Part shown: positions 1 to 64,000 of the stretch, piece by piece
Layout of the letters: each line of letters opens with the position of its first letter
Position numbering within the stretch: the stretch's first letter is position 1
NCBI GenBank assembly: GCA_965218465.1
Contig: OZ244623.1
Coordinates: 2,959,549-3,023,548 of the forward strand
Length of the DNA: 64,000 bases
Source: Acidobacteriota bacterium
GTDB taxonomy: Bacteria; Acidobacteriota; UBA6911; RPQK01; G965218465
Direction of reading: 5' to 3'
Made by a program: the position numbers and the translations under genes
The notes under the pieces: generated by a model
The model's database searches: none
What the model was told of the DNA's origin: nothing
The model's input: only the letters and a program-made list of their open reading frames with translations

Positions 1-692
1 AAGTAGATCGAGTTGCTCCTCCAGCGCGGATCGGTTGCCAGGGTGATGGTGGCAAAGTAGCCTTTCGATTCCAGTTCCAGGGCGGCACAATGGACAAACT
101 CCTGTAGCCTGTGGTTCGAAGGATGGTCCTCCAGCCCCAGGGCGTTGACCTCTTCACTCCAACATGTGCCCGGGAGGTCACGGTGGTAGATTCCCGCGCC
201 GATCGCGGCGGAGATCCCATCCCAGTCGATGCTCTTGATGTAGGAAGCCTTCGGCTCATCCCTGCCGGTCACTGGATTTGGGAACGAGTAGTAGAGCCAG
301 CCCTCGCCGAAGCTGCTCACGATACGCTGCCCTTCACTGAAGAATTCGTTGCCGAAGACATCGACCAGCGGTCCCAACGGTAATCCTTCCCTCGAGGGGT
401 CGGGTGGGAAGACGACCAATTGCTCAGTCATGTGTGTCGCTTCGGCGACGAAGACATAGATCTGGCCGCTTCTCCAGCGCTCGTCCTGGTGGAAGGCCCG
501 GCGGGCCTCCTCAAAGCCCACTTCCTGGACGAACTCGTAGGCGCATTGAACGAATGCTTGAATATCCTTCGTTGTGCTCACGGCGCGTGCACCGATGGAA
601 TTGTCCACGCAAGACAGAGGTTGGTCGGAGGCGCCGAGGGTCGGCGGTGCAACGAACAGTAGAATCAGGGGAATCAGAAGACGATGTTTCAC
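1..692 (-). CDS. Partial (3'-truncated by window edge) secreted/periplasmic sCache_2-like sensor-domain protein; GTG start at 692
   Basis: Hand translation of the minus strand from GTG(692): VKHRLLIPLILLFVAPPTLGASDQPLSCVDN... (signal peptide), then ...GEGWLYYSFPNPVTGRDEPKASYIKSIDWDGISAAIGAGIY, which matches the sCache_2 signature (GEGW..Y.WP.P......K.SYVK...WDWV.GSGVY). Open to position 1. In-frame stop upstream at ~866-868. Absent from the ORF track because it runs off the edge. Confidence 0.5.
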   Translation of the reverse strand, partial: MKHRLLIPLILLFVAPPTLGASDQPLSCVDNSIGARAVSTTKDIQAFVQCAYEFVQEVGFEEARRAFHQDERWRSGQIYVFVAEATHMTEQLVVFPPDPSREGLPLGPLVDVFGNEFFSEGQRIVSSFGEGWLYYSFPNPVTGRDEPKASYIKSIDWDGISAAIGAGIYHRDLPGTCWSEEVNALGLEDHPSNHRLQEFVHCAALELESKGYFATITLATDPRWRSNSIY

Positions 693-959
693 CCTAGCCC
701 AAGAACTATCGTAGCCGGTTGGGGGACTGCCAACCACTCCCTCTTGTCTTGGTGTGGCCACACAGTAGGCCGCCCGGTAGGTGTGATGGCGCCGCCGGAG
801 GTTGCTGCACTTAGGTATGGATCGAGGGTGGTCTTTTCCAGGGGAATACTCCCCAGCTAATCACTGCCGAGAAGTAGCCCTGAGGAAACTGAGTCTGCTG
901 CCACTCGGCGAGCCGGTTATCCCAAATTAGCCAGACCTGCCGAGTCCTCGATGCTCCCG

Positions 960-1121
960 GCTCTAGCGCCAGCGCCTTCTGGAAAATTTGACCATATGGA
1001 AATGTAATTGTATTATGACAGTCCCATTGAATTCAGTCATGGATAAATTTATAAGGGTGGCATTTCCTTCCCGGAATTAGAGAGTTTGGGCTGCGGTTGC
1101 CGGGTCGTGGGAGCGCTTTTG
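960..1121 (+). promoter_or_regulatory. AT-rich divergent intergenic region upstream of gltB (putative promoter region)
   Basis: Local AT-rich stretch (tgaccatatggaaatgtaattgtattatgacag...ataaatttataagggtggcatttcc) between the divergent sensor gene and gltB. No convincing sigma-54 TGGCAC-N5-TTGC match seen. Confidence 0.25.
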
Positions 1122-4100
1122 ATGACAAAGAGGCCATCGCAAATGCAGGGTCTCTATGACCCCAGCTATGAGCACGACAGTTGTGGCGTCGGCTTGGTAG
1201 CCCACATCAAGGGCCGGCGGAGCCACCAGATCATCCGTGATGCCGGGGCCGTGCTGGTCAACATGCAGCATCGCAGCGCCTGCGGTTGTGAACCTGACTC
1301 CGGTGATGGAGCGGGTATCTTGACAGCTCTACCCCATGAGTTCTTGGCCAAAGCGGCCACTCGGGATATGCAGGTCGACCTGCCTCCGGTTGGCCGCTGG
1401 GGAGCAGGGGTCGTCTTCTTGCCGCAATTGGCGGCGGAACGGCGCCAATGCAAGGAGGCGGTGAATCATATAGTTCAGCAGCATGGCCAGCGTCTGCTTG
1501 GTTGGCGGCGGGTGCCGGTCGATCCGGTTGGGGCTGGACTGGGCGCAACCGCGCGGAGTGCCGAACCTGTTATACAGCAGCTTTTTGTGGCTGCAGCCCC
1601 TGGAATGAAGCCGGACGCCTTTGAGCGAATTCTCTACCTGATCCGAAAGCGGGCCAGCCATCTCCTTCGAGTTGAGCAGCCGCTGCGGCAAGGAAAATTC
1701 TTTTACATCTGCTCGCTCTCGACTCAACAACTCATCTACAAGGGAATGCTGCGACCGGTGCAATTGATGGACTACTTTGCCGACTTGCGCGACCGGCATT
1801 ACGCCACCCACTACGCCATCGTGCACTCACGTTTTTCCACCAACACTTTTCCCAGTTGGGATCGGGCCCAGCCCAATCGCATGATGTGCCACAACGGCGA
1901 GATCAACACCCTTAAGGGGAACGTCAACTGGATGCGGGCGCGCCAAGGTGTTGCCCACAGCCCCCTGTTTGGGGACCATCTGCGTCATTTGTTCCCGATA
2001 GCCGAGCCGGATTGCTCCGATTCAGGGAACTTCGACAATGTGCTCGAGTTTCTGCGAATGTCAGGCCGATCATTGCCTGAAGCGGTCATGATGATGATTC
2101 CCGAAGCTTGGCAGGAAAACCGGTTGATGGCCGACGATCGACGTGCCTTTTACGAATACCACTCTTGTCTGATGGAGCCCTGGGACGGACCCGCCTCGAT
2201 CATTTTTAGCGATGGCGGTTACGCGGGAGCGGTCCTGGACCGCAATGGACTGCGACCCAGCCGCTACACCTTGACTCATGATGACCGGGTCATCCTGGCC
2301 AGCGAGGTTGGCGTGCTGCCGACGATCCCGCCCAATTTGATTAAGGCCAAGGGGCGTCTCCAACCGGGGCGGATGTTCCTGATCGATTTCCGACAGGGCC
2401 GGGTGGTTCCGGACCGGGAAGTGAAAACATCGCTTGCCCGGCAGAGGCCTTATCGCTTTTGGTTAGACCGTCATGGATTTGATCTCAAAGACCTGACTGG
2501 ACCTCGCCCCACGGCCAGCCTCGACTCACCTACACTGATTGCCCGACAGCGGGCCTTCGGTTACACCACGGAAACGCTCCAGTTCATGCTCTTGCCACTG
2601 GTTGAGCAACGGCGCGATCCAGTGGGGTCGATGGGTAACGATGCCGCGCTGGCCTGTCTCAGCCAACAACCGCGGCTCATTTACGACTACTTCAAGCAAC
2701 TGTTTGCGCAGGTCACCAATCCGGCAATTGACTCGATCCGTGAACAGTTGGTGATGTCGCTTGAATGCTGGATTGGACCCGAGGGTAATCTGCTTGAAAC
2801 TACTGAAGAGCAAGCCAGCCGGCTCAGGGTTTCTCACCCAGTGTTGACCAATCAGGAGTTGGCGGCGATTCAGGCAATGGATCAGGGGGGCTGGCGCACC
2901 AAGACGATCGACATGACTTTTGACCGCCGCAAGGGTTCTCGCGGATTGCGGCCGGCTCTGCTCCGGATTTGTCAGGAGGCTGAGGACGCTGTAAACGACT
3001 ATGGCCTGCTCGTCCTTTCCGACCGGGCCGTGAGTCCACGACGGGTTCAGGTCAGCTCGCTGCTGGCCTGCGGTGCGGTTCACCAGCATCTGGTACGTCG
3101 GGGGAAACGCACTCGAGTCGGAATCGTAGTCGAGACCGGCGAGGCGCGTGAGGTTCACCACCATTGTCTCTTGGTTGGCTTTGGAGCCGACGCCATCAAT
3201 CCCTACTTGGCTTTTGAATCTCTCTGGGAGGCCCGCCGTCAAGGCTGGTTGGCGCCTCCCGAGTTCAACGATGATGCGCAGGTGGTGAAGGCTTATCGCA
3301 AGGGAGTGGCCAAGGGGATGCTCAAGGTGATGGCCAAAATGGGTATCTCAACCTTGCAATCGTATAAAGGAGCCCAGATCTTCGAGGCCCTGGGGCTGGG
3401 TGACGAAGTGATCGATTTCTGCTTCGCCGGCACCTCCAGTCAGATCCAGGGAGTGGACTTCGAGCTCTTGGCTCGGGAGCTGCTCCGTTTGCACCGTCTG
3501 GGATACCCGAAGCGCGGTGATGCTGATGCTTCACTGCCCAATCCAGGTGAATATCATTGGCGGCCCGGAGGGGAAAAGCGGGCTTGGGATCCTGCCACCA
3601 TAGCGAGTCTGCAGGTGGCAGCGCGCGGGCGTGATAGCGACTCTTACGAGGAATTCGCTCGCCGGGTGAACGACGAAAATCGTGACCGCCATACCTTGCG
3701 TGGCTTGATGGGTTTTCGGTCCCGGAGCAATGGTGTTTCGGTCGACTTGACCGAGGTCGAGCCGGCGAGTGAAATCGTCAAACGGTTCTGTACCGGGGCC
3801 ATGAGTTTCGGATCGATCTCGACCGAGACCCATGAAACGCTGGCCATCGCCATGAACCGAATTGGCGGCAAGAGCAATACCGGTGAAGGAGGCGAAGATC
3901 CGGCACGCTTCCAACCGTTACCCAACGGTGATTCTCGGCGTTCGGCCATCAAGCAGGTCGCCTCGGGACGCTTTGGAGTGACCGCCTGGTATCTCACCAA
4001 CGCCGACGAACTGCAGATCAAGATTGCTCAGGGGGCCAAACCGGGCGAGGGAGGTGAACTTCCCAGCCACAAGGTCGACCAAACCATTGCCCGAATTCGG

Positions 4101-5738
4101 TACTCCACACCGGGTGTGGGGCTGATCAGTCCGCCCCCTCATCACGACATCTACTCCATCGAAGATCTCGCCCAGCTGATCTATGACTTGAAGAACGCCA
4201 ACCCATCGGCGCGGGTCAGCGTCAAGCTGGTTTCCGAAATAGGAGTGGGCACCATCGCCGCCGGCGTGGCCAAAGCTCATGCCGACCAGATTCTGATCTC
4301 CGGCGACTCGGGCGGCACCGGAGCCTCTCCCCTCACCAGCATCAAGAACGCAGGCCTTCCCTGGGAACTTGGGTTGGCCGAAACCCATCAGACTTTGGTC
4401 CTCAACGATCTCCGGAGCCGGGTGGTGTTGCAGACTGACGGCGGAATCAAGACAGGCCGGGATGTAGTGATCGCCGGGTTGCTGGGCGCCGAGGAAATCG
4501 GATTTTCTACTGCGCCCCTAATCTCGCTGGGTTGCATCATGATGCGCAAGTGTCACCTCAACACCTGCCCGGTGGGGATTGCGACCCAGGACCCGGTCCT
4601 ACGCCGGCGGTTCAGCGGCAAGCCGGAACATGTCATCAATTATTTGTTCCTGGTTGCTGAGGAAACACGCACGCTCATGGCGCGGCTTGGCTTCCGCAGG
4701 TTTAAGGAGATGATCGGACGGGTCGATGTGATCGATGCCGAGGATGTCATCGGACACTGGAAGGCCGAGGGATTGAACTTGACCCGGATACTGGCTCCGG
4801 CCCAAAAACCGCACGACCGAGTGGCGGTGACCTGCCAGATCGAGCAGGATCATGGCCTGCGCTATTCTCTGGACAACCGCCGACTGATCCGCCAATGCCG
4901 GCCGGCCTTGTTGCGTAGACAGCCCGTGCGCTTGCGCACACCGATTGCCAACACTGACCGTACGGTGGGGACGACGCTCAGTCATCAGGTGGTCAGGACC
5001 TGGGGTGAGCAGGGCTTGCCGGAGGACACTATTCGAATCAAGTTTCACGGCGCCGCCGGCCAAAGTTTCGGCGCTTGGCTGGCCGACGGGGTCACGTTGG
5101 AATTGGAGGGCGAGGCCAACGACTACGTGGGCAAGGGGCTTTCGGGCGGGAAGCTGATCCTCTATCCCCCGGCCGGCAGTGGTTTTCAGGCTCAGGATCA
5201 GATCATCGCCGGCAACGTCGTACTCTATGGCGCCACTTCCGGTCGTGCTTTCTTTCGGGGTCAGGTAGCCGAGCGATTTTGCGTACGCAACAGCGGAGCC
5301 TGGGCGGTGGTCGAGGGAGTGGGAGATCACGGTTGCGAATATATGACGGGAGGCCGTGTAGTCATCCTGGGTCCTACGGGGCGCAATTTTGCCGCTGGAA
5401 TGAGCGGTGGAATCGCCTACGTTTGGGATCGATCTGGCGACTTTCGATCCCGTTGTCATTTAGGGATGGTGGACCTTGAGCCTCTTGTCGCTGCCGACGA
5501 TATCGTCCCTTTGCGCGAGCTGATACGACAGCACCAGTTGCTGACCGGCTCTCCCGTGGCGGCTGCCCTACTGCAGAACTGGTCCCAGAGCCTGAGTCAG
5601 TTCGTCAAAGTGATGCCTAAAGACTACAAACGGGCGTTGGCCCGGCTTCGGGAGTCGGCTGCGACTGATTCGGCAACCAATCCTCGGTTCTGGTCCAGGG
5701 AAGCGGGTACAGGAATGGACGCCGGGCCTCTTAACTAG
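1122..5738 (+). CDS. gltB: Glutamate synthase (GOGAT) large subunit
   Basis: N-terminus MTKRPSQMQGLYDPSYEHDSCGVGLVAH (Ntn-amidotransferase Cys after a short propeptide), FMN/TIM barrel region, GXGXXG-rich C-terminal domain. ~1540 aa. ATG at 1122 preceded by gggag. The track's TTG(1086) is less likely. Confidence 0.93.
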   Translation: MTKRPSQMQGLYDPSYEHDSCGVGLVAHIKGRRSHQIIRDAGAVLVNMQHRSACGCEPDSGDGAGILTALPHEFLAKAATRDMQVDLPPVGRWGAGVVFLPQLAAERRQCKEAVNHIVQQHGQRLLGWRRVPVDPVGAGLGATARSAEPVIQQLFVAAAPGMKPDAFERILYLIRKRASHLLRVEQPLRQGKFFYICSLSTQQLIYKGMLRPVQLMDYFADLRDRHYATHYAIVHSRFSTNTFPSWDRAQPNRMMCHNGEINTLKGNVNWMRARQGVAHSPLFGDHLRHLFPIAEPDCSDSGNFDNVLEFLRMSGRSLPEAVMMMIPEAWQENRLMADDRRAFYEYHSCLMEPWDGPASIIFSDGGYAGAVLDRNGLRPSRYTLTHDDRVILASEVGVLPTIPPNLIKAKGRLQPGRMFLIDFRQGRVVPDREVKTSLARQRPYRFWLDRHGFDLKDLTGPRPTASLDSPTLIARQRAFGYTTETLQFMLLPLVEQRRDPVGSMGNDAALACLSQQPRLIYDYFKQLFAQVTNPAIDSIREQLVMSLECWIGPEGNLLETTEEQASRLRVSHPVLTNQELAAIQAMDQGGWRTKTIDMTFDRRKGSRGLRPALLRICQEAEDAVNDYGLLVLSDRAVSPRRVQVSSLLACGAVHQHLVRRGKRTRVGIVVETGEAREVHHHCLLVGFGADAINPYLAFESLWEARRQGWLAPPEFNDDAQVVKAYRKGVAKGMLKVMAKMGISTLQSYKGAQIFEALGLGDEVIDFCFAGTSSQIQGVDFELLARELLRLHRLGYPKRGDADASLPNPGEYHWRPGGEKRAWDPATIASLQVAARGRDSDSYEEFARRVNDENRDRHTLRGLMGFRSRSNGVSVDLTEVEPASEIVKRFCTGAMSFGSISTETHETLAIAMNRIGGKSNTGEGGEDPARFQPLPNGDSRRSAIKQVASGRFGVTAWYLTNADELQIKIAQGAKPGEGGELPSHKVDQTIARIRYSTPGVGLISPPPHHDIYSIEDLAQLIYDLKNANPSARVSVKLVSEIGVGTIAAGVAKAHADQILISGDSGGTGASPLTSIKNAGLPWELGLAETHQTLVLNDLRSRVVLQTDGGIKTGRDVVIAGLLGAEEIGFSTAPLISLGCIMMRKCHLNTCPVGIATQDPVLRRRFSGKPEHVINYLFLVAEETRTLMARLGFRRFKEMIGRVDVIDAEDVIGHWKAEGLNLTRILAPAQKPHDRVAVTCQIEQDHGLRYSLDNRRLIRQCRPALLRRQPVRLRTPIANTDRTVGTTLSHQVVRTWGEQGLPEDTIRIKFHGAAGQSFGAWLADGVTLELEGEANDYVGKGLSGGKLILYPPAGSGFQAQDQIIAGNVVLYGATSGRAFFRGQVAERFCVRNSGAWAVVEGVGDHGCEYMTGGRVVILGPTGRNFAAGMSGGIAYVWDRSGDFRSRCHLGMVDLEPLVAADDIVPLRELIRQHQLLTGSPVAAALLQNWSQSLSQFVKVMPKDYKRALARLRESAATDSATNPRFWSREAGTGMDAGPLN

Positions 5739-5905
5739 GGTACGGGAAGTGATGTAGCTGAACAGGAAAGTTTCTTGGCCGTGACACGCGGCAGCCGGCC
5801 TGTCACCGATCAGCCGCATTTCCAGCGGGCACACGGCGTGAGTAGCAGGATGTCTTGGCAATCGGCTGCTCACATGCGGCAAACAGTTGCCGAGAACTCG
5901 GGAAG

Positions 5906-7423
5906 ATGGGAAAACCTACTGGTTTCAGGGAATTCGATCGCAAAACCGTCGGTTACCGTGACCCTCTCCAGAGACTGAAAGACTTCGCCGAAATCCTGGC
6001 GCCGACCGATGAAGACCTGCTCCGCACACAGGGTGCGCGTTGCATGGACTGCGGCGTTCCTTTTTGCCAGTCGCACTGCGGATGTCCCCTGGATAATCTG
6101 ATTCCGGAATGGAACGACTTGGTCTATGAGGGTCGGTGGAAAGAGGCCTTGCACCGATTGCACCAAACCAACAATTTCCCCGAATTCACCGGCCGAACTT
6201 GCCCCGCGCCCTGCGAAAGCGCCTGTGTGTTGGGCATTACCGATCCACCAGTCACCATCAAGAACATCGAGAACGCAATTGTTGACCGTGGTTTCGCGGA
6301 AGGCTGGATTCAACCTGATCCTCCCCAACGGCGCACAGGGAAAAGTGTCGCTATTGTCGGCAGTGGACCTTGCGGTCTGGCGGCAGCAGCCCAGTTGAAC
6401 CAGGCTGGACACTGGGTCACCGTCTACGAAAGGGCTGATCGAGTCGGTGGCCTGCTCATGTATGGAATCCCCAACATGAAGCTGGGCAAGGATGTAGTGC
6501 AACGTCGAGTCGACCTGCTGCGCGCGGAAGGCGTGCAATTTGTTACCGGTATGGAGATCGGACTTTCGCGCTTCCCACCGCCGGCCACTGCGAAAAGATC
6601 CCGGGATGTCGAAACAGGAAAGCACCCGGCGCGATTGCTGGAACAGCATGAAGCCTTATTACTTGCCACCGGAGCAACCCGACCATTCGATCCGATCGAG
6701 AATTGCCCAGGACGCCACCTCAAAGGGATCCATCTTGCCATGGACTTCCTGACTCAAACCACCCGGAGTCTACTGGACTCCAAGCTGCGCGCCGGTAGCT
6801 ATTTGTCGGCAAGCAATCGAAAGGTGATCGTGATCGGTGGGGGCGACACGGGAGCCGACTGCATCGGCACTTGCCTGCGTCATGGCTGCTCCGGCATCGT
6901 CAATTTCGAGTTGATGCCAAAGCCTCCGGTGAAACGAAGCAGTAATAATCCGTGGCCTGAGTGGCCGCGTATCTATCGGGTCGAATACTCCCACCAAGAA
7001 GCCCGCCACCGGTTCGGAGAAGATCCCCGGTCTTTTTCCCTTTTGGCCAAGCGCTTCGAGGCCGACGACCAAGGATGGGTGCGAGGTGTGACCACTACAG
7101 AGGTGGATTGGTCCTGTCCCTCTTCAGTAGCGCCTTTCAGCGAGATTGAGGGGAGTGAACGGTTCTGGCCGGCCGATCTGGTCCTTCTTGCAGCCGGCTT
7201 TCTGGGGCCGGAACTTGATTTGACCAGGGGTCTGGGGCTGGAAACGCAGCGTCCTCGTTCCAACTGGGAGACATTTAAGGCTACCGTCCCAGAGTATTCC
7301 ACCAATGTCGAGGGGGTCTTTGCCGCGGGCGATTGCCGCCGCGGGCAATCGCTGGTGGTTTGGGCTATCCAGGAGGGCCGAGGAGCAGCCCGCGCCATCG
7401 ACAAATTTCTCTGCGACCGGTAA
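5906..7423 (+). CDS. gltD: Glutamate synthase small subunit (NADPH-dependent, FAD/[4Fe-4S])
   Basis: [13 protein letters not shown]... Cys clusters ([13 protein letters not shown]...CPAPCESAC), [14 protein letters not shown] dinucleotide fold, directly downstream of gltB. ATG 5906 with gggaag RBS. Confidence 0.93.
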
Positions 7424-7983
7424 ACCGGCTCTCGGCCCCACTTTGGCAACGGTCATAACAAGCGTCCTGACCCAAGGAAGACCGTAGTCGACATCAATGG
7501 GCTTTGAGTAACGCTCCCCAAAAGCCTCAGTAAGAACAACAACCTCGATCTCAGAGGTTTGCTGTGTTCATGCTGCCAATACGCCCTGATAAACAATTTC
7601 AAACTCTTTTCTTGATTCAACAGGATAATAATCGATTGTCAAGTTGGAATCTTGGAGGTTCAAAGATGATGAAATCATTTACTGAATGAGGTTTCCAGGG
7701 TTGGAATTTCTTGACAGTCAAGATAATTTTATTGTAGAGCTTGGAACACTGTTAGAAAGTCAAACACGACTTGTCTCTGAGGGGGAACCGACATTGCCGA
7801 AACTACGCCTGGAACCTAAGATCAAAGCCCCAATTACGGAAACGGAGTATGGTCAATACAAGGATCTGCTTCAAAAAGCGAAAGCGAACGCAGGCGATCA
7901 TCATGTTCTTGTTGATCTGGAGGAAGGTGAAAACTCCACCTATGTGCGCAAGGCGATCAATTTTGTTGCCGGGAAAGAAGGTA
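7169..7983. repeat. Direct repeat copy 1 (~815 bp, ~96-97% identical to 17734..18549): gltD 3' end + intergenic promoter region + 5' end of wHTH-protein gene
   Basis: By-eye alignment: homology begins at ccggccgatctggtcc (7169 / 17734) and ends at gggaaagaaggta (7983 / 18549). Scattered substitutions and one 1-nt indel, so not an assembly duplicate. Confidence 0.8.
7600..7796 (+). promoter_or_regulatory. AT-rich promoter-like region with TTGACA -35-like hexamer (7711-7716) and strong SD (gaggggga) before a TTG start; duplicated at ~18166..18357
   Basis: ttgacagtcaagataattttattgtagagc; gagggggaaccgacaTTG. Low GC relative to surroundings. The -10 element is not clean. Confidence 0.25.
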
Positions 7984-8078
7984 AGGGGACGGTCATGGGA
8001 ACAGGGGGAGCAGTTTGGAGCGAGGATCGGTTCGAGGGGGTCCAATTCCGGTTTGTCGGCCAAACAAGAGCTGCTTGA
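7797..8078 (+). CDS. Truncated/chimeric paralog of the wHTH protein at 18358..18822 (first 62 aa shared, then unrelated tail); probably a non-functional remnant
   Basis: MPKLRLEPKIKAPITETEYGQYKDLLQKAKANAGDHHV.VDLEEGENSTYVRKAINFVAGKEG is identical to copy 2 up to the repeat boundary at 7983, then diverges. TTG start with SD. Confidence 0.3.
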   Translation, partial: PKLRLEPKIKAPITETEYGQYKDLLQKAKANAGDHHVLVDLEEGENSTYVRKAINFVAGKEGKGTVMGTGGAVWSEDRFEGVQFRFVGQTRAA

Positions 8079-8167
8079 TGTGTCGATTCCGAGCGCCATG
8101 CCCCCTGAGTAGCGCTCTTTGATGATTTATCGAATGGCTGGGACGAATTCAGCCAGCGAGGTAGAGT

Positions 8168-8530
8168 ATGACCAAAGCTGACAAGGACCGTTATCTTGCC
8201 GCCGGCGGCACTCTTGCTACCGTAATCAACGCCTTGGGACTTGCGTTCGGGCTCTTTTACATCGATAGGAATCCCCGGCTCGCCGTGTGGATCGTTGTTG
8301 CCAGTATCGTTATTTACGCTGTTTTGAGGCTCGCCTTGGGCTATTGTGACTTCAAATGGCAGCCCTCCGGATCTGCGGATCAGAGCGATGGCGGTGGCCG
8401 TCTCTTAAAAGGGAACGCTGAGGTCAACTTCCCGGACAAGCTCGTTTATGAGGCAGACCTTTCAGGAACTCGACTGGAGATCGATCTGAGGCGGAAGCAT
8501 AACACCGACTTCATTCCGTCGAGCAATTGA
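8168..8530 (+). CDS. Small membrane protein (2 predicted TM helices), unknown function; first gene of island operon
   Basis: MTKADKDRYLAAGGTLATVINALGLAFGLFYIDRNPRLAVWIVVASIVIYAVLRLALGY... Two hydrophobic helices. Tightly followed by the next ORF (23-nt gap). Confidence 0.5.
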   Translation: MTKADKDRYLAAGGTLATVINALGLAFGLFYIDRNPRLAVWIVVASIVIYAVLRLALGYCDFKWQPSGSADQSDGGGRLLKGNAEVNFPDKLVYEADLSGTRLEIDLRRKHNTDFIPSSN

Positions 8531-8552
8531 TAGTCCGCCAGCCAAGAAAGCG

Positions 8553-10220
8553 TTGATGGAAAGCCTGAACCACGACCGCGACTTCGCCAATCTTCTGCTG
8601 ATCGTTCTGAAGGTTCTGCTGGTCATCTTCATCGGGTTGCAGAGTCTGCTCAATCAACTCGGATTGAGTTCCGATGGCATCACCGGTGTCGTCAACGCGA
8701 CGCCCTCCTCGCAGACGAGCCGCGACGGTGCCTTTCAAGTATCGTTTCATACACTCTTCTACTCCCCGGGAGCCGCATACACGGTCATCGACCTCGACAG
8801 CTACGTCACGGTCTGGCGATGTCTCGAGCAAGGTGCTGCTGATGAGTCCTTCTGTCCGATAACCGATGAGGGCTTGCAGCAACTCGAGAGTCTGGGAAAG
8901 GATGACCTCCTGCCCGACTGGCTTCAGGCCCAATGGAGCCAACTCGACGTTACACGAAAGCTGTCCAGGCCTCAACCGAGGGCGCCGGGTTCCGGTCCAA
9001 GAGCCGGGGAGCGATCGGATTCGCTGCACAATGAGACCTTCGATCTGAATGCGATACCGGGAACGTACCGGGTCATTTACCGCGTCACCTTCGAGGCGCC
9101 GCCCGAGAGTCCTAACCCTGACCGCTACTACGCGCACTGGAAGACGTCTGCCCCCGCTACCGAGTCAGGCGAGCAGTCGGATGGAGACACTTGGGAACAC
9201 CCAACGGGGTTTGAGATCTTCTACGACAGCAAGGATCCGGGGGAGTGGCAACTCCCTCCATTGGAAATCATTCAGGGGCGTTCGGCGCGGATGTCCGCGC
9301 AGCTTGATGGCTTTCGACTCGAGGCAGGAGGGGCTCGCGTCAACGATGGGAAGGCTCGAATCGGGCTTTCGAAGAGAGGCCGGGCCAACTGGGCCTTCGT
9401 CTCGGACTTCAGAAACATCACTTTGGGAAGAGACATTCAACACGACGTACTCATCACATCCAAGATCACTGAGATCGGGGCCAATTTTTTCAAGGTGGAA
9501 GATGATCCCAATCCGATCTTGATCGGGACCGCCGACACTGCGGACAATAGGGAAGTTTATGCAGAGTTCCTGAGATTCGACGATGAGAGCGGAACCTTCA
9601 TCGAGGAAGAATTTCGGGAGATGAACGTTGGCGATGCGGTCTACTATGAATTGAGGCGGGGTTCGTCGCAGCGCGTGGCGCGATTAGTGCGCTTCGGTCA
9701 GAAGGCTGTCCCGGCCACCTTGCCAATCGTCGTCCGCCGAAACCTGCCACCCCGGGGCATCTATAATCCGGCGCCTGGGATTGCGGCGTTCCACTTCCCG
9801 GACGATGCCTATAACCACCCGCTCACCGAGGGTGGAGCGTTGGTCCATTACTTCAATCTCAATTTCCGTATCATCGATCCCGACGGCGCCAATCCTTCAG
9901 GATCCCCCAGTATCCATATTCCAAGAAGCGGATTCGAGAAGGTCGGGACTTGGCCGGAGCACTTCAGTCTCGAAGAGTATAAGAATGACACCCTACTCAC
10001 ATTTACTCCAGATCGTCTCTACGAAGGCGCAGATCAAGAGCAGCGTCTATTAGAGCTTCAACTCAAGGTCTCGGACGAGTGGAACAGGTCGTCGCTGGCT
10101 ACGACCATGGTACTGAGAATCCGGTACCGCACATTGGACACCCTCTACGACGCCATTCGACAGATTCAGGACTTGGAGCTAAAGGTTCTGAGTGGTACCG
10201 GATCGGGAGGCTTGCAGTGA
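8553..10220 (+). CDS. Membrane-anchored (N-terminal TM) 555-aa protein with large extracytoplasmic domain; no recognisable family
   Basis: N-terminal LLLIVLKVLLVIFIGLQSLL anchor. Long ORF with coding-like composition. Stop overlaps the next start (GTGATG at 10218-10222). Confidence 0.5.
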   Translation: MMESLNHDRDFANLLLIVLKVLLVIFIGLQSLLNQLGLSSDGITGVVNATPSSQTSRDGAFQVSFHTLFYSPGAAYTVIDLDSYVTVWRCLEQGAADESFCPITDEGLQQLESLGKDDLLPDWLQAQWSQLDVTRKLSRPQPRAPGSGPRAGERSDSLHNETFDLNAIPGTYRVIYRVTFEAPPESPNPDRYYAHWKTSAPATESGEQSDGDTWEHPTGFEIFYDSKDPGEWQLPPLEIIQGRSARMSAQLDGFRLEAGGARVNDGKARIGLSKRGRANWAFVSDFRNITLGRDIQHDVLITSKITEIGANFFKVEDDPNPILIGTADTADNREVYAEFLRFDDESGTFIEEEFREMNVGDAVYYELRRGSSQRVARLVRFGQKAVPATLPIVVRRNLPPRGIYNPAPGIAAFHFPDDAYNHPLTEGGALVHYFNLNFRIIDPDGANPSGSPSIHIPRSGFEKVGTWPEHFSLEEYKNDTLLTFTPDRLYEGADQEQRLLELQLKVSDEWNRSSLATTMVLRIRYRTLDTLYDAIRQIQDLELKVLSGTGSGGLQ

Positions 10221-11248
10221 TGTCAAGAGCGGTGCTGTGGAGTAAAACTCAAGTCGTGTTGTTGATTGCGATGGTTTTCTTCTCGGTCTTTGCCTCGCCC
10301 TGTCTCGGACAAGAGAGTTGCCCCCCGATCGGAAACAGATCCAGGGTGGTCTCTGACCTCAGTTTCGTCGAGACGATGGCCGAGGGAGAGTTCCTCAGGC
10401 TCGTAGGCAGACGGCTGGTCCGCGATAATATGGCGGATTGTGGAGTCAACCCGAGAGATCTGGACAGTTTCATCCTGCTGGTTTCTCCGCCACTCCAGGG
10501 TGCTGAGCGTGGGAACAACAGCTCTTTTCTCCGCGATATCGAGTTGCAACTCTACTTGGTCAGATCTCGTGAAGAGAAGCGGCCCGATGGCACCAGCGGA
10601 ATCGCCACTCAAGAGATAGCTCTTCCTCAGGCTCCCACGGCATTGACAGAAATATTGGCGGGGTCAGAGCTGGTGGAGGCTACGCTCAACAGGATTGAGT
10701 CGCTTACCATGGTCTTCATTCCTCGCATCTTCGTCGGAGAGCCCATCCGGCGGCTGAGCTCTCCCCAGATCGGAAACGGTCCTGGGACGCCCACTCCAGG
10801 CGACACCGAAGAGCCCACGATCTATGTTTCGCCCGTTGTCTTGGTCCCCACGCGAGCGCTCCGGAGCCGCACTGAGAATCCGCCGGTGTTGCTCAGTACT
10901 TGGATGACCAACCTGGAACGGCTCGGAATCAAGTACCTCAAAGCGATGTTGGACGACTTCGAGAAATCGTCTGGACAGAAGCTCTTGACGCGTCGGACTC
11001 TGATGTTGTTCAGAGGTTGGCAGCCTGTGGAGGGACCCATCGGTTTGGGAAGGAGCGAACAGCCCGGGCTACCCTACACCTGGACCGAGTTAGTCAATCT
11101 TGAGCAGGCCGTTGGAGCAAGAGAGACCGGCCAGTACCTTCAGCGTTTCCAAGACTTCTGGAAAGCGGTCGAGAAAAACATCGATACTTTCCGTCAAGAG
11201 GACCAGGACAAACTCAAGGCTATTTTTGATCAAGAGAAGTCAAACTAG
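10220..11248 (+). CDS. Secreted hypothetical protein (signal peptide MSRAVLWSKTQVVLLIAMVFFSVFASPCLG)
   Basis: ATG overlaps the upstream stop. Classic Sec signal peptide. The track ORF 10079.. is extended upstream by alternate-start logic. Confidence 0.5.
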   Translation: MSRAVLWSKTQVVLLIAMVFFSVFASPCLGQESCPPIGNRSRVVSDLSFVETMAEGEFLRLVGRRLVRDNMADCGVNPRDLDSFILLVSPPLQGAERGNNSSFLRDIELQLYLVRSREEKRPDGTSGIATQEIALPQAPTALTEILAGSELVEATLNRIESLTMVFIPRIFVGEPIRRLSSPQIGNGPGTPTPGDTEEPTIYVSPVVLVPTRALRSRTENPPVLLSTWMTNLERLGIKYLKAMLDDFEKSSGQKLLTRRTLMLFRGWQPVEGPIGLGRSEQPGLPYTWTELVNLEQAVGARETGQYLQRFQDFWKAVEKNIDTFRQEDQDKLKAIFDQEKSN

Positions 11249-11269
11249 ATCGGGATCGCTCTGTCCGTG

Positions 11270-12859
11270 ATGCTAACCTCAATCTATCAGCACAAGACTC
11301 ATAACCGTAGGGAGGTGGACGGTTCACGTTCCAGAAGAATCGTCGGGTTGCTCTTGTTGCTGTTAACGGTGCTGACGGGAGAGGGGCTGTCACAGTGCAC
11401 ACGAGACCGGATTGCCGAAGCGGCCCGCAAAGTCGGTGCGCTCGAATCATCGACTCTCGACATTTTCGGGGCAGGCCGCTTCACCGTCGCCGACGAGGGT
11501 AGCGCTCGCGCCTTCCTGGTGGAGGCCAACCATCTGGCGGCGCGTCTCAGAGAGGTCCTCGGAATCGTCACCCCTCCCTCGAGGGACGAGGTGGTTCCCA
11601 ATGAAGCGGCCGGGCGAGGGTTCAATGCAAGTGAAAAACAAGGACTACTCTGCCTGCAAGACACACTGCAGAAATTTTATGAAAAGGTCGGGGAGGGCCT
11701 GTTGAGGGCGGAAGATCATCTCGCCCGGGCATCGATCCTATTGCATCACAGCGTCATTTTTCCGGAAACCGACTTTCCGCGAACTCCCGGCGCCTTGCTC
11801 GGTCGTGCACTGCGCGACTATGAATCCGTCTACACGGCCGCGCTCCAGGTTTTAGAAGATAGAGGTGGAAACTATGCAACCTATGGCTTGGCCGTCAAGC
11901 TCGGAATCGACCTCAACCGCCCGGCGCCTGCTTTCGAGCATCTCGACGAATTCGTCAAGCTTGCGGTTGCGACCTCGATTCAGTGGCCCGATCACGGCTC
12001 TCAGATCGGAACTGTCCTGAAACAGGTTTTGTGCGCCGGCTACCACCTCTATCCCGGCCGGCGCGATACCATCGAACGCGCCGACCAGATCTTGATTCGC
12101 CTGGATCGGGGCAATCTAGCCGTCTCCGCCCCGGTTTTCCGATTCGTCGGGCGCGTCAACAAGATTCTGCGGCTCTCCGAGATATCGTTCGAGAAAGTCG
12201 GTTCGCCTTGCGAAAGCGGGTCTCCGGGTCGGCTTCTCCGGTTTGGAGAACCGATGGTCGAACTTACCGCCCCGGAGGTGCTGCTGGAAAGGCTGGCAGA
12301 AGCCGAGGAGGAGCTGAGCTCTTCTCTCAGTCTGGTGTCGGAGAGGGGCCTGGGATACTCTTCTTCTTCCCTCAAACGCTGGATGCCGTTCGAGTCATAT
12401 AGCGAGCTTCTTTACCGGATTGCTGAGACGCTCGCACCATCCTATAGCGCGGATAGCGAGACCTGGGAACTCAGGAGTGCCCTCAGGACGCGATCTTGCA
12501 TGGCGCTGATTCGCGGGCTCCAATCGATCGGGATCACAGTCGAGTCTGAGTCGAGGGAACGTCTTCGACGAACCCTCCTTGAGCGAATCGACGAACATGT
12601 CGGCGATCTCTTTGCCCGACTATGGTTCAAGAAAGCAGCCGAGTTCGCGGCTCACTTTTCCCAGCAGAACTATCGAATGTTGCTCCAGGAAAGCCAGTGG
12701 AAACGGCTCAACACTCTTCTAGCTCGGGCCTATTTCATGGACTGTCAGAATGCGAACGCGCTCAGGCGTCTCCGTTCCTCGGACACCACCATAACCAAGC
12801 TGCGAGAGTTCAAAACAACCTATCATGAGAACGGCCTCGACGTCAGCTGCCCGGACTGA
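11270..12859 (+). CDS. Secreted, predominantly alpha-helical hypothetical protein (~529 aa)
   Basis: Hydrophobic N-terminus (RIVGLLLLLLTVLTGEG). 19-nt gap after the previous gene. ATG at 11270; the track's 11267 is a GTG. Confidence 0.45.
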   Translation: MLTSIYQHKTHNRREVDGSRSRRIVGLLLLLLTVLTGEGLSQCTRDRIAEAARKVGALESSTLDIFGAGRFTVADEGSARAFLVEANHLAARLREVLGIVTPPSRDEVVPNEAAGRGFNASEKQGLLCLQDTLQKFYEKVGEGLLRAEDHLARASILLHHSVIFPETDFPRTPGALLGRALRDYESVYTAALQVLEDRGGNYATYGLAVKLGIDLNRPAPAFEHLDEFVKLAVATSIQWPDHGSQIGTVLKQVLCAGYHLYPGRRDTIERADQILIRLDRGNLAVSAPVFRFVGRVNKILRLSEISFEKVGSPCESGSPGRLLRFGEPMVELTAPEVLLERLAEAEEELSSSLSLVSERGLGYSSSSLKRWMPFESYSELLYRIAETLAPSYSADSETWELRSALRTRSCMALIRGLQSIGITVESESRERLRRTLLERIDEHVGDLFARLWFKKAAEFAAHFSQQNYRMLLQESQWKRLNTLLARAYFMDCQNANALRRLRSSDTTITKLREFKTTYHENGLDVSCPD

Positions 12860-12910
12860 AATGGATCATGCAGCTCGAAGAACTCACGATGTGACCCTGG
12901 GAGCGCAACT

Positions 12911-15900
12911 ATGACTCGGAAATTTTTCCGGATTTGGCTGGCAGTCATAGTCTCTGTGGGCGTGATCTCCAACGTGAGCTCTTCGCCCGTCCTTCCAGCG
13001 ACCCAACCGCCAGCAACCGTCGCCCAACAAGTCTCGAGCCGGAGCCAAGTTCAGGTATTGGACCGACTCGTTCGGGAGTATGCGAGCCTACCCGTTTTCG
13101 ACTTGACCCTTGCTCATCGCCACCAGAGCTTCGAACTTCAGTACGACCGGGCCTACTCGATCGCCCGGGAGATGCAGCAACTGGCAAACACAGCCGAGCA
13201 GTCTTTTCTGAGAAGCTACCCCACGACTCTGAACCGGCAGGAAATGGAAGCGAACGTCAGAATCCATGTTCTGATGGCCATCGTCGGCGCTCGGCTCGGC
13301 TATGAGGAGTTTTTCGAAAGACACCTGGAAGTCGCTTTGGATAGAATTCGGCGCCACTATGGCTACCGCGGTCGTGACGCACGGCTGGAGTTGAAAAAAA
13401 TCGCTGATGGGGGGTCAAGTATCGAAAACTCCTCCCTTGCGGACACGTTCTGTCGCCAGGCGAGTACGATTCTCTCGCAGCCCACCGTGGGGCATCCCCG
13501 CAATCCGCCTTCCTGCCTTTCTCCGGACCCGGAGCCGAGTTTCTTCGAGCGCTTGCTGAGAAATGCTGGCGATCCCAAAGAGCTGGTCTTCGACCGCAGC
13601 GCGAACATAACCAATCTCTCCGGGTTCGCCATCCGGGTAGCCAATTACGCCACGGCCTCGCCACAGTCGATTCTTTTCGCCAACGCGCTGACGAAGGTGC
13701 TTGCCGACCCTCTGGTCACGAACTGGTTCATCCGTTTCTACCGGGATCAGGCTGTCGACGTTCCGACGGTAGACAGGCGCATCCGTTCGGATGTTCCGTC
13801 GTCATCGGATCGGCAACAACCTCCTCCGCTCTATGCACAGCAAGGTCGGGTCAATATTCAATCGAGCGACTACTTCGTCGTCGACCGGGGTGATCGGCAG
13901 AAAATCGAGTGGCTAGGCCATGTCCGGAACCTTTTTGAGCTGAAGCAGCAGATCTCTATCAAAGTTCGGATACCGGTTGGTGAATATCTGGTTTATCCGA
14001 CTAGACAGGCCTTTCCAACAGAGTTCTCACTCAAGCCGAACCTGATCGTCACGACCAGTTCCTTCGAGCCCATGCCGGGGTTTGACCTCTATTTGAGTCC
14101 CTCGGAATCGAGTGTCAGCGTCGTCCCGAAACAGAAACCTGGTTCAATCAAGGCTTCTCTGTTCAAACCGGACTTCAAGCTCCTTCGTTTCGATGTTGGA
14201 ATTGACGACAGTTCAAGGGACATCAGTGGAGGCGTCGAGCTCCGACTATTTCACCGCATCAATCGCTACCTCGCGGTTCAAACTCAATTGGAAGGCGTTT
14301 TTCTCAAACACCACGACAACATCAACCCGCTCAACCCCCGGATTTTCCGCCGCGACTCTATTCCGTTTGAGAATTTCACAAGCCGTGAGGTCCAGTTCGA
14401 TATCGGTCCCGTCATGCGTTTCGACCGTTGGCAACTGGCGGTCATGGAGAGCTTTCGCCTGGTTAATCGCAGTGGCTGGGATTCTTCGGGAGAGATCGGC
14501 CAGTTCTTCTTCAACCTCGGTTATCTGATCCCTGCGCGGGGTCAGGTCGGCCTTTACGCAACACGTGCCAACAAACAAGAGTCGGTCGTGAATCGGGTGC
14601 GCCTCGAAACGACTCTCGTTGAAGAGATCTATCTCAGGGTCACAGATCAGATTGGAGTGAACTTCAATATTCACTTGGGAAAGGGTTTTTCCGTGGAAGG
14701 GGCGTTTGGCCATCTCGACACGATTCGGCGGAAAAATGCCTGGGGTGGGGTCGTGCGCACTTACCTGCCACCGATCTGGAAAAGGGTTCAACTGACGACC
14801 GAGTTCGGCTTCAACGAAGGCTTTGTTGCTCAGAGTAACAACTGGCGGTTCGGCGTAGGCCTTCGTTTTGGAGGATGGGGCCGGGCCGGGGGGCCGGCAC
14901 CTTCGACCGTGCTCGGCCGCTCGGCCGGGCCTGAACCGGTATTCGTACCCCGTGTGCGCTATGAGACTCTGACGCGAGTCGTGCGAGATGGGAATCGCAG
15001 GCCAGTGGCCGATGCCGGGCCCGATCAATTGGACTTGGTTCCGTCCGAACGGTTGCCGGGCGGAGATCTCGGGAGGAAGGTCGTTATCGACGGAAGCAGT
15101 TCCTTTGATCCGGATGGCGACGAGATCAGCTACGAGTGGACTAAATTGGACGACTGCCCTGATTCCATCACGTTCGAGGATTTACAGGGAACCGGATCGG
15201 TGGGACCTGCGTCGGCCGCCATCTCCTTCGCGATCAACAATGGTGAGAGCTGTAGTGTCCAGTTGATCGTCGAAGATAGCCTGGGGTTGAAGGGCGATCC
15301 CGACATCGTCCGGGTGTCGGTCCAACGGGGGCCTCTCCCGGTCATCGTCAGTTTCACCGCCCAACCGGCGACGATCCCAATGGGCGCGGAGTCGACGTTG
15401 AGCTGGGAAACCCGCGATGCGGAAACGGTTGAAATCACTAATGTTTCGAACTCGAGTACGCTTCCGGTCAATGGAAGTGTCTCCGTAACGCCCTCGGTCA
15501 CGACCACTTACGTCCTTTCGGCCTGCAACGCGGCGAGAGAGTGTGCGACAGCGCAGACCACCGTGGTCGTCAAGGCAGATTTGCCGGTCATCGTCAGTTT
15601 CACCGCCCAACCGGCGACGATCCCAATGGGCGCGGAGTCGACGTTGAGCTGGGAAACCCGCGATGCGGAAACGGTTGAAATCACTAATGTTTCGAACTCG
15701 AGTACGCTTCCGGTCAATGGAAGTGTCTCCGTAACGCCCTCGGTCACGACCACTTACGTCCTTTCGGCCTGCAACGCGGCGAGAGAGTGTGCGACAGCGC
15801 AGACCACCGTGGTCGTCAAGGCAGATTTGCCGGTCATCGTCAGTTTCACCGCCCAACCGGCGACGATCCCAATGGGCGCGGAGTCGACGTTGAGCTGGGA

Positions 15901-17095
15901 AACCCGCGATGCGGAAACGGTTGAAATCACTAATGTTTCGAACTCGAGTACGCTTCCGGTCAATGGAAGTGTCTCCGTAACGCCCTCGGTCACGACCACT
16001 TACGTCCTTTCGGCCTGCAACGCGGCGAGAGAGTGTGCGACAGCGCAGACCACCGTGGTCGTCAAGGCAGATTTGCCGGTCATCGTCAGTTTCACCGCCC
16101 AACCGGCGACGATCCCAATGGGCGCGGAGTCGACGTTGAGCTGGGAAACCCGCGATGCGGAAACGGTTGAAATCACTAATGTTTCGAACTCGAGTACGCT
16201 TCCGGTCAATGGAAGTGTCTCCGTAACGCCCTCGGTCACGACCACTTACGTCCTTTCGGCCTGCAACGCGGCGAGAGAGTGTGCGACAGCGCAGACCACC
16301 GTGGTCGTCAAGGCAGATTTGCCGGTCATCGTCAGTTTCACCGCCCAACCGGCGACGATCCGAGTGGGCGCGGAGTCGACGTTGAGCTGGGAGGTGCAAA
16401 ACGCGACCCGAGTGGACATCACCAACAGCCAAGACTTTGTACCATCCTTGCCCAGCACCATCCCGCTAATCTCCAGCGGAGTTGTGATGCCTTCGGCGAC
16501 CACGACCTACACGCTGACCGCGTCCAATGATGACGGAGCGACCGCATCGGCCCAGTTGACCGTGCTGGTTCTACCCGTTCTTCCGCAGATTCTGAGTTTC
16601 GCTGCGACTCCAACACAGATCCTGACCGGGGAGTGCACGACTTTGAGTTGGGAGACAGAGGGAGCAGATTCGGTCTTCCTTACGAATTTGACCTCCGGTG
16701 ATACTCCAATCGCCGTCAACCCGGACGACAGCGTGATCGTTTGTCCCACTCAAACGACGGCTTTCACTCTCACAGCGACGAATTCCGCAGATGAGGTCTC
16801 GACGGCGCAGGTGACGGTCTATGTCCAAGAAGACTTGCCTGTGATCGTCAGCTTTACCGCCAAACCTACTGACATCTTCCAAGGTAAGAGTAGTGAGTTG
16901 TGCTGGGAGGTGGAAAATGTAGAAAGAGTGTCCATTACCAATATCCCCAACGGCGACAACCTGCCCGCCATGGGATGCAAGACCGTCCAGCCAACGGGAA
17001 CGACGACCTATACGCTGACCGCAGTGGGTAATGGGGGCGTCGTCCAAGCCACGGCGACGGTGGTGGTGAGATCCACACCCTCGTTCCCATTCTAG
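12911..17095 (+). CDS. Giant (1394 aa) secreted repeat protein: signal peptide, predicted outer-membrane beta-barrel-like segment, PKD-like module, 7 Ig-like ~82-aa modules; candidate inverse-autotransporter-like adhesin
   Basis: Signal peptide MTRKFFRIWLAVIVSVGVISNVSS. Amphipathic alternating-hydrophobic stretch ~14100-14900 ending ...NNWRFGVGLRFGGW (aromatic-terminated, typical of a last beta-strand). VIDGSSSFDPDGDEISYEW PKD-like motif. Seven modules of pattern P.I.SF.A.P..I..G...TL.WE......V.I.N.......G......P..TTTY.L.A.N......A...V.V. Confidence 0.65.
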   Translation: MTRKFFRIWLAVIVSVGVISNVSSSPVLPATQPPATVAQQVSSRSQVQVLDRLVREYASLPVFDLTLAHRHQSFELQYDRAYSIAREMQQLANTAEQSFLRSYPTTLNRQEMEANVRIHVLMAIVGARLGYEEFFERHLEVALDRIRRHYGYRGRDARLELKKIADGGSSIENSSLADTFCRQASTILSQPTVGHPRNPPSCLSPDPEPSFFERLLRNAGDPKELVFDRSANITNLSGFAIRVANYATASPQSILFANALTKVLADPLVTNWFIRFYRDQAVDVPTVDRRIRSDVPSSSDRQQPPPLYAQQGRVNIQSSDYFVVDRGDRQKIEWLGHVRNLFELKQQISIKVRIPVGEYLVYPTRQAFPTEFSLKPNLIVTTSSFEPMPGFDLYLSPSESSVSVVPKQKPGSIKASLFKPDFKLLRFDVGIDDSSRDISGGVELRLFHRINRYLAVQTQLEGVFLKHHDNINPLNPRIFRRDSIPFENFTSREVQFDIGPVMRFDRWQLAVMESFRLVNRSGWDSSGEIGQFFFNLGYLIPARGQVGLYATRANKQESVVNRVRLETTLVEEIYLRVTDQIGVNFNIHLGKGFSVEGAFGHLDTIRRKNAWGGVVRTYLPPIWKRVQLTTEFGFNEGFVAQSNNWRFGVGLRFGGWGRAGGPAPSTVLGRSAGPEPVFVPRVRYETLTRVVRDGNRRPVADAGPDQLDLVPSERLPGGDLGRKVVIDGSSSFDPDGDEISYEWTKLDDCPDSITFEDLQGTGSVGPASAAISFAINNGESCSVQLIVEDSLGLKGDPDIVRVSVQRGPLPVIVSFTAQPATIPMGAESTLSWETRDAETVEITNVSNSSTLPVNGSVSVTPSVTTTYVLSACNAARECATAQTTVVVKADLPVIVSFTAQPATIPMGAESTLSWETRDAETVEITNVSNSSTLPVNGSVSVTPSVTTTYVLSACNAARECATAQTTVVVKADLPVIVSFTAQPATIPMGAESTLSWETRDAETVEITNVSNSSTLPVNGSVSVTPSVTTTYVLSACNAARECATAQTTVVVKADLPVIVSFTAQPATIPMGAESTLSWETRDAETVEITNVSNSSTLPVNGSVSVTPSVTTTYVLSACNAARECATAQTTVVVKADLPVIVSFTAQPATIRVGAESTLSWEVQNATRVDITNSQDFVPSLPSTIPLISSGVVMPSATTTYTLTASNDDGATASAQLTVLVLPVLPQILSFAATPTQILTGECTTLSWETEGADSVFLTNLTSGDTPIAVNPDDSVIVCPTQTTAFTLTATNSADEVSTAQVTVYVQEDLPVIVSFTAKPTDIFQGKSSELCWEVENVERVSITNIPNGDNLPAMGCKTVQPTGTTTYTLTAVGNGGVVQATATVVVRSTPSFPF
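15338..16358. repeat. Perfect tandem DNA repeat, 246-bp unit x4 (15338, 15584, 15830, 16076) plus identical first 37 nt of a 5th unit; inside the giant-protein gene
   Basis: Unit start ccggtcatcgtcagtttcacc recurs at an exact 246-nt period. Three minus-strand ORFs (15508..15753, 15754..15999, 16000..16245) have identical translations, confirming 100% identity. Diverged copies continue to ~17090. Confidence 0.9.
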
Positions 17096-17296
17096 TCTAG
17101 ATCGCATCCGGGAAGTCGGGTTTTTTGAGATTGATAGAGTGAGGGAAGGTGCGAGAAGCTGCAAAAAGGCAGAGCGGATGGGGCAGCTGGCAAGAGTTTC
17201 AACTCCGGTGAGAGCCGATACTGGTTTGTGAAGAGACTGGTCCCTGACAGTAGTTGCTGGTGCTGAATCCATCGGCGCTTACAGCAGCAGGCGTGC

Positions 17297-17733
17297 CAGG
17301 ACCAGCAAGTTGAAGCTGGTGACCGACAGGTGCACATACTGCTGAAAGTGCTGCCAGCCTTTCCAGGGGCAGCGTTTGACTGCGAAGACTCGCTTGAGCA
17401 TCGAGATGCAGCCTTCGATGCCGGCCCGGAAACGTCGCAGTTGACGGTAGACCCAGCTGGAGCGCACCATCTGGTGGACCTTCAGGCGGCCTTTCTTGGC
17501 GAAGGCGACTCTTGAATGCCTTGCTCCTTGGCCCACTGCAGATTGGCGCGGGTGGCAAAGCCGCCGTCGAAGCTGGCCTGTCGAGGCCAGCCGCGGCCGT
17601 AGAGGTCAAAACTGGCGCTGGAGCAAGGGCTGGAGCTGAGACTGATCAGCCGGGTTGCCTGCCACGACCTCACAGTCCAGAATCAGTCTGGAGGCTCCGC
17701 AGGTTAAAAACAGCTTGTGGCCAAAGACTGTTT
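17297..17733 (-). mobile_element. IS remnant (DDE_Tnp_1-type transposase, IS5/IS1182/IS4-like), 5'-truncated and frameshifted
   Basis: Minus-strand frames give ...[35 protein letters not shown] (G.K.H..VD....P....T.ANVHD motif), SFDGGFATRANLQWAKEQGI (DxGYxSxxNxxxLxxxGI motif) and C-terminal GIEGCISMLKRVFAVKRCPWKGWQ...NLLVLARLL, in three different frames. Abuts the gltD-fragment repeat at 17733/17734. Confidence 0.6.
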
Positions 17734-17992
17734 TCCGGCCGATCTGGTCCTTCTTGCAGCCGGCTTTCTGGGGCCGGAACTTGATTTGACCAGGGGTCTG
17801 GGGCTGGAAACGCAGCGTCCTCGTTCCAACTGGGAGACATTTAGGGCTACCGTCCCAGAGTATTCCACCAATGTCGAGGGGGTCTTTGCCGCGGGCGATT
17901 GCCGCCGCGGGCAATCGCTGGTGGTTTGGGCTATCCAGGAGGGCCGAGGAGCAGCCCGCGCCATCGACAAATTTCTCTGCGACCGGTAAACC
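17734..17992 (+). pseudogene. gltD 3'-terminal fragment (last ~86 codons) within direct repeat copy 2
   Basis: [83 protein letters not shown] is near-identical to the gltD C-terminus. No 5' part present. Confidence 0.8.
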
Positions 17993-18549
17993 GGCTCTCG
18001 GCCCCACTTTGGCAACGGTCATAAAAAGCGTCCTGACCCAAGGAAGACCGTAGTCGACATCAATGGGCTTTGAGTAACGCTCCCCAAAAGCCTCAGTAAG
18101 AACAACAGCATCGATCTCAGAGGTTTGCTGTGTTCATGCTGCCAATACGCCCTGATAAACAATTTCAAACTCTTTTCTTGATTCAACAGGATAATAATCG
18201 ATTGTCAACTTGGAATCTTGGAGGTTCAACGATGATGAGATCATTTACTGAATGAGGTTTCCAGGTTGGAATTTCTTGACAGTCAAGATAATTTTATTGT
18301 AGAGCTTGGAACACTGTTAAAAAGTCAATCACGACTGTCTCTGAGGAGGAACCGACATTGCCGAAACTACGCCTGGAACCTAAGATCAAAGCCCCAATTA
18401 CGGAAACGGAGTATGGTCAATACAAGGATCTGCTTCAAAAAGCGAAAGCGAACGCAGGTGATCATCATGTTTTTGTTGATCTGGAGGAAGGTGAAAACTC
18501 TACCTATGTGCGGAAGGCGATCAATTTTGTTGCCGGGAAAGAAGGTATC
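17734..18549. repeat. Direct repeat copy 2 (see 7169..7983)
   Basis: See copy 1. Confidence 0.8.
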
Positions 18550-18822
18550 TCTCTCAGATTGACGTTGCGCAGGGGGCAGAATACCTTTTCCCTGCGCTTC
18601 GGCAAATCCGATAGGTCACCGGTACGGCGATCGGCTCGGGAGGCTCGCGACCTGATCATTGACGCTCTCAAGAAGGCCGGCACCCAACTGCAACGCTCCC
18701 AGATTCTCAAGCATACTGGACTGAGTGCCGGAACTTGGAACATCCGAATTCGCGAACTGCTACGGGACGGCTTGGTGAAGAAAGAAGGTAAGGGCCGGGA
18801 TACCAGCTACACGGTAGATTGA
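18358..18822 (+). CDS. Winged-helix DNA-binding protein (154 aa), unknown regulon
   Basis: C-terminus SAREARDLIIDALKKAGTQLQRSQILKHTGLSAGTWNIRIRELLRDGLVKKEGKGRDTSYTV resembles a wHTH (MarR/PadR-like recognition helix + wing). TTG start with gaggagg SD. Confidence 0.5.
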   Translation: MPKLRLEPKIKAPITETEYGQYKDLLQKAKANAGDHHVFVDLEEGENSTYVRKAINFVAGKEGISLRLTLRRGQNTFSLRFGKSDRSPVRRSAREARDLIIDALKKAGTQLQRSQILKHTGLSAGTWNIRIRELLRDGLVKKEGKGRDTSYTVD

Positions 18823-18831
18823 AGTCAGGCT

Positions 18832-18848
18832 CAATGCTGCAGGCATTG
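18832..18848 (+). terminator. Hairpin CAATGC-tgcag-GCATTG 10 nt after the wHTH gene stop
   Basis: 6-bp perfect inverted repeat followed by a GC-rich stretch. No U-run. Confidence 0.2.
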
Positions 18849-19258
18849 AGGGGCGCCGGGGAGCCCCGCCCGGCACCAATCGATCCATTGCACTTGAAAG
18901 AAGTGTTGGTTGTCTCTTCCCCTTCTTCGTCAACAAGCGGGCTCAACTCGCCCCGATTGGCTCTTGGACTGGACTAGCCAAACTCTTGGACCTCGCCGGT
19001 GAACCCATTTCATCGGCAACCCCGTAAGGCTGAAGGGCTCTTGCAATTAAGCTGCCGAGTGCATGCCGCAGATCCGACCGGATCCCGGAGGTTCCTGACA
19101 CAGGTGACCGCTCATCCTTGGGCTGTCTCTTGGGGCCTGTTGTCAATTGGGGACGAGGCTTGCCGCTTCCCACCAGCCTTTTCCGCCCTAAGGAATGTAG
19201 GAGACAAAGACAGTTTTGTAGACCCGGCATTCCACCCGCTCGGCAGAAAACACTGAAA

Positions 19259-19738
19259 ATGAAAACTCGAGCCGCAGTCCATTCCGACCTGGAAGCAATT
19301 GCCCGCCTGCAAGCCGTCACAAGAGTGACGACGCCTTACTACGGCCGCTCGACCCACCAAGACCTTGAATATGAACGACTGTACCCGCGTGTGGCGGGCT
19401 ACTTGTCCGGTACTTATCACCCCAGCTTTGCACTCGATGATCGGTCGATGTTTGTTGCCCTGGATCAAAGCCAAATTATCGGTTTCAGCGCCGGTCACCG
19501 CTCAACCCGAATGGGCTGTCTGGCTGAGCTGCAATGGACATTTGTTCTTCCTGAGCGGCAACGGCAGGGAATCGGTGCACCGTTGTTGTCTCTGTTGCAG
19601 GCTTGGTTTAGATCGCACCAAGCAACGCGTGTCATCGTCGATGCTGCTCCCAATAATCCGTAGCGGGCGTTTTACATCAAGCACGGAGCGATACCACTTG
19701 ACCGGTATTGGCTCTACTGGCCCGACATCAGCCAGTGT
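19259..19738 (+). pseudogene. GNAT-family N-acetyltransferase interrupted by an in-frame TAG (19661-19663) inside the conserved C-terminal motif; reading frame continues to TAA at 19738
   Basis: MKTRAAVHSDLEAIARL...RQRQGIGAPLLSLLQAWFRSH (motif A Q/RxxGxG), then ...DAAPNNP*RAFYIKHGAIPLDRYWLYW. The stop falls just before the GNAT FY.K.GF-like segment. Confidence 0.4.
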
Positions 19739-19944
19739 CGAATCTAAATCTTGTAGTTGGGTATTGAGTAAGACCGGCCTGGGAAGACTGACCAACGGCG
19801 GCTCGGTGCATCCTCTCCCGAGATAATTGTGAGGACTGGGCTGCGTTTTTTGGAAAAGGGAAACGTTCAGCGTCGAAGATTTTGCGCTGATGGTCTGTTA
19901 CTATTTTTTCCATTAACATCTTCAATCTTGTGTGATCTGAATTC

Positions 19945-22900
19945 ATGCCTATGAAAAGCAATCGTCTCTTTTTCTGGATTGGGTTGGTGCTCCTCTCACT
20001 GGTTTCTCTGTTGGGAGCCTATCGTTATTTTGGCGAGGCCTTCCCGCTGATCAACCTGGATCTTCAAATGGATAGGGCCACTGCGCTGGAGCGGGCCCGC
20101 CAAGTGGCCGATCGTCTCCAATGGGGTCCGACGGAATTTGAGCAGGCGGCTTCTTTCGGTTCCGATTCGCAGGTCCAGAATTATGTCGAACTGGAGGGCG
20201 GAGGTAAGGCAGCTTTTGCGCGGTTGCTGGAGAGTAACCTCTTCTCTGCCTACACCTGGCGAGTTCGTCACTATCGTGAGCAGGAGACCACTGAGAGTCT
20301 GATTCGCTTTACGCCGGCTGGTGAGCTGTGGGGATTTCGCGAGCAACTTCCCGAAGATCAACCTGGCGCGACGCTGACGGAGGAAGAGGCTCGAAACCTG
20401 GCCGAAACCCGTGCCACCGGGGAGCTAGGTATCGAGCTGGAGCCCTACCAACTGGTGGAGCATGCCCAGGAAGTGCAACCCGGAGGCCGCACCGATCACA
20501 GGCTGGTTTACGAGCACCGTCGCCGGGATATTGGAGAAGCTCGTTATCGCCTGCGTTTGATGGTTAGTGGAGACCGCTTCACGGAACTAGAGCGCTTTAT
20601 TAAGGTTCCTGAGGCGTTCACCCGACGCTACCAGGAGATGCGCTCTTCCAATAACACGATTGGAGTGGTTGGAGGCCTGGCGATGGTGCTGGTCTATATC
20701 CTGGGTGGATGCGTCATCGGGCTCTTTTTCCTCCTGCGGCAGGGTTGGGTGTTGTGGAAGAAGGCGCTTTTCTGGGGTCTTTTCGTCGCCTTTCTGCAGG
20801 GTCTGGTGGTTCTCAACCAGCTCCCACTGGCTTGGATGAATTATGACACGGCTTTATCTCGCCAGGGCTTTCTAGCTAATCAAGTGACGGCGGCGCTGCT
20901 TCAGTTCGTGGTGCTGGGAGTTCTGTTGACGCTTTCTTTCATGGCCGCCGAGACGCTCTCACGGAAAGCTTTCCCCCACCATATTCAGTTCTGGCGGTTG
21001 GGATCTGCAGGCGTCGCCAATACGACGCCCGTCTTGGGGTCTACCATTGCAGGATACCTGTTGGTACCGGTCTTCTTCGGGTATGAAGTGGCCCTTTATT
21101 TCTTCTCCAACAATGTTTTGGGTTGGTGGTCCCCTTCCAATGCCCTGTTGCAGCCGGACGTCTTGGCCAACTATCTTCCCTGGCTTTCCTCGATAGCCAT
21201 TTCTTTTCAGGCCGGTTTTTGGGAGGAATGTCTGTTTCGAGCAGTTCCCTTGGCAGGTGCGGCGTTGTTGGGACGACATTTCGGTAAACCCAAACTCTGG
21301 ATCGCCGTCGCCTTGGTCGTTCAGGCACTGATTTTCGGTGCGGGACACGCCCCTTATCCGACCCAGCCTGCCTATGCGCGAGTGGTGGAGTTGATCATCC
21401 CCTCGCTGTTCTTTGGAGCCATCTACTTGAGGTTTGGTCTGTTACCGGCCATCGTGCTTCACTACGCCTTTGACGTGGTTTGGTTTGCGATCCCCCTGTT
21501 TGTTTCCACCGCCGCCGGGGTCTGGATCGATCAGGTCCTGGTCGTGATTCTCGCCTTGGCGCCGCTGGCGGCTATTGGAGTGGTCCGATGGCGCGCGGGC
21601 AAATGGAGCGGGTTGTCACCCGACAAGCTGAATGGATCTTGGGAGCCAGCTCCGCCTTCAGAACCCGAAATCGAGCCGGAGGCGCCGCCCGAACGGAGCG
21701 CCCCCACTCTGCTCCCGGCCTTACGCTCCGGGTTGCTGGTGAGTGGAGTTGTCGGCTTGGTGGTTTGGGCCTTATTGGGACGATTCCAAACCGACGTCCC
21801 TGAGTTGAAGGTTGATCGGAAGCAGGCACTGGAGATTGCCCGGGGCACGCTGGAGGATCGAGGCGTTCAAATTCCCGCAACTTGGCAGGAGATGGCCTCG
21901 ATTGAAGAAGGATCGACAGAGGTGGAACGCTTTATCTGGCAAACGGCCGGCAAGGAAACCTATCGGGAACTGGCCGGTTCTTATCTCCGTGGCGCCCGCT
22001 GGAAAATCCGCTATGTAACTTTCGAAGGAAATGTGGAGGATCGTGCTGAGGAGTACCAGATTTTTGTCGGCGATTCGCAATCGGTTCCCCGTCTTCTCCA
22101 TAGGCTTCCCGAGGCCAAGGAGGGCGTTTCCTTGGCCGAAGAGGAGGCGCGTTCGGCTGCTCTGACGGCGATTTCAGCGCGTTTTGGACTCAACCCTGAA
22201 GATCTGGAGGAGATTTCCGCCAAACCGTCCAAGCGCCCCGCCCGCCAGGACTGGACCTTTACCTTCGCCGATCAGACCCGGCAACTACCTCGGGGCGAGG
22301 CACGGGTAGCGGCTGTGATAGCCGGAGATGAAGCGGCCCACGTCTACCGCTTGATTCACGTGCCCGAGGAATGGGAGAGGGAGGAACGCAGCCGGCGCAA
22401 TTTGGCCAGAATCATCGGGATTCTGTGTGGAGTGCTGATCGCTCTGGGGGCAGTCGCCGGAGGGGTTGTGGCCGTGGTCAGTTGGACCCGAGGGAAGTTC
22501 TCGCCTCGGACATTGCTGTGGTTGGCTCCGGCTCTGTTTCTGCTCAATCTGGCGGGTTTATTGAATGGATGGCCGAGTCTGAAGTCGAATTTGAGCACTG
22601 CTCAGCCTCTTAGCCACCAGTTACTGGCACTGATAGCGGGCGGAGTGATCGGGATGCTCCTGCTCTCTCTCCTGTTGGCGTTGTTGTTCGGCTGGGTCAA
22701 GACTGCCCTCCACTGGGGTGGTGGGCGCACAACCAGCAGAATCGCCTTGGGAATTGCTCTGGGAGTGGTGGCCAAGTCGCTCCAGGTGCTGGCCGCCGCC
22801 TTTAGTCCCGCCACGGTTCCCGCTTGGCCCGAGTTCGGTGCTCTGGACGATTTTCTGCCCGTGTTGAGTCCGTTGGTCGCTTCGGTTACCCAATACCTCA

Positions 22901-23313
22901 CGTTGCTGGCCGTCCTGCTGCTGGTGATGGCCGCAGTGGACGTCCTGACACACCGCTGGAGCCGTCGTCGGCTCGCCGGAGGTCTCCTTCTCCTGGTGGG
23001 GCTGGCGCAGCAGGGTTCCAGCTTTGAAAGCCTGGGTGGATGGCTGATCAAAGGCCTGCTATTGGGTACTGCTCTGCTGGCGGCCTACTTCTTTTTGCGT
23101 GCTGATGTGGGCCTGATCCCGTTGGCTCTCGCGTCCTATCTGGCACTCGGTCTTTTGCAGCAGGCAGTCGATCAAGCTTATCCAGGAGCCTGGCTCCACT
23201 ACAGCTTGGCGGCGGTGGGTCCGTTGATAGCCGGTTGGCTTTGTTGGAGACATTTGGACGCCCCAAGTGAAGAAGCTGTCGCCGTCTTGCCCTCGTTGGA
23301 AGCGGAAATCTGA
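19945..23313 (+). CDS. Large (1122 aa) polytopic membrane protein with CPBP (CAAX protease / Abi, PF02517-like) intramembrane metalloprotease domain and two related extracytoplasmic domains
   Basis: FWEECLFRAVPL (EExxxR motif) and FGAGHAPYP (FxxxH motif) within a block of TM helices. Internal repeat of a soluble region (LESNLFSAYTWRVRHYREQETTESLIRF... vs ...LAGSYLRGARWKIRYVTFEGNVEDRAEEYQIF...). More TM helices at the C-terminus. Confidence 0.65.
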   Translation: MPMKSNRLFFWIGLVLLSLVSLLGAYRYFGEAFPLINLDLQMDRATALERARQVADRLQWGPTEFEQAASFGSDSQVQNYVELEGGGKAAFARLLESNLFSAYTWRVRHYREQETTESLIRFTPAGELWGFREQLPEDQPGATLTEEEARNLAETRATGELGIELEPYQLVEHAQEVQPGGRTDHRLVYEHRRRDIGEARYRLRLMVSGDRFTELERFIKVPEAFTRRYQEMRSSNNTIGVVGGLAMVLVYILGGCVIGLFFLLRQGWVLWKKALFWGLFVAFLQGLVVLNQLPLAWMNYDTALSRQGFLANQVTAALLQFVVLGVLLTLSFMAAETLSRKAFPHHIQFWRLGSAGVANTTPVLGSTIAGYLLVPVFFGYEVALYFFSNNVLGWWSPSNALLQPDVLANYLPWLSSIAISFQAGFWEECLFRAVPLAGAALLGRHFGKPKLWIAVALVVQALIFGAGHAPYPTQPAYARVVELIIPSLFFGAIYLRFGLLPAIVLHYAFDVVWFAIPLFVSTAAGVWIDQVLVVILALAPLAAIGVVRWRAGKWSGLSPDKLNGSWEPAPPSEPEIEPEAPPERSAPTLLPALRSGLLVSGVVGLVVWALLGRFQTDVPELKVDRKQALEIARGTLEDRGVQIPATWQEMASIEEGSTEVERFIWQTAGKETYRELAGSYLRGARWKIRYVTFEGNVEDRAEEYQIFVGDSQSVPRLLHRLPEAKEGVSLAEEEARSAALTAISARFGLNPEDLEEISAKPSKRPARQDWTFTFADQTRQLPRGEARVAAVIAGDEAAHVYRLIHVPEEWEREERSRRNLARIIGILCGVLIALGAVAGGVVAVVSWTRGKFSPRTLLWLAPALFLLNLAGLLNGWPSLKSNLSTAQPLSHQLLALIAGGVIGMLLLSLLLALLFGWVKTALHWGGGRTTSRIALGIALGVVAKSLQVLAAAFSPATVPAWPEFGALDDFLPVLSPLVASVTQYLTLLAVLLLVMAAVDVLTHRWSRRRLAGGLLLLVGLAQQGSSFESLGGWLIKGLLLGTALLAAYFFLRADVGLIPLALASYLALGLLQQAVDQAYPGAWLHYSLAAVGPLIAGWLCWRHLDAPSEEAVAVLPSLEAEI

Positions 23314-23518
23314 GCCTTTCTCCGGGCTCCATTGAGAGCCGACCAACCTCCAAGTGGAAGCCGAGCCATCAGTCGTCCCCTGGAGGGAGGCGAACCTGCG
23401 GAAGAGCGCCAGAGGCTTGATTGGGAGTGACCCTTGTCCCCGCAGATGACTTGTCGGGGGGAAGCGACGCAAGCGGGCGATGACTCGAATCGAGTCGCAC
23501 AATAACTGCCAGTCCAAG

Positions 23519-23683
23519 TGTGCCAGGACCAGCAAGTTGAAGTTGGTGACTGACAGAGGCACATACTGCCGAAAGTGCTGCCAGCCTTTCCAGCGACAGC
23601 GTTTGACTGCGAAGACTCGCTCGAGCATCGAGATGCAGTCTTCGGTGTCGGCCCGAAAACGGCATAGCTGTCGGTTACCCCCA
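23519..23683 (-). mobile_element. Second IS remnant: ~165 bp of the same transposase 3' end as at 17297..17460
   Basis: gccaggaccagcaagttgaag(c/t)tggtgac(c/t)gacag...cgtttgactgcgaagactcgct(t/c)gagcatcgagatgcag aligns to 17297-17460. Encodes MLERVFAVKRCRWKGWQHFRQYVPLSVTNFNLLVLAHL. Confidence 0.55.
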
Positions 23684-23735
23684 CTGCCTCGACATCATCG
23701 CGACCGGAACAGGTGACACTGAGCATCACGATGAA

Positions 23736-24212
23736 TTGGGTCGCATCGTTCTGACAGGGACGGAGAATTCTGCTGGAGACAATGCGACCATAGACACCCA
23801 GGACTACATCGATTGGGTCGGCACGGAATTCGACGACAACCAGCGGCCCTGCCGGAGCAGCAATCCGATCAGTCTGGGCTCATCGGTCGAACCTGTTTCC
23901 AGCTCATTCAGTTGGACCACCAACAGCTACGATGGTCTGGACCGGGTCACCTCGATCACGACTCCCGACGGGCAATCGGTCACGATGACTTATGAAGACA
24001 ACCGGGGGCTGGTGACCGATCAGGTTGGGGCCAAGAAGCTGATTTTCTACGATGGGTTGGGTCGAATCAGTCAATTTCGAATGGCCAACCCGGCCACTAA
24101 CTCCGTGACGGCAGCCAGCGCCTACGATACCGGCTACAGCTACGACGAGGAGGTCCGGAGAAGGGGAGGTCCGGAGAAGGGGAGGTCCGGAGAAGGGGAC
24201 AGTTATCATTAA
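23736..24212 (+). pseudogene. RHS/YD-repeat protein fragment (internal piece only)
   Basis: YDGLDRVTSITTPDGQSVTMTYEDNRGLVTDQVGAKKLIFYDGLGRISQF...AYDTGYSYD are YD-repeat motifs. No N-terminal domain and no C-terminal toxin/RHS core. Ends in a 16-bp x3 tandem repeat. Abuts the IS remnant. Confidence 0.5.
24141..24188. repeat. 16-bp tandem repeat (ggtccggagaagggga) x3
   Basis: Read directly. Period not a multiple of 3. Confidence 0.8.
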
Positions 24213-24274
24213 GAAAGGAGAAAACGAGGAAAAAGGCAGATCCCGACTGTGCTGCTGGGAGCCGACTAGTTAAG

Positions 24275-25279
24275 TTAACGAACAGCGATAGGTCGGGCTG
24301 GTGACCCAGTGGCTCCCTTGAAGCGGATCGGTGTGTGAATAAAGAGAAACTCGTAAACTCCGTCGCCGACCAATTCTTCGAAAACCATGTTTTCCAGATT
24401 GAAGATTCCGTTTTTGGTAATGAGTTCCTGGTGAACCGGGACTTGGAACTCCGGGTTGGGATTGGGCCAGACCTCGGTTGGCCAGGAGTCCGAACCCACC
24501 ATCGAAGCCTTTTTCTCTATCACCCAGGCAGCGACTTCCAGGCCGATGCCGGGAGGGTTCAGGTTGTACGTTTCGGGATCACGCCACAACTTTGCCCAGC
24601 CGTAACGGAAGAAAAGAGCGTCTCCCGGCTCGATCCCAGCCTCTTGAATCCGCTGTTTGGCCAGTGCTCCTCTGACGTCGGCCACCGTGACTTCATAACT
24701 ATGCGGCAAATGGCTGAGTCCTCTGTAGCCGGCGATATCGATCAGAACGCCGCGGGTGATAAAGGGTTTGACCTTCTCAATTCCCAACTTCCGCAGGCCG
24801 TAGGGCGCGCCCATGTCGTCTTCCTGCGTGAAGCCGTTGTAAAAGACGCTCTTGCCGGAACCGTCAGCCATGTTCAAGTGCTTGCCGATGTGGCCTAAAC
24901 CGTCGAACTGGGTACCCACCTGACCTATTTCGGTGCAGACAAACTCTTCGTTGCTCACAAGTCGGTTTTCGCCGCCGGGAGGGCCGGGTTCAGGAATCAG
25001 AATCGAGTAGTTGCGTTGACCGTAAAGCGGCATGCCTCGCTCATACACTTGCCCTAGTTCGTAAGTTCTTCCGGTCTTGGCCAAGCGCAAGGCGCCCAAC
25101 ACCTTTTCAGGTGTGATCCAGTTGGAGCCCCCGGCTTCATCTCCGGCACCCCAGATGGGATGAGGCCACCAGGGTCCCTTTTCCTGAATCTGGGCCACCA
25201 GGGAGAATTGTGTCAGGACCATCAGTAGTAACGGTAGCGTGATTCCAATTAGCCCAGTGAACTTTGATTTTTGTCGCAT
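24275..25279 (-). CDS. Cyclase-family protein (kynurenine formamidase-like fold), with signal peptide
   Basis: GTQFDGLGHIG (HxGTHxDxPxH-type cyclase motif). N-terminal MRQKSKFTGLIGITLPLLLMVLTQFSLVAQ. ATG at 25279 chosen over the upstream TTG. Confidence 0.65.
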   Translation of the reverse strand: MRQKSKFTGLIGITLPLLLMVLTQFSLVAQIQEKGPWWPHPIWGAGDEAGGSNWITPEKVLGALRLAKTGRTYELGQVYERGMPLYGQRNYSILIPEPGPPGGENRLVSNEEFVCTEIGQVGTQFDGLGHIGKHLNMADGSGKSVFYNGFTQEDDMGAPYGLRKLGIEKVKPFITRGVLIDIAGYRGLSHLPHSYEVTVADVRGALAKQRIQEAGIEPGDALFFRYGWAKLWRDPETYNLNPPGIGLEVAAWVIEKKASMVGSDSWPTEVWPNPNPEFQVPVHQELITKNGIFNLENMVFEELVGDGVYEFLFIHTPIRFKGATGSPARPIAVR

Positions 25280-25514
25280 CCGGTCCTCCTCAAGTCCTGA
25301 CATAGTAGTGGTTTTTGCCTGAATTGAAAGACAATAGAGTCGGAAAAATCCGATCCGGCTTACCCGCGCGGTCCTTGGCAAGGGAACTCCGACTTACTTA
25401 CACCGACTTGTGACCGTGGAGCCTACGGCGGCGCGCATCCAGCAACGGAAAATCATGACGATCAAGTTTTCCTTCTAAGTCCCAAGTCCGAAGAATCGAT
25501 GGCAGATCCAAGCT

Positions 25515-26459
25515 TCAGAGTGAATTAGGGCCATTCCAGAAAAAGGCCTTAAAGCTCTTGCAAAGCCTGAAACCAAGCCGCCGGTAGAGCTTGTAGGCTC
25601 CATGGTTGGTTTCGGTTACCGATAACGCTGTGCGCTCAATCGATTGACCCGCGGCCAATGCAAAATAGCGCTTCAAAAGAAAGGTTCCCAGACCTCGGCC
25701 TTGGGCGTTTCGGCGGATCGAGATCTGGGGGATCATGCCCATTTGGGGTCCGATCCGAGTCGAGAGCAAGATTCCCACTAGAGACCCGGAGTTGTCGAAA
25801 GCCATCAAGCTGGTCCTGGATTGAAACTCACCACAGCCCGGGCTGTCGATGAGATTGCGCAAGAATCGTGTACAGCCTTGCAGGCTCTGATAGTCCTGAC
25901 AAATTTGGAAATCTTGTGAATTACGATAGCTGTCCAGTATTACCGAGGCGGCGGTGACGAAGAAGCGCGGCTTCCATTGGGTCACCTCAAAACCCGTGGG
26001 TGGGGCGCCGATCGGCTCCGGCGAGCCTAGATCCCGGTGCAGGAAAAGACGATCCAGCATTTCGAATCTGTGGCGCCGGAAGAGAGGCGCCAAGTCGCAG
26101 TTGAAGGGAAAGATTTGGCATTCAATGCGCCGCAGCAACGGTTTATTCCGGCGCAAAGATGTCAAAGTTGGAGTCAAGAGCTTGTGATAGGCTTGCAAAT
26201 CGGCGTAGCTCCGGCTGACAAAGATGTTGCCGATATAGCCCACCGAGGAGTTCAGGACGTAATAGGTGTAGCCCACAGCACGTCCCGAAGGCGCAGTCAA
26301 GACATAGCCGGTCAGGCTGCGGGCCTTGAGATATTTCTTGATCACTTGGGCTGCCGGTCGATAATTCCAGTCCAGCTCATGCTGCCAGCAGCCAATCTCC
26401 TCTTCCAAGACCGGGCTTAGATCTGGGTTGGGAGACGAGGAAAAAGGCTCCACCCGCAT
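25515..26459 (-). CDS. GNAT-family acetyltransferase (two-domain, ~314 aa)
   Basis: C-terminal QGRGLGTFLLKRYFALAAGQSIERTALSVTETNHGAYKLYRRLGF (GNAT motifs A/B). Confidence 0.6.
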   Translation of the reverse strand: MRVEPFSSSPNPDLSPVLEEEIGCWQHELDWNYRPAAQVIKKYLKARSLTGYVLTAPSGRAVGYTYYVLNSSVGYIGNIFVSRSYADLQAYHKLLTPTLTSLRRNKPLLRRIECQIFPFNCDLAPLFRRHRFEMLDRLFLHRDLGSPEPIGAPPTGFEVTQWKPRFFVTAASVILDSYRNSQDFQICQDYQSLQGCTRFLRNLIDSPGCGEFQSRTSLMAFDNSGSLVGILLSTRIGPQMGMIPQISIRRNAQGRGLGTFLLKRYFALAAGQSIERTALSVTETNHGAYKLYRRLGFRLCKSFKAFFWNGPNSL

Positions 26460-26602
26460 GGCATTATTCTAACATTGCGAGGGTTAACCGCACCGCCTCT
26501 CAGGGGTGGCCGTGCGCGGTCAGGTGTCGGGCAGTCGGGCAGCACCCTTGATGCCGGCCGCGCTGTTGTCCCCTTTTGGTGCCAACGTCTATAATTGGGG
26601 CG

Positions 26603-27559
26603 ATGCAATTAAAGCTTCAGCCCAAGAACATGGAACTCTCGTCGAGCCTGGAGAAGCTGGTGGAGCGGAAGGCGCGCAAGGTCCGCAAGATGCTACCGAC
26701 TTTCCAATCCGAGGACCTGAGTTTGCACGCCAATCTGGAGCAACTTCCCCGGGGAAAACAGTTTCAGTCGGCGTTGATTTTGTCGACGCCACAAAAAGTA
26801 ATCCGAGTCGAGGACATTGAAGAGAACGCGGTGACCAGTGTTGTTCGCGCTTTCGACGAATTGCTGCGACGAGTCAAGAAATTCAAGAGTCAGCTTAACC
26901 GGGAGCGTTATCATCACCGCCCGACCCGAGCCACGCTTGCCGATCATTCCGCGGTTTCTCGGCCAATGGAACAAGAGGTCGAAAGGCATTTGGATACCAT
27001 CGACAATTTTGTTCGGCGGGAGCTGTACCATCGCGCCCTGGCTGGCGATTTTCAACCTGGCTCTCTCCGTTCCCAGGCGGTGGTGGACGAGGTTTTTCTG
27101 GAAGTGACCGCGCGCGTTGCCACTCGCTCTAAAAAGTCTGCGATGCGACCTTGGATTTTCCGGATTGCCCGTGAGGTGATGGCCCGACGCATCGCGGAAC
27201 ATCCCTTCCGCCAGGGCCAAGATGAGAGTGCTGGCAAGGAGCCATCAAGCGACCACGACGAGGTGCTGAATTTTTACCAGCCTGAGGAAACACTTCAGTT
27301 GGAAAATCTGTTGCCGGACCTGGATGCCGACCCGGAAGAACTGCTTCGAAAAGACGCCAGGGAAGAACACTTGCACAGAGCAATTGCCGCGCTCCCCACT
27401 TCCCTGCGAGAGTCGTTCGTGCTGTTTGTACTGGAAGGCCTGGGCTCGGAGGAAGTGGCCCAAATCACCGGCAGGAGTGCCCAAGAGGTGCGGGAAGACG
27501 TCAAACAAACTCGGCAGCAATTGCGCCGGTGGTGGACTGAACGAAGTCAACCCTGCTGA
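26603..27559 (+). CDS. Fusion protein: N-terminal ribosome hibernation factor (HPF/RaiA, S30AE) domain + C-terminal ECF-type sigma-70 regions 2 and 4
   Basis: MQLKLQPKNMELSSSLEKLVERKARKV...ALILSTPQKVIRVEDIEENAVTSVVRAFDELLRRVKKFKSQL matches the HPF pattern (M.I.I.G.N.E.T.AL..YV..K..KL...VIRAE....D.Y.AID...DKLERQL.K.K). Downstream AVVDEVFLEVTARV...MRPWIFRIAREVMARRI (region 2) and LRESFVLFVLEGLGSEEVAQITGRSAQEVREDVKQTRQQLRR (region 4). Single uninterrupted frame. Internal ATG at 26966 could also initiate a stand-alone sigma. Confidence 0.55.
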   Translation: MQLKLQPKNMELSSSLEKLVERKARKVRKMLPTFQSEDLSLHANLEQLPRGKQFQSALILSTPQKVIRVEDIEENAVTSVVRAFDELLRRVKKFKSQLNRERYHHRPTRATLADHSAVSRPMEQEVERHLDTIDNFVRRELYHRALAGDFQPGSLRSQAVVDEVFLEVTARVATRSKKSAMRPWIFRIAREVMARRIAEHPFRQGQDESAGKEPSSDHDEVLNFYQPEETLQLENLLPDLDADPEELLRKDAREEHLHRAIAALPTSLRESFVLFVLEGLGSEEVAQITGRSAQEVREDVKQTRQQLRRWWTERSQPC

Positions 27560-27602
27560 GTCCCGGCAGTCCCAGTGTCGGAAAAGAAACGGGAGAAAAT
27601 GC

Positions 27603-28784
27603 ATGAAACTGTCACGACGTGTAGAAATGATTTCACCATCAGCGACCATCTCGGTGATGCAGGAGACCCAGAAATTGCGGGCCCAGGGTGCAGACATCAT
27701 TGATCTGGGGCCGGGGGAGCCCGACTTTCCCACGCCTGAGCCGATCAAAGCGGTGGCGCGTCAGGCGTTGGCTCAAAATTTCACTCGCTACACGGCCTCC
27801 TCAGGTACCCAGGAACTGCGACAGTCAGTAGCCAACCGGCTTAATCGTCTCTATGGCAGCCGTTTCGGGAGCGAGAACGTGGTCATCACCTGTGGCGCCA
27901 AACACGCCATTTACGACGTTTGTATGGCCTGCTTCGAGGAGGGAGATGAGGTTCTGATACCCGCCCCTTATTGGGTGACTTTCCCGGAAGTCGTCCGGCT
28001 TGCGGGTGCGACACCCCGAAGCTTCGCGACTCGGGCAGAAGATGACTTCGTCCTTCACACCTCCGCCGTGAAATCGAAGGTTACCGAGTCCACTCGGGGA
28101 CTGATAATCAATTCCCCCAACAACCCGACCGGTGCGGTGATCCCGGCAGTTCAAATGGAATCGCTGACAGAGTTCTGCCGCAACTCCGGCGTGTTCCTGC
28201 TCTCTGATGAGACCTATGATCTCTTTGTTTATGATGGCTATCAGCACACCTCGTTGGCTTCACTGGTCGATCCGTCGGACGACTTCTACGCAATCGTTGG
28301 GTCGGCTTCCAAGACTTTTTCCATGACCGGCTGGCGGATCGGATTCTGTGTTGGCCACCCGACGCTGATGCGAAAGATCGGGGCATTTCAGAGTCATCAG
28401 AGCGGCAACCCCAACTCTATCGCGCAAAAGGCGGCGGTGGCCGCTTTCGATAGCGGATTGGAACTGATCGAGGAGATGAGACAGGAATATGCCAGACGAC
28501 GAACCCTGGTTTTGGACCGGTTGGCTGAGATTCCGGGTTTCTCGTGCCCCCGTCCCAACGGAGCTTTCTATGCCTTCCCAAACGTGAGCCAAGCCCTTGA
28601 AAACAACGGGATCAGCAATTCCGTAGAATTCTCAAAGTTTCTTATCCGTGATGCCGGGGTGGCCACCGTACCGGGATCCGCCTTTGGGATGGAAGGCTAT
28701 ATTCGACTCTCCTACGCAACTTCGACCGAGAATCTCCGCGAAGCGTTGTCCCGAATCCGTCGCGCGGTCACCCAAGGCGGCTGA
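27603..28784 (+). CDS. Pyridoxal-phosphate-dependent aminotransferase class I/II (aspartate aminotransferase-like)
   Basis: IIDLGPGEPDFPTPEPIKAVA...NSPNNPTGAV...SKTFSMTGWRIGF (PLP-Lys motif). Confidence 0.85.
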   Translation: MKLSRRVEMISPSATISVMQETQKLRAQGADIIDLGPGEPDFPTPEPIKAVARQALAQNFTRYTASSGTQELRQSVANRLNRLYGSRFGSENVVITCGAKHAIYDVCMACFEEGDEVLIPAPYWVTFPEVVRLAGATPRSFATRAEDDFVLHTSAVKSKVTESTRGLIINSPNNPTGAVIPAVQMESLTEFCRNSGVFLLSDETYDLFVYDGYQHTSLASLVDPSDDFYAIVGSASKTFSMTGWRIGFCVGHPTLMRKIGAFQSHQSGNPNSIAQKAAVAAFDSGLELIEEMRQEYARRRTLVLDRLAEIPGFSCPRPNGAFYAFPNVSQALENNGISNSVEFSKFLIRDAGVATVPGSAFGMEGYIRLSYATSTENLREALSRIRRAVTQGG

Positions 28785-28952
28785 AATCCTTGTCCCGTGC
28801 GCAGTGGGCCAAGTTGGATTATTCGACTCGCCGGCTACCACCGATGGGACCAGGCATGGTTCTTATCGGGCCGCTTGATCTATTTGGAATTGTCTCGCCG
28901 GAGCCGGAGGCAACCGGGCTGGGTCGGGCTTCAGTGACACCGCTCGGGTTGG

Positions 28953-29759
28953 ATGCCGTGCTATAGGGTACTGGGCTTAGTGGAGAACACCTCAGATTCC
29001 GACTTGGACAAGAGCCTCCGAAATGTTTCGGTGATCCTGGTCAAGACGTTACAACCCGGCAACATTGGTTCCGTCGCACGGGCCATGGACAACATGGGTC
29101 TGCGACGGCTTCTCTTGGTAGCCCCGGCGCAGGAGATCAACGACGAGTGTCGGCGCATGGCCGGCAAATCGATTTGGCTGGTGGAAGATGCGCCGCGTTT
29201 CGCGAACTTCGATTCCGCCGTAGCCGATGAACATATGCTGGTGGCCGCCACCTCAGCTCGCAACCGGCATCTAAGGCGGCCAATCTGCACACCGCGAGAG
29301 GCAGCGCCATTGATCCTTGCGAGGGCTCGCAAGCAGCGTGTGAGTTTGGTCTTTGGGCCGGAACAGGCGGGTTTGACCTCAAGCCAGTTGGCCCGCTGTC
29401 AGCTGTGGGTGTCGATTCCGGCCAACCCCGCCGTGCCCGTGCTCAATCTGTCTCAAGCAGTGCTAATTCTCTGTTACGAGCTGGCTTTGAGCCGAATCAG
29501 GCAACTTCCGCCCCGTCTCTCGACGATCTCGCAGAGGGAGCGGCGTCAGCTGTTTGAACAGGTGGAAAGGGTGCTTTTGAGCATTGGATTCCTGAGTTCC
29601 CGCGACACCGAGCGGATGATGCAAAAGATCGAAGATTTTTGGGGCGGTCCTGAACTCACTGCTGACGGTCTCAAGATCCTGCGAGGCATCATGAGCCAGA
29701 TGGAGTGGTTCGCCCGAGAGGGCCGGCTTCGCGATCCCGATAGCATCCGTAAGCCCTGA
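28953..29759 (+). CDS. SpoU/TrmH-family RNA 2'-O-methyltransferase, TrmJ-like (with C-terminal extension)
   Basis: VILVKTLQPGNIGSVARAMDNMGL...LVFGPEQAGLTSSQLARCQLWVSIPANPAVPVLNLSQAV (SPOUT knot motifs). Confidence 0.7.
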   Translation: MPCYRVLGLVENTSDSDLDKSLRNVSVILVKTLQPGNIGSVARAMDNMGLRRLLLVAPAQEINDECRRMAGKSIWLVEDAPRFANFDSAVADEHMLVAATSARNRHLRRPICTPREAAPLILARARKQRVSLVFGPEQAGLTSSQLARCQLWVSIPANPAVPVLNLSQAVLILCYELALSRIRQLPPRLSTISQRERRQLFEQVERVLLSIGFLSSRDTERMMQKIEDFWGGPELTADGLKILRGIMSQMEWFAREGRLRDPDSIRKP

Positions 29760-29780
29760 TCCGCGTGCTAGGATTCAACC

Positions 29781-31526
29781 ATGAAGAGGCCCCCGAAGAG
29801 GATAGTTCTGCTTTGCGCCGTGGCCGGTTTTAGTTTTGGCTGGGCAGAAAGGCCGGTTCAGTTTGAGGATGTGACCCGGCGGGCAGGGATCAACTGGACT
29901 CATGTTGCAGGCGAGACTCGCGAAAAGTATCTGATCGAGACGATGGGGGCGGCTGCCGCCTTTCTCGACTATGATCGGGACGGTCGGCTCGATATTTTCC
30001 TTGTCAACAGCGGCCCTCACGCACGCTCGCTGCATCCCGAGGCTCCAGCCCCTCATGCGCTTTATCGTAACCAGGGTAGCGGACTCTTCCGGAACGTTAC
30101 TGAGTCGGCGGGGCTGGTGCGGCGAGGTTACGGAAATGGGATTGCGGTGGGAGACTATGACAATGACGGCTGGCCTGATCTCTACGTGACTGGTTTCGGC
30201 CGCAACACGCTCTTCCGCAATCGGGGCAACGGCAGTTTCGAAGACGTCACCGAGAGAGCAGGTGTGGGTCTGGACGGTTGGTCGACAAGCGCGGCTTTTT
30301 TTGACAGCGAAAATGACGGCGATCTTGATCTTTTTGTTTGTCTCTATCTCGATTGGGACTACGCCCGTAATGTCTGGTGTGGCGAGCGTCGTAAGGGTTA
30401 CCGCTCCTATTGTCATCCAGACTACTTCGAGGCTCTTCCGAGTCGGCTCTTTCGCAACAATGGCGATGGCACCTTTAGTGATGCAACCCGACAAGCCGGG
30501 GTTGACGCTCGGGGGAAAGCCTTGGGCGTTGTGACAGGCGACATCGACGGCAATGGCTTGGCTGATATCTATGTCGCCAACGATGCAACTGCCAACCACC
30601 TGTTTCTCAATCGTGGTGGGGGCCGTTTCGAGGAGATGGCCTTGTTGGCAGAGGTGGCTTACGGGGCTGGTGCCGAGCCTGAATCCGGAATGGGCACGGA
30701 TCTCGGAGACGTCAACGGCGACGGCCGTCTCGATCTGATCGTGACCAACATTGATTACGAACTGAACAATCTGCACATCAACCAAGGCGACGGTTTTTTC
30801 TCCGATCACACGGTGGTGGCCGGGCTGGCTCAGGACGCCTTGCTGTTGAGCGGTTTTGGTGTTCGGTTGGTAGATTACGATCTCGACGGCGACCTTGACC
30901 TTGTGGTCCTCAACGGTCATCCCCTGGATACGATTGAGCTTTACCGAAATGGAGTCACCTGGAAGGAGCTACCCTTGCTGTTCGAGAATCGAGGGAACCG
31001 GTTTGCTTCAGTAGGCTCTGAGTCGGGACCCGTCTGGCGCCAACCCCTGGCGGGACGTGCCCTGGCAACCGGGGATTATGACAACGACGGAGACCCCGAT
31101 TTTATTTTTGCCAACAACCGTGGTCCGGCCTTGCTGATCCAAAATCGGAGGGACAATGCCAACCAATGGTTGGGTTTTGAGATGGAGGGCGTGGTCAGCA
31201 ACCGGGACGCTGTGGGAACGGTAATCACGCTGACCACTAACCGCCGACGCTTGGTTCGCCACCGTCAGGGAGGCGGAAGCTATCAGTCATCCCACGACCC
31301 ACGCCTGGTGTTTGGTTTGGGTCCCGATGAATCGGTCCGGTCAATTGAGATCCGTTGGCCGAGTGGGCGGCTAAGCAAGATCCCGCAGTTGGCCCTGAAC
31401 CGTTACCATAGAGTCACCGAACCCAGGTCAGTGGAGTTTGCAAAACCTCGAACCAAGGGCTCAGAAACCACCCGGAAGCCTTTAGAAGCTTGGCAGCCCC
31501 AGGTTGGCAACCACATTAATCCTTAG
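29781..31526 (+). CDS. FG-GAP/VCBS-repeat protein with C-terminal ASPIC/UnbV domain (CRTAC1-like), signal peptide
   Basis: Repeated DYDxDGxxDL(Y/F)V(T/A)N motifs (FLDYDRDGRLDIFLVNSG, VGDYDNDGWPDLYVTGFG, ...). C-terminal ...GGGSYQSSHDPRLVFGLGPDESVRSIEIRWPSG. Confidence 0.8.
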   Translation: MKRPPKRIVLLCAVAGFSFGWAERPVQFEDVTRRAGINWTHVAGETREKYLIETMGAAAAFLDYDRDGRLDIFLVNSGPHARSLHPEAPAPHALYRNQGSGLFRNVTESAGLVRRGYGNGIAVGDYDNDGWPDLYVTGFGRNTLFRNRGNGSFEDVTERAGVGLDGWSTSAAFFDSENDGDLDLFVCLYLDWDYARNVWCGERRKGYRSYCHPDYFEALPSRLFRNNGDGTFSDATRQAGVDARGKALGVVTGDIDGNGLADIYVANDATANHLFLNRGGGRFEEMALLAEVAYGAGAEPESGMGTDLGDVNGDGRLDLIVTNIDYELNNLHINQGDGFFSDHTVVAGLAQDALLLSGFGVRLVDYDLDGDLDLVVLNGHPLDTIELYRNGVTWKELPLLFENRGNRFASVGSESGPVWRQPLAGRALATGDYDNDGDPDFIFANNRGPALLIQNRRDNANQWLGFEMEGVVSNRDAVGTVITLTTNRRRLVRHRQGGGSYQSSHDPRLVFGLGPDESVRSIEIRWPSGRLSKIPQLALNRYHRVTEPRSVEFAKPRTKGSETTRKPLEAWQPQVGNHINP

Positions 31527-31647
31527 GTAACCTCGAAACCGACGTCAGTAAGGCGAACCGTCAACCGGAGACGAGGCAAATGCCGGACAACGGCGGCCAT
31601 CGTCCAGAGTGCGACCGGCAGAAAGGGCAACAGAAGGAGAGAAAAGG

Positions 31648-32367
31648 ATGGAATTGAAGGGTAAGCGAGCGCTGGTTACGGGAGGCACGACCGGAATCGG
31701 TTTGGCTGTCGTCCGCGCCTTGTTGCGCCAACAGGTTGAGGTAGCGCTTTGCTCCCGCACTGCGTCACAGATCGAGGCTGTGGTCAACAGTCTCGGTCGG
31801 GGTGGGCGTCCAGTGGTGGGAAGGGCCTGTGATGTCGGAGACCCGCGGCAGGTCAAGGCGCTGATTGAGTTCTGCCGTCGCGAGCTGGGAGGACTGGAAA
31901 TCCTGATCAACAACGCGGGTGTAGGAATCTTCGCACCGGTAGAGCAGCTGACGGTGGCCCAGTGGCAAACTACGATTCGAACCAATCTTGACGGCGTCTT
32001 TTACTGCTGTCACTACGCCTTGCCCCTGTTGCTCAAGTCCAACGGCTTCATTATCAATATCAGCAGTTTGGCAGGGAAAAACGCCTTTGCGGGTGGGGCC
32101 GCCTACAACGCTTCCAAGTTTGCTTTGACCGGTTTTAGCGAAGCCCTCATGCAGGAGGTCCGGCAACAAGGAGTGCAAGTGGCTTACCTGATGCCCGGTA
32201 GTGTGGACACCGGTTTTTCCCGCAAGAGCCGGAAGTCCCAGCGAGACAATTCCTGGAAAATTTCCGTAGACGATGTTGCTCAGGTAGTGATCGAAACTCT
32301 CTCTCGGTCTTCGACCTGTCTGACCAGCCGAGTTGAGCTGCGCCCGCCACGCCCGCCTGGCCGCTGA
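31648..32367 (+). CDS. Short-chain dehydrogenase/reductase (SDR)
   Basis: MELKGKRALVTGGTTGIGLAV (TGxxxGxG). NNAG, S...YxxxK (YNASK). Confidence 0.8.
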   Translation: MELKGKRALVTGGTTGIGLAVVRALLRQQVEVALCSRTASQIEAVVNSLGRGGRPVVGRACDVGDPRQVKALIEFCRRELGGLEILINNAGVGIFAPVEQLTVAQWQTTIRTNLDGVFYCCHYALPLLLKSNGFIINISSLAGKNAFAGGAAYNASKFALTGFSEALMQEVRQQGVQVAYLMPGSVDTGFSRKSRKSQRDNSWKISVDDVAQVVIETLSRSSTCLTSRVELRPPRPPGR

Positions 32368-32381
32368 GGCGATGGTCCGGC

Positions 32382-33356
32382 TTAGCCGGCTTCCAGATAT
32401 TCGACCTTCGCTTTTTGGGGGAAGAAACGGGCAACGAACACTTGTTGACAGTTGCGGCAGTGGCACGACACTTCCCGGTATTCGCCCGACAACGATTCTA
32501 TTGGCTGCGAAAAGTCCTGTTGGGTTATGTCGTGAGAGCGACACGTTTGGCAACAAATAAGCTTGGCAGGGATGGTGATGGGCGGGACTGGCTGGAGAGG
32601 GGCTTTGAAGCTTGGCCCGGTTTCTTGATTTTCCAATCGAGCGTCCGGTCCTTTGATTTCGAGGACCTTGCACATTTCGCGAATTCGGGAATAAAGCCGC
32701 TGTCCAATCCGTTCAGCCAAGTCGTGATCGGTTGGCGAACCGGTCCCGGGCGCTGGTCGTTGGGGACCAGGTAGAGTGCGGTTGGTGGTGAAGATAGATA
32801 ACTTGCTGGAGGTGTACCGGTAGTTGATGATGGTATGCACGGTTTCACGCACCCATTCGGTGGGCCGTCCGGTACCCAGGTCATCCCAAACCAGAAGATC
32901 GCAATTCATCAAGGGCAAAAGGACTTCACGCTCTGTTTCAGGGGCGCCGGGACCGTAGGAGTATTGCAATCGACGCAGCAGCTCAGTTTCGTCGACAAAG
33001 CGGGCTGTAATCTGTTTCTCCACAACCAAGGCTTTGAGTAAGGCTGCTGCCAGATGGGTTTTCCCCACACCGCAGGGGCCCATCATTAGCAGCCCCTGTT
33101 GGATCCGGGGGTGGTTCTCAACGAACTGGATGGAGGTTTTCAAGGCACTTTCCTGGCCTTTGTTTCGAGGGGCATAGGCGTCAAAGCCTTTGTCCAGGTA
33201 GCGGCGTGGGATTTCGGCTGCCTTAAGAAGCCGCTTTAATCGCAATTCCGCTTGACACCAAGCACACCGCTGGACACTGCTGATTTGGGTATCGTCGTCA
33301 ACGAGCCAGCCTATCCCTTGACATTGGGGACAATCGGCTAAAGCCTGGGTTGTCAT
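32382..33356 (-). CDS. DnaC/DnaI/IstB-like AAA+ ATPase flanked by N-terminal and C-terminal Cys4 zinc-ribbon motifs
   Basis: CPQCQGIGW...CAWCQ (N-terminal Zn ribbon), MMGPCGVGKTHLAAAL (Walker A), LLVWDDLG (Walker B), C-terminal CCQTCRSH...CHCRNCQ. ATG(33356) overlaps the PduO gene stop in ATGA. Confidence 0.6.
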   Translation of the reverse strand: MTTQALADCPQCQGIGWLVDDDTQISSVQRCAWCQAELRLKRLLKAAEIPRRYLDKGFDAYAPRNKGQESALKTSIQFVENHPRIQQGLLMMGPCGVGKTHLAAALLKALVVEKQITARFVDETELLRRLQYSYGPGAPETEREVLLPLMNCDLLVWDDLGTGRPTEWVRETVHTIINYRYTSSKLSIFTTNRTLPGPQRPAPGTGSPTDHDLAERIGQRLYSRIREMCKVLEIKGPDARLENQETGPSFKAPLQPVPPITIPAKLICCQTCRSHDITQQDFSQPIESLSGEYREVSCHCRNCQQVFVARFFPQKAKVEYLEAG

Positions 33357-33904
33357 CGTTGCCTGCCAGTTTTCCAAAGGACCTCGTTACCGCCTTGCGT
33401 GAAGTTCTCGAATCGGGCCAGCACGAAGAGCAGGTCGGAGAGTCGGTTGAAAAAGACCAGGAGGTCGTCGTTGATCTTTTCTTCACGCTTCAGCCCTACG
33501 AGCTCGCGTTCAGCCCGCCGACAAACGGCCCGGGCCACTTGTAGCATTGAGGCTCCCGCCGTGCCGGTCGGCAAAATGAAGGCCCGCAAGGGGGGCAGGG
33601 ATTCACTCAACTGGTCGATAAGTGTTTCTTGAGATTTCCAGTCGGCGGCTTCTATCCGTCGGGGCTGGATGCGACCTTCGAAACTGGTTGCCAGATCGGC
33701 TCCGGCCCGGAAGAGCTGATGCTGAAGCTCTTGTAGGATTGTCCCTACGCGGCGGTCGGCACAAAGAGCGTGAGCCAGTCCGAGTAGAGAATTCAACTCG
33801 TCGACGGTCCCATAAGCTGCGACTCGCAGTTGATCCTTGGTCACCCGTTCTCCACTGAAGAGTGCGGTCTTACCCTGATCTCCGGTGCGTGTATAGATTT
33901 TCAT
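33353..33904 (-). CDS. ATP:cob(I)alamin adenosyltransferase, PduO-type (MMAB-like)
   Basis: MKIYTRTGDQGKTALFSGERV...AAYGTVDELNS...RLSDLLFVLAR are typical PduO-type motifs. ATG at 33904; the track's 33916 is a TTG. Confidence 0.8.
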   Translation of the reverse strand: MKIYTRTGDQGKTALFSGERVTKDQLRVAAYGTVDELNSLLGLAHALCADRRVGTILQELQHQLFRAGADLATSFEGRIQPRRIEAADWKSQETLIDQLSESLPPLRAFILPTGTAGASMLQVARAVCRRAERELVGLKREEKINDDLLVFFNRLSDLLFVLARFENFTQGGNEVLWKTGRQR

Positions 33905-34002
33905 CACTCTAACCAATGCGAGGGCGCCGGACGAGTCCTGAGAATCGCTCGACAGGAAACCCGACCGACACCAGCCGCTATCGGCGCCCCTCGGTCCACC
34001 AT

Positions 34003-34266
34003 TCAGTCCCGTTGTTGACCTGCCGGCGCCAGCAGGGTTTGACGCAGTTGCCGGCGTTGGACCCGATGCCGGAACAACTCCTGCTCTGACACTGTAGCGA
34101 CCGGAACATGCCCGCCATAGAATTCCTCCAGTTGGGGAGATTCGGAGACATCTATTTCAATCAGTTGGAAGCCGATCTCATCACGCAGCGAATTCAGTAC
34201 CTCCAGGGCAGGCTGACAAAGATGACAACCTGGCCGAGTAAAGAAATTAATTTGAATGGGATCCAT
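34003..34266 (-). CDS. Glutaredoxin-like small thioredoxin-fold protein (CxxC = CHLC)
   Basis: INFFTRPGCHLCQPALEVL...IEIDVSESPQLEEFYGGHVPV matches glutaredoxin-family (DUF836/YruB-like) topology. Start codon 20 nt from the divergent Prx start. Confidence 0.55.
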   Translation of the reverse strand: MDPIQINFFTRPGCHLCQPALEVLNSLRDEIGFQLIEIDVSESPQLEEFYGGHVPVATVSEQELFRHRVQRRQLRQTLLAPAGQQRD

Positions 34267-34286
34267 GACTCAACTAAAATTGACAA

Positions 34287-34799
34287 ATGACGTATCTGTT
34301 TCGACTTGCCGTACTGATGCTTCCTTTGGGCTTGGTAATGGGTCAGTCTACCACTCTCAAGGTTGGGGACGTAGCTCCTGATTTCGAACTGATGAACCAC
34401 AATCGAGAGGTCGTCAAGTTGAGCGATTATCGAGGCAGCAGCAACGTCATTATCGCTTTTTACGTTTTTGCTTTTACCGGTGGTTGACGGACCGAGTTGA
34501 GCCGGTATCAGTCTGATATCGAGTACTTCAAAGAACGCGACACCGAAATCCTGGCGATTAGTGTTGATGCTCTACCCAGCCAGAAAAAATTTGCCGAGGA
34601 GCTGGGGGCTCAGTATCACTTCTTGGCCGATTGGCCTGATCGCAAGGTCAGCCGGTTGTATGGTGTGTTGTCCGAGCGTGGATTTGCCCGTCGAACGAGC
34701 TTTTTGATCGACAAACAGGGGATTATCCGGCGGATCGATTCGGGTCGGGACGCGATTGACATTGAAGGGATCAAGTCGAGCTGCGACCGACTCAATTAA
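34287..34799 (+). CDS. BCP/PrxQ-type peroxiredoxin with in-frame TGA (34485-34487) at the peroxidatic-Cys position; candidate selenocysteine peroxiredoxin (or inactivated gene)
   Basis: ...[14 protein letters not shown][TGA][27 protein letters not shown]... aligns with the BCP motif FYPKDDTPGCTTE: T-x-G-[C->U]-x-T-E. Same frame continues through the TGA; the track splits it into 34287..34487 + 34497..34799. Possible N-terminal signal peptide. Confidence 0.5.
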
Positions 34800-35089
34800 G
34801 GCCTCCGATAAGACTACGAGCTAGCAACAATCGGGTGCGTTTCTTGCGGCGAAAGCGATTTTTGCCGCCTGACCTCCAATTGGGGTTTGTCGATTCGTGC
34901 TGTTTTCCCGGGGTTCAGAGGCGTGCCCTGAAAAGGATGTCTCCGGAAGGGAATGTGGCAAGGGCTCTTTTTGTTGACGGGCAGGGACGCGTTGCCTGCA
35001 ACCACCGTCGGAGTGAGAATCACTCGTTCATTGGCTTACGCAGGCCGCATCGAATGGACTGCCGAAGATGGTAGGAAACGGGAGATGCC

Positions 35090-35521
35090 ATGAGTAGAAA
35101 GTATCGACATCGAGGGTACCAGGATAGCAGCGACGGGCGTGATCGTCCGCAACCGAACCGCTCCAGGTCGAGATCGTTCTCCGATCGTCCCCGTGCTCCC
35201 CGTATGACCAAATTCCAAGAGGTGTTTCGGTGCGCGTTGTGTGGCGCCAATTTGCCGGCCACTTTTGACGATATCTCTGTTGGTAGCCGTTGCCCTCGGT
35301 GTCGGTCAGCCCTGCACACTTGCAAGAACTGTGCCTTCTTTGATCCGTCCAGCCGTTTTGAATGTACTCAGCCGGTGACCAAGCGGGTTAGCGCCAAGGA
35401 CCAGGGCAACCAATGCCGTTTCTTTGAGGCCCGTACCACCGTAGAAAAAGAAGTGTCCTCTTCCAAATCACTCAATGCTGACGATGCCAGATCGGCATTT
35501 GAAAGGTTATTCAAGAAATGA
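35090..35521 (+). CDS. Small zinc-ribbon protein with Arg/Ser-rich disordered N-terminus; translationally coupled to etfB
   Basis: CALCGAN...CPRCRSALHTCKNCAFF...C..C (three CxxC pairs). N-terminal RHRGYQDSSDGRDRPQPNRSRSRSFSDRPRAPR. Stop overlaps the etfB ATG (ATGA at 35518-35521). Confidence 0.45.
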   Translation: MSRKYRHRGYQDSSDGRDRPQPNRSRSRSFSDRPRAPRMTKFQEVFRCALCGANLPATFDDISVGSRCPRCRSALHTCKNCAFFDPSSRFECTQPVTKRVSAKDQGNQCRFFEARTTVEKEVSSSKSLNADDARSAFERLFKK

Positions 35522-36300
35522 AGATCATCTGCTGTCTCAAGGCCGTGGCCGGAAGGGATCTTCGCCATCGAATCAGGGATGACGGTCGCTGGATCCGCGA
35601 AGATGGAAATACTCTGGAAATCAACGAGTGTGACGAGTATGGGCTGGAAGAGGCGCTCAAACTGCAGGAAAAGCACGGAGGCGAGGTTACTCTGGTCACA
35701 CTGGGGCGGGTGCAGGCCGAAAAATCGATGCGCAAAGGCTTGGCCATGGGAGCGGGACGGGGTGTCCTTATCGTAGATGAGGAAGACCAGGCCCAATCTC
35801 CTCACGCTGTGGCCTCGGCGCTAGCTGAAGTGATCCGCCGGGAAGAATACGATCTGATCCTGTGCGGAACCCAGTCGGACGACTATAGCTATGCTCAAAC
35901 GGGAGTCATGCTGGCCGAGTATTTAGACCTTCCCCATGCCACCATCGTGATGGAAATAAACGTTGACCCGGAAGCGACCCGTGTCAAGGCCTTGAGTGAA
36001 TTGGAGAATGGCCGCTTTCAATGGGTCGAATTGTCTTTGCCCGCCGTCTTGACAATTCAGTCCGGTATCTCCCAGGTCCGCTATGCCTCCCTCAGAGGAA
36101 TCATGCAGGCCAAACGAAAGGAAATCCGCCAAATTAGTCTTTCCGATCTGGAGATCGATTGGAAGACACTGCCAATGCTGGAGTTAGTTGGGTTGTCTCT
36201 GCCCGAGACCGACTCGAAAGCGGAGATGCTGAAAGGCGACGCTTCTCAGGTTGCAGCTCAACTGGTCGACAAATTCAAGAAAGACGCCAAAGTTCTTTAA
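35518..36300 (+). CDS. etfB: Electron transfer flavoprotein beta subunit
   Basis: MKIICCLKAV...EINECDEYGLEEALKL...VTLVTLG is typical EtfB/FixA. Confidence 0.9.
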   Translation: MKIICCLKAVAGRDLRHRIRDDGRWIREDGNTLEINECDEYGLEEALKLQEKHGGEVTLVTLGRVQAEKSMRKGLAMGAGRGVLIVDEEDQAQSPHAVASALAEVIRREEYDLILCGTQSDDYSYAQTGVMLAEYLDLPHATIVMEINVDPEATRVKALSELENGRFQWVELSLPAVLTIQSGISQVRYASLRGIMQAKRKEIRQISLSDLEIDWKTLPMLELVGLSLPETDSKAEMLKGDASQVAAQLVDKFKKDAKVL

Positions 36301-36352
36301 TCTGGTGCCGCGGTTTGGAAGCTTTGGCGCGGGCACGAGGAATAAATCAGGT

Positions 36353-37333
36353 ATGAATGGCGAGATCTATGTCCTGTTTGACCACGCCCAAGGGAAGATC
36401 CACGATATTTCCTGGGATGCTTTGGCCCTAGCCGGGGAGATTTCTAAACAGACCGGATATTCGCTGCGGGCACTAGTGCTAGGTGCTGGACTGGACCGGC
36501 TCACTAGTCGGATTTCGGCCACCCAAGTCGAATCTGTCCTTCAGATCGAAAACCCCCAATTGGAATTTTATGATCCGGACTGTTACTCGACGGCCCTGGC
36601 CCAAATAGTGCAACAGGATCAGCCCCGAATGTTGCTAATGGGGCACACCTATCAGAACATCGATTTGGCCCCAAAGTTGGCTGCGCGTTTACAGATCGGC
36701 TTGGTCACCGATTGCGTTGGGTTCAGGCCCTCGGCTGAAGGGTTGGTTTTTGTCCGGCGGATGTTCCGCAACAAACTCAACGCATCCATACAGGTGCATT
36801 CGGACTTGACTTGGTTGGTGACGGTCCAGTCGGGGGCCGGTAAAGGCGCTCGATTCGAGGCCGGTCAGGCCAAGGTCGAAAAGCGTAGCGTCGACTTGCG
36901 TGCCGTCCGGATCAGGCGGCGCCAACTGGAGACAATTGAAGGCGCCAAGGGGACCGTTGATCTGTCCCAGGCCAAAGTGATCGTCGGAGTCGGGCGCGGC
37001 ATCAAGAAGGCGGAAAATCTCGCTCTGATCCGGGAGTTGGCAGAAGTGTTGGGCGCCGAAATTGGAGCCAGCCGACCCGTCGTGGACAACGAGTGGCTGG
37101 ATCGGGAACGACAGATTGGCAGCTCGGGCCAGAGTGTCAGTCCACGTCTTTATATCGCTTGTGGTATTTCAGGGGCCATTCAACATATCGTAGGCATGAG
37201 GGGGGCGGATTACGTAGTTGCTATCAACACGGATCCGAATGCGCCTATTTTCAGTGTTTCCAATTGCGGGGTCGTAGGTGACTTGTTCGAGATTGTGCCC
37301 GCCTTGATCAAGCAACTACGCGCCATCCAATGA
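36353..37333 (+). CDS. etfA: Electron transfer flavoprotein alpha subunit
   Basis: C-terminal FAD-binding ...IVGVGRGIKKAENL...SRPVVDNEWLDRERQIGSSGQSVSPRLYIACGISGAIQH. ATG at 36353. Confidence 0.9.
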   Translation: MNGEIYVLFDHAQGKIHDISWDALALAGEISKQTGYSLRALVLGAGLDRLTSRISATQVESVLQIENPQLEFYDPDCYSTALAQIVQQDQPRMLLMGHTYQNIDLAPKLAARLQIGLVTDCVGFRPSAEGLVFVRRMFRNKLNASIQVHSDLTWLVTVQSGAGKGARFEAGQAKVEKRSVDLRAVRIRRRQLETIEGAKGTVDLSQAKVIVGVGRGIKKAENLALIRELAEVLGAEIGASRPVVDNEWLDRERQIGSSGQSVSPRLYIACGISGAIQHIVGMRGADYVVAINTDPNAPIFSVSNCGVVGDLFEIVPALIKQLRAIQ

Positions 37334-37676
37334 AGGCGCTGAACATCGACCGTGGGGAAAGGCTGCATCAGGATCGAATGGGGAATGGTTGCCGTTCCCG
37401 ACCCCAGTTATTAAGGTCCGCTCTTGTCCAAGTGACGGCCCTTTTGGACTCGACCTTTCGGTGGTAACGAAATTCTCTGCGAGAATCCTTTCCAAGTTGG
37501 GTGCATCCGGCCGATGCGACCGGTGTCCTAAGGCCGATCTGTCTGTGTGTCTCCCGTTTCGAAAGCTTGAGATCCAGTTCGATTGCCATAGGGTGCGATT
37601 TTGAATTTCACTTTGGCAAAGTGTGGCTCGTTTCTTCATAATCGGAGTATCGAAGCCTTTTTTCTGGAGAATGCCT

Positions 37677-38840
37677 ATGTCGGCAAATGAGAGTGTCTGC
37701 CAACCGCTGTCTCGACTTAGCGAAGAGGAAGAACTTTTTCGTCGCACGGTCGCCGATTTCGCCCGGGAACGACTCAAGCCTCACGTTGCCGCTATGGACC
37801 GCGAGGGGGCCTTTCGCAAGGATTTGCTCCAGGAGTTCTTTGAGTTGGGATTGATGGGAATAGAGATTCCGGAAGAATTTGGCGGTGCCGGTGCGAGTTT
37901 TTTTATGTCTGTTCTGGCGGTGGAAGAACTGAGTCGGGTCGATGCCTCCGCAGGAGTGATTGTCGACGTCCAGAACACGCTGGTCAACAATGCCCTCTTG
38001 CGTCACGGAACTGACGAGCTAAAACGGCGCTATCTGCCCAAACTAGCCAGCGACTGGCTGGGGGCCTATGCCCTTTCGGAAGCCGGCTCCGGAAGCGACG
38101 CTTTCGCCTTGACCACTCAGGCCACCCGGCAGGGAGATCAATTTGTTCTTAATGGGCGCAAACTTTGGATCACCAATGCCCAAGAAGCTTCACTCTTCAT
38201 CGTATTCGCGACGGTGGATCCAAAGCTTGGTTACAAAGGAATTACGGCCTTTTTGGTGGAAAGAGATTTCCCCGGGTTCGGTGTGGGCAAGAAGGAAGAA
38301 AAACTGGGGATTCGTTCCTCATCCACCTGTGAGTTGCTGTTGGACGATTGTCAGGTGCCGGCCGAGAATATCCTGGGACAGGTCGGAAAAGGCTACAAGG
38401 TTGCGATCGAGACGCTCAATGAAGGACGAATTGGTATCGGTGCCCAGATGGTGGGAGTCTGCCGCGGAGCGACGGAGTGTGCCTTGGAGTACGCTCAGGA
38501 GCGGGAGGCTTTTGGCCGACCTATCGCGCAGTTCCAGGGAATCCAATTTCAGCTGGCGCAGATGGCGACCGAAACCGAAGCGGCCCGTCTCATGGTCTAC
38601 AACGCAGCCCGCTTGTGCGATGCCGACCAGGACTTCTTGACCGAAGCTGCAATGGCCAAGTATCAAAGCTCGGTGGTGGCTGAACGGGTCAGCTCCCAAG
38701 CCGTCGAGATCTACGGCGGCTATGGATACAGCCAGGACTATCCGGTCGAGAAGTACTACCGCGACGCCAAGATCGGAAAGATTTACGAGGGTACCTCCAA
38801 CATGCAATTGGCCACCATCGCCAAACAACTGCTGCGCTGA
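37677..38840 (+). CDS. Acyl-CoA dehydrogenase (short/branched-chain type)
   Basis: ...EEFGGAGASFFMSVLAVEELSRVDAS...YALSEAGSGSDAFA...YGGYGYSQDYPVEKYYRDAKI. Follows etfBA. ATG 37677 with GGAGA 6 nt upstream (37671 also possible). Confidence 0.85.
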   Translation: MSANESVCQPLSRLSEEEELFRRTVADFARERLKPHVAAMDREGAFRKDLLQEFFELGLMGIEIPEEFGGAGASFFMSVLAVEELSRVDASAGVIVDVQNTLVNNALLRHGTDELKRRYLPKLASDWLGAYALSEAGSGSDAFALTTQATRQGDQFVLNGRKLWITNAQEASLFIVFATVDPKLGYKGITAFLVERDFPGFGVGKKEEKLGIRSSSTCELLLDDCQVPAENILGQVGKGYKVAIETLNEGRIGIGAQMVGVCRGATECALEYAQEREAFGRPIAQFQGIQFQLAQMATETEAARLMVYNAARLCDADQDFLTEAAMAKYQSSVVAERVSSQAVEIYGGYGYSQDYPVEKYYRDAKIGKIYEGTSNMQLATIAKQLLR

Positions 38841-38851
38841 TCGGACCGCCG

Positions 38852-39934
38852 ATGTCGCTTCTGAGGTTTCCCCAGTCCCGCTCCCAGTTCGGGGCCCTCC
38901 TGCTTGGTTGGTACCAGCGCCACAAGCGGGACTTGCCTTGGAGAGAGAATCCTTCACCGTATCGGATTTGGCTGTCCGAGGTGATGTTGCAGCAGACTCA
39001 GGTTGGCACCATGGTGCCGTTTTTCAACCGCATCCTGGAGCGCTTTCCTGATCTGGAGACACTGGCCCGGGCACCGCTGGAAGAGTTGCTCTCGCTCTGG
39101 TCAGGTTTGGGCTATTACAACCGGGCCCGGAATCTACACCGCGCAGCCAAGCAGGTCAGGCGTGACTTTGGCGGAAACTTTCCCCGGTCTTTCCAGCAAG
39201 CGCTCAAGCTGCCGGGCGTGGGCCGTTATACTGCCGGAGCGGTTCTTTCGATTGCCTACCACCTGCCCTATCCGGTGCTGGACGGCAACGTGCGGCGGCT
39301 AATGGCACGTTATCTCAAGATCGAAGGCCCGATCGACAGTGCCGTTGAGCAGCAGCTGTGGGACACTTTGGCGGATTTGGTGGCTTTGCCCGGTCTTCGA
39401 TCTCGGGTGGCGGACTTCAATCAGGCATTAATGGAACTAGGCTCGCTGGTTTGTCGGCCGCGTCATCCCCAGTGCCTGCTCTGTCCTCTAAAAGAAAAAT
39501 GTCGTGCCCGGCGACAGGGCCGGCAGCACGATTTGCCCCATAGGGTCGGCAGCCGGAATTCAGTACAGCTTCATTTTTCGGCGGCAGTGATTTGTCGGGA
39601 CGGCAACCGCTATCTAATGCATCAGAATCACCAGGGACCCTATCTGAAAGGGTTCTGGGAATTCCCCAAAGTGGAAGGAAGGCCGGAAAAAGATCTGACC
39701 CATCGTTTTCTGATGACGCACCGGTTGCACTTGCGAGTCGAGAGCGTGTTGCCTCCAATTCGTCACCAAATCACCTTTCGCCGACTCTACCTGCACCCCG
39801 TTATTGGCCGGCTTTCCCAGCCTCCTGAGGAATCGAAGTGGGTGTGGAGCAAGTTAGGCGCCACGGGACGACCCGCTTCCGCATTTGTGACCAAGATCGC
39901 CAAGGCCGTGACGTGTAGCCGGGCGGCCCAATAA
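38852..39934 (+). CDS. mutY: A/G-specific adenine DNA glycosylase
   Basis: LLGWYQRHKRDLPWR...YRIWLSEVMLQQTQVGTMVPFF...LPGVGRYTAGAV, Fe-S loop C..C..C..C (CRPRHPQCLLCPLKEKC), NUDIX-like C-terminal domain. Confidence 0.85.
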   Translation: MSLLRFPQSRSQFGALLLGWYQRHKRDLPWRENPSPYRIWLSEVMLQQTQVGTMVPFFNRILERFPDLETLARAPLEELLSLWSGLGYYNRARNLHRAAKQVRRDFGGNFPRSFQQALKLPGVGRYTAGAVLSIAYHLPYPVLDGNVRRLMARYLKIEGPIDSAVEQQLWDTLADLVALPGLRSRVADFNQALMELGSLVCRPRHPQCLLCPLKEKCRARRQGRQHDLPHRVGSRNSVQLHFSAAVICRDGNRYLMHQNHQGPYLKGFWEFPKVEGRPEKDLTHRFLMTHRLHLRVESVLPPIRHQITFRRLYLHPVIGRLSQPPEESKWVWSKLGATGRPASAFVTKIAKAVTCSRAAQ

Positions 39935-39984
39935 TCCTCTCAGATACTGGTGCTGCTCTCCTGATCCGTTATACTGATGCCCCG

Positions 39985-40947
39985 ATGAGGCGAACACTGC
40001 TTCTGTTCTTGGGGTTGCTGGTTTCACTGACACCGGTCCTGCAGGGGCAGCGAGGGGGGGGCCTTCCCCGTCGACTTGCCGACCCCCAGACTATTTACCT
40101 GGCCGCCGAGGCGCGGGTCGAATTCCTCGAATTCACGTCAGCGGCCTTGGGCCGCCCCATGAGTTACAGCGTCTATTTGCCTCCCAGCTACCGGAAAGAG
40201 AAAGAGAAGGAAGGATCGTTTCCCGTTATCTACTTTCTTCATGGTATGAACAACGATGAGACCAGTTGGTGCGTCGAGCGGTATGGCAACTTCCCGGCAG
40301 CCATTACCGAGCTGATAACCAGCCACAAGAGCCCCGAGTTCGTGATGGTGCATCCGCGAGGAGAAAGCAGCTTCTACACTGACTCGGCGGATGGCACTCA
40401 GAAATTCGAAGAATACATCCGCGTAGATCTGCTGCAAGAAGTCGAGCGGCGTTTTCGCGTGTCAACTGCAAGCAGCGGTCGGGCCATCGTCGGGACCTCC
40501 ATGGGAGGTTACGGGGCTCTGAAGATTGCCTTCAAATACCCTCAGCTTTTTGCCGCCGTGGCGGCCGGGTCGCCCATTGTCTTGTTGGGTGACAATCCTA
40601 TGGAGCAGCTCTGGTCCAGCTCATCCAGGTTCGGCGAGCGCTTTGGCCGACTCTTGGGCCGGATTTATGGCAATCCGTTCGATCAGGAGCACTGGAGGCA
40701 AAACAGTCTTGAGCGATTGGCCAGCCAGTCAGATTTGGGTGGCCTCCAAGTGCTGCTGCTTTACGGCAAGCAGGATCGTTACAATAGACTGATCCCGATG
40801 GAGCAGGGTATTCGGCGGCTGAACGCGATTCTGCAAGAACGGCAAGTCCAAAGCCGCCTTGAAGTTTTCGAGGCTGAGAACCATGGCTGGAGCCTGTTGT
40901 TCAATCGCCTGGAGAGTGTGATTCATTTCCTGACGGCGAGTTTTTGA
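39985..40947 (+). CDS. Secreted putative esterase (esterase D / enterochelin-esterase-like alpha/beta hydrolase)
   Basis: Signal peptide. FPVIYFLHGMNNDETSW...GTSMGGYGAL (GxSxG). Confidence 0.7.
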   Translation: MRRTLLLFLGLLVSLTPVLQGQRGGGLPRRLADPQTIYLAAEARVEFLEFTSAALGRPMSYSVYLPPSYRKEKEKEGSFPVIYFLHGMNNDETSWCVERYGNFPAAITELITSHKSPEFVMVHPRGESSFYTDSADGTQKFEEYIRVDLLQEVERRFRVSTASSGRAIVGTSMGGYGALKIAFKYPQLFAAVAAGSPIVLLGDNPMEQLWSSSSRFGERFGRLLGRIYGNPFDQEHWRQNSLERLASQSDLGGLQVLLLYGKQDRYNRLIPMEQGIRRLNAILQERQVQSRLEVFEAENHGWSLLFNRLESVIHFLTASF

Positions 40948-40978
40948 GCGACTGTCGATCATGCCTCGAAGCTGAAAC

Positions 40979-42148
40979 CTACTGCAAGGCCAGCCATGCG
41001 GGGTCTTCGAGCAGGGAAATCAATTTGTTCATGAAGCGGGCCGCAACCGCTCCGTCAATCACCCGGTGATCCGCCGATAACGAAAGATTCATCATCTGCC
41101 GGATCACGATCTGATCTTCGCGGACTACTGCCCGCGGCCCGATCCGATGGACACCCAGAATTGCCACTTCCGGATAATTGATAATTGGGGTCGCAAAGAT
41201 ACCTCCCAACGCTCCTAGACTGGTGATGGTGAAGGTTCCATCGCGCAGGTCGTCCAAATTGGCTTTGCCTTGGCTGGTCCTTTCAGCCAATTCTCCAATG
41301 GCTTGCCCCAATTCAAGCAGGGAAAGGCGGTCGGCCTGCTTAACCACCGGGACCATCAGGCCTTCCGCGGTCGCCGTCGCGATTCCGATGTTGTAAGACT
41401 TCTTAAGGTGAATGACCTGCTTTTCCTCATCCAAGGTGGCATTGAGAAACGGAAACTCCCGGAGACCGGAAATGAGGGCCTTGGCAACAAAAGGCAAATA
41501 GGTGATTTGTTCTGCGGGGTGGCGCTCGTTAAAGCGACGTCGGCTCTCGACCATTGAAGTGACGTCCATTTCATCACAGTATGTGTAATGGGGCGCAAAG
41601 CGTTTGGCGGCCAGCAAGTGATCGCCAATTTTCCTGCGCAATCCTCGGTAGGGGATGCTCTCAACTTGCTCGGAAGGAGGCGGGGGCCCCGTGGCGATGC
41701 CTTCAGCTGCCCTTAACACGTCCTGGTTGGTTACCCTTCCTCCCCTACCGGTTCCAACCACCGTAGTCAGATCGACTCCCTTTTGGCGGGCCAGCCGGCG
41801 AGTAGCGGGGGTGGCCAGGATCCTCTTGTCCGTTGCCCTGGGTAGGCGCGGTTTGGGTGGAGCCGAGACGGATGGTGTGGCTGCGACCTCTGGGCTCGAT
41901 TCGGGGGCGGAGTCGGACTCGATGACGACTAGCGTGGCGCCGACTTCCACCACACTTCCTTCCTGACCGTTGGTCTCCAGGACTTGGCCGGCCACGGGAG
42001 CGGGAATCTCAACGGTGGCCTTGTCAGTCATGATCTCGACCATGGGCTGGTCTTCGTCAATGCGTTCGCCTTTACAGATCAACCATTTGACAATCTCACC
42101 CTCGACCACACCTTCGCCGATATCAGGTAGTTTGAATTCAAAAGCCAT
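40979..42148 (-). CDS. 2-oxoacid dehydrogenase E2 (dihydrolipoamide acyltransferase), branched-chain type
   Basis: Lipoyl domain MAFEFKLPDIGEGVVEGEI...EIMTDKATVEIPAPVAG. Catalytic SLSADHRVIDGA. Confidence 0.9.
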   Translation of the reverse strand: MAFEFKLPDIGEGVVEGEIVKWLICKGERIDEDQPMVEIMTDKATVEIPAPVAGQVLETNGQEGSVVEVGATLVVIESDSAPESSPEVAATPSVSAPPKPRLPRATDKRILATPATRRLARQKGVDLTTVVGTGRGGRVTNQDVLRAAEGIATGPPPPSEQVESIPYRGLRRKIGDHLLAAKRFAPHYTYCDEMDVTSMVESRRRFNERHPAEQITYLPFVAKALISGLREFPFLNATLDEEKQVIHLKKSYNIGIATATAEGLMVPVVKQADRLSLLELGQAIGELAERTSQGKANLDDLRDGTFTITSLGALGGIFATPIINYPEVAILGVHRIGPRAVVREDQIVIRQMMNLSLSADHRVIDGAVAARFMNKLISLLEDPAWLALQ

Positions 42149-42176
42149 GTTGTCTTAGACCTCGCGCGGGCAGGGA

Positions 42177-43154
42177 TTAATAGCCGAGGCTTTGGTGCGC
42201 TGCGCTCAGAATGCGATGTTGGCTCGGCAAGTAGTGTTCTTCGAGCGCATAAGGGAAAGGAACATCATAACCGGTTACCCGAAAAACCGGCGCTTGGAGA
42301 TGGAGCATGGCCCTTTCGCTGATAACCGCCGCCAATTCGGCTCCAAAGCCGCAAGTTCGCGGGGCTTCATGAACGATCACGACCCGACCGGTTTTCTCAA
42401 CTGAGGCCAAGACGGTCTCGATGTCATAGGGCATCAGGGTTCGCAGATCAATCACTTCGATGTCAAGTCCTTCATCGGCTGCCGCCTTTTCCGCCGTCTG
42501 CAAGGTCAACGGGACCATGGCGCCGTAGCAAAGGATTGTGAGATGACTCCCTGGTCGCACCACTTGGGCCTTGCCCAGCTCAATCGTGTAGTCCCCTTCC
42601 GGAACTTCGCCTCGAGCTGCCCTATAGATTTTCTTGGGCTCCAAGAAAATCACCGGATTATCATCCCGGATCGATGCCAGGAGCAAGCCCTTGGCATCAT
42701 GGGGACTAGAGGGGACGACTACCTTGAGGCCGGGAGTGTGGATGAAGTAGGCCTCGGGGCTTTGGGAATGATAGTGCCCGCCACGAATGCCGCCGCCGTA
42801 GGGTGTCCGGATGACCATGGGACAGGTGATCTGTCCTCCCGACCGGTATCGCATTTTGGCGGCCTCATTGACGATCTGATCGAAGGCCGGAAAAATAAAA
42901 TCCACGAACTGGATCTCGGGGACGGCACGAAGTCCGTAAAGCGCCATGCCGATCGCGCAGCCGATGATGCCCCCTTCAGACAGCGGAGTATCGCAGACAC
43001 GTTCGGTTCCAAACTCTTTCTGGAGTCCTTGGGTGGCACGAAAGACGCCGCCAAAATGGCCGACATCTTCGCCTAGGATGACAACCCTTTCGTCGCGTCT
43101 CATCTCAAGACGCAAGGCATCGTTTATGGCCTGAATAATATTGAGTGTCGGCAT
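42177..43154 (-). CDS. 2-oxoisovalerate dehydrogenase E1 beta subunit
   Basis: MPTLNIIQAINDALRLEMRRDERVVILGEDVG...DTPLSEGGIIG is transketolase-like. Confidence 0.9.
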   Translation of the reverse strand: MPTLNIIQAINDALRLEMRRDERVVILGEDVGHFGGVFRATQGLQKEFGTERVCDTPLSEGGIIGCAIGMALYGLRAVPEIQFVDFIFPAFDQIVNEAAKMRYRSGGQITCPMVIRTPYGGGIRGGHYHSQSPEAYFIHTPGLKVVVPSSPHDAKGLLLASIRDDNPVIFLEPKKIYRAARGEVPEGDYTIELGKAQVVRPGSHLTILCYGAMVPLTLQTAEKAAADEGLDIEVIDLRTLMPYDIETVLASVEKTGRVVIVHEAPRTCGFGAELAAVISERAMLHLQAPVFRVTGYDVPFPYALEEHYLPSQHRILSAAHQSLGY

Positions 43155-43168
43155 CTGGAGGATCGGAC

Positions 43169-44254
43169 TTATCGCTCTACCGTTATTGCGTTCTCGAGCT
43201 CTTGCTGTTGTTCGGTCAAATGCCAGGGCTGTTGGTCAAAAACATCTTGAAAAAGACTATCAACGTCCGGGCTTCCCACCGCTTCGGCCTGGCGAATGTT
43301 GTCCAGGATTTGATTCTGAATCTCCTTCTCCAGCCGCTGGTCTTCTTTTTCAGACCACCGTTTGGTGTTGATGAGATAGTTCTTCAACCGTCGCAGCGGA
43401 TCACGAGGTTCCCACTTATCTACCTCTTGCGCATCGCGGTAAGCCCTTGGATCATCGGAAGTTGAGTGTCCGCTCATTCGATAAGTGACCGCCTCGATCA
43501 ATGTCGGACCATCTCCTCGACGAGCCTTCTCGACTGCCTTCCGAGTCACTGAATATACTCCGAGCAGGTCGTTGCCATCGACTCGTACTCCATCAATGCC
43601 ATAGGCGAGGCCCTTAATAGCCAAGTTCTTGCTGGCCGTCTGCTTGGCCAGCGGAACGGAGATCGCCCACTGGTTGTTGCGGCAAAAAAACACTGCCGGA
43701 ACCTTGAAGGTTGCGGCGAAATTAAGGCCGACGTGAAAGTCGCCCTGGGAAGTAGCCCCGTCGCCGAAGTACACCAATACAGCTTCTTTTTTTCCCAAGA
43801 TCTTGGCTGCCCAAGCCACTCCCGTGGCCTGAGGGATCTGAGTGCCGACTGGACTGGAAACCGAGCCGTAGTAGAGTTCCGCTGCCGCAAAATGATTCGG
43901 CATTTGACGACCCTGAATAGGATCCTCCCGGTTGCCAAACAATTGGCAACAGAAGTCGTGAATTGGGAAGCCTCGCAAGAGCGCGGCGCCCAGTTCGCGA
44001 TAGGCGGGTATGATCCACTCATTGGCTCGCAGGGCAAAGGCGCTGCCGACAACCGCGGCTTCTTCGCCGATTGAGCCGATGTAGAAACCGATGCGCCCTT
44101 GACGCTGCAGGGTGATCATCCGCTGGTCGAGGCGGCGGGTGAAGAGCATAGTGCGGTAGAGCTTTAGCAGGTCTCTATCGCCGATTTGAGGAGCCTTAAT
44201 CCCGTCGGCCAACTTCCCATCAGGACGCAGAATCTGCACAATTGAATCGGCCAT
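43169..44254 (-). CDS. 2-oxoisovalerate dehydrogenase E1 alpha subunit (TPP-binding)
   Basis: ...YFGDGATSQGDFHVGLNFAA...YRMSGHSTSDDPRAYR. Confidence 0.9.
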   Translation of the reverse strand: MADSIVQILRPDGKLADGIKAPQIGDRDLLKLYRTMLFTRRLDQRMITLQRQGRIGFYIGSIGEEAAVVGSAFALRANEWIIPAYRELGAALLRGFPIHDFCCQLFGNREDPIQGRQMPNHFAAAELYYGSVSSPVGTQIPQATGVAWAAKILGKKEAVLVYFGDGATSQGDFHVGLNFAATFKVPAVFFCRNNQWAISVPLAKQTASKNLAIKGLAYGIDGVRVDGNDLLGVYSVTRKAVEKARRGDGPTLIEAVTYRMSGHSTSDDPRAYRDAQEVDKWEPRDPLRRLKNYLINTKRWSEKEDQRLEKEIQNQILDNIRQAEAVGSPDVDSLFQDVFDQQPWHLTEQQQELENAITVER

Positions 44255-44355
44255 TGGGCGAGATTATATATTTGGTCAAACCGGAGACTCAAGGCTGCAG
44301 CGAGAACATTTGTGGCCAGTATGGCTTGGTCCGAATCAGGAAGGGGAGGTCCACA

Positions 44356-44973
44356 ATGAACGGCCAACTCGGTCCCGTTGATGTCATTCTGTTGGCCGCC
44401 GGGGGCTCCTCCCGATTGGGTCGTCCCAAACAACTATTGCCCTTGGGTGAGCGGACGCTGGTTGAAGTGGTCGCCGACCAAGCTCTTCGTTCTCAAGCTC
44501 GTCGCGTGACCGTTGTGCTGGGAGCTCAAGCCGACCGGCTGATCCCTCTCTTGGAAAAACTGGAACTATCCGTTTGCCTCAACCCTGCCTGGGAATCAGG
44601 CTTGGGCTGCTCGATCCGGGTCGGAATGGAACACTTGCTGAACATGTCTCGACCCCGGCCCCAAGCGGTCGTTTGTCTAGCCGTGGACCAACCGCTGGTT
44701 ACTAGTCAGACCATTGACGGATTGATCAAGGAAGCTGTGGCCAGCCAAGCGCGAATCGTCGCTTCGAGCTATGCCGGTACTGTTGGTGTCCCAGCTCTTT
44801 TCCAGGCTTTCTTTTTTCCCCAGCTCTTGCAGCTTGACGGCGACCAGGGAGCACGCTCTCTGATCCATCAACACCGTTCCCAGGTTAAGCTATTTCCTTT
44901 TCCTGAGGGAGCTGTGGACATCGATACCGAGAAGGACTACGCTCGACTGCTGGCGCGACTTGGTCGAGGCTGA
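44356..44973 (+). CDS. MobA-like NTP-transferase (molybdenum cofactor guanylyl/cytidylyltransferase family)
   Basis: VILLAAGGSSRLGRPKQLLPLGERTLVE. aggggagg RBS before ATG 44356. Confidence 0.65.
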   Translation: MNGQLGPVDVILLAAGGSSRLGRPKQLLPLGERTLVEVVADQALRSQARRVTVVLGAQADRLIPLLEKLELSVCLNPAWESGLGCSIRVGMEHLLNMSRPRPQAVVCLAVDQPLVTSQTIDGLIKEAVASQARIVASSYAGTVGVPALFQAFFFPQLLQLDGDQGARSLIHQHRSQVKLFPFPEGAVDIDTEKDYARLLARLGRG

Positions 44974-45014
44974 CCGCAAGTGACTGATCCTCCGCACGGG
45001 CGCGAGCGAAGGGC

Positions 45015-45821
45015 ATGAAGATAGCATTGGTCCAGCAGAGAGCCGGCTCGGATCCGGTTGCCAACCGAGAACGGGGTATTCAGGCCCTTCACGAAGCGGC
45101 CCGAGAAGGCGCCAAGCTGGCGGTGTTCCCCGAGTTGGCTTTCCTCCCCTTTTTCCCGCAACTTCCCAAACGAAATCGGCCCCTGGGTTGGGCTGAAACC
45201 ATTCCTGGGCCGACCACAGAGCTTTTCTGCCGGCTGGCAGCCCAACTGGAAATGGTGATCGTACTCAACCTTTTTGAATCCGGGGGACAGCATACTTTTG
45301 ATTCCTCGCCTGTGATTGACAGTGATGGATGCTTGTTGGGCACCACCAGAATGGTCCATATTCCGGAAATGCGCGGTTTTCACGAGCAGGACTATTACAC
45401 ACCGGGTGATACGGGGGCCCCGGTCTACGAGACGTGCGTGGGGCGAATTGGTGTGTCGATCTGCTACGACCGGCACTATCCCGAATATTTGAGGGCGCTG
45501 GCTTTGAAAGGTGCTGAACTGGTGGTTGTTCCGCAGGCGGGATCGGTTGGTGAGTGGCCGGCAGGTTTGTTTGAGGCCGAAATGCAAGTGGCGGGATTTC
45601 AGAACGGATACTTCACTGCCTTGGCCAATCGGGTGGGAGCGGAAGAACACTTGATCTTCGCCGGCGAGTCTTTCGTGACTGATCCGGCCGGACGCGTGGT
45701 AGCCCGAGCACCGACCGGCGAGGAATTCATTCTTTTTGCCGACCTCGATCTTGCCTCTGCCCACCAAAGCCACGCGCGCCGTCACTTCCTGGCCGACCGG
45801 CGACCGGAAGTGAAGTTCTAA
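45015..45821 (+). CDS. Carbon-nitrogen hydrolase family protein (nitrilase/amidase superfamily)
   Basis: MKIALVQQ...VFPELAF (catalytic Glu), GVSICYDRHYPE (Cys). Confidence 0.8.
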   Translation: MKIALVQQRAGSDPVANRERGIQALHEAAREGAKLAVFPELAFLPFFPQLPKRNRPLGWAETIPGPTTELFCRLAAQLEMVIVLNLFESGGQHTFDSSPVIDSDGCLLGTTRMVHIPEMRGFHEQDYYTPGDTGAPVYETCVGRIGVSICYDRHYPEYLRALALKGAELVVVPQAGSVGEWPAGLFEAEMQVAGFQNGYFTALANRVGAEEHLIFAGESFVTDPAGRVVARAPTGEEFILFADLDLASAHQSHARRHFLADRRPEVKF

Positions 45822-45841
45822 CCCGGCTTTTTTCGGGGCCC

Positions 45842-48391
45842 TCAAATTTCCGAGCGTAAGACTTCCAGCGGAGGACGGTTGATCACACCGCGGCTGTTGA
45901 GAATGCCGATGGCGATGGTCAGGCCGATCACCATCACTAAGGACAGCCCCAACATGAGCCAGTCGGCCTGAAAACCGATCTCGAAAACAAAGCGAGCCAG
46001 AGCCCAGCCCGCTCCAATCGCCAGCAGCAGCCCACTGCTTGCTCCCAAGGTTCCCAGCAAGAAATATTCAATTGCCACAATCTTGAGTACTTGACCTTGG
46101 GACGCTCCTAAAGTTCTCAGTAGCGTTGACTCGCGAAGCCGTTGATAACGGCTGGTGATGACCGCCACTGCCAGTACCGTTAGCCCGGTAATGATGCTGA
46201 ACAAGGCCATAAAGCGAATCACGAAGGCGACGCGATCAAGGATGGTGTCTACCGTATTGACAATCAACGCGAGATCGATGGCCGAAACGTTGGGATAATC
46301 AACAACCACCGCCCTTTGCAGGTCCGCTGAGGCCTCGGTGTCGGCCACACGTGTCACCAAGACATGAAATTGTGGTGCTTGTTCCAGTATTCCGGCGGGA
46401 AAGACAGCGAAGAAGTTCGGTTGGACGCGTCCCCACTCCACTTGACGCAGACTCGACACCCGGGCTGCTACTTTCATGCCCTGAACGTCGAACTCCAGGT
46501 CATCGCCTACGCCGATCGCCAACTCATCCGCGATTTCCTCCTCGAGTGAGATCGGAACGGGTGTCTGACCGGGGAGTACCCTTCCCACCCATTGTCCGGT
46601 CACGACCTTCTCCGAATCACTTAGGTGCCGCCGGTAAGTCGATCGATATTCCCGGTTGAGAGCCCACCTGGGTCTCCCGGGCTGAGAATCTTGCAGGATT
46701 TCGGAGACCGTTTGCCCTTTGAGACCCGACAACCGCATTGAAACGATAGGAACGTCCTGAAGAATTGGGGCTCCCTCCGACTCCAGCAGCGCTCTAATTT
46801 CAGCTTTTTGCTCACTCTGAATATCGAAGAAGACCAAGTTGGGCTTGGAGCCACTGCCACTGAGCTCGGCCTGTGCCAAAAGGGTCTTCTGACTCAAGTT
46901 AAGTGTGGTGACGAGAAAAGTACCTAGTCCCAAAGCCAGAATCAGTACCAGGGTCTGGTTGTGCGGGCGGTAAAGATTAGCCAACCCTTGCCGCCATTCA
47001 TAGGCCCCGGAACTGAGGACGGCCTTTCTTAAAACCACGGTGATAGCCTTGGCCACCAAGACCAATAGGCCGAAGGTGGCCGCCAGACCCAGGAAAAAGG
47101 CCAACCCTACCCACCAGAGGCTAGTATGAGTCAAAGAGAACACCAGCAAAGCAATCCCGAGAAGAGAATAGATGACCAGGCGCCAAGGATCTCGACGGGG
47201 GGATGCCAACGATTCAAAATCCAAACGGAGGGCCAGCAAGGGTGAGGTTAGACGTACTCGCAACAAGGGCAACAAAACGAACAGCAACGCTATCCCCATA
47301 CTGATCGATATGCCCTTGATGACTGCGCTTGGCGCCACCACTACACTCACCTCCAAGGGCAGGAATTCGGCCAACACCGCCGGGATTAGATACTGGATCC
47401 CCATCCCCAACAACGCTCCCCCCAGAGCTCCTGCCAGACCTATGGCGAAGGCCTGTATCAAGTAGACAAGAAAGGTTTCCGCGGAGGTAAATCCGAGGCA
47501 TCGGAGAATCGCAACAGTGGGCAGTTTCTGTCTGATATAGAGATGGATCGAACTGGAAATGCCGACCGACCCCAGCAGCAAAGCGACAAAGCCCACCAAG
47601 TTGAGAAAATGGTAGAGGTTGGCCATCGCCCTGCCCAAGCGTCGCTGGCGGCGCTCAACTGTGTCATGGCGAATACGATTGGCCGCGAGGTGATCTTCCC
47701 ATTCCTCAACTACTTCTCCGGCTTTGATGGAGTCAGGCAATTTAATGAAAATGCGGTAGCCCACCCGGCTCCCGGTCTGGATTAGGCCAGTCTGTTCGAG
47801 ATACCTCAAGGGGATATAGACCCGGGGAGAAACGATTCTGACTGCTAACGACTCTCCCGGGATATTGTTCAGGGTGCCCGCAATGGTGAAGGTGAAGTCG
47901 CCCAGTTTGATGGGATCGCCTTGGCGGGCGTCGAATTGACGAAGTAAACCCTCATCGACCAGGGCAAAAGGTCCATCGCGGTAGCTGACGCCTGCCTCCA
48001 CCGGAGTTGTTTCGAGTTTACCGTAATAGGGGAAATCACCTTCCAGAGCTCGCACCTGGACCAGTCGTAGTCCCTCCGTATTGGGCAAGTAGGCCATCGA
48101 AGAGAAATTGGTTTGTCGGGTGTAGGCGGTAGCCAAGGGATCAACCTTCTGTAGAGTCTCAGACCCGAACGGCTGCCGCTTGATCAGTACTAAATCAGCT
48201 CCCAGCAATGTCCGAGCTTGACGGTCGATGGCCGACTCGAGGTTGACGCCAAAAGAACTGATGGCTACCAGAGCAGCCACCCCGAGCATGATAGAGGAGA
48301 CAAAAAGCAATAATCGCTTTCGGCTGCTGCGACTGTCGCGCCAAGCCATTCGCCAGAGCCAGAGCTGAAACAGCAGGCGAAATGTCTTCAT
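45842..48391 (-). CDS. ABC transporter permease, YbbP-like (two FtsX domains, ~849 aa)
   Basis: Size and duplicated FtsX-like TM blocks. 4-nt overlap with the upstream ATPase gene. Confidence 0.85.
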   Translation of the reverse strand: MKTFRLLFQLWLWRMAWRDSRSSRKRLLLFVSSIMLGVAALVAISSFGVNLESAIDRQARTLLGADLVLIKRQPFGSETLQKVDPLATAYTRQTNFSSMAYLPNTEGLRLVQVRALEGDFPYYGKLETTPVEAGVSYRDGPFALVDEGLLRQFDARQGDPIKLGDFTFTIAGTLNNIPGESLAVRIVSPRVYIPLRYLEQTGLIQTGSRVGYRIFIKLPDSIKAGEVVEEWEDHLAANRIRHDTVERRQRRLGRAMANLYHFLNLVGFVALLLGSVGISSSIHLYIRQKLPTVAILRCLGFTSAETFLVYLIQAFAIGLAGALGGALLGMGIQYLIPAVLAEFLPLEVSVVVAPSAVIKGISISMGIALLFVLLPLLRVRLTSPLLALRLDFESLASPRRDPWRLVIYSLLGIALLVFSLTHTSLWWVGLAFFLGLAATFGLLVLVAKAITVVLRKAVLSSGAYEWRQGLANLYRPHNQTLVLILALGLGTFLVTTLNLSQKTLLAQAELSGSGSKPNLVFFDIQSEQKAEIRALLESEGAPILQDVPIVSMRLSGLKGQTVSEILQDSQPGRPRWALNREYRSTYRRHLSDSEKVVTGQWVGRVLPGQTPVPISLEEEIADELAIGVGDDLEFDVQGMKVAARVSSLRQVEWGRVQPNFFAVFPAGILEQAPQFHVLVTRVADTEASADLQRAVVVDYPNVSAIDLALIVNTVDTILDRVAFVIRFMALFSIITGLTVLAVAVITSRYQRLRESTLLRTLGASQGQVLKIVAIEYFLLGTLGASSGLLLAIGAGWALARFVFEIGFQADWLMLGLSLVMVIGLTIAIGILNSRGVINRPPLEVLRSEI

Positions 48392-49119
48392 GGGGTGGAA
48401 ACTGGTCGAGCGGCAACCGAATCCACATGAGATTGGGAGGTGTCAGAGATCACCTGCCCGGCACGCAGCTTGATCACTCGTTCGGTCCGCTCCGCCAGCT
48501 CCGGATCGTGGGTGACCAGAAGCAGGGTAGTATCCATATCACGATTGAGAGCGAACATCAGATCGACAATCGTGCGGCTGGTTTCGCCATCGAGGTTGCC
48601 GGTGGGCTCATCGGCAAAGAGGACTCTGGGGCCATTGACGAAGGCGCGGGCGAGCGCCACTCGCTGTTGTTCTCCACCCGAGAGCTGGATCGGATAGTGG
48701 TGTAGGCGATCCTCCAGCCCAACCTGTTGCAGGAGCCGGGTTGCCCGCTCTGCGACCCTGTGGTCACCTCGCAACTCGATTGGCACCATCACGTTCTCAA
48801 GTGCTGAGAGCGTGGGAATCAACTGAAAGGTTTGAAAGACAAAGCCCACTTTTCGGTTGCGGATTCGGGCCAACTCCTCCTCATCCAGTTGGTTGAGGCG
48901 GACTCCGTCCAGTACGACCGATCCCGAAGTGGGGCGATCGAGCCCGGCACACAGCCCTAACAGTGTCGTTTTTCCACTACCGGAGGGGCCCACGATGGCG
49001 CAGGTCTCACCCTCGCTCACCGCAAACGAAACATCCTTGAGAACGGTCAGCGACTTGTTTCCATTTGAGTAGGTTTGAGTCAAACCTTCAACCTGTAGCG
49101 TCATGATCGAAGACATCAT
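48388..49119 (-). CDS. ABC transporter ATP-binding protein, YbbA/LolD-like
   Basis: GPSGSGKTTLL (Walker A), LSGGEQQRVALARA (signature), LLFADEPTGNLD (Walker B). ATG at 49119; the track ORF is extended ~90 codons upstream by alternate start. Confidence 0.85.
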   Translation of the reverse strand: MMSSIMTLQVEGLTQTYSNGNKSLTVLKDVSFAVSEGETCAIVGPSGSGKTTLLGLCAGLDRPTSGSVVLDGVRLNQLDEEELARIRNRKVGFVFQTFQLIPTLSALENVMVPIELRGDHRVAERATRLLQQVGLEDRLHHYPIQLSGGEQQRVALARAFVNGPRVLFADEPTGNLDGETSRTIVDLMFALNRDMDTTLLLVTHDPELAERTERVIKLRAGQVISDTSQSHVDSVAARPVSTP

Positions 49120-49234
49120 ATCAGCTAACAAGGATGATGAATCGGACTCGGCGGATTCTCCATCGACTCGCCTTCTTGTCGCTGCCTTTGCCTCCTTTGT
49201 GTGTCCGGTCCTCAATCGGAGTTGCTGCTGTAGA

Positions 49235-49930
49235 ATGACGGTGGTGAGAAACCTTCGATTGGGTTGGGTGGTGCTGCTTTTGTCCGCCGGTTGCCGGGAT
49301 AATTCACCAGCTTCGTCACCCACTTTCCCTGCCCTGCAGGCTACCCCTCCGGCTCTTGAGAACTCCGCCCCCACATTCAAACGCATCGTCTTTCTAGGGA
49401 ACAGCCTCTCGGCCGGCTACGGACTCGAGGAATCTCAGGCTTTTCCGGCCCTATTGCAGCAGAAGATCAACGCCAGTGGGGGCGGATATCAGGTGGTCAA
49501 TGCCGGTGTCAGCGGCGATACCTCGGCTGGTGGCCTGAGCCGGATAGACTGGCTCCTGCGGCAACCGCTGGAGGTGCTTTTTTTGGAACTGGGGGCAAAC
49601 GATGGCTTGCGGGGGGTGAACCTGGCTGTCATTCGCCGCAATCTTCAAGCCATCATCGACAAGACTCTCGACCGTTATCCGCAAGCTCAAATCGTGATTG
49701 CCGGCATGAGGATGCCTCCCAATATGGGCCGACGTTACACTGAAGGTTTTCACTCGATTTTCTCCGATCTGGCTAAACGCAACGGAGCGGTGTTGATTCC
49801 CTTCTTGCTCGAGGAGGTCGGTGGCCGGCCGGAACTCAACCAACCCGACGGCATCCACCCCACTGCCCAAGGCCACCAGCTGATAGCTGCGCACGTGTGG
49901 CTGTTTCTGGAACCTTTGTTGAAGCGTTAG
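49235..49930 (+). CDS. tesA: SGNH/GDSL arylesterase - acyl-CoA thioesterase I / lysophospholipase L1-like (lipoprotein signal)
   Basis: LLSAGC lipobox. IVFLGNSLSAGYG (GDSL block I), GVSGDT (II), GANDGL (III), DGIHPT (V). Divergent from ybbA-ybbP as in E. coli. Confidence 0.75.
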   Translation: MTVVRNLRLGWVVLLLSAGCRDNSPASSPTFPALQATPPALENSAPTFKRIVFLGNSLSAGYGLEESQAFPALLQQKINASGGGYQVVNAGVSGDTSAGGLSRIDWLLRQPLEVLFLELGANDGLRGVNLAVIRRNLQAIIDKTLDRYPQAQIVIAGMRMPPNMGRRYTEGFHSIFSDLAKRNGAVLIPFLLEEVGGRPELNQPDGIHPTAQGHQLIAAHVWLFLEPLLKR

Positions 49931-50063
49931 CACGATTACGCTTCTTCCACTTCTTTATCCGAAAGGCAACGGGCAGGATGCCCGGTTCATCGAAGAGGGA
50001 TTCACCGCTACCGAAGGTCCGACTTCGCCGGGTCACTGCGCTATGCGCCGAACCGGAGGGGAA

Positions 50064-51044
50064 TCAGGGGATCTCCTGAATCCGACCTTCCGCCAGATGT
50101 CGGCGAAAACTCTCGAATGTTTCCGCGGCGCCCTGCGAAAAAGGAGTCCGATAGACTCTGGGGAAGCTCCGGCGCAAAGGCGTATCGTCGGCGGCGGCCG
50201 CAAAAGGGAGCTGGAGCGGGCGATAGCTGATTTGTGACCCTGGCGCCAGCCGCTCAATCTCGGCTATGACTTCTTCCATATTGAGTGCTTCACCTCCCAG
50301 GTTGAAAACCAGCGCGCCGGACAATTTGCTGCGGCTGGCTTCAATGAACTGGAGTGCTACATCGGAGGCATATTGGATCTGCAGTCGATTGCTGAACTGA
50401 ATCTCGAAGGCCCGGTCAGCGGCTGCGGCCAGCAACGCCTTGGTTGGGTCGCTGGTAATTCCTTGGTCCCGTCCTACGCCATAGACGGTGTTGGGTCTCA
50501 AGCCGGTGCTGTCGATCTGGTGGTCTTGGTAGTAAATACGAGCGGTGGCCTCATTGGCCTGTTTGTAAACACCGTAGAGAGTGGCGGGAGCCAGCGGCGA
50601 GTCGGCGGTCAGGGAGCCGGGAGGATAAAGATCGGGAGGGCCGTAAACTGCATTGGAAGAGGCATAGACGAAGTGCTTCAAACCAGCCCGCCGGACGGCT
50701 TCGAACAGGTTGACCGTACCCACCACGTTGACTTGTGCCCCCAACCCGGGATCAGCCCGGCAAAAGGGTACCTGAAGAGCGGCCAGATGAATGACGTGGG
50801 TGATGGGATAATCCTCAAAAAGCCGGGCAACTGCCTTGCTGTCCGAGAGATCCCCCCTGACTATCTCCAGGCCTTGCTGCTCAACCGGTGACAACACCAG
50901 ATCGAGACGGTGCCTGCTGGTGCCCAAATCGAAACCGATAGTCCTCTCGCCCTCACCCACAAGATGATGCGCTACCCAGGTGCCAATGCACCCCAGGGCT
51001 CCAGTGACCAGATAAGTGTTGGATGAACTCATGACTTGGGTCAA
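50064..51044 (-). CDS. NAD-dependent epimerase/dehydratase family protein (extended SDR)
   Basis: YLVTGALGCIGTWVAHHL (GxxGxxG), ...YASSNAVYG...Y..SK. The start may be the internal ATG at 51032. Confidence 0.75.
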   Translation of the reverse strand: MTQVMSSSNTYLVTGALGCIGTWVAHHLVGEGERTIGFDLGTSRHRLDLVLSPVEQQGLEIVRGDLSDSKAVARLFEDYPITHVIHLAALQVPFCRADPGLGAQVNVVGTVNLFEAVRRAGLKHFVYASSNAVYGPPDLYPPGSLTADSPLAPATLYGVYKQANEATARIYYQDHQIDSTGLRPNTVYGVGRDQGITSDPTKALLAAAADRAFEIQFSNRLQIQYASDVALQFIEASRSKLSGALVFNLGGEALNMEEVIAEIERLAPGSQISYRPLQLPFAAAADDTPLRRSFPRVYRTPFSQGAAETFESFRRHLAEGRIQEIP

Positions 51045-51266
51045 TCGCGTTGCAATTTCATTAAAAAGATTCGATCTTGCCGAACTGCATCAGCCACCCT
51101 TGAGCACCTCGACTCCAACTCTATTCCAGTCAATCTACGGTGCACAATGTTTTCAATCCAGGCGGGCTCTCAAACCGGTCGTCTACGGTTGAACTGCCGC
51201 ATGTCTTATAATGGCGCAGGCACGGCTGTGAAATTCCGTCAGTCGATCGCGAAAGAAATATCGACG

Positions 51267-52931
51267 ATGCGCAAAATCCTTCCGGTAATGGCAGCTGTTC
51301 TCGGGTTATTGTCGGCCCACGCCCTGGTTGTCCCATCCGGGGTGATGGGTTGGCCTCAGAAAGCCCAGCGGCAGCAACAGCAAGAAGACCAAGAGGACTA
51401 TTTCAAGAAATGGCTCAATGAGGATGTCGTTCATCTCATCACGTCAGCCGAGCTCAACGTCTTTAACAAGCTGGAAAGCGCTGAAGAGAAGGAACAGTTC
51501 ATAGAGCAGTTTTGGTATCGTCGCGACCCGGACCTGCGCACCGCCGTCAACGAGTTTAAGGAGGAGCACTACCGGAGAATTGCCTACAGCAATGAGCGCT
51601 TTACCAGCGGCATCCCCGGCTGGAAAACGGATCGCGGCCGGATTTACATCATTCACGGGCCGCCTGCTGAGGTGGAAAAGCACCGGTCAGGAGAGAGCTA
51701 CCAACGGCCCTCTCACGAGGGAGGCGGATTTACCGCCGTTTTCCCCTTTGAAATCTGGCGCTATCGCTACATCGAGGGGATTGGCACCGATATCGAGCTG
51801 GAATTCGTGGACCCGAGCGGTAGCGGGGAATTTCGTCTTGCCCGAGATGCCTCCGAGAAGGACGCTTTTCTTTTTACACCTGGTACCGGTTTGACGACGG
51901 CAGAATCCCTTGGCTTGGCGGCTCGTGACGAACGTCCCTACTTCCAGCCTGCTCGGGCCGATCGCTACCCGGGAATGAGCCTACGGAGCAAGGACGACCC
52001 TTTTACTCGCTATAGCATTTATGCCCGCATGCAGCGGCCACGCCCTGTCAAGTATAAAGACCTCCAGCAAATTGTTGATACTCGGGTTGGTTTCAACACG
52101 CTGCCATTTGATATCCGGACGGACTACTTTAGTCTCAACGAAAGTAACGTGTTGGTCCCCATCACCTTTGAGTTGGACAACCGCAATCTGACCTTTCAGC
52201 AAGAAAACGGCCTTTGGGTGGCGCGAGTGGCGGTTTACGGTATTGTCACCAGCATCACCAACCGAATCGTGCTCGAATTTGACGACGACCTTATTGTCAG
52301 CTACCGGCCCGAGCACCTGGAGACCGGCCGGCATGGCCGGTCGATCTACCAGAAGGTTATCTCTATCGACCGCAAGATCCGGCACAAGGTTGATCTGGTG
52401 CTCAAGGATTTGGCCAGCAATAGTGTGGGCGTCCAGCGTAAGGCCATCATTGCCCCCCAACACTCGTCAGCCAAATTGGCGCTCAGCTCGGTGATTCTCA
52501 CTGACTATGTACGCCGAGTAAGCGAGAACACTCCTCTCGACGAGATGTTTGTCATCGGCGATCTCAAGGTCAGGCCCAATCTTCGTCGAAGTTTTTCGCA
52601 CGGTCGTTCGGTGGCGGTCTATCTGCATGTCTACAATGCCACCGTCGATCAGAGCACGCTCAGACCCTCTCTAGCTCTACGCTATCGGGTGACCCGAGAT
52701 GGGAAACAAATAAAATATTGGTTTGAAGAGCAGGGCGAGTCGATCCAGTTCGAGTCGGGACAACGAGTCGTTGTACTCAAGAACCTGCATGCTGAAACTC
52801 TCTCCACGGCCACTTATCGTCTTGAGGTGGAGATTGAAGATCAACTGAGTGAAGACATGATTTCCGTCGATCAGACCTTTGAGATCACACCGGTTGCGGA
52901 AGCAGTTTCCGGTGGGTCGGAGCGTGAGTGA
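51267..52931 (+). CDS. GWxTD domain-containing secreted protein
   Basis: Signal peptide MRKILPVMAAVLGLLSAHA. FWYRRDPD...GWKTDRGRIYIIHGPPAEVEKH (GWxTD motif). Confidence 0.7.
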   Translation: MRKILPVMAAVLGLLSAHALVVPSGVMGWPQKAQRQQQQEDQEDYFKKWLNEDVVHLITSAELNVFNKLESAEEKEQFIEQFWYRRDPDLRTAVNEFKEEHYRRIAYSNERFTSGIPGWKTDRGRIYIIHGPPAEVEKHRSGESYQRPSHEGGGFTAVFPFEIWRYRYIEGIGTDIELEFVDPSGSGEFRLARDASEKDAFLFTPGTGLTTAESLGLAARDERPYFQPARADRYPGMSLRSKDDPFTRYSIYARMQRPRPVKYKDLQQIVDTRVGFNTLPFDIRTDYFSLNESNVLVPITFELDNRNLTFQQENGLWVARVAVYGIVTSITNRIVLEFDDDLIVSYRPEHLETGRHGRSIYQKVISIDRKIRHKVDLVLKDLASNSVGVQRKAIIAPQHSSAKLALSSVILTDYVRRVSENTPLDEMFVIGDLKVRPNLRRSFSHGRSVAVYLHVYNATVDQSTLRPSLALRYRVTRDGKQIKYWFEEQGESIQFESGQRVVVLKNLHAETLSTATYRLEVEIEDQLSEDMISVDQTFEITPVAEAVSGGSERE

Positions 52932-54690
52932 GCATCTAGGAGGGGCCGCTCGAAAACCGTCAGCACGGCGATGGTTTTCTTCCAGCTTCCGGAGAGTCGG
53001 GGCGTTGGGTGAACTTTTTCGAGCTACAACTCTGTTCGCTCGATTCTTATTCATTTTTCTTGGTTTGACAGCGGCCACCAGTTGGCAGACGGTCGCCTCC
53101 CAAGGCGATATTTTCAGCGAAGTCCCTGCCTTTGTCAGTGGAGTCGACTGGAGACACCACAGCGGCCGCTCCGATCAACACTATCTACCTGAAACCATGG
53201 GTCCGGGAGCGGCGCTCTTGGATTACGACGGTGACGGCTGGCTCGATCTCTATCTTGTCAATAGCGGTCCCTCCGACTTTTTTCAACCCCGCCAGCCTTT
53301 GCGCAATGCTCTCTATCGCAACCGCGGCGACGGGAGCTTTATTGATGTCACCCTCCAGGCCGGCGTTGAGGGCGGCAACTTCGGAATGGGTGCTGCAGCT
53401 GCCGACTTTGATAACGACGGGGATCAAGATCTGTTTGTCACCGGTTACGGTAAGACTTTGCTCTACCTCAACCGCGGCGATGGCACTTTTAAAGAGTGGG
53501 CCAGGCAGGCCGGAGTGGAGGTATCGGGTTGGACCACTAGCGCGGTCTGGTTCGATTTCGACAACGATGGCTGGCTGGATCTATTTGTTTGCAGCTTTGT
53601 GGTTTTCGGTGCCGACCGGCATATCTCCTGTGGCCTCAATGCTCTTGGAAAGGCCTACTATTGCGTGCCGCGCGTCTTCCAGCCGACCACCAGTTTTCTC
53701 TTCCGGAACAATCGCAACGGCACTTTCACCCGCGTCGACGGGAACTCTGCCATTGGGCGCACTCCGGGTAAGGCTCTGGGTGCGGTCGCCGCAGATCTCA
53801 ACAACGACGGCTGGCTGGATCTGTTCGTAGCCAATGACACGGTACAAGACTTTCTCTTTTTCAACCGAGGCCAGGAACGTTTCGAGGAGAGTGCTCTTTT
53901 CGCCGGGGTAGGTTTTTCCATCGATGGAGAAGCACAATCGGGAATGGGCGTGGACGCTGCTGATTTTGACCAGAACGGGTTTCAGGATCTGTACGTAGCC
54001 AACATCGATCATCAGTACTATTCACTCTTTTTGAACCGTGACGGAGAAGTCTTTACGGATGAGGCAATTACCCAAGGCGTGGGCCAACCAACTTTTCTCC
54101 TCAGTGGTTGGGGGCTGAAGTTTGTCGACTATGACAACGATGCCGACCTCGATCTTCTGATCGCCAATGGGCATCCCGATGACATGATTGCCGAGTACGC
54201 CAAGAACGTCACCTACCGGGAACCGATGCTCCTTTTTGAGAACAGGAGTGGGAGGCTGCATGACATCAGCGCTTCGGCCGGCAAAGTGTTTGCCAAAGTC
54301 CTTTCAGCGAGGGGACTGGCGCTAGGAGATTACGACAATGACGGTCGTTCCGATGCAGTCGTGACAACCAACGCTGGCGGTGTGCTGATACTGCGCAATA
54401 CGGCGCCCGTTTCTCACCATTGGCTGGGTGTCAAGCTGCAGGGAAACCGCAGTAATCGCGATGCGATTGGGGCCCGTCTGAGTTGGTCAGCGGGTGGTCG
54501 CCAATATTCTCGTCACCTGAATAGCGGAGGCAGCTATTTGTCTTCTCATGATCGACGACTCCTGCTTGGGTTGGGGAAGGCGCAGTCGGTGGATTGGTTG
54601 GAGATTCGCTGGCCGTCCGGTACTACCCAAAGGCTTGAGAAGCTGGAGGTGGATCGCTACTTGACGGTTGAAGAGCCCTCTCGTCCCTGA
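52879..54690 (+). CDS. Second ASPIC/UnbV FG-GAP repeat (CRTAC1-like) protein; start uncertain (TTG ~53005 before the signal peptide is possible)
   Basis: LLDYDGDGWLDLYLVNSG, ADFDNDGDQDLFVTGYG, ..., C-terminal GGSYLSSHDRRLLLGLGKAQSVDWLEIRWPSG. Paralog of 29781..31526. Confidence 0.75.
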   Translation: MRSHRLRKQFPVGRSVSEHLGGAARKPSARRWFSSSFRRVGALGELFRATTLFARFLFIFLGLTAATSWQTVASQGDIFSEVPAFVSGVDWRHHSGRSDQHYLPETMGPGAALLDYDGDGWLDLYLVNSGPSDFFQPRQPLRNALYRNRGDGSFIDVTLQAGVEGGNFGMGAAAADFDNDGDQDLFVTGYGKTLLYLNRGDGTFKEWARQAGVEVSGWTTSAVWFDFDNDGWLDLFVCSFVVFGADRHISCGLNALGKAYYCVPRVFQPTTSFLFRNNRNGTFTRVDGNSAIGRTPGKALGAVAADLNNDGWLDLFVANDTVQDFLFFNRGQERFEESALFAGVGFSIDGEAQSGMGVDAADFDQNGFQDLYVANIDHQYYSLFLNRDGEVFTDEAITQGVGQPTFLLSGWGLKFVDYDNDADLDLLIANGHPDDMIAEYAKNVTYREPMLLFENRSGRLHDISASAGKVFAKVLSARGLALGDYDNDGRSDAVVTTNAGGVLILRNTAPVSHHWLGVKLQGNRSNRDAIGARLSWSAGGRQYSRHLNSGGSYLSSHDRRLLLGLGKAQSVDWLEIRWPSGTTQRLEKLEVDRYLTVEEPSRP

Positions 54691-54691
54691 T

Positions 54692-54711
54692 CGGGTCTCC
54701 AGCGAGACCCG
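54692..54711 (+). terminator. Perfect 8-bp stem hairpin (CGGGTCTC-cagc-GAGACCCG) 2 nt after the stop of 52879..54690
   Basis: Read directly. No U-tract, so function (terminator vs RNA stability element) is uncertain. Confidence 0.3.
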
Positions 54712-54999
54712 GGCCGATCAACTTACAGCACTCGAATTCTTGGAGGCAGATCGTTAAGGAGTTGGGGCGCAATCGCTGAGGTCGACTCAACAGCACCACA
54801 AGGCACTTTGTCAGGCTATTGAGTTGGCACCGGCCCCAAACGGCCTCCGAAGCGCTCAAGTCAGCCTTGAACCTCCAGTCGATTGTTCCAATCCGTTAGC
54901 TGATTGGTAAGACCTTTTGCTATCTTCGCCATTGAGCCTCGGGCGTTGCCTATGCCGGTTGTCTGGGATTGGTCTCTCAGTGTGGGTTGATTTAGCACC

Positions 55000-56301
55000 A
55001 TGAGTTTTCCTCAAACTTTCACCTGCAAACAGCGTTTTCCTCGCCCTCGCCTCGACTCAATTGAAGCCGAGGTGCAACGGTTGGGCCACAAGCACCGTTC
55101 GGAATTACCCGACTGGACGGGGAAAAAGGTGAGTGTGGCAGTTGGGAGTCGTGGAATTGCCAACTTGGCCCAAATCGTCAAGGCGGTGGTCAAGCTTTTG
55201 CTTGACTTGGGGTCCCAGCCTCAGTTGGTGCCGGCCATGGGGAGCCATGGAGGAGGTACGGCCACGGGCCAAGCTGGAGTTCTTGCCCAGTATGGTGTCA
55301 CGGCCGAGACGATGGGCGTGCCGCTGCGGGCGACAATGGAGACGGTGGGTGTGGGTGAAACTCTGGAAGGGGTGCCGGTTGAGATCGACCGGGAAGCATT
55401 TGAGTCGGACGGAATCGTCGTCATCAATCGGGTCAAGCCCCATACCGACTTCAGCGGTGAAGTCGAAAGTGGGATGCTCAAAATGATGGCGGTCGGTTTG
55501 GGAAACCGGCAGGGGGCCGACAGCTTCCACAGCTTTACTTTAAGCTATCCTTACGACCAGCTGATTCTCTCCAAGGCTCGTGTTCTATTGTCCACCGCTA
55601 AAGTCGGCTTTGGTTTGGGAATCATCGAGAACGCCTATCACGAGACAGCCCGATTGGAGTTGCTGCCTGCGGGGAGATTGGTCGACGGCGAGAAGGCCTT
55701 GCTGGTGGAGGCGCGCCGGCTGATGCCCTCGCTCCCGGTCGAGAGTTTGGATATTCTGGTCATCGATCGTATCGGTAAAGATATCAGTGGTGCCGGTCTG
55801 GATCCCAACGTTACCGGACGCCGGTTTCTTAACCATTCCCGCTGGCAGGATAAGCCCGACATACACCGCATAGTGGTGCTGGGATTGAGCGAAAAGACCC
55901 AGGGCAACGCCATTGGAATCGGTTTGGCTGATTTTACGACTGAGCGGCTGGTGCACGCGATCGATCGATCGGCCACTTATCTCAATCTGATCACTTCCCG
56001 GAATATCGTGGCCGGCAATATACCGCCCTATTTCGACTCGGACCAAAGTACCCTCAAGCAAGCGATGGCGTCTTTGGCCAGTGGGATAGGAGCCCAAGAG
56101 GTTCGCCTTATGCGAATTAGGGACACTTTGAATCTTGGCCAACTAGAGGCCTCCTGGGCGCTTCGCGAGGAACTCCAAAACCACTCCCGAATCGAAGAAT
56201 TCAGTCCATTGCAATCCATGCGCTTTGGGGCCGGCGGTGAATGGTTGCCTTCGTGGGAACGAAGTCGGAAGAGCCCAATTCAGAATGGCGCTACGGCTTG
56301 A
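55000..56301 (+). CDS. LarA-like (lactate racemase N-terminal domain / DUF2088 family) protein - putative nickel-pincer-cofactor hydroxy-acid racemase/epimerase homolog
   Basis: VVINRVKPHTDFSGEVESGMLKMMAVGLGNRQGADSFH resembles the LarA core (I..G.RPH...GFSGG.K...PG........H). AMGSHGG region ~ LarA ALGTHR. Remote similarity judged by eye. Confidence 0.45.
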   Translation: MSFPQTFTCKQRFPRPRLDSIEAEVQRLGHKHRSELPDWTGKKVSVAVGSRGIANLAQIVKAVVKLLLDLGSQPQLVPAMGSHGGGTATGQAGVLAQYGVTAETMGVPLRATMETVGVGETLEGVPVEIDREAFESDGIVVINRVKPHTDFSGEVESGMLKMMAVGLGNRQGADSFHSFTLSYPYDQLILSKARVLLSTAKVGFGLGIIENAYHETARLELLPAGRLVDGEKALLVEARRLMPSLPVESLDILVIDRIGKDISGAGLDPNVTGRRFLNHSRWQDKPDIHRIVVLGLSEKTQGNAIGIGLADFTTERLVHAIDRSATYLNLITSRNIVAGNIPPYFDSDQSTLKQAMASLASGIGAQEVRLMRIRDTLNLGQLEASWALREELQNHSRIEEFSPLQSMRFGAGGEWLPSWERSRKSPIQNGATA

Positions 56302-56593
56302 GCGCAACACTCCCAGACAGCAACTTGAATCAACGGCTTTTTCTAACAAGCTGGAACCTGAATCTACTTCTATCCCCTCCATCTGGCGCCTTGGTGAGTG
56401 AATCGGGTTGTCTGGGAAAAGCCCGCCCCCTTTTCGTCCTCGGCCCCTGCGGTCTTGCTTAGACTTTTTTGACCATTCAAGGCTCCAAAAATACAATTCT
56501 TGCTTGGTTTTGGACGCGTCGGGAGACCCACTAGGCCGTCATTAAGGTTGATAGTCCGGCCGGTGCCAAGAACCTGAAGGAAAAGGGGGACAG

Positions 56594-57343
56594 ATGAGAC
56601 GACTGGAGAACCAGGTGGCGGTTGTCACCGGTGCCGGGCAGGGATTGGGGAAAGCGATAGCGCTGCGTCTGGCCCAGGAGGGCAGCCATGTGGCGGTAGT
56701 GGATATCGAGACGGTCCAGGCTGGCCATGTAGCCGACGAGATCGAGCAAGCAGGTCAACGCGCTGCTGTCTTCGACACCGACGTAACCGACTGGGATGAA
56801 GTTCGGAAACTGGCCGTTGCGGTCAACAACCAATTCGGCAAAGTTGACATTCTTGTTAACAACGTAGGCTGGCCAAACCAGGGTGCGGCCATTCAAGAAC
56901 AATCCAACGAAGTTTGGGAAAAGAGCCTCCGTACTTGTCTTACCAGCCAGTTTTATTGCTGCAAAGCGTTTCTGCCATTGATGCTGGACAAGGGTTATGG
57001 CCGCATTACCAATATTTCATCGATGGCTGGCAAGGAAGGTAACCCACATCTGGTCCCGTATTCGTCGGCCAAAGCCGGAGTTATCGGTCTCACCAAGGCG
57101 CTAGGAAAAGAGGTGGCTACCTCTGGGGTAGCAGTCAACTGCATTTGTCCGGCGGTAATCGAGACGGAGGGAGCCAAGTTAGTGGGCCCGGAAACTCAAA
57201 AAGTCCTGATTGGTAAGATCCCGATGGGTCGGATGGGGCAACCTCACGAAGTGGCGGCATTGGTGGCCTACCTCTCCAGTCCTGAATGTTCCTTTTCGAC
57301 CGGAGCTGTCTATGATATCTCGGGAGGACGCGCCACCTACTGA
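56594..57343 (+). CDS. SDR oxidoreductase (FabG-like 3-oxoacyl reductase family)
   Basis: VAVVTGAGQGLGKAIA. NNVG, S..YSSAK catalytic tetrad. Confidence 0.85.
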   Translation: MRRLENQVAVVTGAGQGLGKAIALRLAQEGSHVAVVDIETVQAGHVADEIEQAGQRAAVFDTDVTDWDEVRKLAVAVNNQFGKVDILVNNVGWPNQGAAIQEQSNEVWEKSLRTCLTSQFYCCKAFLPLMLDKGYGRITNISSMAGKEGNPHLVPYSSAKAGVIGLTKALGKEVATSGVAVNCICPAVIETEGAKLVGPETQKVLIGKIPMGRMGQPHEVAALVAYLSSPECSFSTGAVYDISGGRATY

Positions 57344-57648
57344 ACTTGCGTTGCACCAACGGGGAGACACAATAGTCGTGGCCAACGCACTGATTTGCGG
57401 GTACCCGCCAGTAGCTATTGCCGGCTGCGGGGAGAGATCGGCTACTCACGTCGCTGGCCGTAAGCCAACCGGCAATCCAATCCGTTTAAATACAAGAATT
57501 AGTACAAGCACTGCCCCTTGACGCCGAGCGGGGAGGCTCGGGGGATTGACTGATAGGTGGATGAGAGGAGCAAAGACTGGTTTGCCGCCGGAAACGGCTC
57601 AACGAGAATCTGGAAGACGGGTTGGGAGGTGGTGACTTGCGTGAGAAA

Positions 57649-57978
57649 GTGAGCCAGAAAACACCGTTACGAAGTAGCCAGTGGTTTGGTTTGACGGACC
57701 GCGACGGCTTCATTCACCGCAGCTGGATGAAGAACCAGGGGTTTCCTCACGACGTTTTCGAAGAGCGGCCTGTGATCGGCATCTGCAATACTTGGTCGGA
57801 GTTGACTCCTTGCAACCACCATTTTCGCAAGCTGGCTGAACATGTCAAACGTGGCGTCTGGCAGGCTGGCGGCTTTCCTTGGGAATTCCCTGAACACGTG
57901 CTGCAGGCCGATCGAGGAGTCGACCTCGATTTTCTGGTGGGCAAGAGCGGTACCCCCAGACTTCGGGAGTCACACTGA
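57649..57978 (+). pseudogene. N-terminal ~110-codon fragment of an IlvD/EDD-family (sugar-acid/dihydroxy-acid) dehydratase
   Basis: LRSSQWFGLTDRDGFIHRSWMKNQGFPHDVFEERPVIGICNTWSELTPCNHHFRKLAEHVKRGVWQAGGFPWEFP closely matches the N-terminus of arabinonate/xylonate dehydratases. Frame ends at 57978 and no continuation is recognisable downstream. Confidence 0.5.
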
Positions 57979-58123
57979 GACTACCCTTACGGACAAAGAG
58001 CATCCCGGTTTAGCCTTGAGCGTTCGATCTTTGCTCTTATTGTTGATTTTGCCGACGATGCCGCACGAATACCGGATTCGGTTTTGCTGCCGCTCCCGTC
58101 CAGTTGGAGACGGCGGGGCAACT

Positions 58124-58981
58124 TCAGGGTACTGTTATGCGAGTGCGTGACCAGCTTGGGGTCTGCACATGGATGAGATGACCGTAAACCTTTCCGAAAC
58201 GGACGTCAGCCTCGAATTTGATGGGAAAACGTTCCTGGCCGGATGAGTACCAGATCCGAAAATCGCCACCTCCTTTGAAAATACCCTCCTGGGTGGACAC
58301 TCGGTAGGTCTGGTACCGGCCCAAGGGGACGGTAAGCTGCTCTTTTTCCCCAACAACAATGTCAACTTCCTTGACCCGACCCGTATCGCTGAGATGAATT
58401 CGGTATTGATCGCCCTTTCGCAGCTGTCGCAGGCGGGTGACGTAGAAAACCGAAAGCGTGTCGACCACCGGTTGACTCAGGCCAGGGAGGGCCTGCTTGT
58501 GCAGCCGGCGGGGTGGATTGACCGAGACGTCTTTTTCCTCCACCAGAGCTTTGCCGCTACGGTAGTCGAAAAGCACTTCCAAGTCGCGCTTTTTCTGGTT
58601 TCGGCGGATTTGATGGAGAAACCGAAGCGAGCGAAAGTTGTTACCGTCGATCATGGATTCGAAATAGTCTTGGATGTCGAACCCAGTGACCGACTTGAGT
58701 GCTCCTTCACTCCTGAACCAGGCTGAAATCTTGAAGACTTTTTGGTTTTGAAAGTAAGTCTGGTTCAGTTCCAGCCGCAGTTCGCCGGCCTTGAAGGCAG
58801 GGATCAGAAATAGCGGCTTCCAGTTCACCTCGTAGCGAACTGACTCTCCAGGGACGAAAGGCAATCGAAGCGGCTGCAAGCTGGTTGCTAGAAGTGGCGG
58901 GGGAGCATCCTGGAAGGGTTGACTGATGGCCAAGGCCAACCCGCTCAGGCCCGCGCAGGTCAGCATCAAGGATCTCACCAT
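58124..58981 (-). CDS. DUF3108-like secreted protein
   Basis: Signal peptide MVRSLMLTCAGLSGLALA, then a beta-rich region (YEVNWKPLFLIPAFKAGELRLEL...YRIHLSDTGRVKEVDIVVGEKEQLTVPLGRYQTYRV). Commonly LPS-cluster associated. ATG at 58981. Confidence 0.55.
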   Translation of the reverse strand: MVRSLMLTCAGLSGLALAISQPFQDAPPPLLATSLQPLRLPFVPGESVRYEVNWKPLFLIPAFKAGELRLELNQTYFQNQKVFKISAWFRSEGALKSVTGFDIQDYFESMIDGNNFRSLRFLHQIRRNQKKRDLEVLFDYRSGKALVEEKDVSVNPPRRLHKQALPGLSQPVVDTLSVFYVTRLRQLRKGDQYRIHLSDTGRVKEVDIVVGEKEQLTVPLGRYQTYRVSTQEGIFKGGGDFRIWYSSGQERFPIKFEADVRFGKVYGHLIHVQTPSWSRTRITVP

Positions 58982-59505
58982 CGCATCTTGGCTCCCACCA
59001 AGAGCGTGATGATCATCAATCCGAGCACTGCTTGGTACTCCCGGTTGCGAACCACTTGCACCCAGGAAAATCTGATCTTTTCTGAAGTCGGCCGATATCG
59101 GCAACCACGGGGCCAGAAGAGTGGAACCCGTTGCCGATATTCTGCAAAGGCTGCTCCGTACGCTTGTTCCAGTTCTTCTTCCTCCCGCTGCATGACTGGT
59201 CTGTAGATGATGATGAAGAGGACGAGGAAAACGATCATCAAAAAGGGACGTGTCCCTGCAAGCGTGAAACCTGTCCCGATCAGAAACGAACCCAAATAGA
59301 GTGGGTTGCGAGTCCATCGGTAGGGACCGTTGACCGCCAAGAAACGCCATTTCCGCAGATGTCCCGCAGCCCAAATGCGGAGTGCTGCTCCCAGCCAAGC
59401 CAAAGAGATTCCGGCTACGAACCAACCCGGTGAAGGCTGCGCCAAATAGAGATAAACCAAGCTGAAAAGGATGCCGACAGGCACTCGAATCCGCTGTAAG
59501 TTCAT
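58975..59505 (-). CDS. Isoprenylcysteine carboxyl methyltransferase (ICMT)/phospholipid methyltransferase-family membrane protein
   Basis: LAVNGPYRWTRNPLYLGSFLIGTG is the ICMT/PEMT signature. Multiple TM helices. Confidence 0.7.
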   Translation of the reverse strand: MNLQRIRVPVGILFSLVYLYLAQPSPGWFVAGISLAWLGAALRIWAAGHLRKWRFLAVNGPYRWTRNPLYLGSFLIGTGFTLAGTRPFLMIVFLVLFIIIYRPVMQREEEELEQAYGAAFAEYRQRVPLFWPRGCRYRPTSEKIRFSWVQVVRNREYQAVLGLMIITLLVGAKMRW

Positions 59506-60566
59506 GACCCTGGCAGGACCGTCAGTGGGGTTTCCAGCTCGAGCCGCTGCCGTACAGTGCTCACCACCTTTGCCACTGGAATGTCCATGCAGATGAAACG
59601 GTCACAGGTCCGTTTATAGGAATTCGAGCAGGGCAGGTCACGCTTGACAACGCGGTCACGGGGATTGAAAGGGCCATTACGAGTCGGGCAGGTAGGACCC
59701 AAAATGGCGACTGTTGGAGTCCCCAATGCCACCGCCAAGTGAAGCGGACCCGAATCGCCCCCAATTAACAGCCGGGAGCGCTGACAAAGATAAGCCAACT
59801 GGAGGATGGTGGTCGGAAAAGTTACCAGCGGTTGGGGCGCCAGATGGGCAGCAACCTTTTTTAAAATCGGTTCTTCGCCCGGGCCGTAGACAAAGAGCGG
59901 GTCAAGGCCCCTTCCCCGCAGCCAGCTCGCCAACCGGGCGTAGTGGGACGCCGGCCAAATCTTGGTGACCCAACCGGCGGCCGGGTGGATGAGTACCGGA
60001 GCCTGGTCCAATTCCTCCAGATGATGGTCGACATGGTCGCGGTCGCGATCGGAAATCTCCAACGTCAAGCGGCCGTCGACGGGAGCCAGCGGCGTCACGC
60101 GCGCGGCTAGCTCAAGATTCTTCTCAATCACGTGCCGACTCAGGTCCGACTCGCCCGGATGTGATTCATGGTAAAACCATCCAATCCCTTTCTCCTTGAA
60201 TCTTTCGGGCCGATAGCCCAGCACTCTTCTAGCACCTGAGAGGCGGCTGAGAAGCGCGGACTTGAGCAATCCCTGGAAGTCGAGAGCCAGTGTGAAGCGT
60301 TGTCTTCGTAAACTGCCAAGCAAGTCCACCAACTCGACTATCCGGTGGGGGTGTTGCCGCCAAACTCGAGTGTTGATGGACCAAACTCGATCTACTCCCC
60401 GCACTGCGCTCAAAAAGGGGACATAGGCCGATTCGGCCAGCCAGTGCAGTCGGACTCTCCCCAGCGTGCGGCGAAGCTGTAGAGCCGCCGGAAGCGAGTG
60501 AAGGATGTCGCCAAGCGCGCCCATCCGTACCGCTAGAATCTGCTGTTGCCGTTCAGAGTCAACCAT
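59502..60566 (-). CDS. Glycosyltransferase family 9 (ADP-heptose:LPS heptosyltransferase)
   Basis: ILAVRMGALGDILHSLPA (N-terminal GT9 motif). ...LIGGDSGPLHLAVALGTPTVAILGPT. Confidence 0.8.
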   Translation of the reverse strand: MVDSERQQQILAVRMGALGDILHSLPAALQLRRTLGRVRLHWLAESAYVPFLSAVRGVDRVWSINTRVWRQHPHRIVELVDLLGSLRRQRFTLALDFQGLLKSALLSRLSGARRVLGYRPERFKEKGIGWFYHESHPGESDLSRHVIEKNLELAARVTPLAPVDGRLTLEISDRDRDHVDHHLEELDQAPVLIHPAAGWVTKIWPASHYARLASWLRGRGLDPLFVYGPGEEPILKKVAAHLAPQPLVTFPTTILQLAYLCQRSRLLIGGDSGPLHLAVALGTPTVAILGPTCPTRNGPFNPRDRVVKRDLPCSNSYKRTCDRFICMDIPVAKVVSTVRQRLELETPLTVLPGS

Positions 60567-60615
60567 CGTGTCTTCGTTGTCGCCTAGCATACCTCAGCAG
60601 CCATTCAGGCCTTGC

Positions 60616-61101
60616 TTAGGAAAGCTCTTCGTCGCGGATTTTCCGCAGCAAATCACGGGTCGAGTGGTCTTTGGGATCTCCCACGATGGCTATTCTTCCT
60701 CCTGTTGAGCGGACCGTCTCTCGCTCGGGAACCGTTCGTGCGGTGTAATCGGTCCCCTTAGCGTGCACATCGGGGCGGAGTTGACGCAGCAGATGGTCGA
60801 CGGTGAGGTCATTAAAGATCACCAAATGATCGATACAACTCAAGGCGCTCAAGATCTCGGCCCGCTCGTGCTGGGGCGTCAGTGGTCGTCCGGGGCCTTT
60901 GAGTCGGCGAACGGCGCGGTCGCTGTTGATTCCCACCACCAGAACGTCACCCTCGTGCCGCGCTCCTTCGAGGTAACGGATGTGTCCCACGTGAAGGAGA
61001 TCGAAGCAACCGTTGGCCAGCACTACCGACTTTCCCGCCCTACGATGCTCCTGGACAAGAGAGACCAATTGCGCCACTGATTTCAGTAGTTTGCTGGGCA
61101 T
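60616..61101 (-). CDS. D-glycero-beta-D-manno-heptose 1-phosphate adenylyltransferase (RfaE domain II / HldC)
   Basis: [23 protein letters not shown] (cytidylyltransferase HxGH). Confidence 0.85.
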
Positions 61102-61162
61102 GGTCTTGACGAAATTGGCGGCCGGTCGGCGACTGGAAGACCGCTGGCCGGAACCGCAACGA

Positions 61163-62233
61163 TCACAGCGAATGTTTTACAGGCACGTCGACTTTTCGTA
61201 AACGTAAATCGTTTGAGTCCAACTCGAATCGGTCCAGCGCCTGACGCAGTTCGGTTGCCGAAACGGTAGCAGTGCCTCGTTTAGTCACTACGATTCCGGC
61301 CGCGCAATTAGCCAACAAAGCGGCTTGGCAAAAATCGGCACCGGCAGCCAGCGCGGTTGTCAGAGTGCTGGTGACCGTATCTCCGGCGCCGGTAACGTCG
61401 GTCACTTGATCACTACCGTAGATCGGAATGTGGCGGGCGCCTTCCTCGGTAAAGAGCGTCATTCCCAGTTTTCCCCGAGTAATCAGAAGTGCCTCCAGAT
61501 CCCATTGAGAGCGCAAACTGAGTCCCGTTCTTAGCAGAAGCTGGGTATCGTTTCCCATTCGTAGACCAGTAGCGTGTTCCACTTCGGTGATGTTGGGAGT
61601 GATCGCAGTGGCGCCGCCAAAGCCTCCAGGGTCGAAACGAGAATCCACCACCACGGGCAAGCCGTGGGCGCGGGCTACCTCTAGGGCTACCCGCCGCACC
61701 TCTGAAGTAGTTGTACCCAGGCTGTAATCTGAGATGACCAATGCATCCACCTGGGGTAGCAGTCTCCTCAGAACCTCTTTCAATTGTTGCTGCTGCTGGC
61801 GAGTCAGTTGCAAAGGATGTTCATGGTCAATCCGGACCACTTGCTGACGGAAAGAGTGGGAAGATCCGGCCAGGATCCGTTTCTTGAGTGTGGTGTGCAG
61901 ACCGGACTCCCGAATCAGATGGGCCGGATCGACTCGATCGGGCCACAGTTCCAACAATTTTTGGGCCCCATCATCCTCCCCCAGATAACCCACCGGATAG
62001 GTCAGGGCTCCTAGAGCTGCGACACCAGCCACGGTATTGGCTCCACCTCCAGGTTTCGATTCGGTCTCGCGATAAGAGAGGATTAGGACCGGGGCTTCCC
62101 GGGAAACTCTGGAGATTTCGCCAAAGAGAAATTGGTCAAGCAGGAAATCCCCCAGGATTGCCAGCCGGCAGCGGGAAAAACGGTCCACGATCTTAAGCAG
62201 TTCTCGTTTCAAGGTTGCTGCTCCAAGGCCCAT
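61163..62233 (-). CDS. D-glycero-beta-D-manno-heptose 7-phosphate kinase (RfaE domain I / HldA, PfkB family)
   Basis: [21 protein letters not shown]...GGGANTV...DVTGAGDTV (PfkB motifs). Confidence 0.85.
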
Positions 62234-62820
62234 TCCACTGCCTCCAAGAGGTGGCGCGCTCGATGGTCGGGACTACAGTCTTCGTCGGCACCTTCACAAG
62301 GCCCTGCTTGCAAAAGGATAGTCTGGCACCCTGCCCGTTTTCCGGCCTCGATATCACGCCCATTGTCGCCGATCATGATACTGTTCCCCAGGTCCAGATT
62401 GAGTTCCTTGGCGGCCTGTAGGAGTAACCCGGGAGCGGGCTTGCGGCAACTGCACCGGCTCTTATAGGCGACCACGGTAGCTTCGGGGTGGTGAGGGCAA
62501 TAGTAAAACGCTTCCAACAAGGCCCCTTTCAGACGAAACTCTCCCCGTAATCTTCGGTGAATCTGTTGCAATTGAGATTCGGCCAGCCAACCTCTTGCCA
62601 CTACTGACTGATTGGTAGCCACTATGGCGGGCAAACGCTGCTGATTGAGCCGGCGAACGGCTTCGATCGCGTTGGGCAGAATTTCCACCTCTTTCCAGTG
62701 ACGCAAGTAGGACACCTCCTTGATCAAAGTCCCATCCCGATCAAGAAAAACTGCCGGTCGAGGCCCCGTGGAGTCGATCGGGAACAAGGCGGAATCAAGA
62801 AAGGAGGTGTCATTTGGCAT
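62209..62820 (-). CDS. gmhB: D,D-heptose 1,7-bisphosphate phosphatase (HAD family)
   Basis: AVFLDRDGTL (HAD motif I). ...VATNQSV...GDNGRDIEAG. Confidence 0.8.
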   Translation of the reverse strand: MPNDTSFLDSALFPIDSTGPRPAVFLDRDGTLIKEVSYLRHWKEVEILPNAIEAVRRLNQQRLPAIVATNQSVVARGWLAESQLQQIHRRLRGEFRLKGALLEAFYYCPHHPEATVVAYKSRCSCRKPAPGLLLQAAKELNLDLGNSIMIGDNGRDIEAGKRAGCQTILLQAGPCEGADEDCSPDHRARHLLEAVEWALEQQP

Positions 62821-62883
62821 TTTCTTGCCGCCTCGATGGTGCGGAGCTGTGCAGTGGATTCTGGCAGAGAGAGTTGTGAGGCT

Positions 62884-63972
62884 TCAAGTTCTAAAGGAGT
62901 CACCACGACGGGAACCCGCCAACAATTGCAGGGCTCGATCGGTAACTTCATCCACTCCTATCGAATCGAAACAACGAAGATCGATGGGACATTCGCGGAG
63001 CAAACAAGGGCTGCAAGCCACGTGTTTGTGAATGACATGGGCGTCCGTATCAAAAGGCGCTGTGGCGCGATCGTCGGTGGATCCGAACAGCGCGACTTGG
63101 GGAAGACCCAGCGCCGCCGCCAAGTGCATTGGGCCGGAATCGTTGGTGATAAGCAACGCGGATTGGCTGAGTACTCCCATCAACGTCGGTAGATCGGTGT
63201 GTCCCACCAAAATGATGGGGTTGTGGCGCATTCCTGCAGCAATTTGTTGTGCCGTGAGCCGTTCGCCGGCGGAACCGATGATAGCAACGTCGACGCCCCG
63301 ACACGTGATCAGGTTGTCGGCCACCTGGGCAAAGCGCTCGTTGAACCAGCATTTGGCTGGACCAAAGGTAGCGCCGGCATGGATCGTCACCAGCGGATGT
63401 CCCCGCTTAGCCCCTTTTTCGAGCAGAAGACGGCTGGCCTGCTCCCTGCCCAGCCGAGGAGCCTTAAGGCGGATGTTTGGGTGAAAGTTGTCGTCGTCCA
63501 GATAGTTGAGTTCGGATAGGCCGCAGAGATAGAGAAGATCAAGATAGTGAAAGACCTGATGATGGCCTAGCTCCACGGCCCGTGGCCGAAATCGCCTGGT
63601 GAGTAGCGGGCTTCGTCCGTCGCCACGAAAACCCCATCGTTCAGGAATGCGAGCTGAGAACGCTTCCAGCGCAGGGCCCAGAGCGTTCGGGAACAGCAAA
63701 GCCAAGTCGAATTGTGGCAGGCGGGACGCGATCCACGTGAGCCGCCGCCAGCTGCTCAGCCGGCTGGGGAATTCTATCAGCTCGTCAACCAGTCCCTGCT
63801 CACGGAACAAACCGGCCACCCAGTCGCGTGCCAAAAGGGTGAGGTGGTTATCTGGGCAGAGTCGTCGCAGTTCGCGCAGAGCTGCGACAGACATCACGGC
63901 ATCTCCGATCCAGTTGGTGCTACGGATCAGAATTCGGGCTAAAGGCGGACGGTGGCAAGGGTGCCTTGACAT
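62884..63972 (-). CDS. Second GT9 heptosyltransferase
   Basis: ILIRSTNWIGDAVMSVAALREL. ...ITNDSGPMHLAAALGLPQVALFGST. Confidence 0.8.
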   Translation of the reverse strand: MSRHPCHRPPLARILIRSTNWIGDAVMSVAALRELRRLCPDNHLTLLARDWVAGLFREQGLVDELIEFPSRLSSWRRLTWIASRLPQFDLALLFPNALGPALEAFSARIPERWGFRGDGRSPLLTRRFRPRAVELGHHQVFHYLDLLYLCGLSELNYLDDDNFHPNIRLKAPRLGREQASRLLLEKGAKRGHPLVTIHAGATFGPAKCWFNERFAQVADNLITCRGVDVAIIGSAGERLTAQQIAAGMRHNPIILVGHTDLPTLMGVLSQSALLITNDSGPMHLAAALGLPQVALFGSTDDRATAPFDTDAHVIHKHVACSPCLLRECPIDLRCFDSIGVDEVTDRALQLLAGSRRGDSFRT

Positions 63973-64000
63973 CTTTGTGATTCGCGTTAGCCGTGTCTTG

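Follow-up and report, generated by a model that had tools for sequence, protein, structure and literature searches.

An 815-bp duplicated gltD-wHTH segment bracketing a plasmid-related surface-protein module in an uncultured planctomycete

Analysis of a 64,000-nt stretch of DNA (the window) indicated that a single insertion of ∼9.75 kb took place in an ancestor of the sampled strains, an uncultured planctomycete by our assignment of the host, into a previously uninterrupted region containing gltD and a wHTH gene. We put the probability of this reading as a whole at about 0.85, including that the inserted DNA, judged from its sequence, is plasmid related and of foreign origin, that both novel joints are illegitimate, and that the insertion is still polymorphic in natural populations. 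The insertion left a second copy of 815 bp of host sequence and so disrupted none of the host genes.

The event is of an ordinary kind and is unusually well documented; its cargo is uncharacterised. The locus is a clean natural case of gene capture from plasmid to chromosome in Planctomycetota, in an uncultured lineage with little-studied mobile elements. Filled and empty alleles occur in one sample, both joints can be placed at an exact nucleotide, and the cargo has a known plasmid-borne relative. A long target duplication let foreign DNA into a tight gene pair with neither gene inactivated, and the duplicated halves afterwards decayed in complementary fashion. The five surface-protein genes of the cargo form a conserved, rapidly evolving module; they lack annotation and contain perfect repeats that vary between strains. 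Current understanding is not overturned; the value lies in a well-resolved case and in a pointer to an uncharacterised protein family.

The duplicated segment and its empty and filled alleles

5906..7423, forward strand: intact gltD (glutamate synthase small subunit; Pfam Fer4_20 and Pyr_redox_2)
7169..7983, forward strand: repeat copy 1, 815 bp (end of gltD, intergenic DNA, wHTH codons 1-63)
7794..8078, forward strand: chimeric 94-codon ORF (63 wHTH codons and 31 codons from the inserted DNA)
17735..18547, forward strand: repeat copy 2, 813 bp (gltD stub at 17735-17989, intergenic region, wHTH 5' part)
18358..18822, forward strand: intact wHTH gene (154 aa; N-terminal alpha/beta domain, C-terminal winged helix)

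The earlier note had described direct repeats around a 9.75-kb insertion. The repeats were confirmed, but their alignment gave 98.3% identity over 813 positions (14 substitutions), rather than ∼96 to 97%, and two 1-nt indels rather than one. The bracketed DNA measured 9,751 bp (7984-17734), as had been proposed. Within the repeat lie the final 255 bp of gltD, 370 bp of intergenic sequence, and wHTH codons 1 to 63. ORF translations agreed with the proposal that each copy preserves a different gene: gltD is complete through copy 1, which contains its last 255 bp, and the wHTH gene is there reduced to the 94-codon chimeric stub, whereas at copy 2 gltD is a 255-bp stub and the wHTH gene is complete (154 aa). 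The same 505-aa gltD product was also called in four other contigs.

The left joint (7983|7984) lies inside wHTH codon 63-64, and the right joint (17734|17735) connects an internal position of an insertion sequence (IS) to an internal position of gltD. Residue 63 of the wHTH protein falls inside the N-terminal domain in an AF2 model, so the chimeric ORF is probably nonfunctional. An identical 94-aa product was called in a JGI contig (P0009/L098). The intact wHTH gene starts with TTG, and all six homologues begin MPKLR. Its product matched Pfam DIP2311-like_C and HTH_24, both weakly, and its AF2 model (pLDDT 78.6) had winged-helix proteins as Foldseek matches.

The arrangement that the earlier note had predicted for an empty site, gltD followed by a single copy of the segment and an intact wHTH gene, was present in two metagenome contigs, L004 and L096, with exactly matching boundaries. 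L004 is a contig of 10.6 kb at about 10x coverage that terminates in an IS remnant; its strain shares a sample with two filled strains. L096 comes from a different sample and from a lineage that is 96.7% identical. The filled allele was found, besides the window, in three other long contigs, one of them circular (3.19 Mb, 50x), and at its left joint in the short JGI contig; our tallies of the other carriers vary between these three long contigs plus JGI and four assemblies plus one JGI contig.

Because both joints recur in independent assemblies, misassembly is very unlikely. An erroneous duplication or an erroneous empty contig might be suspected, given that the loci come from metagenome assemblies and that L004 is short, covered about 10x, and ends at an IS remnant. 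However, the same two joints appear in four long contigs that are independent of one another and represent two samples, with the left joint also in the JGI data set, the copies differ at fixed diagnostic sites, and L004 and L096, from different samples, carry private SNPs throughout. The chance of an artefact is negligible.

A filled ancestor, from which homologous recombination between the copies removed 10.6 kb to leave the empty contigs, was also considered. Repeats of 815 bp at 98% identity can recombine, gene conversion between them is seen in strain S13, and in its flanks L004 falls inside the range of variation of the filled strains. Against this, a crossover product must be copy 1 on its left and copy 2 on its right, and L004 carried 0 of the 14 copy-specific derived alleles (7 + 7), with none in L096 either; thus, the empty allele is ancestral and not the result of recent recombinational deletion. 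Both empty alleles also share four states against both copies, and the cargo is plasmid related and compositionally atypical. This reading is largely refuted, and we consider it highly improbable.

Source of the inserted DNA

7984..8072: 89-bp filler between copy 1 and the module
8073..17089, forward strand: five-gene module (93% nucleotide identity to modules on plasmid-like contigs, blastn)
8168..8530, forward strand: cargo gene 1, 120 aa, two hydrophobic helices, no family match
8556..10220, forward strand: cargo gene 2, 554 aa, N-terminal membrane anchor
10220..11248, forward strand: cargo gene 3, 342 aa, signal peptide
11270..12859, forward strand: cargo gene 4, 529 aa, N-terminal hydrophobic segment, helix rich
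12911..17095, forward strand: cargo gene 5, 1394-aa surface protein with signal peptide
15338..16392, forward strand: tandem repeat in cargo gene 5, 4.3 copies of 246 nt, 99-100% identical
17096..17287: 192-bp spacer, with a terminator-like hairpin (17106-17121) plus T run
17288..17734, reverse strand: probable ISNCY-family IS remnant, last ∼146 of ∼444 transposase codons, frameshifted (six-frame translation)
23515..23699, reverse strand: another ISNCY remnant, shorter than that at 17288..17734, with which it shares 86% identity and orientation

The insert had been expected to be lower in GC than its surroundings. It was not: GC was 56.9% in the insert versus 56.5% in the window, GC3 was the same, and the dips in windowed GC fell in the AT-rich intergenic DNA that the repeat contains. 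Foreign origin, which had also been proposed, was supported by other evidence. Tetranucleotide usage of the insert was atypical (0.20 versus 0.12 ± 0.011), and the five-gene module was 93% identical to its plasmid-like relatives, with gene-by-gene amino acid identities of 85-93%.

In those relatives, the module is flanked by MobC/NikA, a relaxase fragment, PIN/RHH toxin-antitoxin pairs, a resolvase, a tyrosine integrase, IS21, IS6, and IS256. The resolvase adjoins the module, and the tyrosine integrase lies a few kilobases away. Contigs L091-L094 encode MobC/NikA-like proteins together with the relaxase fragment, toxin-antitoxin pairs, and resolvase, and L093 additionally carries RepA_C, TrbL, and VirB8. 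Replication, mobilisation, and mating-pair genes thus occur together on one contig, as in a conjugative or mobilisable plasmid; the contigs are linear. The five genes remain together as a unit down to about 30-45% amino acid identity in the unrelated contig L095.

At its left end the insert begins with the 89-bp filler, which is 100% conserved in all filled strains and had no match in the plasmid-like loci or IS remnants. No source was found for this filler or for the 192-bp spacer downstream of the module, which counts against the mechanism favoured below. The remnant of an IS at the right end, noted earlier, is probably a piece of an ISNCY transposase; it is truncated internally, exactly at the start of copy 2. 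It matched NCBIfam NF033593 (E 4e-43; Pfam DDE_Tnp_1) with 147.6 bits versus a cut-off of 325, the remnant covering only positions 299-444 of the 444 in the model, and the IS1182 and IS5 models scored far lower. The outer end of the remnant was placed at the start of its similarity to the second ISNCY remnant, which is also present in both empty-site contigs and is therefore resident.

Insertion of an IS or composite transposon leaves intact IS termini and a short target duplication of 2-14 bp. Such an insertion was rejected for this locus, which has a single IS piece cut internally, no IS at the left end, and an 815-bp duplication.

Divergence of the copies and the route of insertion

Seven of the differences between the copies are private to copy 1 and seven to copy 2, and both copies share four derived states relative to both empty alleles. 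The 14 private differences are interleaved (9 runs observed versus 8.9 expected). Given the shared states and this interleaving, the copies would have been nearly identical when they formed, and the sequence pattern is consistent with copies that started out identical and then accumulated changes in situ. The private changes also respect function: none falls in the gltD part of copy 1, and those in the wHTH part of copy 2 are all synonymous. In strain S13, gene conversion has placed copy-1 alleles in copy 2 (7169 to 7698). At sites 7544 and 7643, copy 2 groups with L004 and copy 1 with L096, so any simple model needs recombination or homoplasy.

On the reading given first above, the five-gene surface module, which also occurs on conjugative-plasmid-like DNA, was inserted together with the adjacent 3' third of a probable ISNCY element and left 815 bp of resident sequence on both sides; copy 1 keeps gltD intact, and copy 2 does so for the wHTH gene. 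The copies then diverged in place, acquiring seven private changes each, and gene conversion between them continues. In the mechanism that we favour, integration may have used the resident 815 bp as homology. In one form, a circular intermediate carrying the segment next to the cargo would have integrated by one homologous crossover (Campbell type); in the other, a linear fragment would have been joined by one homologous and one illegitimate event (homology-facilitated illegitimate recombination). In both forms, the duplicated segment would derive from the same lineage. A homology-assisted route has, in our estimate, about even odds; its strict Campbell form by itself is less likely than not. 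To our knowledge, neither competence nor conjugation is known for the host organism.

Campbell-type integration is familiar from suicide-vector insertions and from re-integration of F'/R' plasmids. It shares with this locus the same-orientation repeats of a segment bracketing foreign DNA, one truncated and one intact copy per gene, a single-copy empty site, and repeats that are recombinogenic, as the gene conversion illustrates. Thus, the repeat geometry and the empty site agree with the proposal in the earlier note of Campbell integration or of duplication followed by insertion. In other respects the locus differs: no donor circle was found, the insert contains no replicon or plasmid backbone, the segment abuts a truncated IS, and a reciprocal donor/recipient allele mosaic was not seen when the copies were compared with the empty alleles. 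Such a mosaic is expected in Campbell integration only if the donor copy had diverged. A 10.6-kb circle without replication genes counts against the Campbell route, which consequently needs extra steps: the segment must have been captured, or a plasmid backbone lost afterwards. No donor with the 815-bp segment turned up among the few assemblies searched: the plasmid-like relatives do not carry it within ±10 kb of the module, neither the IS/copy-2 joint nor the same allele of the 120-aa cargo gene was present in any small or other contig, and scans of JGI data gave nothing.

Homology-facilitated illegitimate recombination, as described in a review, has one homologous and one illegitimate end (PMC3240628). 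A process of that outline would explain the arbitrary internal IS joint beside resident sequence and the restored intact wHTH gene. However, it usually deletes or replaces recipient DNA, whereas the locus shows a duplication, which would need a prior simple insertion into the wHTH gene.

A one-step illegitimate duplicative insertion would equally have produced copies that were identical at first, which counts against the homology-assisted route. Here, a linear plasmid fragment, ending in the gene upstream of the module and in the interior of the IS, would be joined by end-joining or template switching to two chromosomal ends 815 bp apart, provided by staggered breaks or by two sister chromatids at a fork, creating the joints and the duplication at once without a homologous crossover. 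Both joints are illegitimate, within an ORF or IS; the interleaved private changes and four shared derived sites suggest copies identical at their origin; no recombinase, att feature, or segment-bearing donor was found; and the fewest separate events are needed. Yet two breaks and the capture of a fragment are required, and a stagger of 815 bp is far beyond what is usual for end-joining insertions; we regard this route as rather unlikely. Campbell-type integration is plausible, although unproven relative to a purely illegitimate duplicative insertion, and the data do not separate the two alternatives of the earlier note, Campbell integration and duplication followed by insertion.

Site-specific integration of the kind seen for e14 in icd was also weighed. 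There, icd runs on into the e14 prophage, and a pseudogene of its C-terminal part, icdC, lies at the far end (PMC13626634). The geometry matches: in both cases the 3' end of a housekeeping gene is found at both ends of the element, with the gene functional and a C-terminal stub on the far side. An integrative element whose attP included the end of gltD and adjoining DNA could have been inserted by a tyrosine or serine recombinase and could then have lost that enzyme along with its other genes, and the plasmid-like relatives do encode a resolvase beside the module and a tyrosine integrase nearby. However, e14 integrates by means of a site-specific integrase of its own, and its copy of the gene end has diverged, whereas the insert ORFs included no family match to an integrase or recombinase, no tRNA or att-like feature was found, and the copies look identical at origin. 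The duplication, at 815 bp, spans the intergenic region and reaches into the 5' part of the next gene, and one joint lies inside an IS rather than at an att boundary. There was no block pattern of element-borne versus host alleles, and no crossover point among the copies restored an empty-type allele as attB, the minimum being 10 differences. It therefore seems very improbable that the locus arose in this manner.

The five-gene module as a candidate surface system

As the earlier note had recognised, the insert codes for membrane and secreted proteins of no known family. The five ORFs lie on the same strand, have N-terminal hydrophobic segments, and received no Pfam, NCBIfam, or PADLOC assignment. 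Homologues of cargo gene 2 formed only three clusters in 5.8 billion proteins. In the product of cargo gene 5, the N-terminal region is helical, residues ∼490-710 form a conserved domain of ∼220 aa, and a PKD-like domain and an array of Ig-like repeats of 82 aa are also present. The ∼220-aa domain occurs in about 150 protein clusters and is covered by no curated family; its profile matched no solved structure, and AF2 run without an alignment gave a pLDDT of 33 for the protein.

Inverse autotransporters are the intimin/invasin proteins of type Ve secretion. The cargo gene 5 protein resembles them in its apparent order of parts: a signal peptide, a putatively periplasmic N-terminal region, a putative strand-rich domain of ∼220 aa, and C-terminal tandem Ig/PKD-like repeats. 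Many homologues of cargo gene 5 have an N-terminal OmpA peptidoglycan-binding domain followed by the conserved domain and then K319L-like PKD/Big_9, and a crude scan of the protein itself gave only 6-8 segments of alternating hydrophobicity. An intimin/invasin-type beta-barrel was matched neither in Pfam nor, by sequence, among solved structures. Cargo gene 5 is accompanied by four conserved accessory genes, which intimins are not known to have.

It is conceivable, though we think it unlikely, that the module is an undescribed, self-contained cell-surface display system, in which an outer membrane protein with the architecture of an inverse autotransporter, and with a barrel-like domain that represents a new family, would present a hypervariable Ig-repeat passenger with four dedicated membrane or secreted partners. 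Conjugative plasmids of Planctomycetota would carry such a module, the chromosome could capture it, and the duplicated wHTH promoter region may drive its expression. The copy number of the 246-nt repeat varies among strains, in which cargo gene 5 encodes 1394, 1230, or 286+843 aa, compared with 1065-1303 aa on plasmids.

The duplicated segment and its insert

A repeat search and local alignment placed two same-orientation copies of an 815-bp resident segment at 7169-7983 (copy 1) and 17735-18547 (copy 2), with 98.3% identity over 813 positions (14 substitutions) and, in the local alignment, two single-base indels. The direct repeats described in the earlier note were thus confirmed, at a higher identity than the 96-97% and with one more indel than the single one that it had given. 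Between the copies lies an insert of 9,751 bp.

Features at the insertion locus (window positions)
5906-7423: gltD coding sequence (Pfam Fer4_20 and Pyr_redox_2), last 255 bp within the segment
370 bp, middle part of the duplicated segment: AT-rich intergenic region
7794-8078: 94-codon chimeric ORF
~17288-17734, minus strand: frameshifted transposase fragment, matching positions 299-444 of 444 of ISNCY model NF033593 (E 4e-43)
18358-18822: wHTH gene, TTG start at 18358, first 63 codons within the segment
23515-23699: second, shorter ISNCY remnant, same orientation as the first and 86% identical to it

The ORFs showed the division of intact and broken genes that had been read from the sequence in the earlier note: copy 1 completes gltD and leaves the chimeric ORF, cut in the N-terminal domain of the wHTH protein, and copy 2 consists of a gltD stub and the intact wHTH gene. 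The TTG start of the latter was fixed because all six database homologues begin with MPKLR. Pfam winged-helix families matched the C-terminal half of the protein weakly, and in an AF2 model built with the six homologue sequences (pLDDT 78.6) residues 16-81 form an alpha/beta domain at the N terminus and residues 93-153 a winged helix at the C terminus. Foldseek matches to the model were tandem winged-helix proteins, AspA and ArsR-type regulators. In the duplicated intergenic region, predicted sigma-70 promoters and terminators were no more common than in shuffled sequence, and Rfam and tRNA scans of the whole window had no matches.

The insert holds five same-strand ORFs of 120, 554, 342, 529 and 1394 aa, all with N-terminal hydrophobic segments and none assigned by Pfam, NCBIfam or PADLOC. 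Between the last stop codon and the ISNCY transposase fragment are 192 bp that include a terminator-like hairpin. The fragment stops at an internal transposase position, base 17734, directly before copy 2, so that the IS remnant expected at the end of the insert was indeed there. Its outer end (~17288) was placed where similarity to the second remnant starts. The second remnant is resident, being present in the empty-site contigs as well, one of which (L004) ends there, and it adjoins a fragment of an RHS-repeat protein (23736-24212) whose ORF has 3.2 mismatch-free copies of the 16-nt unit GGAGGTCCGGAGAAGG at its end (24149-24199). The inserted and resident units are alike in layout (repeat, genes, ISNCY remnant, same orientation). 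Homologous recombination between the two remnants was rejected as the driver because they share only 86% identity over ~185 bp and the second also occurs in empty alleles. A 14-nt match, AAAGAAGGTAAGGG, shared by the copy-1 joint and the wHTH 3' end had suggested an internal deletion, an origin likewise rejected, since sequence past the match fails to align.

Filled and empty alleles

Among 185,579 species-representative genomes, gltD was matched best by Pirellulales MAGs, at only 64-68% amino-acid identity. By this measure the host is a planctomycete for which no closely related species has been sequenced, and the closest GTDB representative genomes (best gltD match, 68%) provided no useful synteny. 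Filled loci, which carry the insert, were retrieved by exact-protein look-ups in long metagenome contigs.

Alleles compared with the window
S50: filled; circular 3.19-Mb contig, 50x
S11: filled; 93-kb contig, 11x, from the sample of S50
S13: filled; 3.34-Mb contig, second sample
L004: empty; 10.6-kb contig, ~10x, from the sample of S50 and S11
L096: empty; 32.6-kb contig, third sample, 96.7% identical to the window

The three filled strains were 99.3-99.9% identical to the window and all had both copies and both joints, and the left joint with an identical chimeric ORF was also found on a 1-kb JGI contig; that the arrangement is a misassembly is next to impossible. L004 aligned to 2525-7983 and 17735-23722 via one segment copy, and L096 had the same arrangement and boundaries, so that the empty site envisaged in the earlier note, with gltD, a single segment copy and an intact wHTH gene, exists in two contigs. 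More distant wHTH homologues (50-60% identity) did not adjoin gltD. S13 alone has a full-length DDE_Tnp_1_4 (IS1380-like) transposase gene (2275-3690 of its contig, L003), upstream of the dCache gene left of gltB; it is missing from the window, S50 and S11 and is therefore a strain-specific IS insertion.

In an alignment of all copies that took L096 as the outgroup, seven changes were private to copy 1 (7459, 7542, 7673, 7698, 7755, 7783 and 7908) and seven to copy 2 (7278, 7664, 7764, 7771, 7895, 7937 and 7949); both copies differed from both empty alleles in four shared states (7708, 7779, 7884 and 7923), and copy 2 grouped with L004 at two sites (7544 and 7643). Had the empty alleles arisen by recombinational deletion between the diverged copies, the product would switch, from left to right, from copy-1 to copy-2 alleles at the crossover. 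L004 had none of the 14 private changes, which on this alignment excludes deletion and makes the empty state the ancestral one; we consider a deletion origin highly improbable. The private changes were interleaved along the segment (9 runs compared to 8.9 expected; rank comparison nonsignificant), and no crossover point between the two copies restored an empty-type allele. Thus, there was no sign in the alignment that either copy had arrived as a diverged, element-borne homologue, and the copies look to have been identical at origin and to have diverged later. The private changes respect function: the gltD part of copy 1 has none, and the three in coding sequence of copy 2 are all synonymous. 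In S13, copy 2 has copy-1 alleles over its left two-thirds, which demonstrates gene conversion between them.

In the flanks, L004 was nested inside the diversity of the filled strains. Fixed differences between filled and empty alleles were lacking at 3612-7458 and clustered in the intergenic region, in the wHTH gene and within 600 bp to the right of it. Such a pattern fits an insertion that has long been polymorphic in a population undergoing recombination. All 25 left-flank fixed differences between filled strains and L004 cluster at 2621-3611 (gltB), where L004 has the L096 allele at 20 of the 25, and this stretch looks like a tract acquired by recombination from a lineage further removed. 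The window itself is mosaic, with S50 its nearest strain on the left and S13 on the right.

Plasmid-related origin and route of insertion

The 554-aa protein had only three clusters of relatives among 5.8 billion proteins. One cluster, at 90% identity, was encoded on four contigs (21-197 kb; L091-L094) from two further samples, on which the five cargo genes are kept in the same order. Neighboring genes there included MobC/NikA-like and relaxase fragments, PIN/RHH pairs, a resolvase, a tyrosine integrase, IS21, IS6 and IS256, with RepA_C, TrbL and VirB8 also on one of the four. These plasmid-like contigs were 93% identical to the window at 8073-17089, with the homology beginning inside the plasmid's upstream gene, 45 bp short of its end, and ending at the stop codon of the large gene. 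This bears out the foreign origin proposed in the earlier note. Neither the 89-bp filler (7984-8072) nor the 192-bp spacer had a match in them, and the filler had no similarity to either IS remnant or to the 229-aa gene of the plasmid. A third relative (~30-45% identity) preserves all five genes and their order in other surroundings. Exact look-ups of the 120-aa cargo protein and a 63-aa ORF of the IS remnant in search of a donor returned the same chromosomal contigs only, and JGI metagenome scans with the 554-aa protein and a 24-mer from the filler returned nothing. Between the chromosomal copy and one plasmid copy (L091), nonsynonymous-to-synonymous ratios were 18:5 (8168-8530) and 43:26 (10220-11248); the small cargo proteins appear to be under relaxed or diversifying selection.

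The GC content of the plasmid-like contigs was 0.57-0.58. That of the insert was 0.569 compared to 0.565 for the window, with equal GC3, so that the lower GC claimed earlier was not found; tetranucleotide usage did set the insert apart (L1 distance, 0.20, compared to 0.12 ± 0.011 for equal-size host chunks). To the right, AT skew was strongly negative (to -0.34) at 20500-23500, over a gene for a 1122-aa Rce1-like multi-pass membrane protein, probably because of codon or amino-acid composition.

These comparisons show that plasmid-related DNA was inserted once, long ago, into an empty site, with duplication of the 815-bp resident segment and two illegitimate joints. No recombinase, tRNA or IS termini were found at the boundaries. 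We favor, at a probability of about one half, a homology-assisted route in which the duplication would have come from one crossover of a circle carrying the segment or from the joining of a linear fragment. The linear form would involve one homologous and one illegitimate join, the combination described in a review (PMC3240628) as homology-facilitated illegitimate recombination, and would also account for the internal truncation of the IS and for the restored wHTH gene. Of the earlier interpretation, insertion and foreign origin stand, lower GC does not, and Campbell integration is unproven. An illegitimate duplicative insertion in one step, which fits the SNP data equally well and requires fewer events, was judged rather unlikely. 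Integrase-mediated insertion as for e14 in icd has the right geometry (PMC13626634) but is very hard to credit in a locus with no recombinase gene, att core or diverged element copy. The event is ordinary in kind and is documented here in unusual detail; the uncharacterized cargo is its most interesting aspect.

The large surface protein

Residues 1-730 of the 1394-aa protein (12911-17095) were the query of an exhaustive search, which found 148 representative relatives. Of these, 94 matched at E below 1e-10, most of them through a domain of ~220 aa (residues ~490-710, in 12911-15100) that has no Pfam or NCBIfam model and is carried by ~150 representative proteins. In many homologues the order is an N-terminal OmpA peptidoglycan-binding domain, the ~220-aa domain and K319L-like PKD or Big_9 domains, an order that bears a resemblance, and no more, to that of inverse autotransporters. 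The domain may be an undescribed outer-membrane anchoring domain. It had no match among known barrel families and solved structures, a crude periodicity scan of the protein found only 6-8 strand-like segments, and an AF2 model of the first 770 residues made without an alignment was unusable (pLDDT 33).

The C-terminal half contains 82-aa repeats, whose 246-nt coding units share 99-100% identity (15338-16392). Repeat number varies, giving lengths of 1394 compared to 1230 aa in near-identical strains and 1065-1303 aa in the plasmid copies, which suggests rapid length variation of a putatively exposed protein. In S11, one G of a GGG run at 13743 (L001, ~17838) is missing and the large gene is split into 286 and 843 aa; either the cargo is decaying in this one strain or the assembly, at 11x, is wrong here.

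Follow-up and report, generated by a model that had tools for sequence, protein, structure and literature searches.

In a 64,000-nucleotide stretch of an Acidobacteriota genome (contig OZ244623.1; hereafter the window), five adjacent genes, A to E, end in one that encodes a very large predicted outer-membrane protein (Table 1). The question raised by this locus is whether the five genes form a single system and, if so, whether that system places protein E on the cell surface. Among the explanations weighed below, we lean towards an inverse-autotransporter-like surface protein, E, that works with an envelope-spanning module of dedicated partners, the whole being carried as a mobile cassette. 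The cassette looks like an undescribed surface-display system.

Gene set and partner proteins

All five genes are on the forward strand, with intergenic gaps of approximately 22–25, -1, 18–21, and 51 nt depending on the start codon chosen. These values are within 1–3 nt of those in the original prediction, which had described a tightly packed, co-directional set. The start of gene C overlaps the stop of gene B by 1 nt, and Shine-Dalgarno-like motifs (GAGG, GGGAGG, and GGGAG) precede A, C, and E. The region upstream of gene A yielded no promoter. The targeting features predicted earlier were recovered as well, namely, two hydrophobic helices in A, one N-terminal transmembrane (TM) helix in B, and signal-peptide-like N-termini in C, D, and E; the TM and signal-peptide features of A–E recur in distant homologues.

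Table 1. Features of the five-gene cassette and its surroundings, with positions in the window
Feature	Position	Strand	Description
Left 815-nt direct repeat	7169-7983	+	3' end of gltD plus 560 nt
Mobile module	8073-17090	+	Five genes plus 95 nt upstream; blastn, ~93% nt identity to L001, L002, L004-L008
Gene A	8168-8530	+	120 aa; predicted inner-membrane mini-protein, two TM helices
Gene B	8553/8556-10220	+	554 aa (public gene call); bitopic, N-terminal TM anchor and large predicted periplasmic domain
Gene C	10220-11248	+	342 aa; signal peptide, predicted periplasmic
Gene D	11267/11270-12859	+	529 aa; signal peptide, predicted periplasmic
Gene E	12911-17095	+	1394 aa; predicted outer-membrane protein; from ORF and homologues
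EN, N-terminal domain of E	12986-14173 (residues ~26-421)	+	Predicted periplasmic; no family match; only in the A-D-carrying E subfamily
Transmembrane beta-barrel	14174-14878 (residues 422-656)	+	Predicted, most likely 12 strands; ends ...WRFGVGLRFGGW
Linker	14879-14959 (residues 657-683)	+	...GPEPVFVPRVR; Pro-rich, conserved family-wide
Post-linker strand (YETLTRVVR) and K319L-like PKD domain	14960-15334 (residues 684-808)	+	
Seven Ig-like modules	15335-17092 (residues 809-1394)	+	82-87 aa each, one Cys pair each
246-nt tandem repeat	15338-16392	+	4.3 copies, 99% identical; equals four identical Ig modules
Terminator-like hairpin and T-run	17106-17131	+	Directly 3' of E; consensus scan, sites no more numerous than in shuffled sequence
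Right 815-nt direct repeat	17735-18547	+	98% identical to left copy

Comparison with the ~93%-identical plasmid copies gave dN/dS values of 0.3 for B, D, and E, 0.5 for C, and ~0.8 (0.75–0.88) for A, which is nearly neutral among close copies. The order A-B-C-D-E is conserved at 23–40% identity in at least 16 independent loci, and was seen in L015, L017, L018/19, L105, and the GTDB loci L021-L032; the neighbourhood conservation that the original prediction had left for checking thus extends to other genomes. Together, the dN/dS values and a gene order kept at such divergence indicate that A–E are real genes, and chance ORFs were rejected on the same grounds. This synteny also largely refutes the idea that hypothetical ORFs merely happen to lie side by side here, or that the locus is an anti-phage defence island, its genes in either case sharing no function. 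Such an origin would suit genes that lack annotations and that sit in a mobile-element context with toxin-antitoxin genes. With dN/dS below 1 and no PADLOC hit, we consider it very improbable. Known anti-phage defence was set aside separately, on zero PADLOC-DB matches for A–E and two flanking ORFs.

In the source annotation, the five genes are listed as hypothetical proteins. Our searches of A–E against Pfam, NCBIfam, PADLOC, and PHROGs returned no significant match except for the Ig/PKD repeats in E, and PDB sequence searches with B, C, D, and E(1-720) returned none. As originally stated, the first four genes therefore have no known family in these Pfam, NCBIfam, PADLOC, and PDB sequence searches. 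Pfam also gave no match for 13 homologues of D and 10 of B, a profile search with B retrieved only three proteins, and neither hhalign of B or D against the E family nor BLASTP of D against EN detected a relation. Each partner nevertheless has conserved features. In gene A, both hydrophobic helices are conserved in homologues of 91–211 aa, and homologues occupy the equivalent position in L015, L017, and L018 (E-values of 1e-5 to 1e-7). Gene B has its TM helix at approximately residues 10–28, with invariant K19, Q29, and Q34 and the invariant motifs NxPPRxIY and IVDPDG. Gene C has a hydrophobic N-terminus with conserved early Cys residues and homologues in the equivalent position (C versus C15: 23%, E-value 5e-7). 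Gene D, which has a conserved "QC" after the signal peptide, shows the strongest conservation in the set (93% amino acid identity and dN/dS of 0.3 versus close copies).

Domain plan and topology of protein E

An AlphaFold2 model built from a 75-sequence alignment folds residues 422–656 of E into an outer-membrane beta-barrel (pLDDT 90.3; pTM 0.81), so the barrel suspected from sequence periodicity is now also predicted as a membrane barrel and not as a soluble fold. Twelve transmembrane strands fit this model (a deduced number; there are 14 DSSP segments), with turns of 2–4 aa on one side, loops of 5–19 aa on the other, and both barrel ends on the short-turn side. The best structural matches, all of them 12-stranded, were NanC, KdgM, intimin/invasin, and autotransporter translocators; the match to intimin was no better than that to plain 12-stranded porins. 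For EN, a low-confidence model (pLDDT 29; residues 1–890, 4-sequence alignment) has helices to about residue 280. The PKD-like module and the seven Ig-like modules reported earlier proved real, four of the Ig units being identical. The Ig modules match PHROG Ig-repeat families (phrog_2155, 6.6e-80), and relatives of E match Big_9 and I-set. Ig repeat number differs among the cassette copies, whose complete E genes correspond to 994–1394 aa. With this predicted barrel fold, E has the type Ve-like domain order proposed at the outset: signal peptide, predicted periplasmic module, barrel, linker, and a passenger of PKD and Ig domains.

OmpA (PF00691) domains are periplasmic. In 66 of the 67 non-EN paralogous loci, which belong to other species and lack A–D, the N-terminal module is such an OmpA-type peptidoglycan-binding domain, and the N-terminus of the barrel is thereby set in the periplasm, as it is by LysM in intimin. 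For the linker, the family consensus is PVPVxVPRVRYExLTRxVRxGN. Residues 664–668 of the linker have pLDDT below 50; for the post-linker strand, the value is ~97. A mean-field DCA of 150 sequences (Neff ~106), which is noisy and lends weak support to threading of the pore by the linker, showed residues 687–697 covarying with residues 562–574 of loop L4, including a charge-swap pattern at T567-R696; the top covarying pair, between V677 and the lumen-facing N535, is weak and looks clade-linked.

From the model and these patterns, we infer that the linker threads the pore and that the passenger is exposed at the surface. In the favoured scheme, E would be exported by Sec, after which residues 422–656 would insert in the outer membrane as a barrel of about 12 strands with periplasmic ends. 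The Pro-rich linker (657–683) would return through the barrel pore, strand 684–692 would dock on the extracellular loop L4, and the PKD domain and seven Ig-like modules would be displayed outside as a stalk, the length of which may vary via recombination between near-identical repeats. Adhesion or aggregation would be the likely role, and E would then presumably have an adhesive function.

The same barrel could instead anchor a protein that stays inside. With the linker unthreaded and the PKD/Ig repeats in the periplasm, E and A–D would make up a tether or scaffold across the envelope, structurally comparable to the OmpA, Pal, and Lpp connections, and no surface adhesin. An even-stranded barrel does put both termini in the periplasm, the predicted locations of all partners are the inner membrane or the periplasm, the linker contains a low-confidence stretch, and its threading is deduced. 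We nevertheless regard a periplasmic tether as unlikely. The post-linker strand covaries, albeit weakly, with the long-loop and hence extracellular side (L4, 562–574), the conserved Pro-rich linker is long enough for crossing the pore, and a periplasm that holds OmpA or EN would have little room for approximately 590 aa of Ig modules. Variation in repeat number and PKD/Ig stalks are also typical of exposed proteins.

N-terminal modules and mobility of the cassette

The E family is undescribed and comprises 129 cluster representatives. Within the set of fetched genomes, its members come almost entirely from Acidobacteriota; N-terminal OmpA (PF00691) was found in 22 of 50 cluster representatives. 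Two arrangements alternate. EN-type E is always accompanied by D, which lies directly upstream of every EN-type E gene, and usually also by A, B, and C in unchanged order. OmpA-type genes lack these partners, and one of them, P0052, stands alone; OmpA-type relatives occur in the cultured strains Paludibaculum fermentans (L039) and Bryobacterales F-183 (L081). Profiles of A–D match EN-type loci only and none of ~68 OmpA-type loci. Judged by these profile matches, A–D track the N-terminal domain EN and not the exported part of E.

The original prediction had cast the four upstream genes as dedicated accessory factors. Conservation and the strict tie to EN uphold the accessory set, but A–D do not serve the barrel family at large as export factors, given that the OmpA-type paralogues do without them. 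This bears on a second alternative, in which A–D would be a dedicated export or assembly pathway (chaperones or a translocation-assisting complex) needed by the passenger of E, and the locus a multi-component secretion system instead of an anchor. Strict and deep synteny, the co-occurrence of A–D with EN, and tight or overlapping genes that suggest co-translation are all compatible with such a pathway. However, the OmpA-type paralogues share barrel, linker, PKD, and Ig domains yet lack A–D, and neither Pfam/NCBIfam scans of the cassette proteins nor Pfam scans of B and D homologues detected an ATPase, TonB/ExbB-like, or POTRA-like family. We therefore hold a dedicated export pathway to be improbable; since the stand-alone paralogues have barrel and passenger without A–D, an export role for these proteins is not required. 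In the anchoring scheme that we favour, EN would stay periplasmic and engage the secreted D and C together with the inner-membrane B (one TM) and A (two TM). EN and A–D, presumably in physical contact, may thus form an envelope-spanning anchoring or assembly platform that replaces the OmpA-type peptidoglycan anchor of the stand-alone paralogues.

The cassette is mobile. The DNA shared with close copies has limits of exactly 8073-17090, and the carriers are plasmid-like or IS-flanked contigs. Neighbouring genes of the cassette copies encode RepA_C, ParA, toxin-antitoxin, MobC, relaxase, resolvase, integrase, and IS functions; one carrier (L002) appears circular. An empty-site contig (L104), which has the 815-nt repeat once, and filled copies come from a common metagenome sample. 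The original prediction had placed the unit in a composition-atypical island. The island stands, by virtue of direct repeats, the empty site, and plasmid copies, but its atypical composition is weak: GC content (0.568 versus 0.565 in host genes) and GC3 match the host, and the tetranucleotide distance is mildly raised (0.19–0.20 versus 0.11–0.16), partly because of tandem repeats. We propose that the 9-kb unit is an accessory, horizontally mobile element of small mobilisable plasmids and IS-flanked islands, which at this site may have been gained, or could be lost, by recombination across the 815-nt direct repeats. Plasmid carriage and the empty site suggest that strains acquire and lose the unit as an adaptive trait.

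Carriage of this kind also raises the idea that the cassette serves mobilisable plasmids, either by supplying an adhesin for cell-cell contact or aggregation, which would stabilise mating pairs, or by mediating surface exclusion. The cassette accounts for about half of a plasmid-like RepA_C/ParA contig of ~18 kb, and in L004-L007 it adjoins NikA/MobC and relaxase-fragment genes. Yet the surroundings of the divergent copies (L015, L018, and L023-L032) look chromosomal and contain no transfer genes, no T4SS genes adjoin the cassette, and a PLSDB tblastn search with E(1-700) and B gave no match. On balance, service to the plasmid seems rather improbable to us, somewhat more so than either the tether or the export pathway.

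Comparison with known systems

Among secretion routes, type V is regarded as the simplest. E resembles its inverse branch (type Ve) in having, in this order, a signal peptide, an analogous predicted periplasmic module, a predicted 12-stranded barrel, a linker, and a C-terminal Ig-like passenger, and the periplasmic module of its paralogues binds peptidoglycan (OmpA), as LysM does. No sequence relation was detectable. PF11924 (IAT_beta/invasin_beta) was absent from E (Pfam, E<=1) and from 50 relatives, and a profile of the E family matched only PKD and OmpA_C among PDB sequences, not 4E1S or 4E1T; the intimin/invasin type suggested by the original prediction thus does not extend to sequence membership in that family. 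The passenger of E begins with a K319L-like PKD domain and not with Big_1, and the periplasmic module is OmpA-like (paralogues) or EN (E); no LysM was found. Type Ve proteins are single polypeptides without accessory genes, whereas EN-type E has four partner genes; in this respect, the OmpA-type paralogues fit type Ve. The defining features of inverse autotransporters used here follow a 2016 survey (PMC4943183), which omits Acidobacteriota and describes the branch as one barrel family found mainly in Proteobacteria, with some in Chlamydiae and Cyanobacteria. We found no literature linking inverse autotransporters or OmpA-PKD barrels to Acidobacteria.

Other envelope systems are less similar to E. 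KdgM and NanC are stand-alone channels of ~170–210 aa without periplasmic or passenger domains, and their sequence identity to the E barrel is 10–11%. In classical autotransporters (type Va: EstA, NalP, Hbp, and AIDA-I), a C-terminal barrel follows an N-terminal passenger, which is opposite to the order in E. This class was rejected, as the barrel (422–656 of 1394) precedes the passenger and PF03797 is unmatched in E and its relatives. FapF, the amyloid channel of the fap operon, has a C-terminal barrel, no passenger, separate substrates, and no sequence relation to E. The known systems offered as alternatives in the original prediction, T9SS cargo and TonB accessory proteins, had no match in A–E. 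Specifically, no Por_Secre_tail/CTD match was found in E or its relatives, and E has its own barrel; Plug, TonB_dep_Rec, ExbB, and ExbD are absent from A–E, and the barrel resembles 12-stranded proteins, not 22-stranded ones. OmpA and Pal anchors come closer, given that PF00691 starts 66 of the 67 paralogous loci and that similar anchoring is proposed for EN with A–D. However, E has no OmpA domain, and OmpA itself combines an N-terminal barrel with a C-terminal peptidoglycan-binding domain and no passenger. The exchange of OmpA for EN and A–D suggests an undescribed route that ties an outer-membrane adhesin to the inner membrane.

More tentatively, and with lower confidence than in the reading that we favour, the locus may encode a new multi-component surface-display machine spread by plasmids. 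E would be coupled via EN to two periplasmic and two inner-membrane partners, which would either act as chaperones or as the driving force in passenger export, or link the adhesin mechanically or through signalling to the inner membrane. The barrel would then mark a separate and possibly convergent origin of inverse autotransport in Acidobacteriota. A type Ve-like architecture on a barrel unrelated in sequence would imply either very remote homology or a convergent invention of inverse autotransport. In both cases, the comparison would point to a second type Ve-like lineage, widespread across the Acidobacteriota, a major phylum of soils and seas the cell surface of which is almost unstudied.

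The five-gene cassette and its predicted envelope proteins

The five genes (A to E) were found to be co-directional and tightly spaced, with gaps of about 22-25, -1, 18-21, and 51 nt, and the observation of a five-gene cassette in the original prediction is confirmed. A, C, and E each have a Shine-Dalgarno-like motif upstream, and a hairpin with a T-run lies directly 3′ of E. The neighbors are gltB and gltD upstream, and a truncated HTH gene and a gene for an Rce1-like protein downstream; in the latter protein, only the central Rce1-like CAAX-protease domain was recognized. The transmembrane (TM) helices and signal peptides likewise follow the predicted layout. A 172-nt direct repeat, which overlaps a 63-aa minus-strand ORF call, is perhaps a small repetitive or mobile element. 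The proposal of a composition-atypical island fared less well: only tetranucleotide distance is mildly raised, GC and GC3 being the same as in host genes, and the compositional argument is weak.

Coordinates of the cassette and nearby features in the window
Feature	Position	Strand	Description
A	8168-8530	+	ORF, 120 aa; two hydrophobic helices
B	8553/8556-10220	+	ORF, 555/554 aa; one N-terminal TM helix
C	10220-11248	+	ORF, 342 aa; signal-peptide-like N-terminus
D	11267/11270-12859	+	ORF, 530/529 aa; signal-peptide-like N-terminus
E	12911-17095	+	ORF, 1394 aa; signal-peptide-like N-terminus
Ig-like modules of E	15335-17092		Residues 809-1394; no significant Pfam match
DNA common with plasmid-like contigs	8073-17090		~93% identity (blastn)
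815-nt direct repeats	7169-7983 and 17735-18547		98% identical; bracket the cassette
Segment missing from L104	7984-17734
172-nt direct repeats	17288-17459 and 23515-23686		86% identical; just downstream of the cassette and of the Rce1-like gene
Rce1-like gene	19945-23313		1122 aa
Strongest AT skew of the window	20001-22000		-0.20

All five exact proteins are present in public collections, where the source name, if any, is "hypothetical protein." As anticipated, A-D have no match in Pfam, NCBIfam, or PADLOC; E gave only a sub-threshold PKD-like match in these databases, and PHROGs matched its Ig repeats and nothing else. PDB sequence searches (B, C, D, and E residues 1-720) and profile comparisons of the partners (Pfam on B and D homologs; B and D against the E family) produced no matches. 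Among homologs, the TM helices of A are conserved, as are the TM helix of B, with invariant residues K19, Q29, and Q34, and, in both C and D, the signal peptide and early Cys residues. B also has the conserved motifs NxPPRxIY and IVDPDG. Between chromosomal and plasmid copies, dN/dS is lowest for B, D, and E (0.3), higher for C (0.5), and highest for A (0.8). Gene A is nearly neutral between ~93%-identical cassette copies (0.75-0.88); its length and two-TM layout are nevertheless retained in loci only ~30% identical.

Plasmid-borne copies and an empty-site contig

A word-indexed search with E residues 1-720 returned only copies 89-100% identical. On the contigs that carry these copies, the five genes occur in three contexts: the gltBD site as in the window, on a 3.3-Mb contig where E is two Ig repeats shorter; a 29-kb contig that also carries ParA and IS240 transposases; and a 19.8-kb contig (L002) with RepA_C, ParA, PIN/RHH, and BrnT. 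The ends of L002 overlap (in L002:1-19763, 1-428 matches 17444-17871 and 426-1782 matches 18407-19763), and the contig probably represents an ~18-kb circular plasmid, of which the cassette makes up about half. Its B gene is broken into two pieces of 321 and 240 aa, which at 3x coverage may be an assembly error. A variant of D (P0014) is present on 11 contigs, where the cassette is flanked on one side by genes for PIN, NikA/MobC, and relaxase fragments and on the other by genes for resolvase, toxin-antitoxin, and integrase. The cassette is plasmid-borne, and the DNA common to the window and the plasmid-like contigs has exact limits (Table).

The 815-nt repeat spans the gltD 3′ end and 560 nt beyond. 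In a 10.6-kb contig (L104), gltBD is followed by one copy of the repeat and next by the Rce1-like gene, and the metagenome it comes from also contains filled cassette copies; the cassette thus represents a presence/absence polymorphism of 10,566 nt within one population. Integration or excision via recombination across the 815-nt repeat fits this arrangement. In two other loci, E was called as two ORFs (L007:8844-12972, 1065 + 327 aa; L101:17006-20697, 286 + 843 aa), which may represent frameshifted genes or pseudogenes, or else long-read errors in the repeats.

The predicted barrel family of E

An exhaustive HMMER search with E residues 1-700 returned 129 cluster representatives. A few align across the full query (42-46% identity); most have only residues ~483-700 in common with E and are typically 500-1600 aa long, with further sequence C-terminal of the common region. 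Judged by sequence, the family of E is sizeable and undescribed, and no description of its barrel family was found in the literature, which our search covered incompletely. In 50 of the representatives, Pfam identified a K319L-like PKD (47/50) and an N-terminal OmpA peptidoglycan-binding domain (22/50), and gave no match to the common central domain and none to PF11924 or PF03797. A strongly conserved segment just C-terminal of the central domain has the family consensus PVPVxVPRVRYExLTRxVRxGNxxPxADAGPDQ. When each GTDB species was represented by one genome, a scan yielded 115 relatives. Of these, the best 80 are almost all from Acidobacteriota (Bryobacterales, Solibacteraceae, Paludibaculum, and Terriglobia), which suggests the same phylum for the host of the window. 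OmpA-type proteins, with an OmpA domain (PF00691) in place of the N-terminal domain of E (EN, residues ~26-421), occur with barrel, PKD, and Ig parts in two cultured members of this set, Paludibaculum fermentans T20B24 (L039) and Bryobacterales F-183 (L081), which provide hosts for testing the predicted surface display.

An AF2 model of E residues 395-810 from a 75-sequence alignment reached pLDDT 90.3 and pTM 0.81 (an earlier model from 4 near-identical sequences had pLDDT 29). Foldseek matches to the barrel region are outer-membrane barrels only (invasin at rank 3, intimin at rank 18), the remainder falling in the PKD/Ig-like part, which agrees with the barrel, PKD, and Ig-like content foreseen for E. 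Structural matches include NanC (17.2), KdgM (17.0), VhGalP (16.6), the intimin barrel (16.5; 197 residues aligned), EstA (15.5), NalP (13.9), FapF (13.6), Hbp, and AIDA-I, with PKD domains (~10) matching the C-terminal part. The DSSP string is consistent with 12 transmembrane strands, from 422-432 to 645-654, with an extra short strand inside loop L4. Turns are 2-4 aa on one side, and the opposite loops are 5, 19, 6, 13, 6, and 10 aa. The central domain is thus modeled as an outer-membrane barrel, its 12 strands deduced from the DSSP string, and under the rule that generally holds for outer-membrane proteins this turn/loop pattern would put both barrel ends in the periplasm.

Partner genes, topology, and comparison with inverse autotransporters

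The A-B-C-D-E order recurs in a TARA scaffold (L015; 120/475/326/542/1387 aa), Logan contigs L017 (91/490/355/516/1316 aa) and L105 (130/480/361/533/1338 aa), and ENA and JGI contigs (L018/L019; 211/485/434/474/1161 aa). Identities between the window and L015 are 29% (A), 26% (B), 23% (C), 26% (D), and 40% (E). Most A-E counterparts across these loci are connected by pairwise BLASTP, and family profiles recover 5/5 proteins in L015, L017, and L018/L019. Upstream of the L018 copy (L018:1072-4663) are genes for a GGDEF protein and a secreted protein of 633 aa; the L105 copy (L105:14165-17327) is preceded by a gene for a 1199-aa CLIPPER/Big_1 protein and followed by genes for collagen-like and pentapeptide-repeat proteins.

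We searched every fetched locus with profiles of A, B, C, D, and EN. Among the GTDB loci, the A-D profiles match only those whose E gene has EN. D lies directly upstream of E in 10 of these 11 loci, the eleventh (L022) being a 3.1-kb contig that ends without upstream sequence; wherever the contig is long enough, A, B, and C are present as well in most cases. None of the roughly 68 OmpA-type loci matches any A-D profile, and the OmpA-type gene inspected directly (P0052) stands alone. A-D thus track EN, not the barrel or passenger, which argues against a generic export role for A-D. The conserved order and the restriction to EN-type loci fit the earlier suggestion of a dedicated accessory set. 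We favor a reading in which A-D would form a periplasmic and inner-membrane platform onto which EN docks, replacing the peptidoglycan anchor.

An OmpA domain and a heptad-like segment, probably a coiled coil, precede the barrel in 66 of the 67 GTDB loci without EN. Because OmpA-type domains bind peptidoglycan in the periplasm, the barrel would begin from that side. The last barrel strand of E ends ...WRFGVGLRFGGW, after which the modeled chain is back on the periplasmic side; the 27-residue Pro-rich linker (657-683) must therefore cross the pore if the PKD and Ig-like modules are outside. In intimin and invasin, the linker crosses the barrel pore (PMC4943183). Mean-field DCA (150 sequences, Neff 106) weakly supports such passage in E: residues 687-697 have their strongest couplings to the long-loop side (L4 residues 562-574), and T567-R696 displays charge swaps (R/D, E/R, Q/R). 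Lumen-facing N535 and linker V677 form the highest-ranking pair, which looks clade-linked.

The C-terminus of E consists of seven Ig-like modules (82-87 aa each), four of them identical and encoded by a 246-nt tandem repeat. Every module has a Cys pair, and complete E genes in other cassette copies range from 994 to 1394 aa with variable repeat number, features that would fit an exposed stalk. The modules match PHROG "virion structural protein" repeat families (phrog_2155, 6.6e-80), so this module type also decorates phage particles.

The system is best described as a type-Ve-like architecture built on a barrel family unrelated in sequence, in Acidobacteriota, with one subfamily that has exchanged the OmpA anchor for EN and four dedicated predicted envelope proteins. 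The predicted role of E is most likely adhesion or aggregation, and one in plasmid transfer is possible. The hedged inverse-autotransporter interpretation is supported. E resembles inverse autotransporters in architecture but differs from them in sequence, PF11924 matching neither E nor the 50 relatives; on present evidence, and by analogy, E would work like an inverse autotransporter.

What the first reader, a model, noticed from the sequence alone, without database searches (positions are those of the whole stretch)
15338..16358. Four 100%-identical 246-bp tandem repeats encoding Ig-like modules inside the giant protein gene
Exact 246-nt periodicity (unit starts 15338, 15584, 15830, 16076). 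Identity is perfect enough that three minus-strand 81-aa ORFs have identical translations. The 246-bp unit encodes an 82-aa module. Older, diverged modules follow (three more, ~40-60% identical). Perfect in-frame tandem units imply very recent expansion by slipped-strand or unequal recombination. They also predict repeat-number (stalk-length) variation between cells or strains, a known adhesin-variation mechanism. They are also a classic site of assembly collapse or expansion.
Basis: seen in the sequence. Interest (0 to 1): 0.6.

Follow-up and report, generated by a model that had tools for sequence, protein, structure and literature searches.

The report
Variable-length Ig-repeat stalk in surface protein
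Four letter-perfect 246-bp tandem copies encode Ig-like modules in a 1,394-residue, probably outer-membrane-anchored surface protein, and close relatives carry one to five copies, so this is an ordinary "variable-length stalk" repeat in a protein family nobody has yet described.

Summary
Units at 15338, 15584, 15830 and 16076 are 100% identical. The perfect period-246 match runs 15338-16361, which is four units plus 40 nt of a diverged fifth.

The host gene (12911-17095, +) encodes 1,394 aa, so it is not giant. A high-confidence AlphaFold model (pLDDT 96) shows the 82-aa unit is a 7-strand Ig-like beta-sandwich. It matches no Pfam or NCBIfam family, but related modules occur in more than 600 unannotated proteins.

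The predicted copy-number variation is real:
- A strain 99.6-99.85% identical over 23.7 kb has two units.
- A 3.19-Mb circular genome has four.
- A ~93%-identical lineage, carried on plasmid-like contigs where context was checked, has one to five.

Expansion always amplifies the second unit type.

Upstream of the repeats lie a signal peptide, a predicted 12-14-strand outer-membrane-type beta-barrel, a conserved linker and a PKD domain. This layout resembles inverse autotransporters (intimin/invasin) but shows no sequence homology to them.

My best reading is a Periscope-type variable-length surface stalk, changed by intragenic recombination or slippage. Surface exposure is inferred, not shown.

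Novelty: a new member of a known kind, with moderate interest. The gene sits in a conserved 5-gene cassette found both on small plasmids and in the chromosome.

The parts
12911..17095 (+). Host gene, 1,394 aa. Layout: signal peptide, N-terminal region of unknown fold, beta-barrel, linker, PKD, then 7 Ig-like modules.
   Evidence: ORF list and translation. The exact protein is on record in NCBI+ENA on a 3.42-Mb contig.
12911..12985 (+). Sec-type signal peptide (MTRKFFRIWLAVIVSVGVISNVSSS)
   Evidence: Read from the translation: basic n-region, hydrophobic core, small-residue c-region. No predictor was run.
14171..14869 (+). Predicted 12-14-strand antiparallel beta-barrel (aa 421-653). The last strand, WRFGVGLRF, looks like an OMP beta-signal.
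   Evidence: AF2 model of aa 300-891 has mostly pLDDT >90 here, with 14 strand segments. Foldseek hits OMPLA, the invasin beta-domain 4e1t, OmpG and FadL. The core, aa ~490-700, is conserved in ~100 protein clusters. No Pfam or PDB sequence hit.
14870..15025 (+). Conserved linker (…PVFVPRVRYETLTRVVRDGNRRPVADAGPDQ)
   Evidence: Nearly invariant columns in the 28-sequence family alignment A3. A role as a segment threading the barrel lumen is inference only.
15026..15322 (+). PKD domain (K319L-like), diverged copy
   Evidence: The family profile hits KIAA0319L PKD at 1e-25 and ColH PKD in PDB sequences. All 28 family members match PF22352. The window's own copy scores below the Pfam cut-off.
15338..15583 (+). 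Repeat unit A1 (82-aa Ig-like module)
   Evidence: 0 mismatches to the other three units. Fold.
15584..15829 (+). Repeat unit A2
15830..16075 (+). Repeat unit A3
16076..16321 (+). Repeat unit A4
16322..16582 (+). Diverged module A' (87 aa, 59% aa identity to A). Its first 40 nt are identical to the start of A.
16583..16837 (+). Diverged module B (85 aa, 45% identity to A)
16838..17092 (+). Diverged module C (47% identity to A) plus a short C-terminal tail, RSTPSFPF
8073..17090 (+). Five-gene cassette: 120-aa membrane protein (8168-8530), 554 aa (8556-10220), 342 aa (10220-11248), 529 aa (11270-12859), and the repeat protein. It is shared at ~93% nt identity with plasmid-like contigs.
   Evidence: BLASTN boundaries. 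Gene contexts of L002-L004 include relaxase/MobC, RepA_C, ParA, TA systems and IS240. The order of the last four genes (554, 342, 529 aa and the repeat protein) is conserved in a distant Acidobacteria MAG; the 120-aa gene found no match there.
7169..7983 (.). Left copy of an 815-bp direct repeat flanking the cassette. It includes the 3' end of gltD.
17735..18547 (.). Right copy of the 815-bp direct repeat (98-99% identical to the left copy)

Best explanation
The four identical 246-bp units are a real, recently amplified in-frame tandem array. Each unit encodes one 82-aa Ig-like beta-sandwich module of an exported protein.

The domain order is: signal peptide, N-terminal (probably periplasmic) region, 12-14-strand outer-membrane-type beta-barrel, conserved linker, PKD domain, 4 identical modules, then 3 diverged modules.

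The units are identical at the DNA level. Unequal homologous recombination or replication slippage between them therefore adds or removes whole modules without breaking the frame. Closely related strains and plasmid copies consequently carry 1-5 units.

The most likely consequence is a rod of variable length. It would set how far the conserved distal modules (A', B, C) project from the cell surface. This is a 'Periscope protein' mechanism, here in a diderm bacterium with an inverse-autotransporter-like architecture.

Shown: the repeat, its perfection, the Ig-like fold prediction, the copy-number variation, and the barrel/PKD predictions.
Inferred: the recombination mechanism, outer-membrane insertion, surface exposure of the array, and stalk function.
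For: Repeat and its perfection.

Module fold: pLDDT 96, 7 strands, and all best PDB matches Ig-like. The short Pro-containing junction 'KADLPVIVSF' matches what the Periscope paper describes for rod-forming arrays (PMC8201768).

Copy-number variation:
- L001 is 99.6-99.85% identical over 23.7 kb, is collinear, and has 2 units.
- L007, a 50x circular 3.19-Mb contig, has 4 units and differs from the window at only 8 nt across the gene.
- Members of the related protein clusters carry 1-5 units, with A', B and C always single.
- L010 has 5 units, with units 2-5 identical.
- Units within a locus are more alike than units between loci, which indicates concerted evolution.

Anchor:
- AF2 barrel with pLDDT >90.
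- Foldseek hits to OMPLA, the invasin beta-domain, OmpG and FadL.
- Distant relatives have an N-terminal OmpA peptidoglycan-binding domain, followed by this barrel domain, PKD and Ig modules.
- A PKD profile hit at 1e-25.
- Paired cysteines (ACNAAREC) are conserved in the first module of close relatives, consistent with an extracytoplasmic location.
Against: - No experiment or read-level data is available, so the exact count in this genome rests on the assembly.
- The window is the only assembly in which unit 1 is also identical to the others. L007, L001, L005 and L010 all keep a distinct unit 1. Part of the 'perfection' could therefore be a consensus or polishing artefact, or a gene conversion.
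- Surface exposure is not shown. An even-stranded barrel leaves the C-terminus on the periplasmic side, so display requires threading through the barrel lumen. I could not inspect the model coordinates for this.
- There is no detectable homology to inverse autotransporters.
- No recognisable distal ligand-binding 'head' exists, and one lineage lacks modules B and C altogether.
- Some alleles are frameshifted inside the array (P0014-16, P0023). These could be sequencing errors or pseudogenes.
Confidence: 0.7

Rival explanations
1. Assembly artefact. The number of units, and/or their perfect identity, was produced by the assembler or polisher (collapse, over-expansion or consensus homogenisation) rather than by biology.
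For: - Exact tandem repeats are classic mis-assembly sites.
- One single-unit allele (L011) comes from a short-read scaffold.
- Low-coverage contigs (3x-6x) show frameshifts within the array.
- Unit 1 is identical to units 2-4 only in the window. The sibling genome L007 keeps 4 differences in unit 1.
Against: - The same 4-unit length occurs in an independent circular 3.19-Mb contig at 50x coverage, from an assembly that differs from the window at 21 of 16,185 positions.
- Two-unit alleles carry unit-specific SNPs that would not survive a collapse.
- The array is ~1 kb. Single long reads would span that easily, if these multi-Mb and circular contigs are long-read assemblies, as their size and contig naming suggest. 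That is inferred and was not checked.
Confidence: 0.12
2. The array is real and variable, but it is not a surface stalk. The PKD/Ig modules stay in the periplasm, or they act as multivalent ligand-binding units (avidity) rather than as spacers.
For: - An even-stranded barrel puts both termini in the periplasm (strand count).
- There is no homology to the known barrel family that exports Ig arrays.
- No distinct distal head domain is present.
- Ig-like folds also occur in periplasmic chaperones (PMC4943183).
Against: - The architecture of PG-binding domain, barrel, strictly conserved linker and Ig array in relatives mirrors inverse autotransporters.
- PKD and Ig arrays of 7-8 modules are typical of extracellular proteins. 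At the usual ~4 nm per Ig-like domain (general knowledge, not measured here), such an array would be roughly 30 nm long, which would be awkward in a periplasm.
- Rapid copy-number turnover is typical of exposed proteins (PMC8201768).
Confidence: 0.2
3. Copy-number change is selectively neutral churn in a mobile, dispensable cassette. The repeats vary because identical DNA recombines, not because length is used by the cell.
For: - The cassette is on small plasmids and is flanked by an 815-bp duplication in the chromosome.
- The gene appears split or frameshifted in several contigs, for example L005 with 286 aa + 843 aa.
Against: - All full-length alleles keep the frame and whole-module register, with spacing exactly 82 aa.
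- The four-gene order is conserved down to 23-42% protein identity, which implies function.
- Tandem identical domains carry a misfolding cost that argues for a benefit (PMC8201768).
Confidence: 0.25

Closest known systems
Periscope Proteins (SasG, Rib, Sgo_0707/SHIRT, CdrA; Whelan et al. 2021, PMC8201768)
   Same: Both have tandem arrays of folded domains that are (near-)identical at the DNA level. Repeat number differs between close strains. Ig-like folds have N and C termini at opposite ends and short Pro-containing linkers. The array lies between the anchor and a conserved distal part.
   Different: The repeat domain is an unnamed family, not G5/E, Rib, SHIRT or Big_6. The anchor is a predicted outer-membrane beta-barrel at the N-terminal side, not LPXTG. 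There is no recognisable ligand-binding head. The organism is an uncultured environmental bacterium, and the gene is partly plasmid-borne. Rod shape and surface display are untested.
Inverse autotransporters / type Ve secretion (intimin, invasin, YeeJ, FdeC; PMC4943183)
   Same: The order of parts matches: signal peptide, periplasmic domain (peptidoglycan-binding in relatives), beta-barrel, conserved linker, C-terminal array of Ig-like domains whose number varies. The predicted barrel superimposes on the invasin beta-domain (TMt 0.52).
   Different: There is no sequence or profile similarity to IAT_beta (Pfam: no hit; hhalign probability 0.1%). The barrel may have 14 rather than 12 strands. 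OMPLA and OmpG match as well as invasin does. Relatives carry OmpA-like instead of LysM. The passenger begins with PKD and uses a different Ig-like family. There is no C-type lectin tip.
K319L-like PKD domain proteins (PF22352; KIAA0319L, ColH PKD)
   Same: The domain at aa ~706-804 belongs to this family at profile level (1e-25 to KIAA0319L).
   Different: This covers only one domain of the protein. The repeated 82-aa unit is not a PKD domain by sequence.

Membership tests
Periscope Proteins | [quoted passage not shown] | tested here: met
   4 x 246 bp at 100% identity. The unit folds as a 7-strand sandwich with pLDDT 96.
Periscope Proteins | Repeat-number variation between closely related strains | tested here: met
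   2 versus 4 units between strains more than 99.6% identical. 1-5 units across the three 90%-identity clusters.
Periscope Proteins | Cell-surface attachment, with the array projecting a functional domain away from the cell | not testable with these tools
   A signal peptide and a predicted OM-type barrel make surface anchoring plausible. Exposure, and a distal functional domain, are not demonstrated.
Periscope Proteins | The array forms an elongated rod | not tested
   Only a single module was modelled. The termini are at opposite ends of the strand order and the DLP linker is short, which is merely suggestive.
Inverse autotransporter (type Ve) | [quoted passage not shown] | tested here: not met
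   No Pfam hit at E<=10 for aa 400-700. 0 of 28 family members hit IAT_beta. hhalign against YeeJ+YchO gives probability 0.1%. There is only fold-level similarity to 4e1t (TMt 0.52), equalled by OMPLA.
Inverse autotransporter (type Ve) | C-terminal passenger of tandem Ig-like domains, exported through or with the barrel | tested here: inconclusive
   A C-terminal PKD plus 7 Ig-like modules is present. Export is not testable, and the model coordinates could not be inspected for lumen threading.
Inverse autotransporter (type Ve) | Periplasmic peptidoglycan-binding domain (LysM) in many members | tested here: not met
   The window protein has no LysM or OmpA hit. Distant relatives carry OmpA (PF00691) instead.
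PKD domain (K319L-like, PF22352) | Profile match over the domain | tested here: met
   The family profile hits KIAA0319L at 9.6e-26, and 28 of 28 members hit PF22352. The window's own copy reaches only 12-16 bits, below the 27-bit cut-off.
Named bacterial Ig-like families (Big_1..13, I-set, FN3) for the 82-aa unit | Pfam or NCBIfam match above the curated cut-off | tested here: not met
   No significant hit. A few related proteins carry precomputed I-set hits. Fold-level Ig-like only.

The most novel reading that the evidence does not exclude
The protein belongs to an undescribed family of about 130 clusters at 50% identity. The family has a previously unannotated outer-membrane beta-barrel followed by a strictly conserved linker. 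This would work as a second, independently evolved 'inverse-autotransporter-like' export module for PKD/Ig arrays.

In this lineage the protein travels with three or four conserved accessory proteins of unknown function, as a plasmid-borne cassette that can integrate into the chromosome. The identical repeats would then tune the reach of a mobile, horizontally traded surface organelle in soil or sediment Acidobacteria-like bacteria.
Probability: 0.3. Interest if true: 0.65.

Novelty: new member of a known kind. Interest (0 to 1): 0.42.

Why it matters
The repeat itself illustrates a known principle. DNA-identical domain repeats give surface proteins heritable, quickly reversible length variation. 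Here that principle is documented outside cultured pathogens, in long-contig assemblies of environmental metagenomes. Alleles with 2, 4 and 5 copies coexist in a single sample.

The more useful by-product is the host protein. It has an unannotated barrel domain, an unannotated and very widespread Ig-like module (more than 600 hits), and four co-transferred proteins with no known family. Together these look like a self-contained, plasmid-mobile surface-display cassette.

If the barrel really exports the array, it would broaden the known set of type V-like secretion architectures. It would also offer a compact display scaffold from a phylum with almost no characterised surface proteins.

Tried and rejected
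- Pfam and NCBIfam on the whole protein gave no family for the unit or the barrel.
- PADLOC and NCBIfam on the four upstream cassette proteins found nothing, so a defence-system reading has no support.
- Rfam on the whole window found nothing.
- Inverse-autotransporter membership is rejected at sequence level (Pfam at E<=10, 28 family members, and local hhalign against E. coli YeeJ/YchO).
- A PDB sequence search of the barrel found nothing.
- A PLSDB plasmid protein search found no match.
- The word-index search with the N-terminal 700 aa returned only three close relatives. The exhaustive HMMER search was needed to find the family.
- An exact look-up of the window protein's contig failed, so the source record and organism name were not obtained.
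- Cluster look-ups of eight housekeeping proteins returned no names.
- Taxonomy therefore rests on weak evidence. The only genome-collection relative is an Acidobacteria MAG, and a few module hits come from Terriglobales and Thermoanaerobaculia.
- A C-terminal sorting signal (PEP-CTERM or T9SS CTD) was considered and rejected. The tail is only ~8 residues (RSTPSFPF) with no TM segment.


Full report
**1. Observation**

Tandem Repeats Finder reports a single large array in the window: 15338-16392, period 246, 4.3 copies, 99% matches, no indels.

A direct comparison shows the four units starting at 15338, 15584, 15830 and 16076 are identical at all 246 positions. The perfect period-246 self-match begins exactly at 15338. 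It ends at 16361, 40 nt into a fifth, diverged unit.

The units are in frame with a + strand ORF, 12911-17095, encoding 1,394 aa. The protein therefore contains four identical 82-aa segments. Three related but diverged segments follow, with 59%, 45% and 47% aa identity.

They are a by-product of the repeat. 'Giant' is an overstatement, since gltB in the same window is longer.

**2. What the unit encodes**

Neither Pfam nor NCBIfam recognises the 82-aa unit.

I built a profile from the window's modules and those of a distant hit. It retrieved more than 600 proteins, almost all unannotated. They share the consensus xPxIxSFTAxPxxIxxGxSxTLSWxVxxAxxVxI…TTTYTLTAxN…VTVTV.

With a 60-sequence alignment, AlphaFold2 gives a 7-strand all-beta model with mean pLDDT 96. 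Every top Foldseek match in the PDB is an immunoglobulin-like sandwich: SoxY, NCAM2 Ig, FcεRI, ICAM-1, CEACAM, Rib, GhpA and the MpIBP adhesin. TM-scores are 0.6-0.7 but E-values are only ~1e-2.

So 'Ig-like' is right at the fold level. The module belongs to a widespread family that has no name.

**3. The rest of the protein**

An exhaustive HMMER search with residues 1-700 found 129 clusters.
- About 100 share only residues ~490-700.
- About 18 share ~310-700.
- Six share the whole N-terminus.

Distant members have an N-terminal OmpA peptidoglycan-binding domain, then this conserved domain, then K319L-like PKD domains and Ig-like modules.

An AlphaFold2 model of residues 300-891, built with 28 family sequences, has mean pLDDT 81.7. 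It predicts 14 long antiparallel strand segments at residues 421-653, mostly with pLDDT >90. A conserved linker, a PKD domain and the first module follow.

Foldseek matches the strand region to outer-membrane barrels: OMPLA (TMt 0.52-0.56), the invasin transmembrane beta-domain 4e1t (TMt 0.52), OmpG and FadL. The C-terminal part matches SraP, GhpA and intimin D00-D0.

The family profile hits KIAA0319L and ColH PKD domains at up to 1e-25.

The barrel has no sequence match in Pfam or PDB, even at E<=10. None of the 28 family members hits IAT_beta. A local hhalign against the E. coli inverse autotransporters YeeJ and YchO gives probability 0.1%.

The layout is therefore like an inverse autotransporter as defined in PMC4943183, but the protein is not a detectable member of that family. 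I could not inspect coordinates, so the strand number (12-14) and the path of the linker remain open.

**4. Copy-number variation**

The window protein is on record (NCBI+ENA, 3.42-Mb contig). Its 90% cluster and two sister clusters contain many length variants. I counted modules in each:

| A units | Proteins |
|---|---|
| 1 | P0017, P0022, P0026, P0027, and the P0004 group |
| 2 | P0001, P0005, P0003, P0013, P0018, P0023 |
| 3 | P0002, P0020 |
| 4 | the window, P0010, P0019 |
| 5 | P0021 |

A', B and C are always single. The P0004 group lacks B and C. Spacing is exactly 82 aa, except for one 81-aa unit.

At the DNA level:
- L001 (3.34-Mb contig) is 99.6-99.85% identical to the window over 23.7 kb. 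It differs structurally only by having 2 units, which are 4 nt apart from each other.
- L007 is a circular 3.19-Mb contig at 50x. It has 4 units and only 8 nt differences from the window across the whole gene. Units 2-4 equal the window's unit, and unit 1 differs at 4 positions.
- L010, in the ~93%-identical lineage, has 5 units. Units 2-5 are identical and unit 1 differs at 6 nt.

Expansion thus repeatedly amplifies the second unit type while unit 1 keeps its own signature. Units within a locus are more alike than units between loci.

One sample (ERZ25067264) holds 4-copy (50x), 2-copy (11x) and 5-copy (3x) alleles.

Caveats:
- One 1-copy allele is from a short-read scaffold and may be collapsed.
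- Several low-coverage alleles are frameshifted inside the array.
- Only the window has unit 1 identical to the rest. That points either to gene conversion or to a consensus artefact.

**5. Mechanism**

Identical 246-bp direct repeats are substrates for unequal homologous recombination and for replication slippage. This is established knowledge and is the mechanism proposed for Periscope Proteins in PMC8201768.

Because the unit is 82 codons and one folded domain, every event keeps the frame and adds or removes one module. The variable units lie next to the PKD domain, and the diverged A'-B-C modules are distal. The simplest functional reading is a variable-length stalk that sets how far the conserved distal modules project. 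This step is inferred.

**6. Genomic context**

The gene is the last of five co-oriented genes (120, 554, 342, 529 and 1,394 aa). None has a Pfam, NCBIfam or PADLOC match.

The block 8073-17090 is ~93% identical to three contigs with plasmid or mobile hallmarks:
- L002: relaxase, MobC, PIN, resolvase and integrase.
- L003: RepA_C, ParA and toxin-antitoxin genes.
- L004: IS240 and ParA.

L003's ends overlap, which suggests a circle of ~18 kb.

In the chromosome, the block sits between gltBD and a small regulator gene. It is bracketed by an 815-bp direct repeat, 7169-7983 and 17735-18547, at 98-99% identity. The left copy contains the end of gltD. That pattern is expected from integration of a circular element by a single crossover. 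This is inference.

The order of the last four genes (554, 342 and 529 aa plus the repeat protein) is conserved at 23-42% protein identity in the only relative found in the genome collection, an Acidobacteria MAG. That argues for a functional unit.

**7. Verdict**

The phenomenon is a new example of a known kind, variable-length repeat surface proteins.

Added value comes from the undescribed barrel/linker/PKD/Ig family and the mobile cassette. Surface display, the adhesin role and the exact count in this genome still need reads or experiments.

Noticed in passing
window 7169-7983 and 17735-18547: An 815-bp direct repeat (98-99% identical) brackets the five-gene cassette. The left copy includes the 3' end of gltD, and the right copy holds a gltD fragment plus the start of a 154-aa HTH gene. 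This looks like the scar of a single-crossover integration of a circular element.
   Followed up: partly
window 8073-17090; L002, L003, L004: The whole five-gene cassette occurs at ~93% nt identity on plasmid-like contigs carrying relaxase/MobC, RepA_C, ParA, PIN/BrnT toxins and IS240. L003's ends overlap, giving an ~18-kb circle. PLSDB has no match.
   Followed up: partly
window 8168-12859: Four upstream genes (120-aa membrane protein, then 554, 342 and 529 aa, the latter three with signal- or TM-like N-termini) have no hit in Pfam, NCBIfam or PADLOC. The order of the 554-, 342- and 529-aa genes ahead of the repeat protein is nevertheless conserved in a distant Acidobacteria MAG (L006); the 120-aa gene found no match there.
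   Followed up: partly
L005 8841-12532; proteins P0014-P0016, P0023: Several alleles of the repeat gene are split or frameshifted, some inside the repeat array. All are on low-coverage contigs (3x-11x), so these could be sequencing errors or genuine pseudogenes.
   Followed up: no
window 24149-24199: A perfect 16-bp tandem repeat (GGAGGTCCGGAGAAGG x 3.2) lies near the end of a 158-aa ORF whose homologue in L001 has a weak RHS-repeat hit.
   Followed up: no
window 19945-23313: A 1,122-aa protein contains a single Rce1-like CAAX protease domain, which is unusually long for that family. The region has a strong negative AT skew (-0.20).
   Followed up: no
proteins P0004, P0024, P0025, P0028-P0030 (L004): A sister lineage lacks modules B and C entirely and ends after A' with a tail (RPKLFVPF) resembling the normal C-terminus. 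This suggests a second recombination between diverged modules.
   Followed up: no
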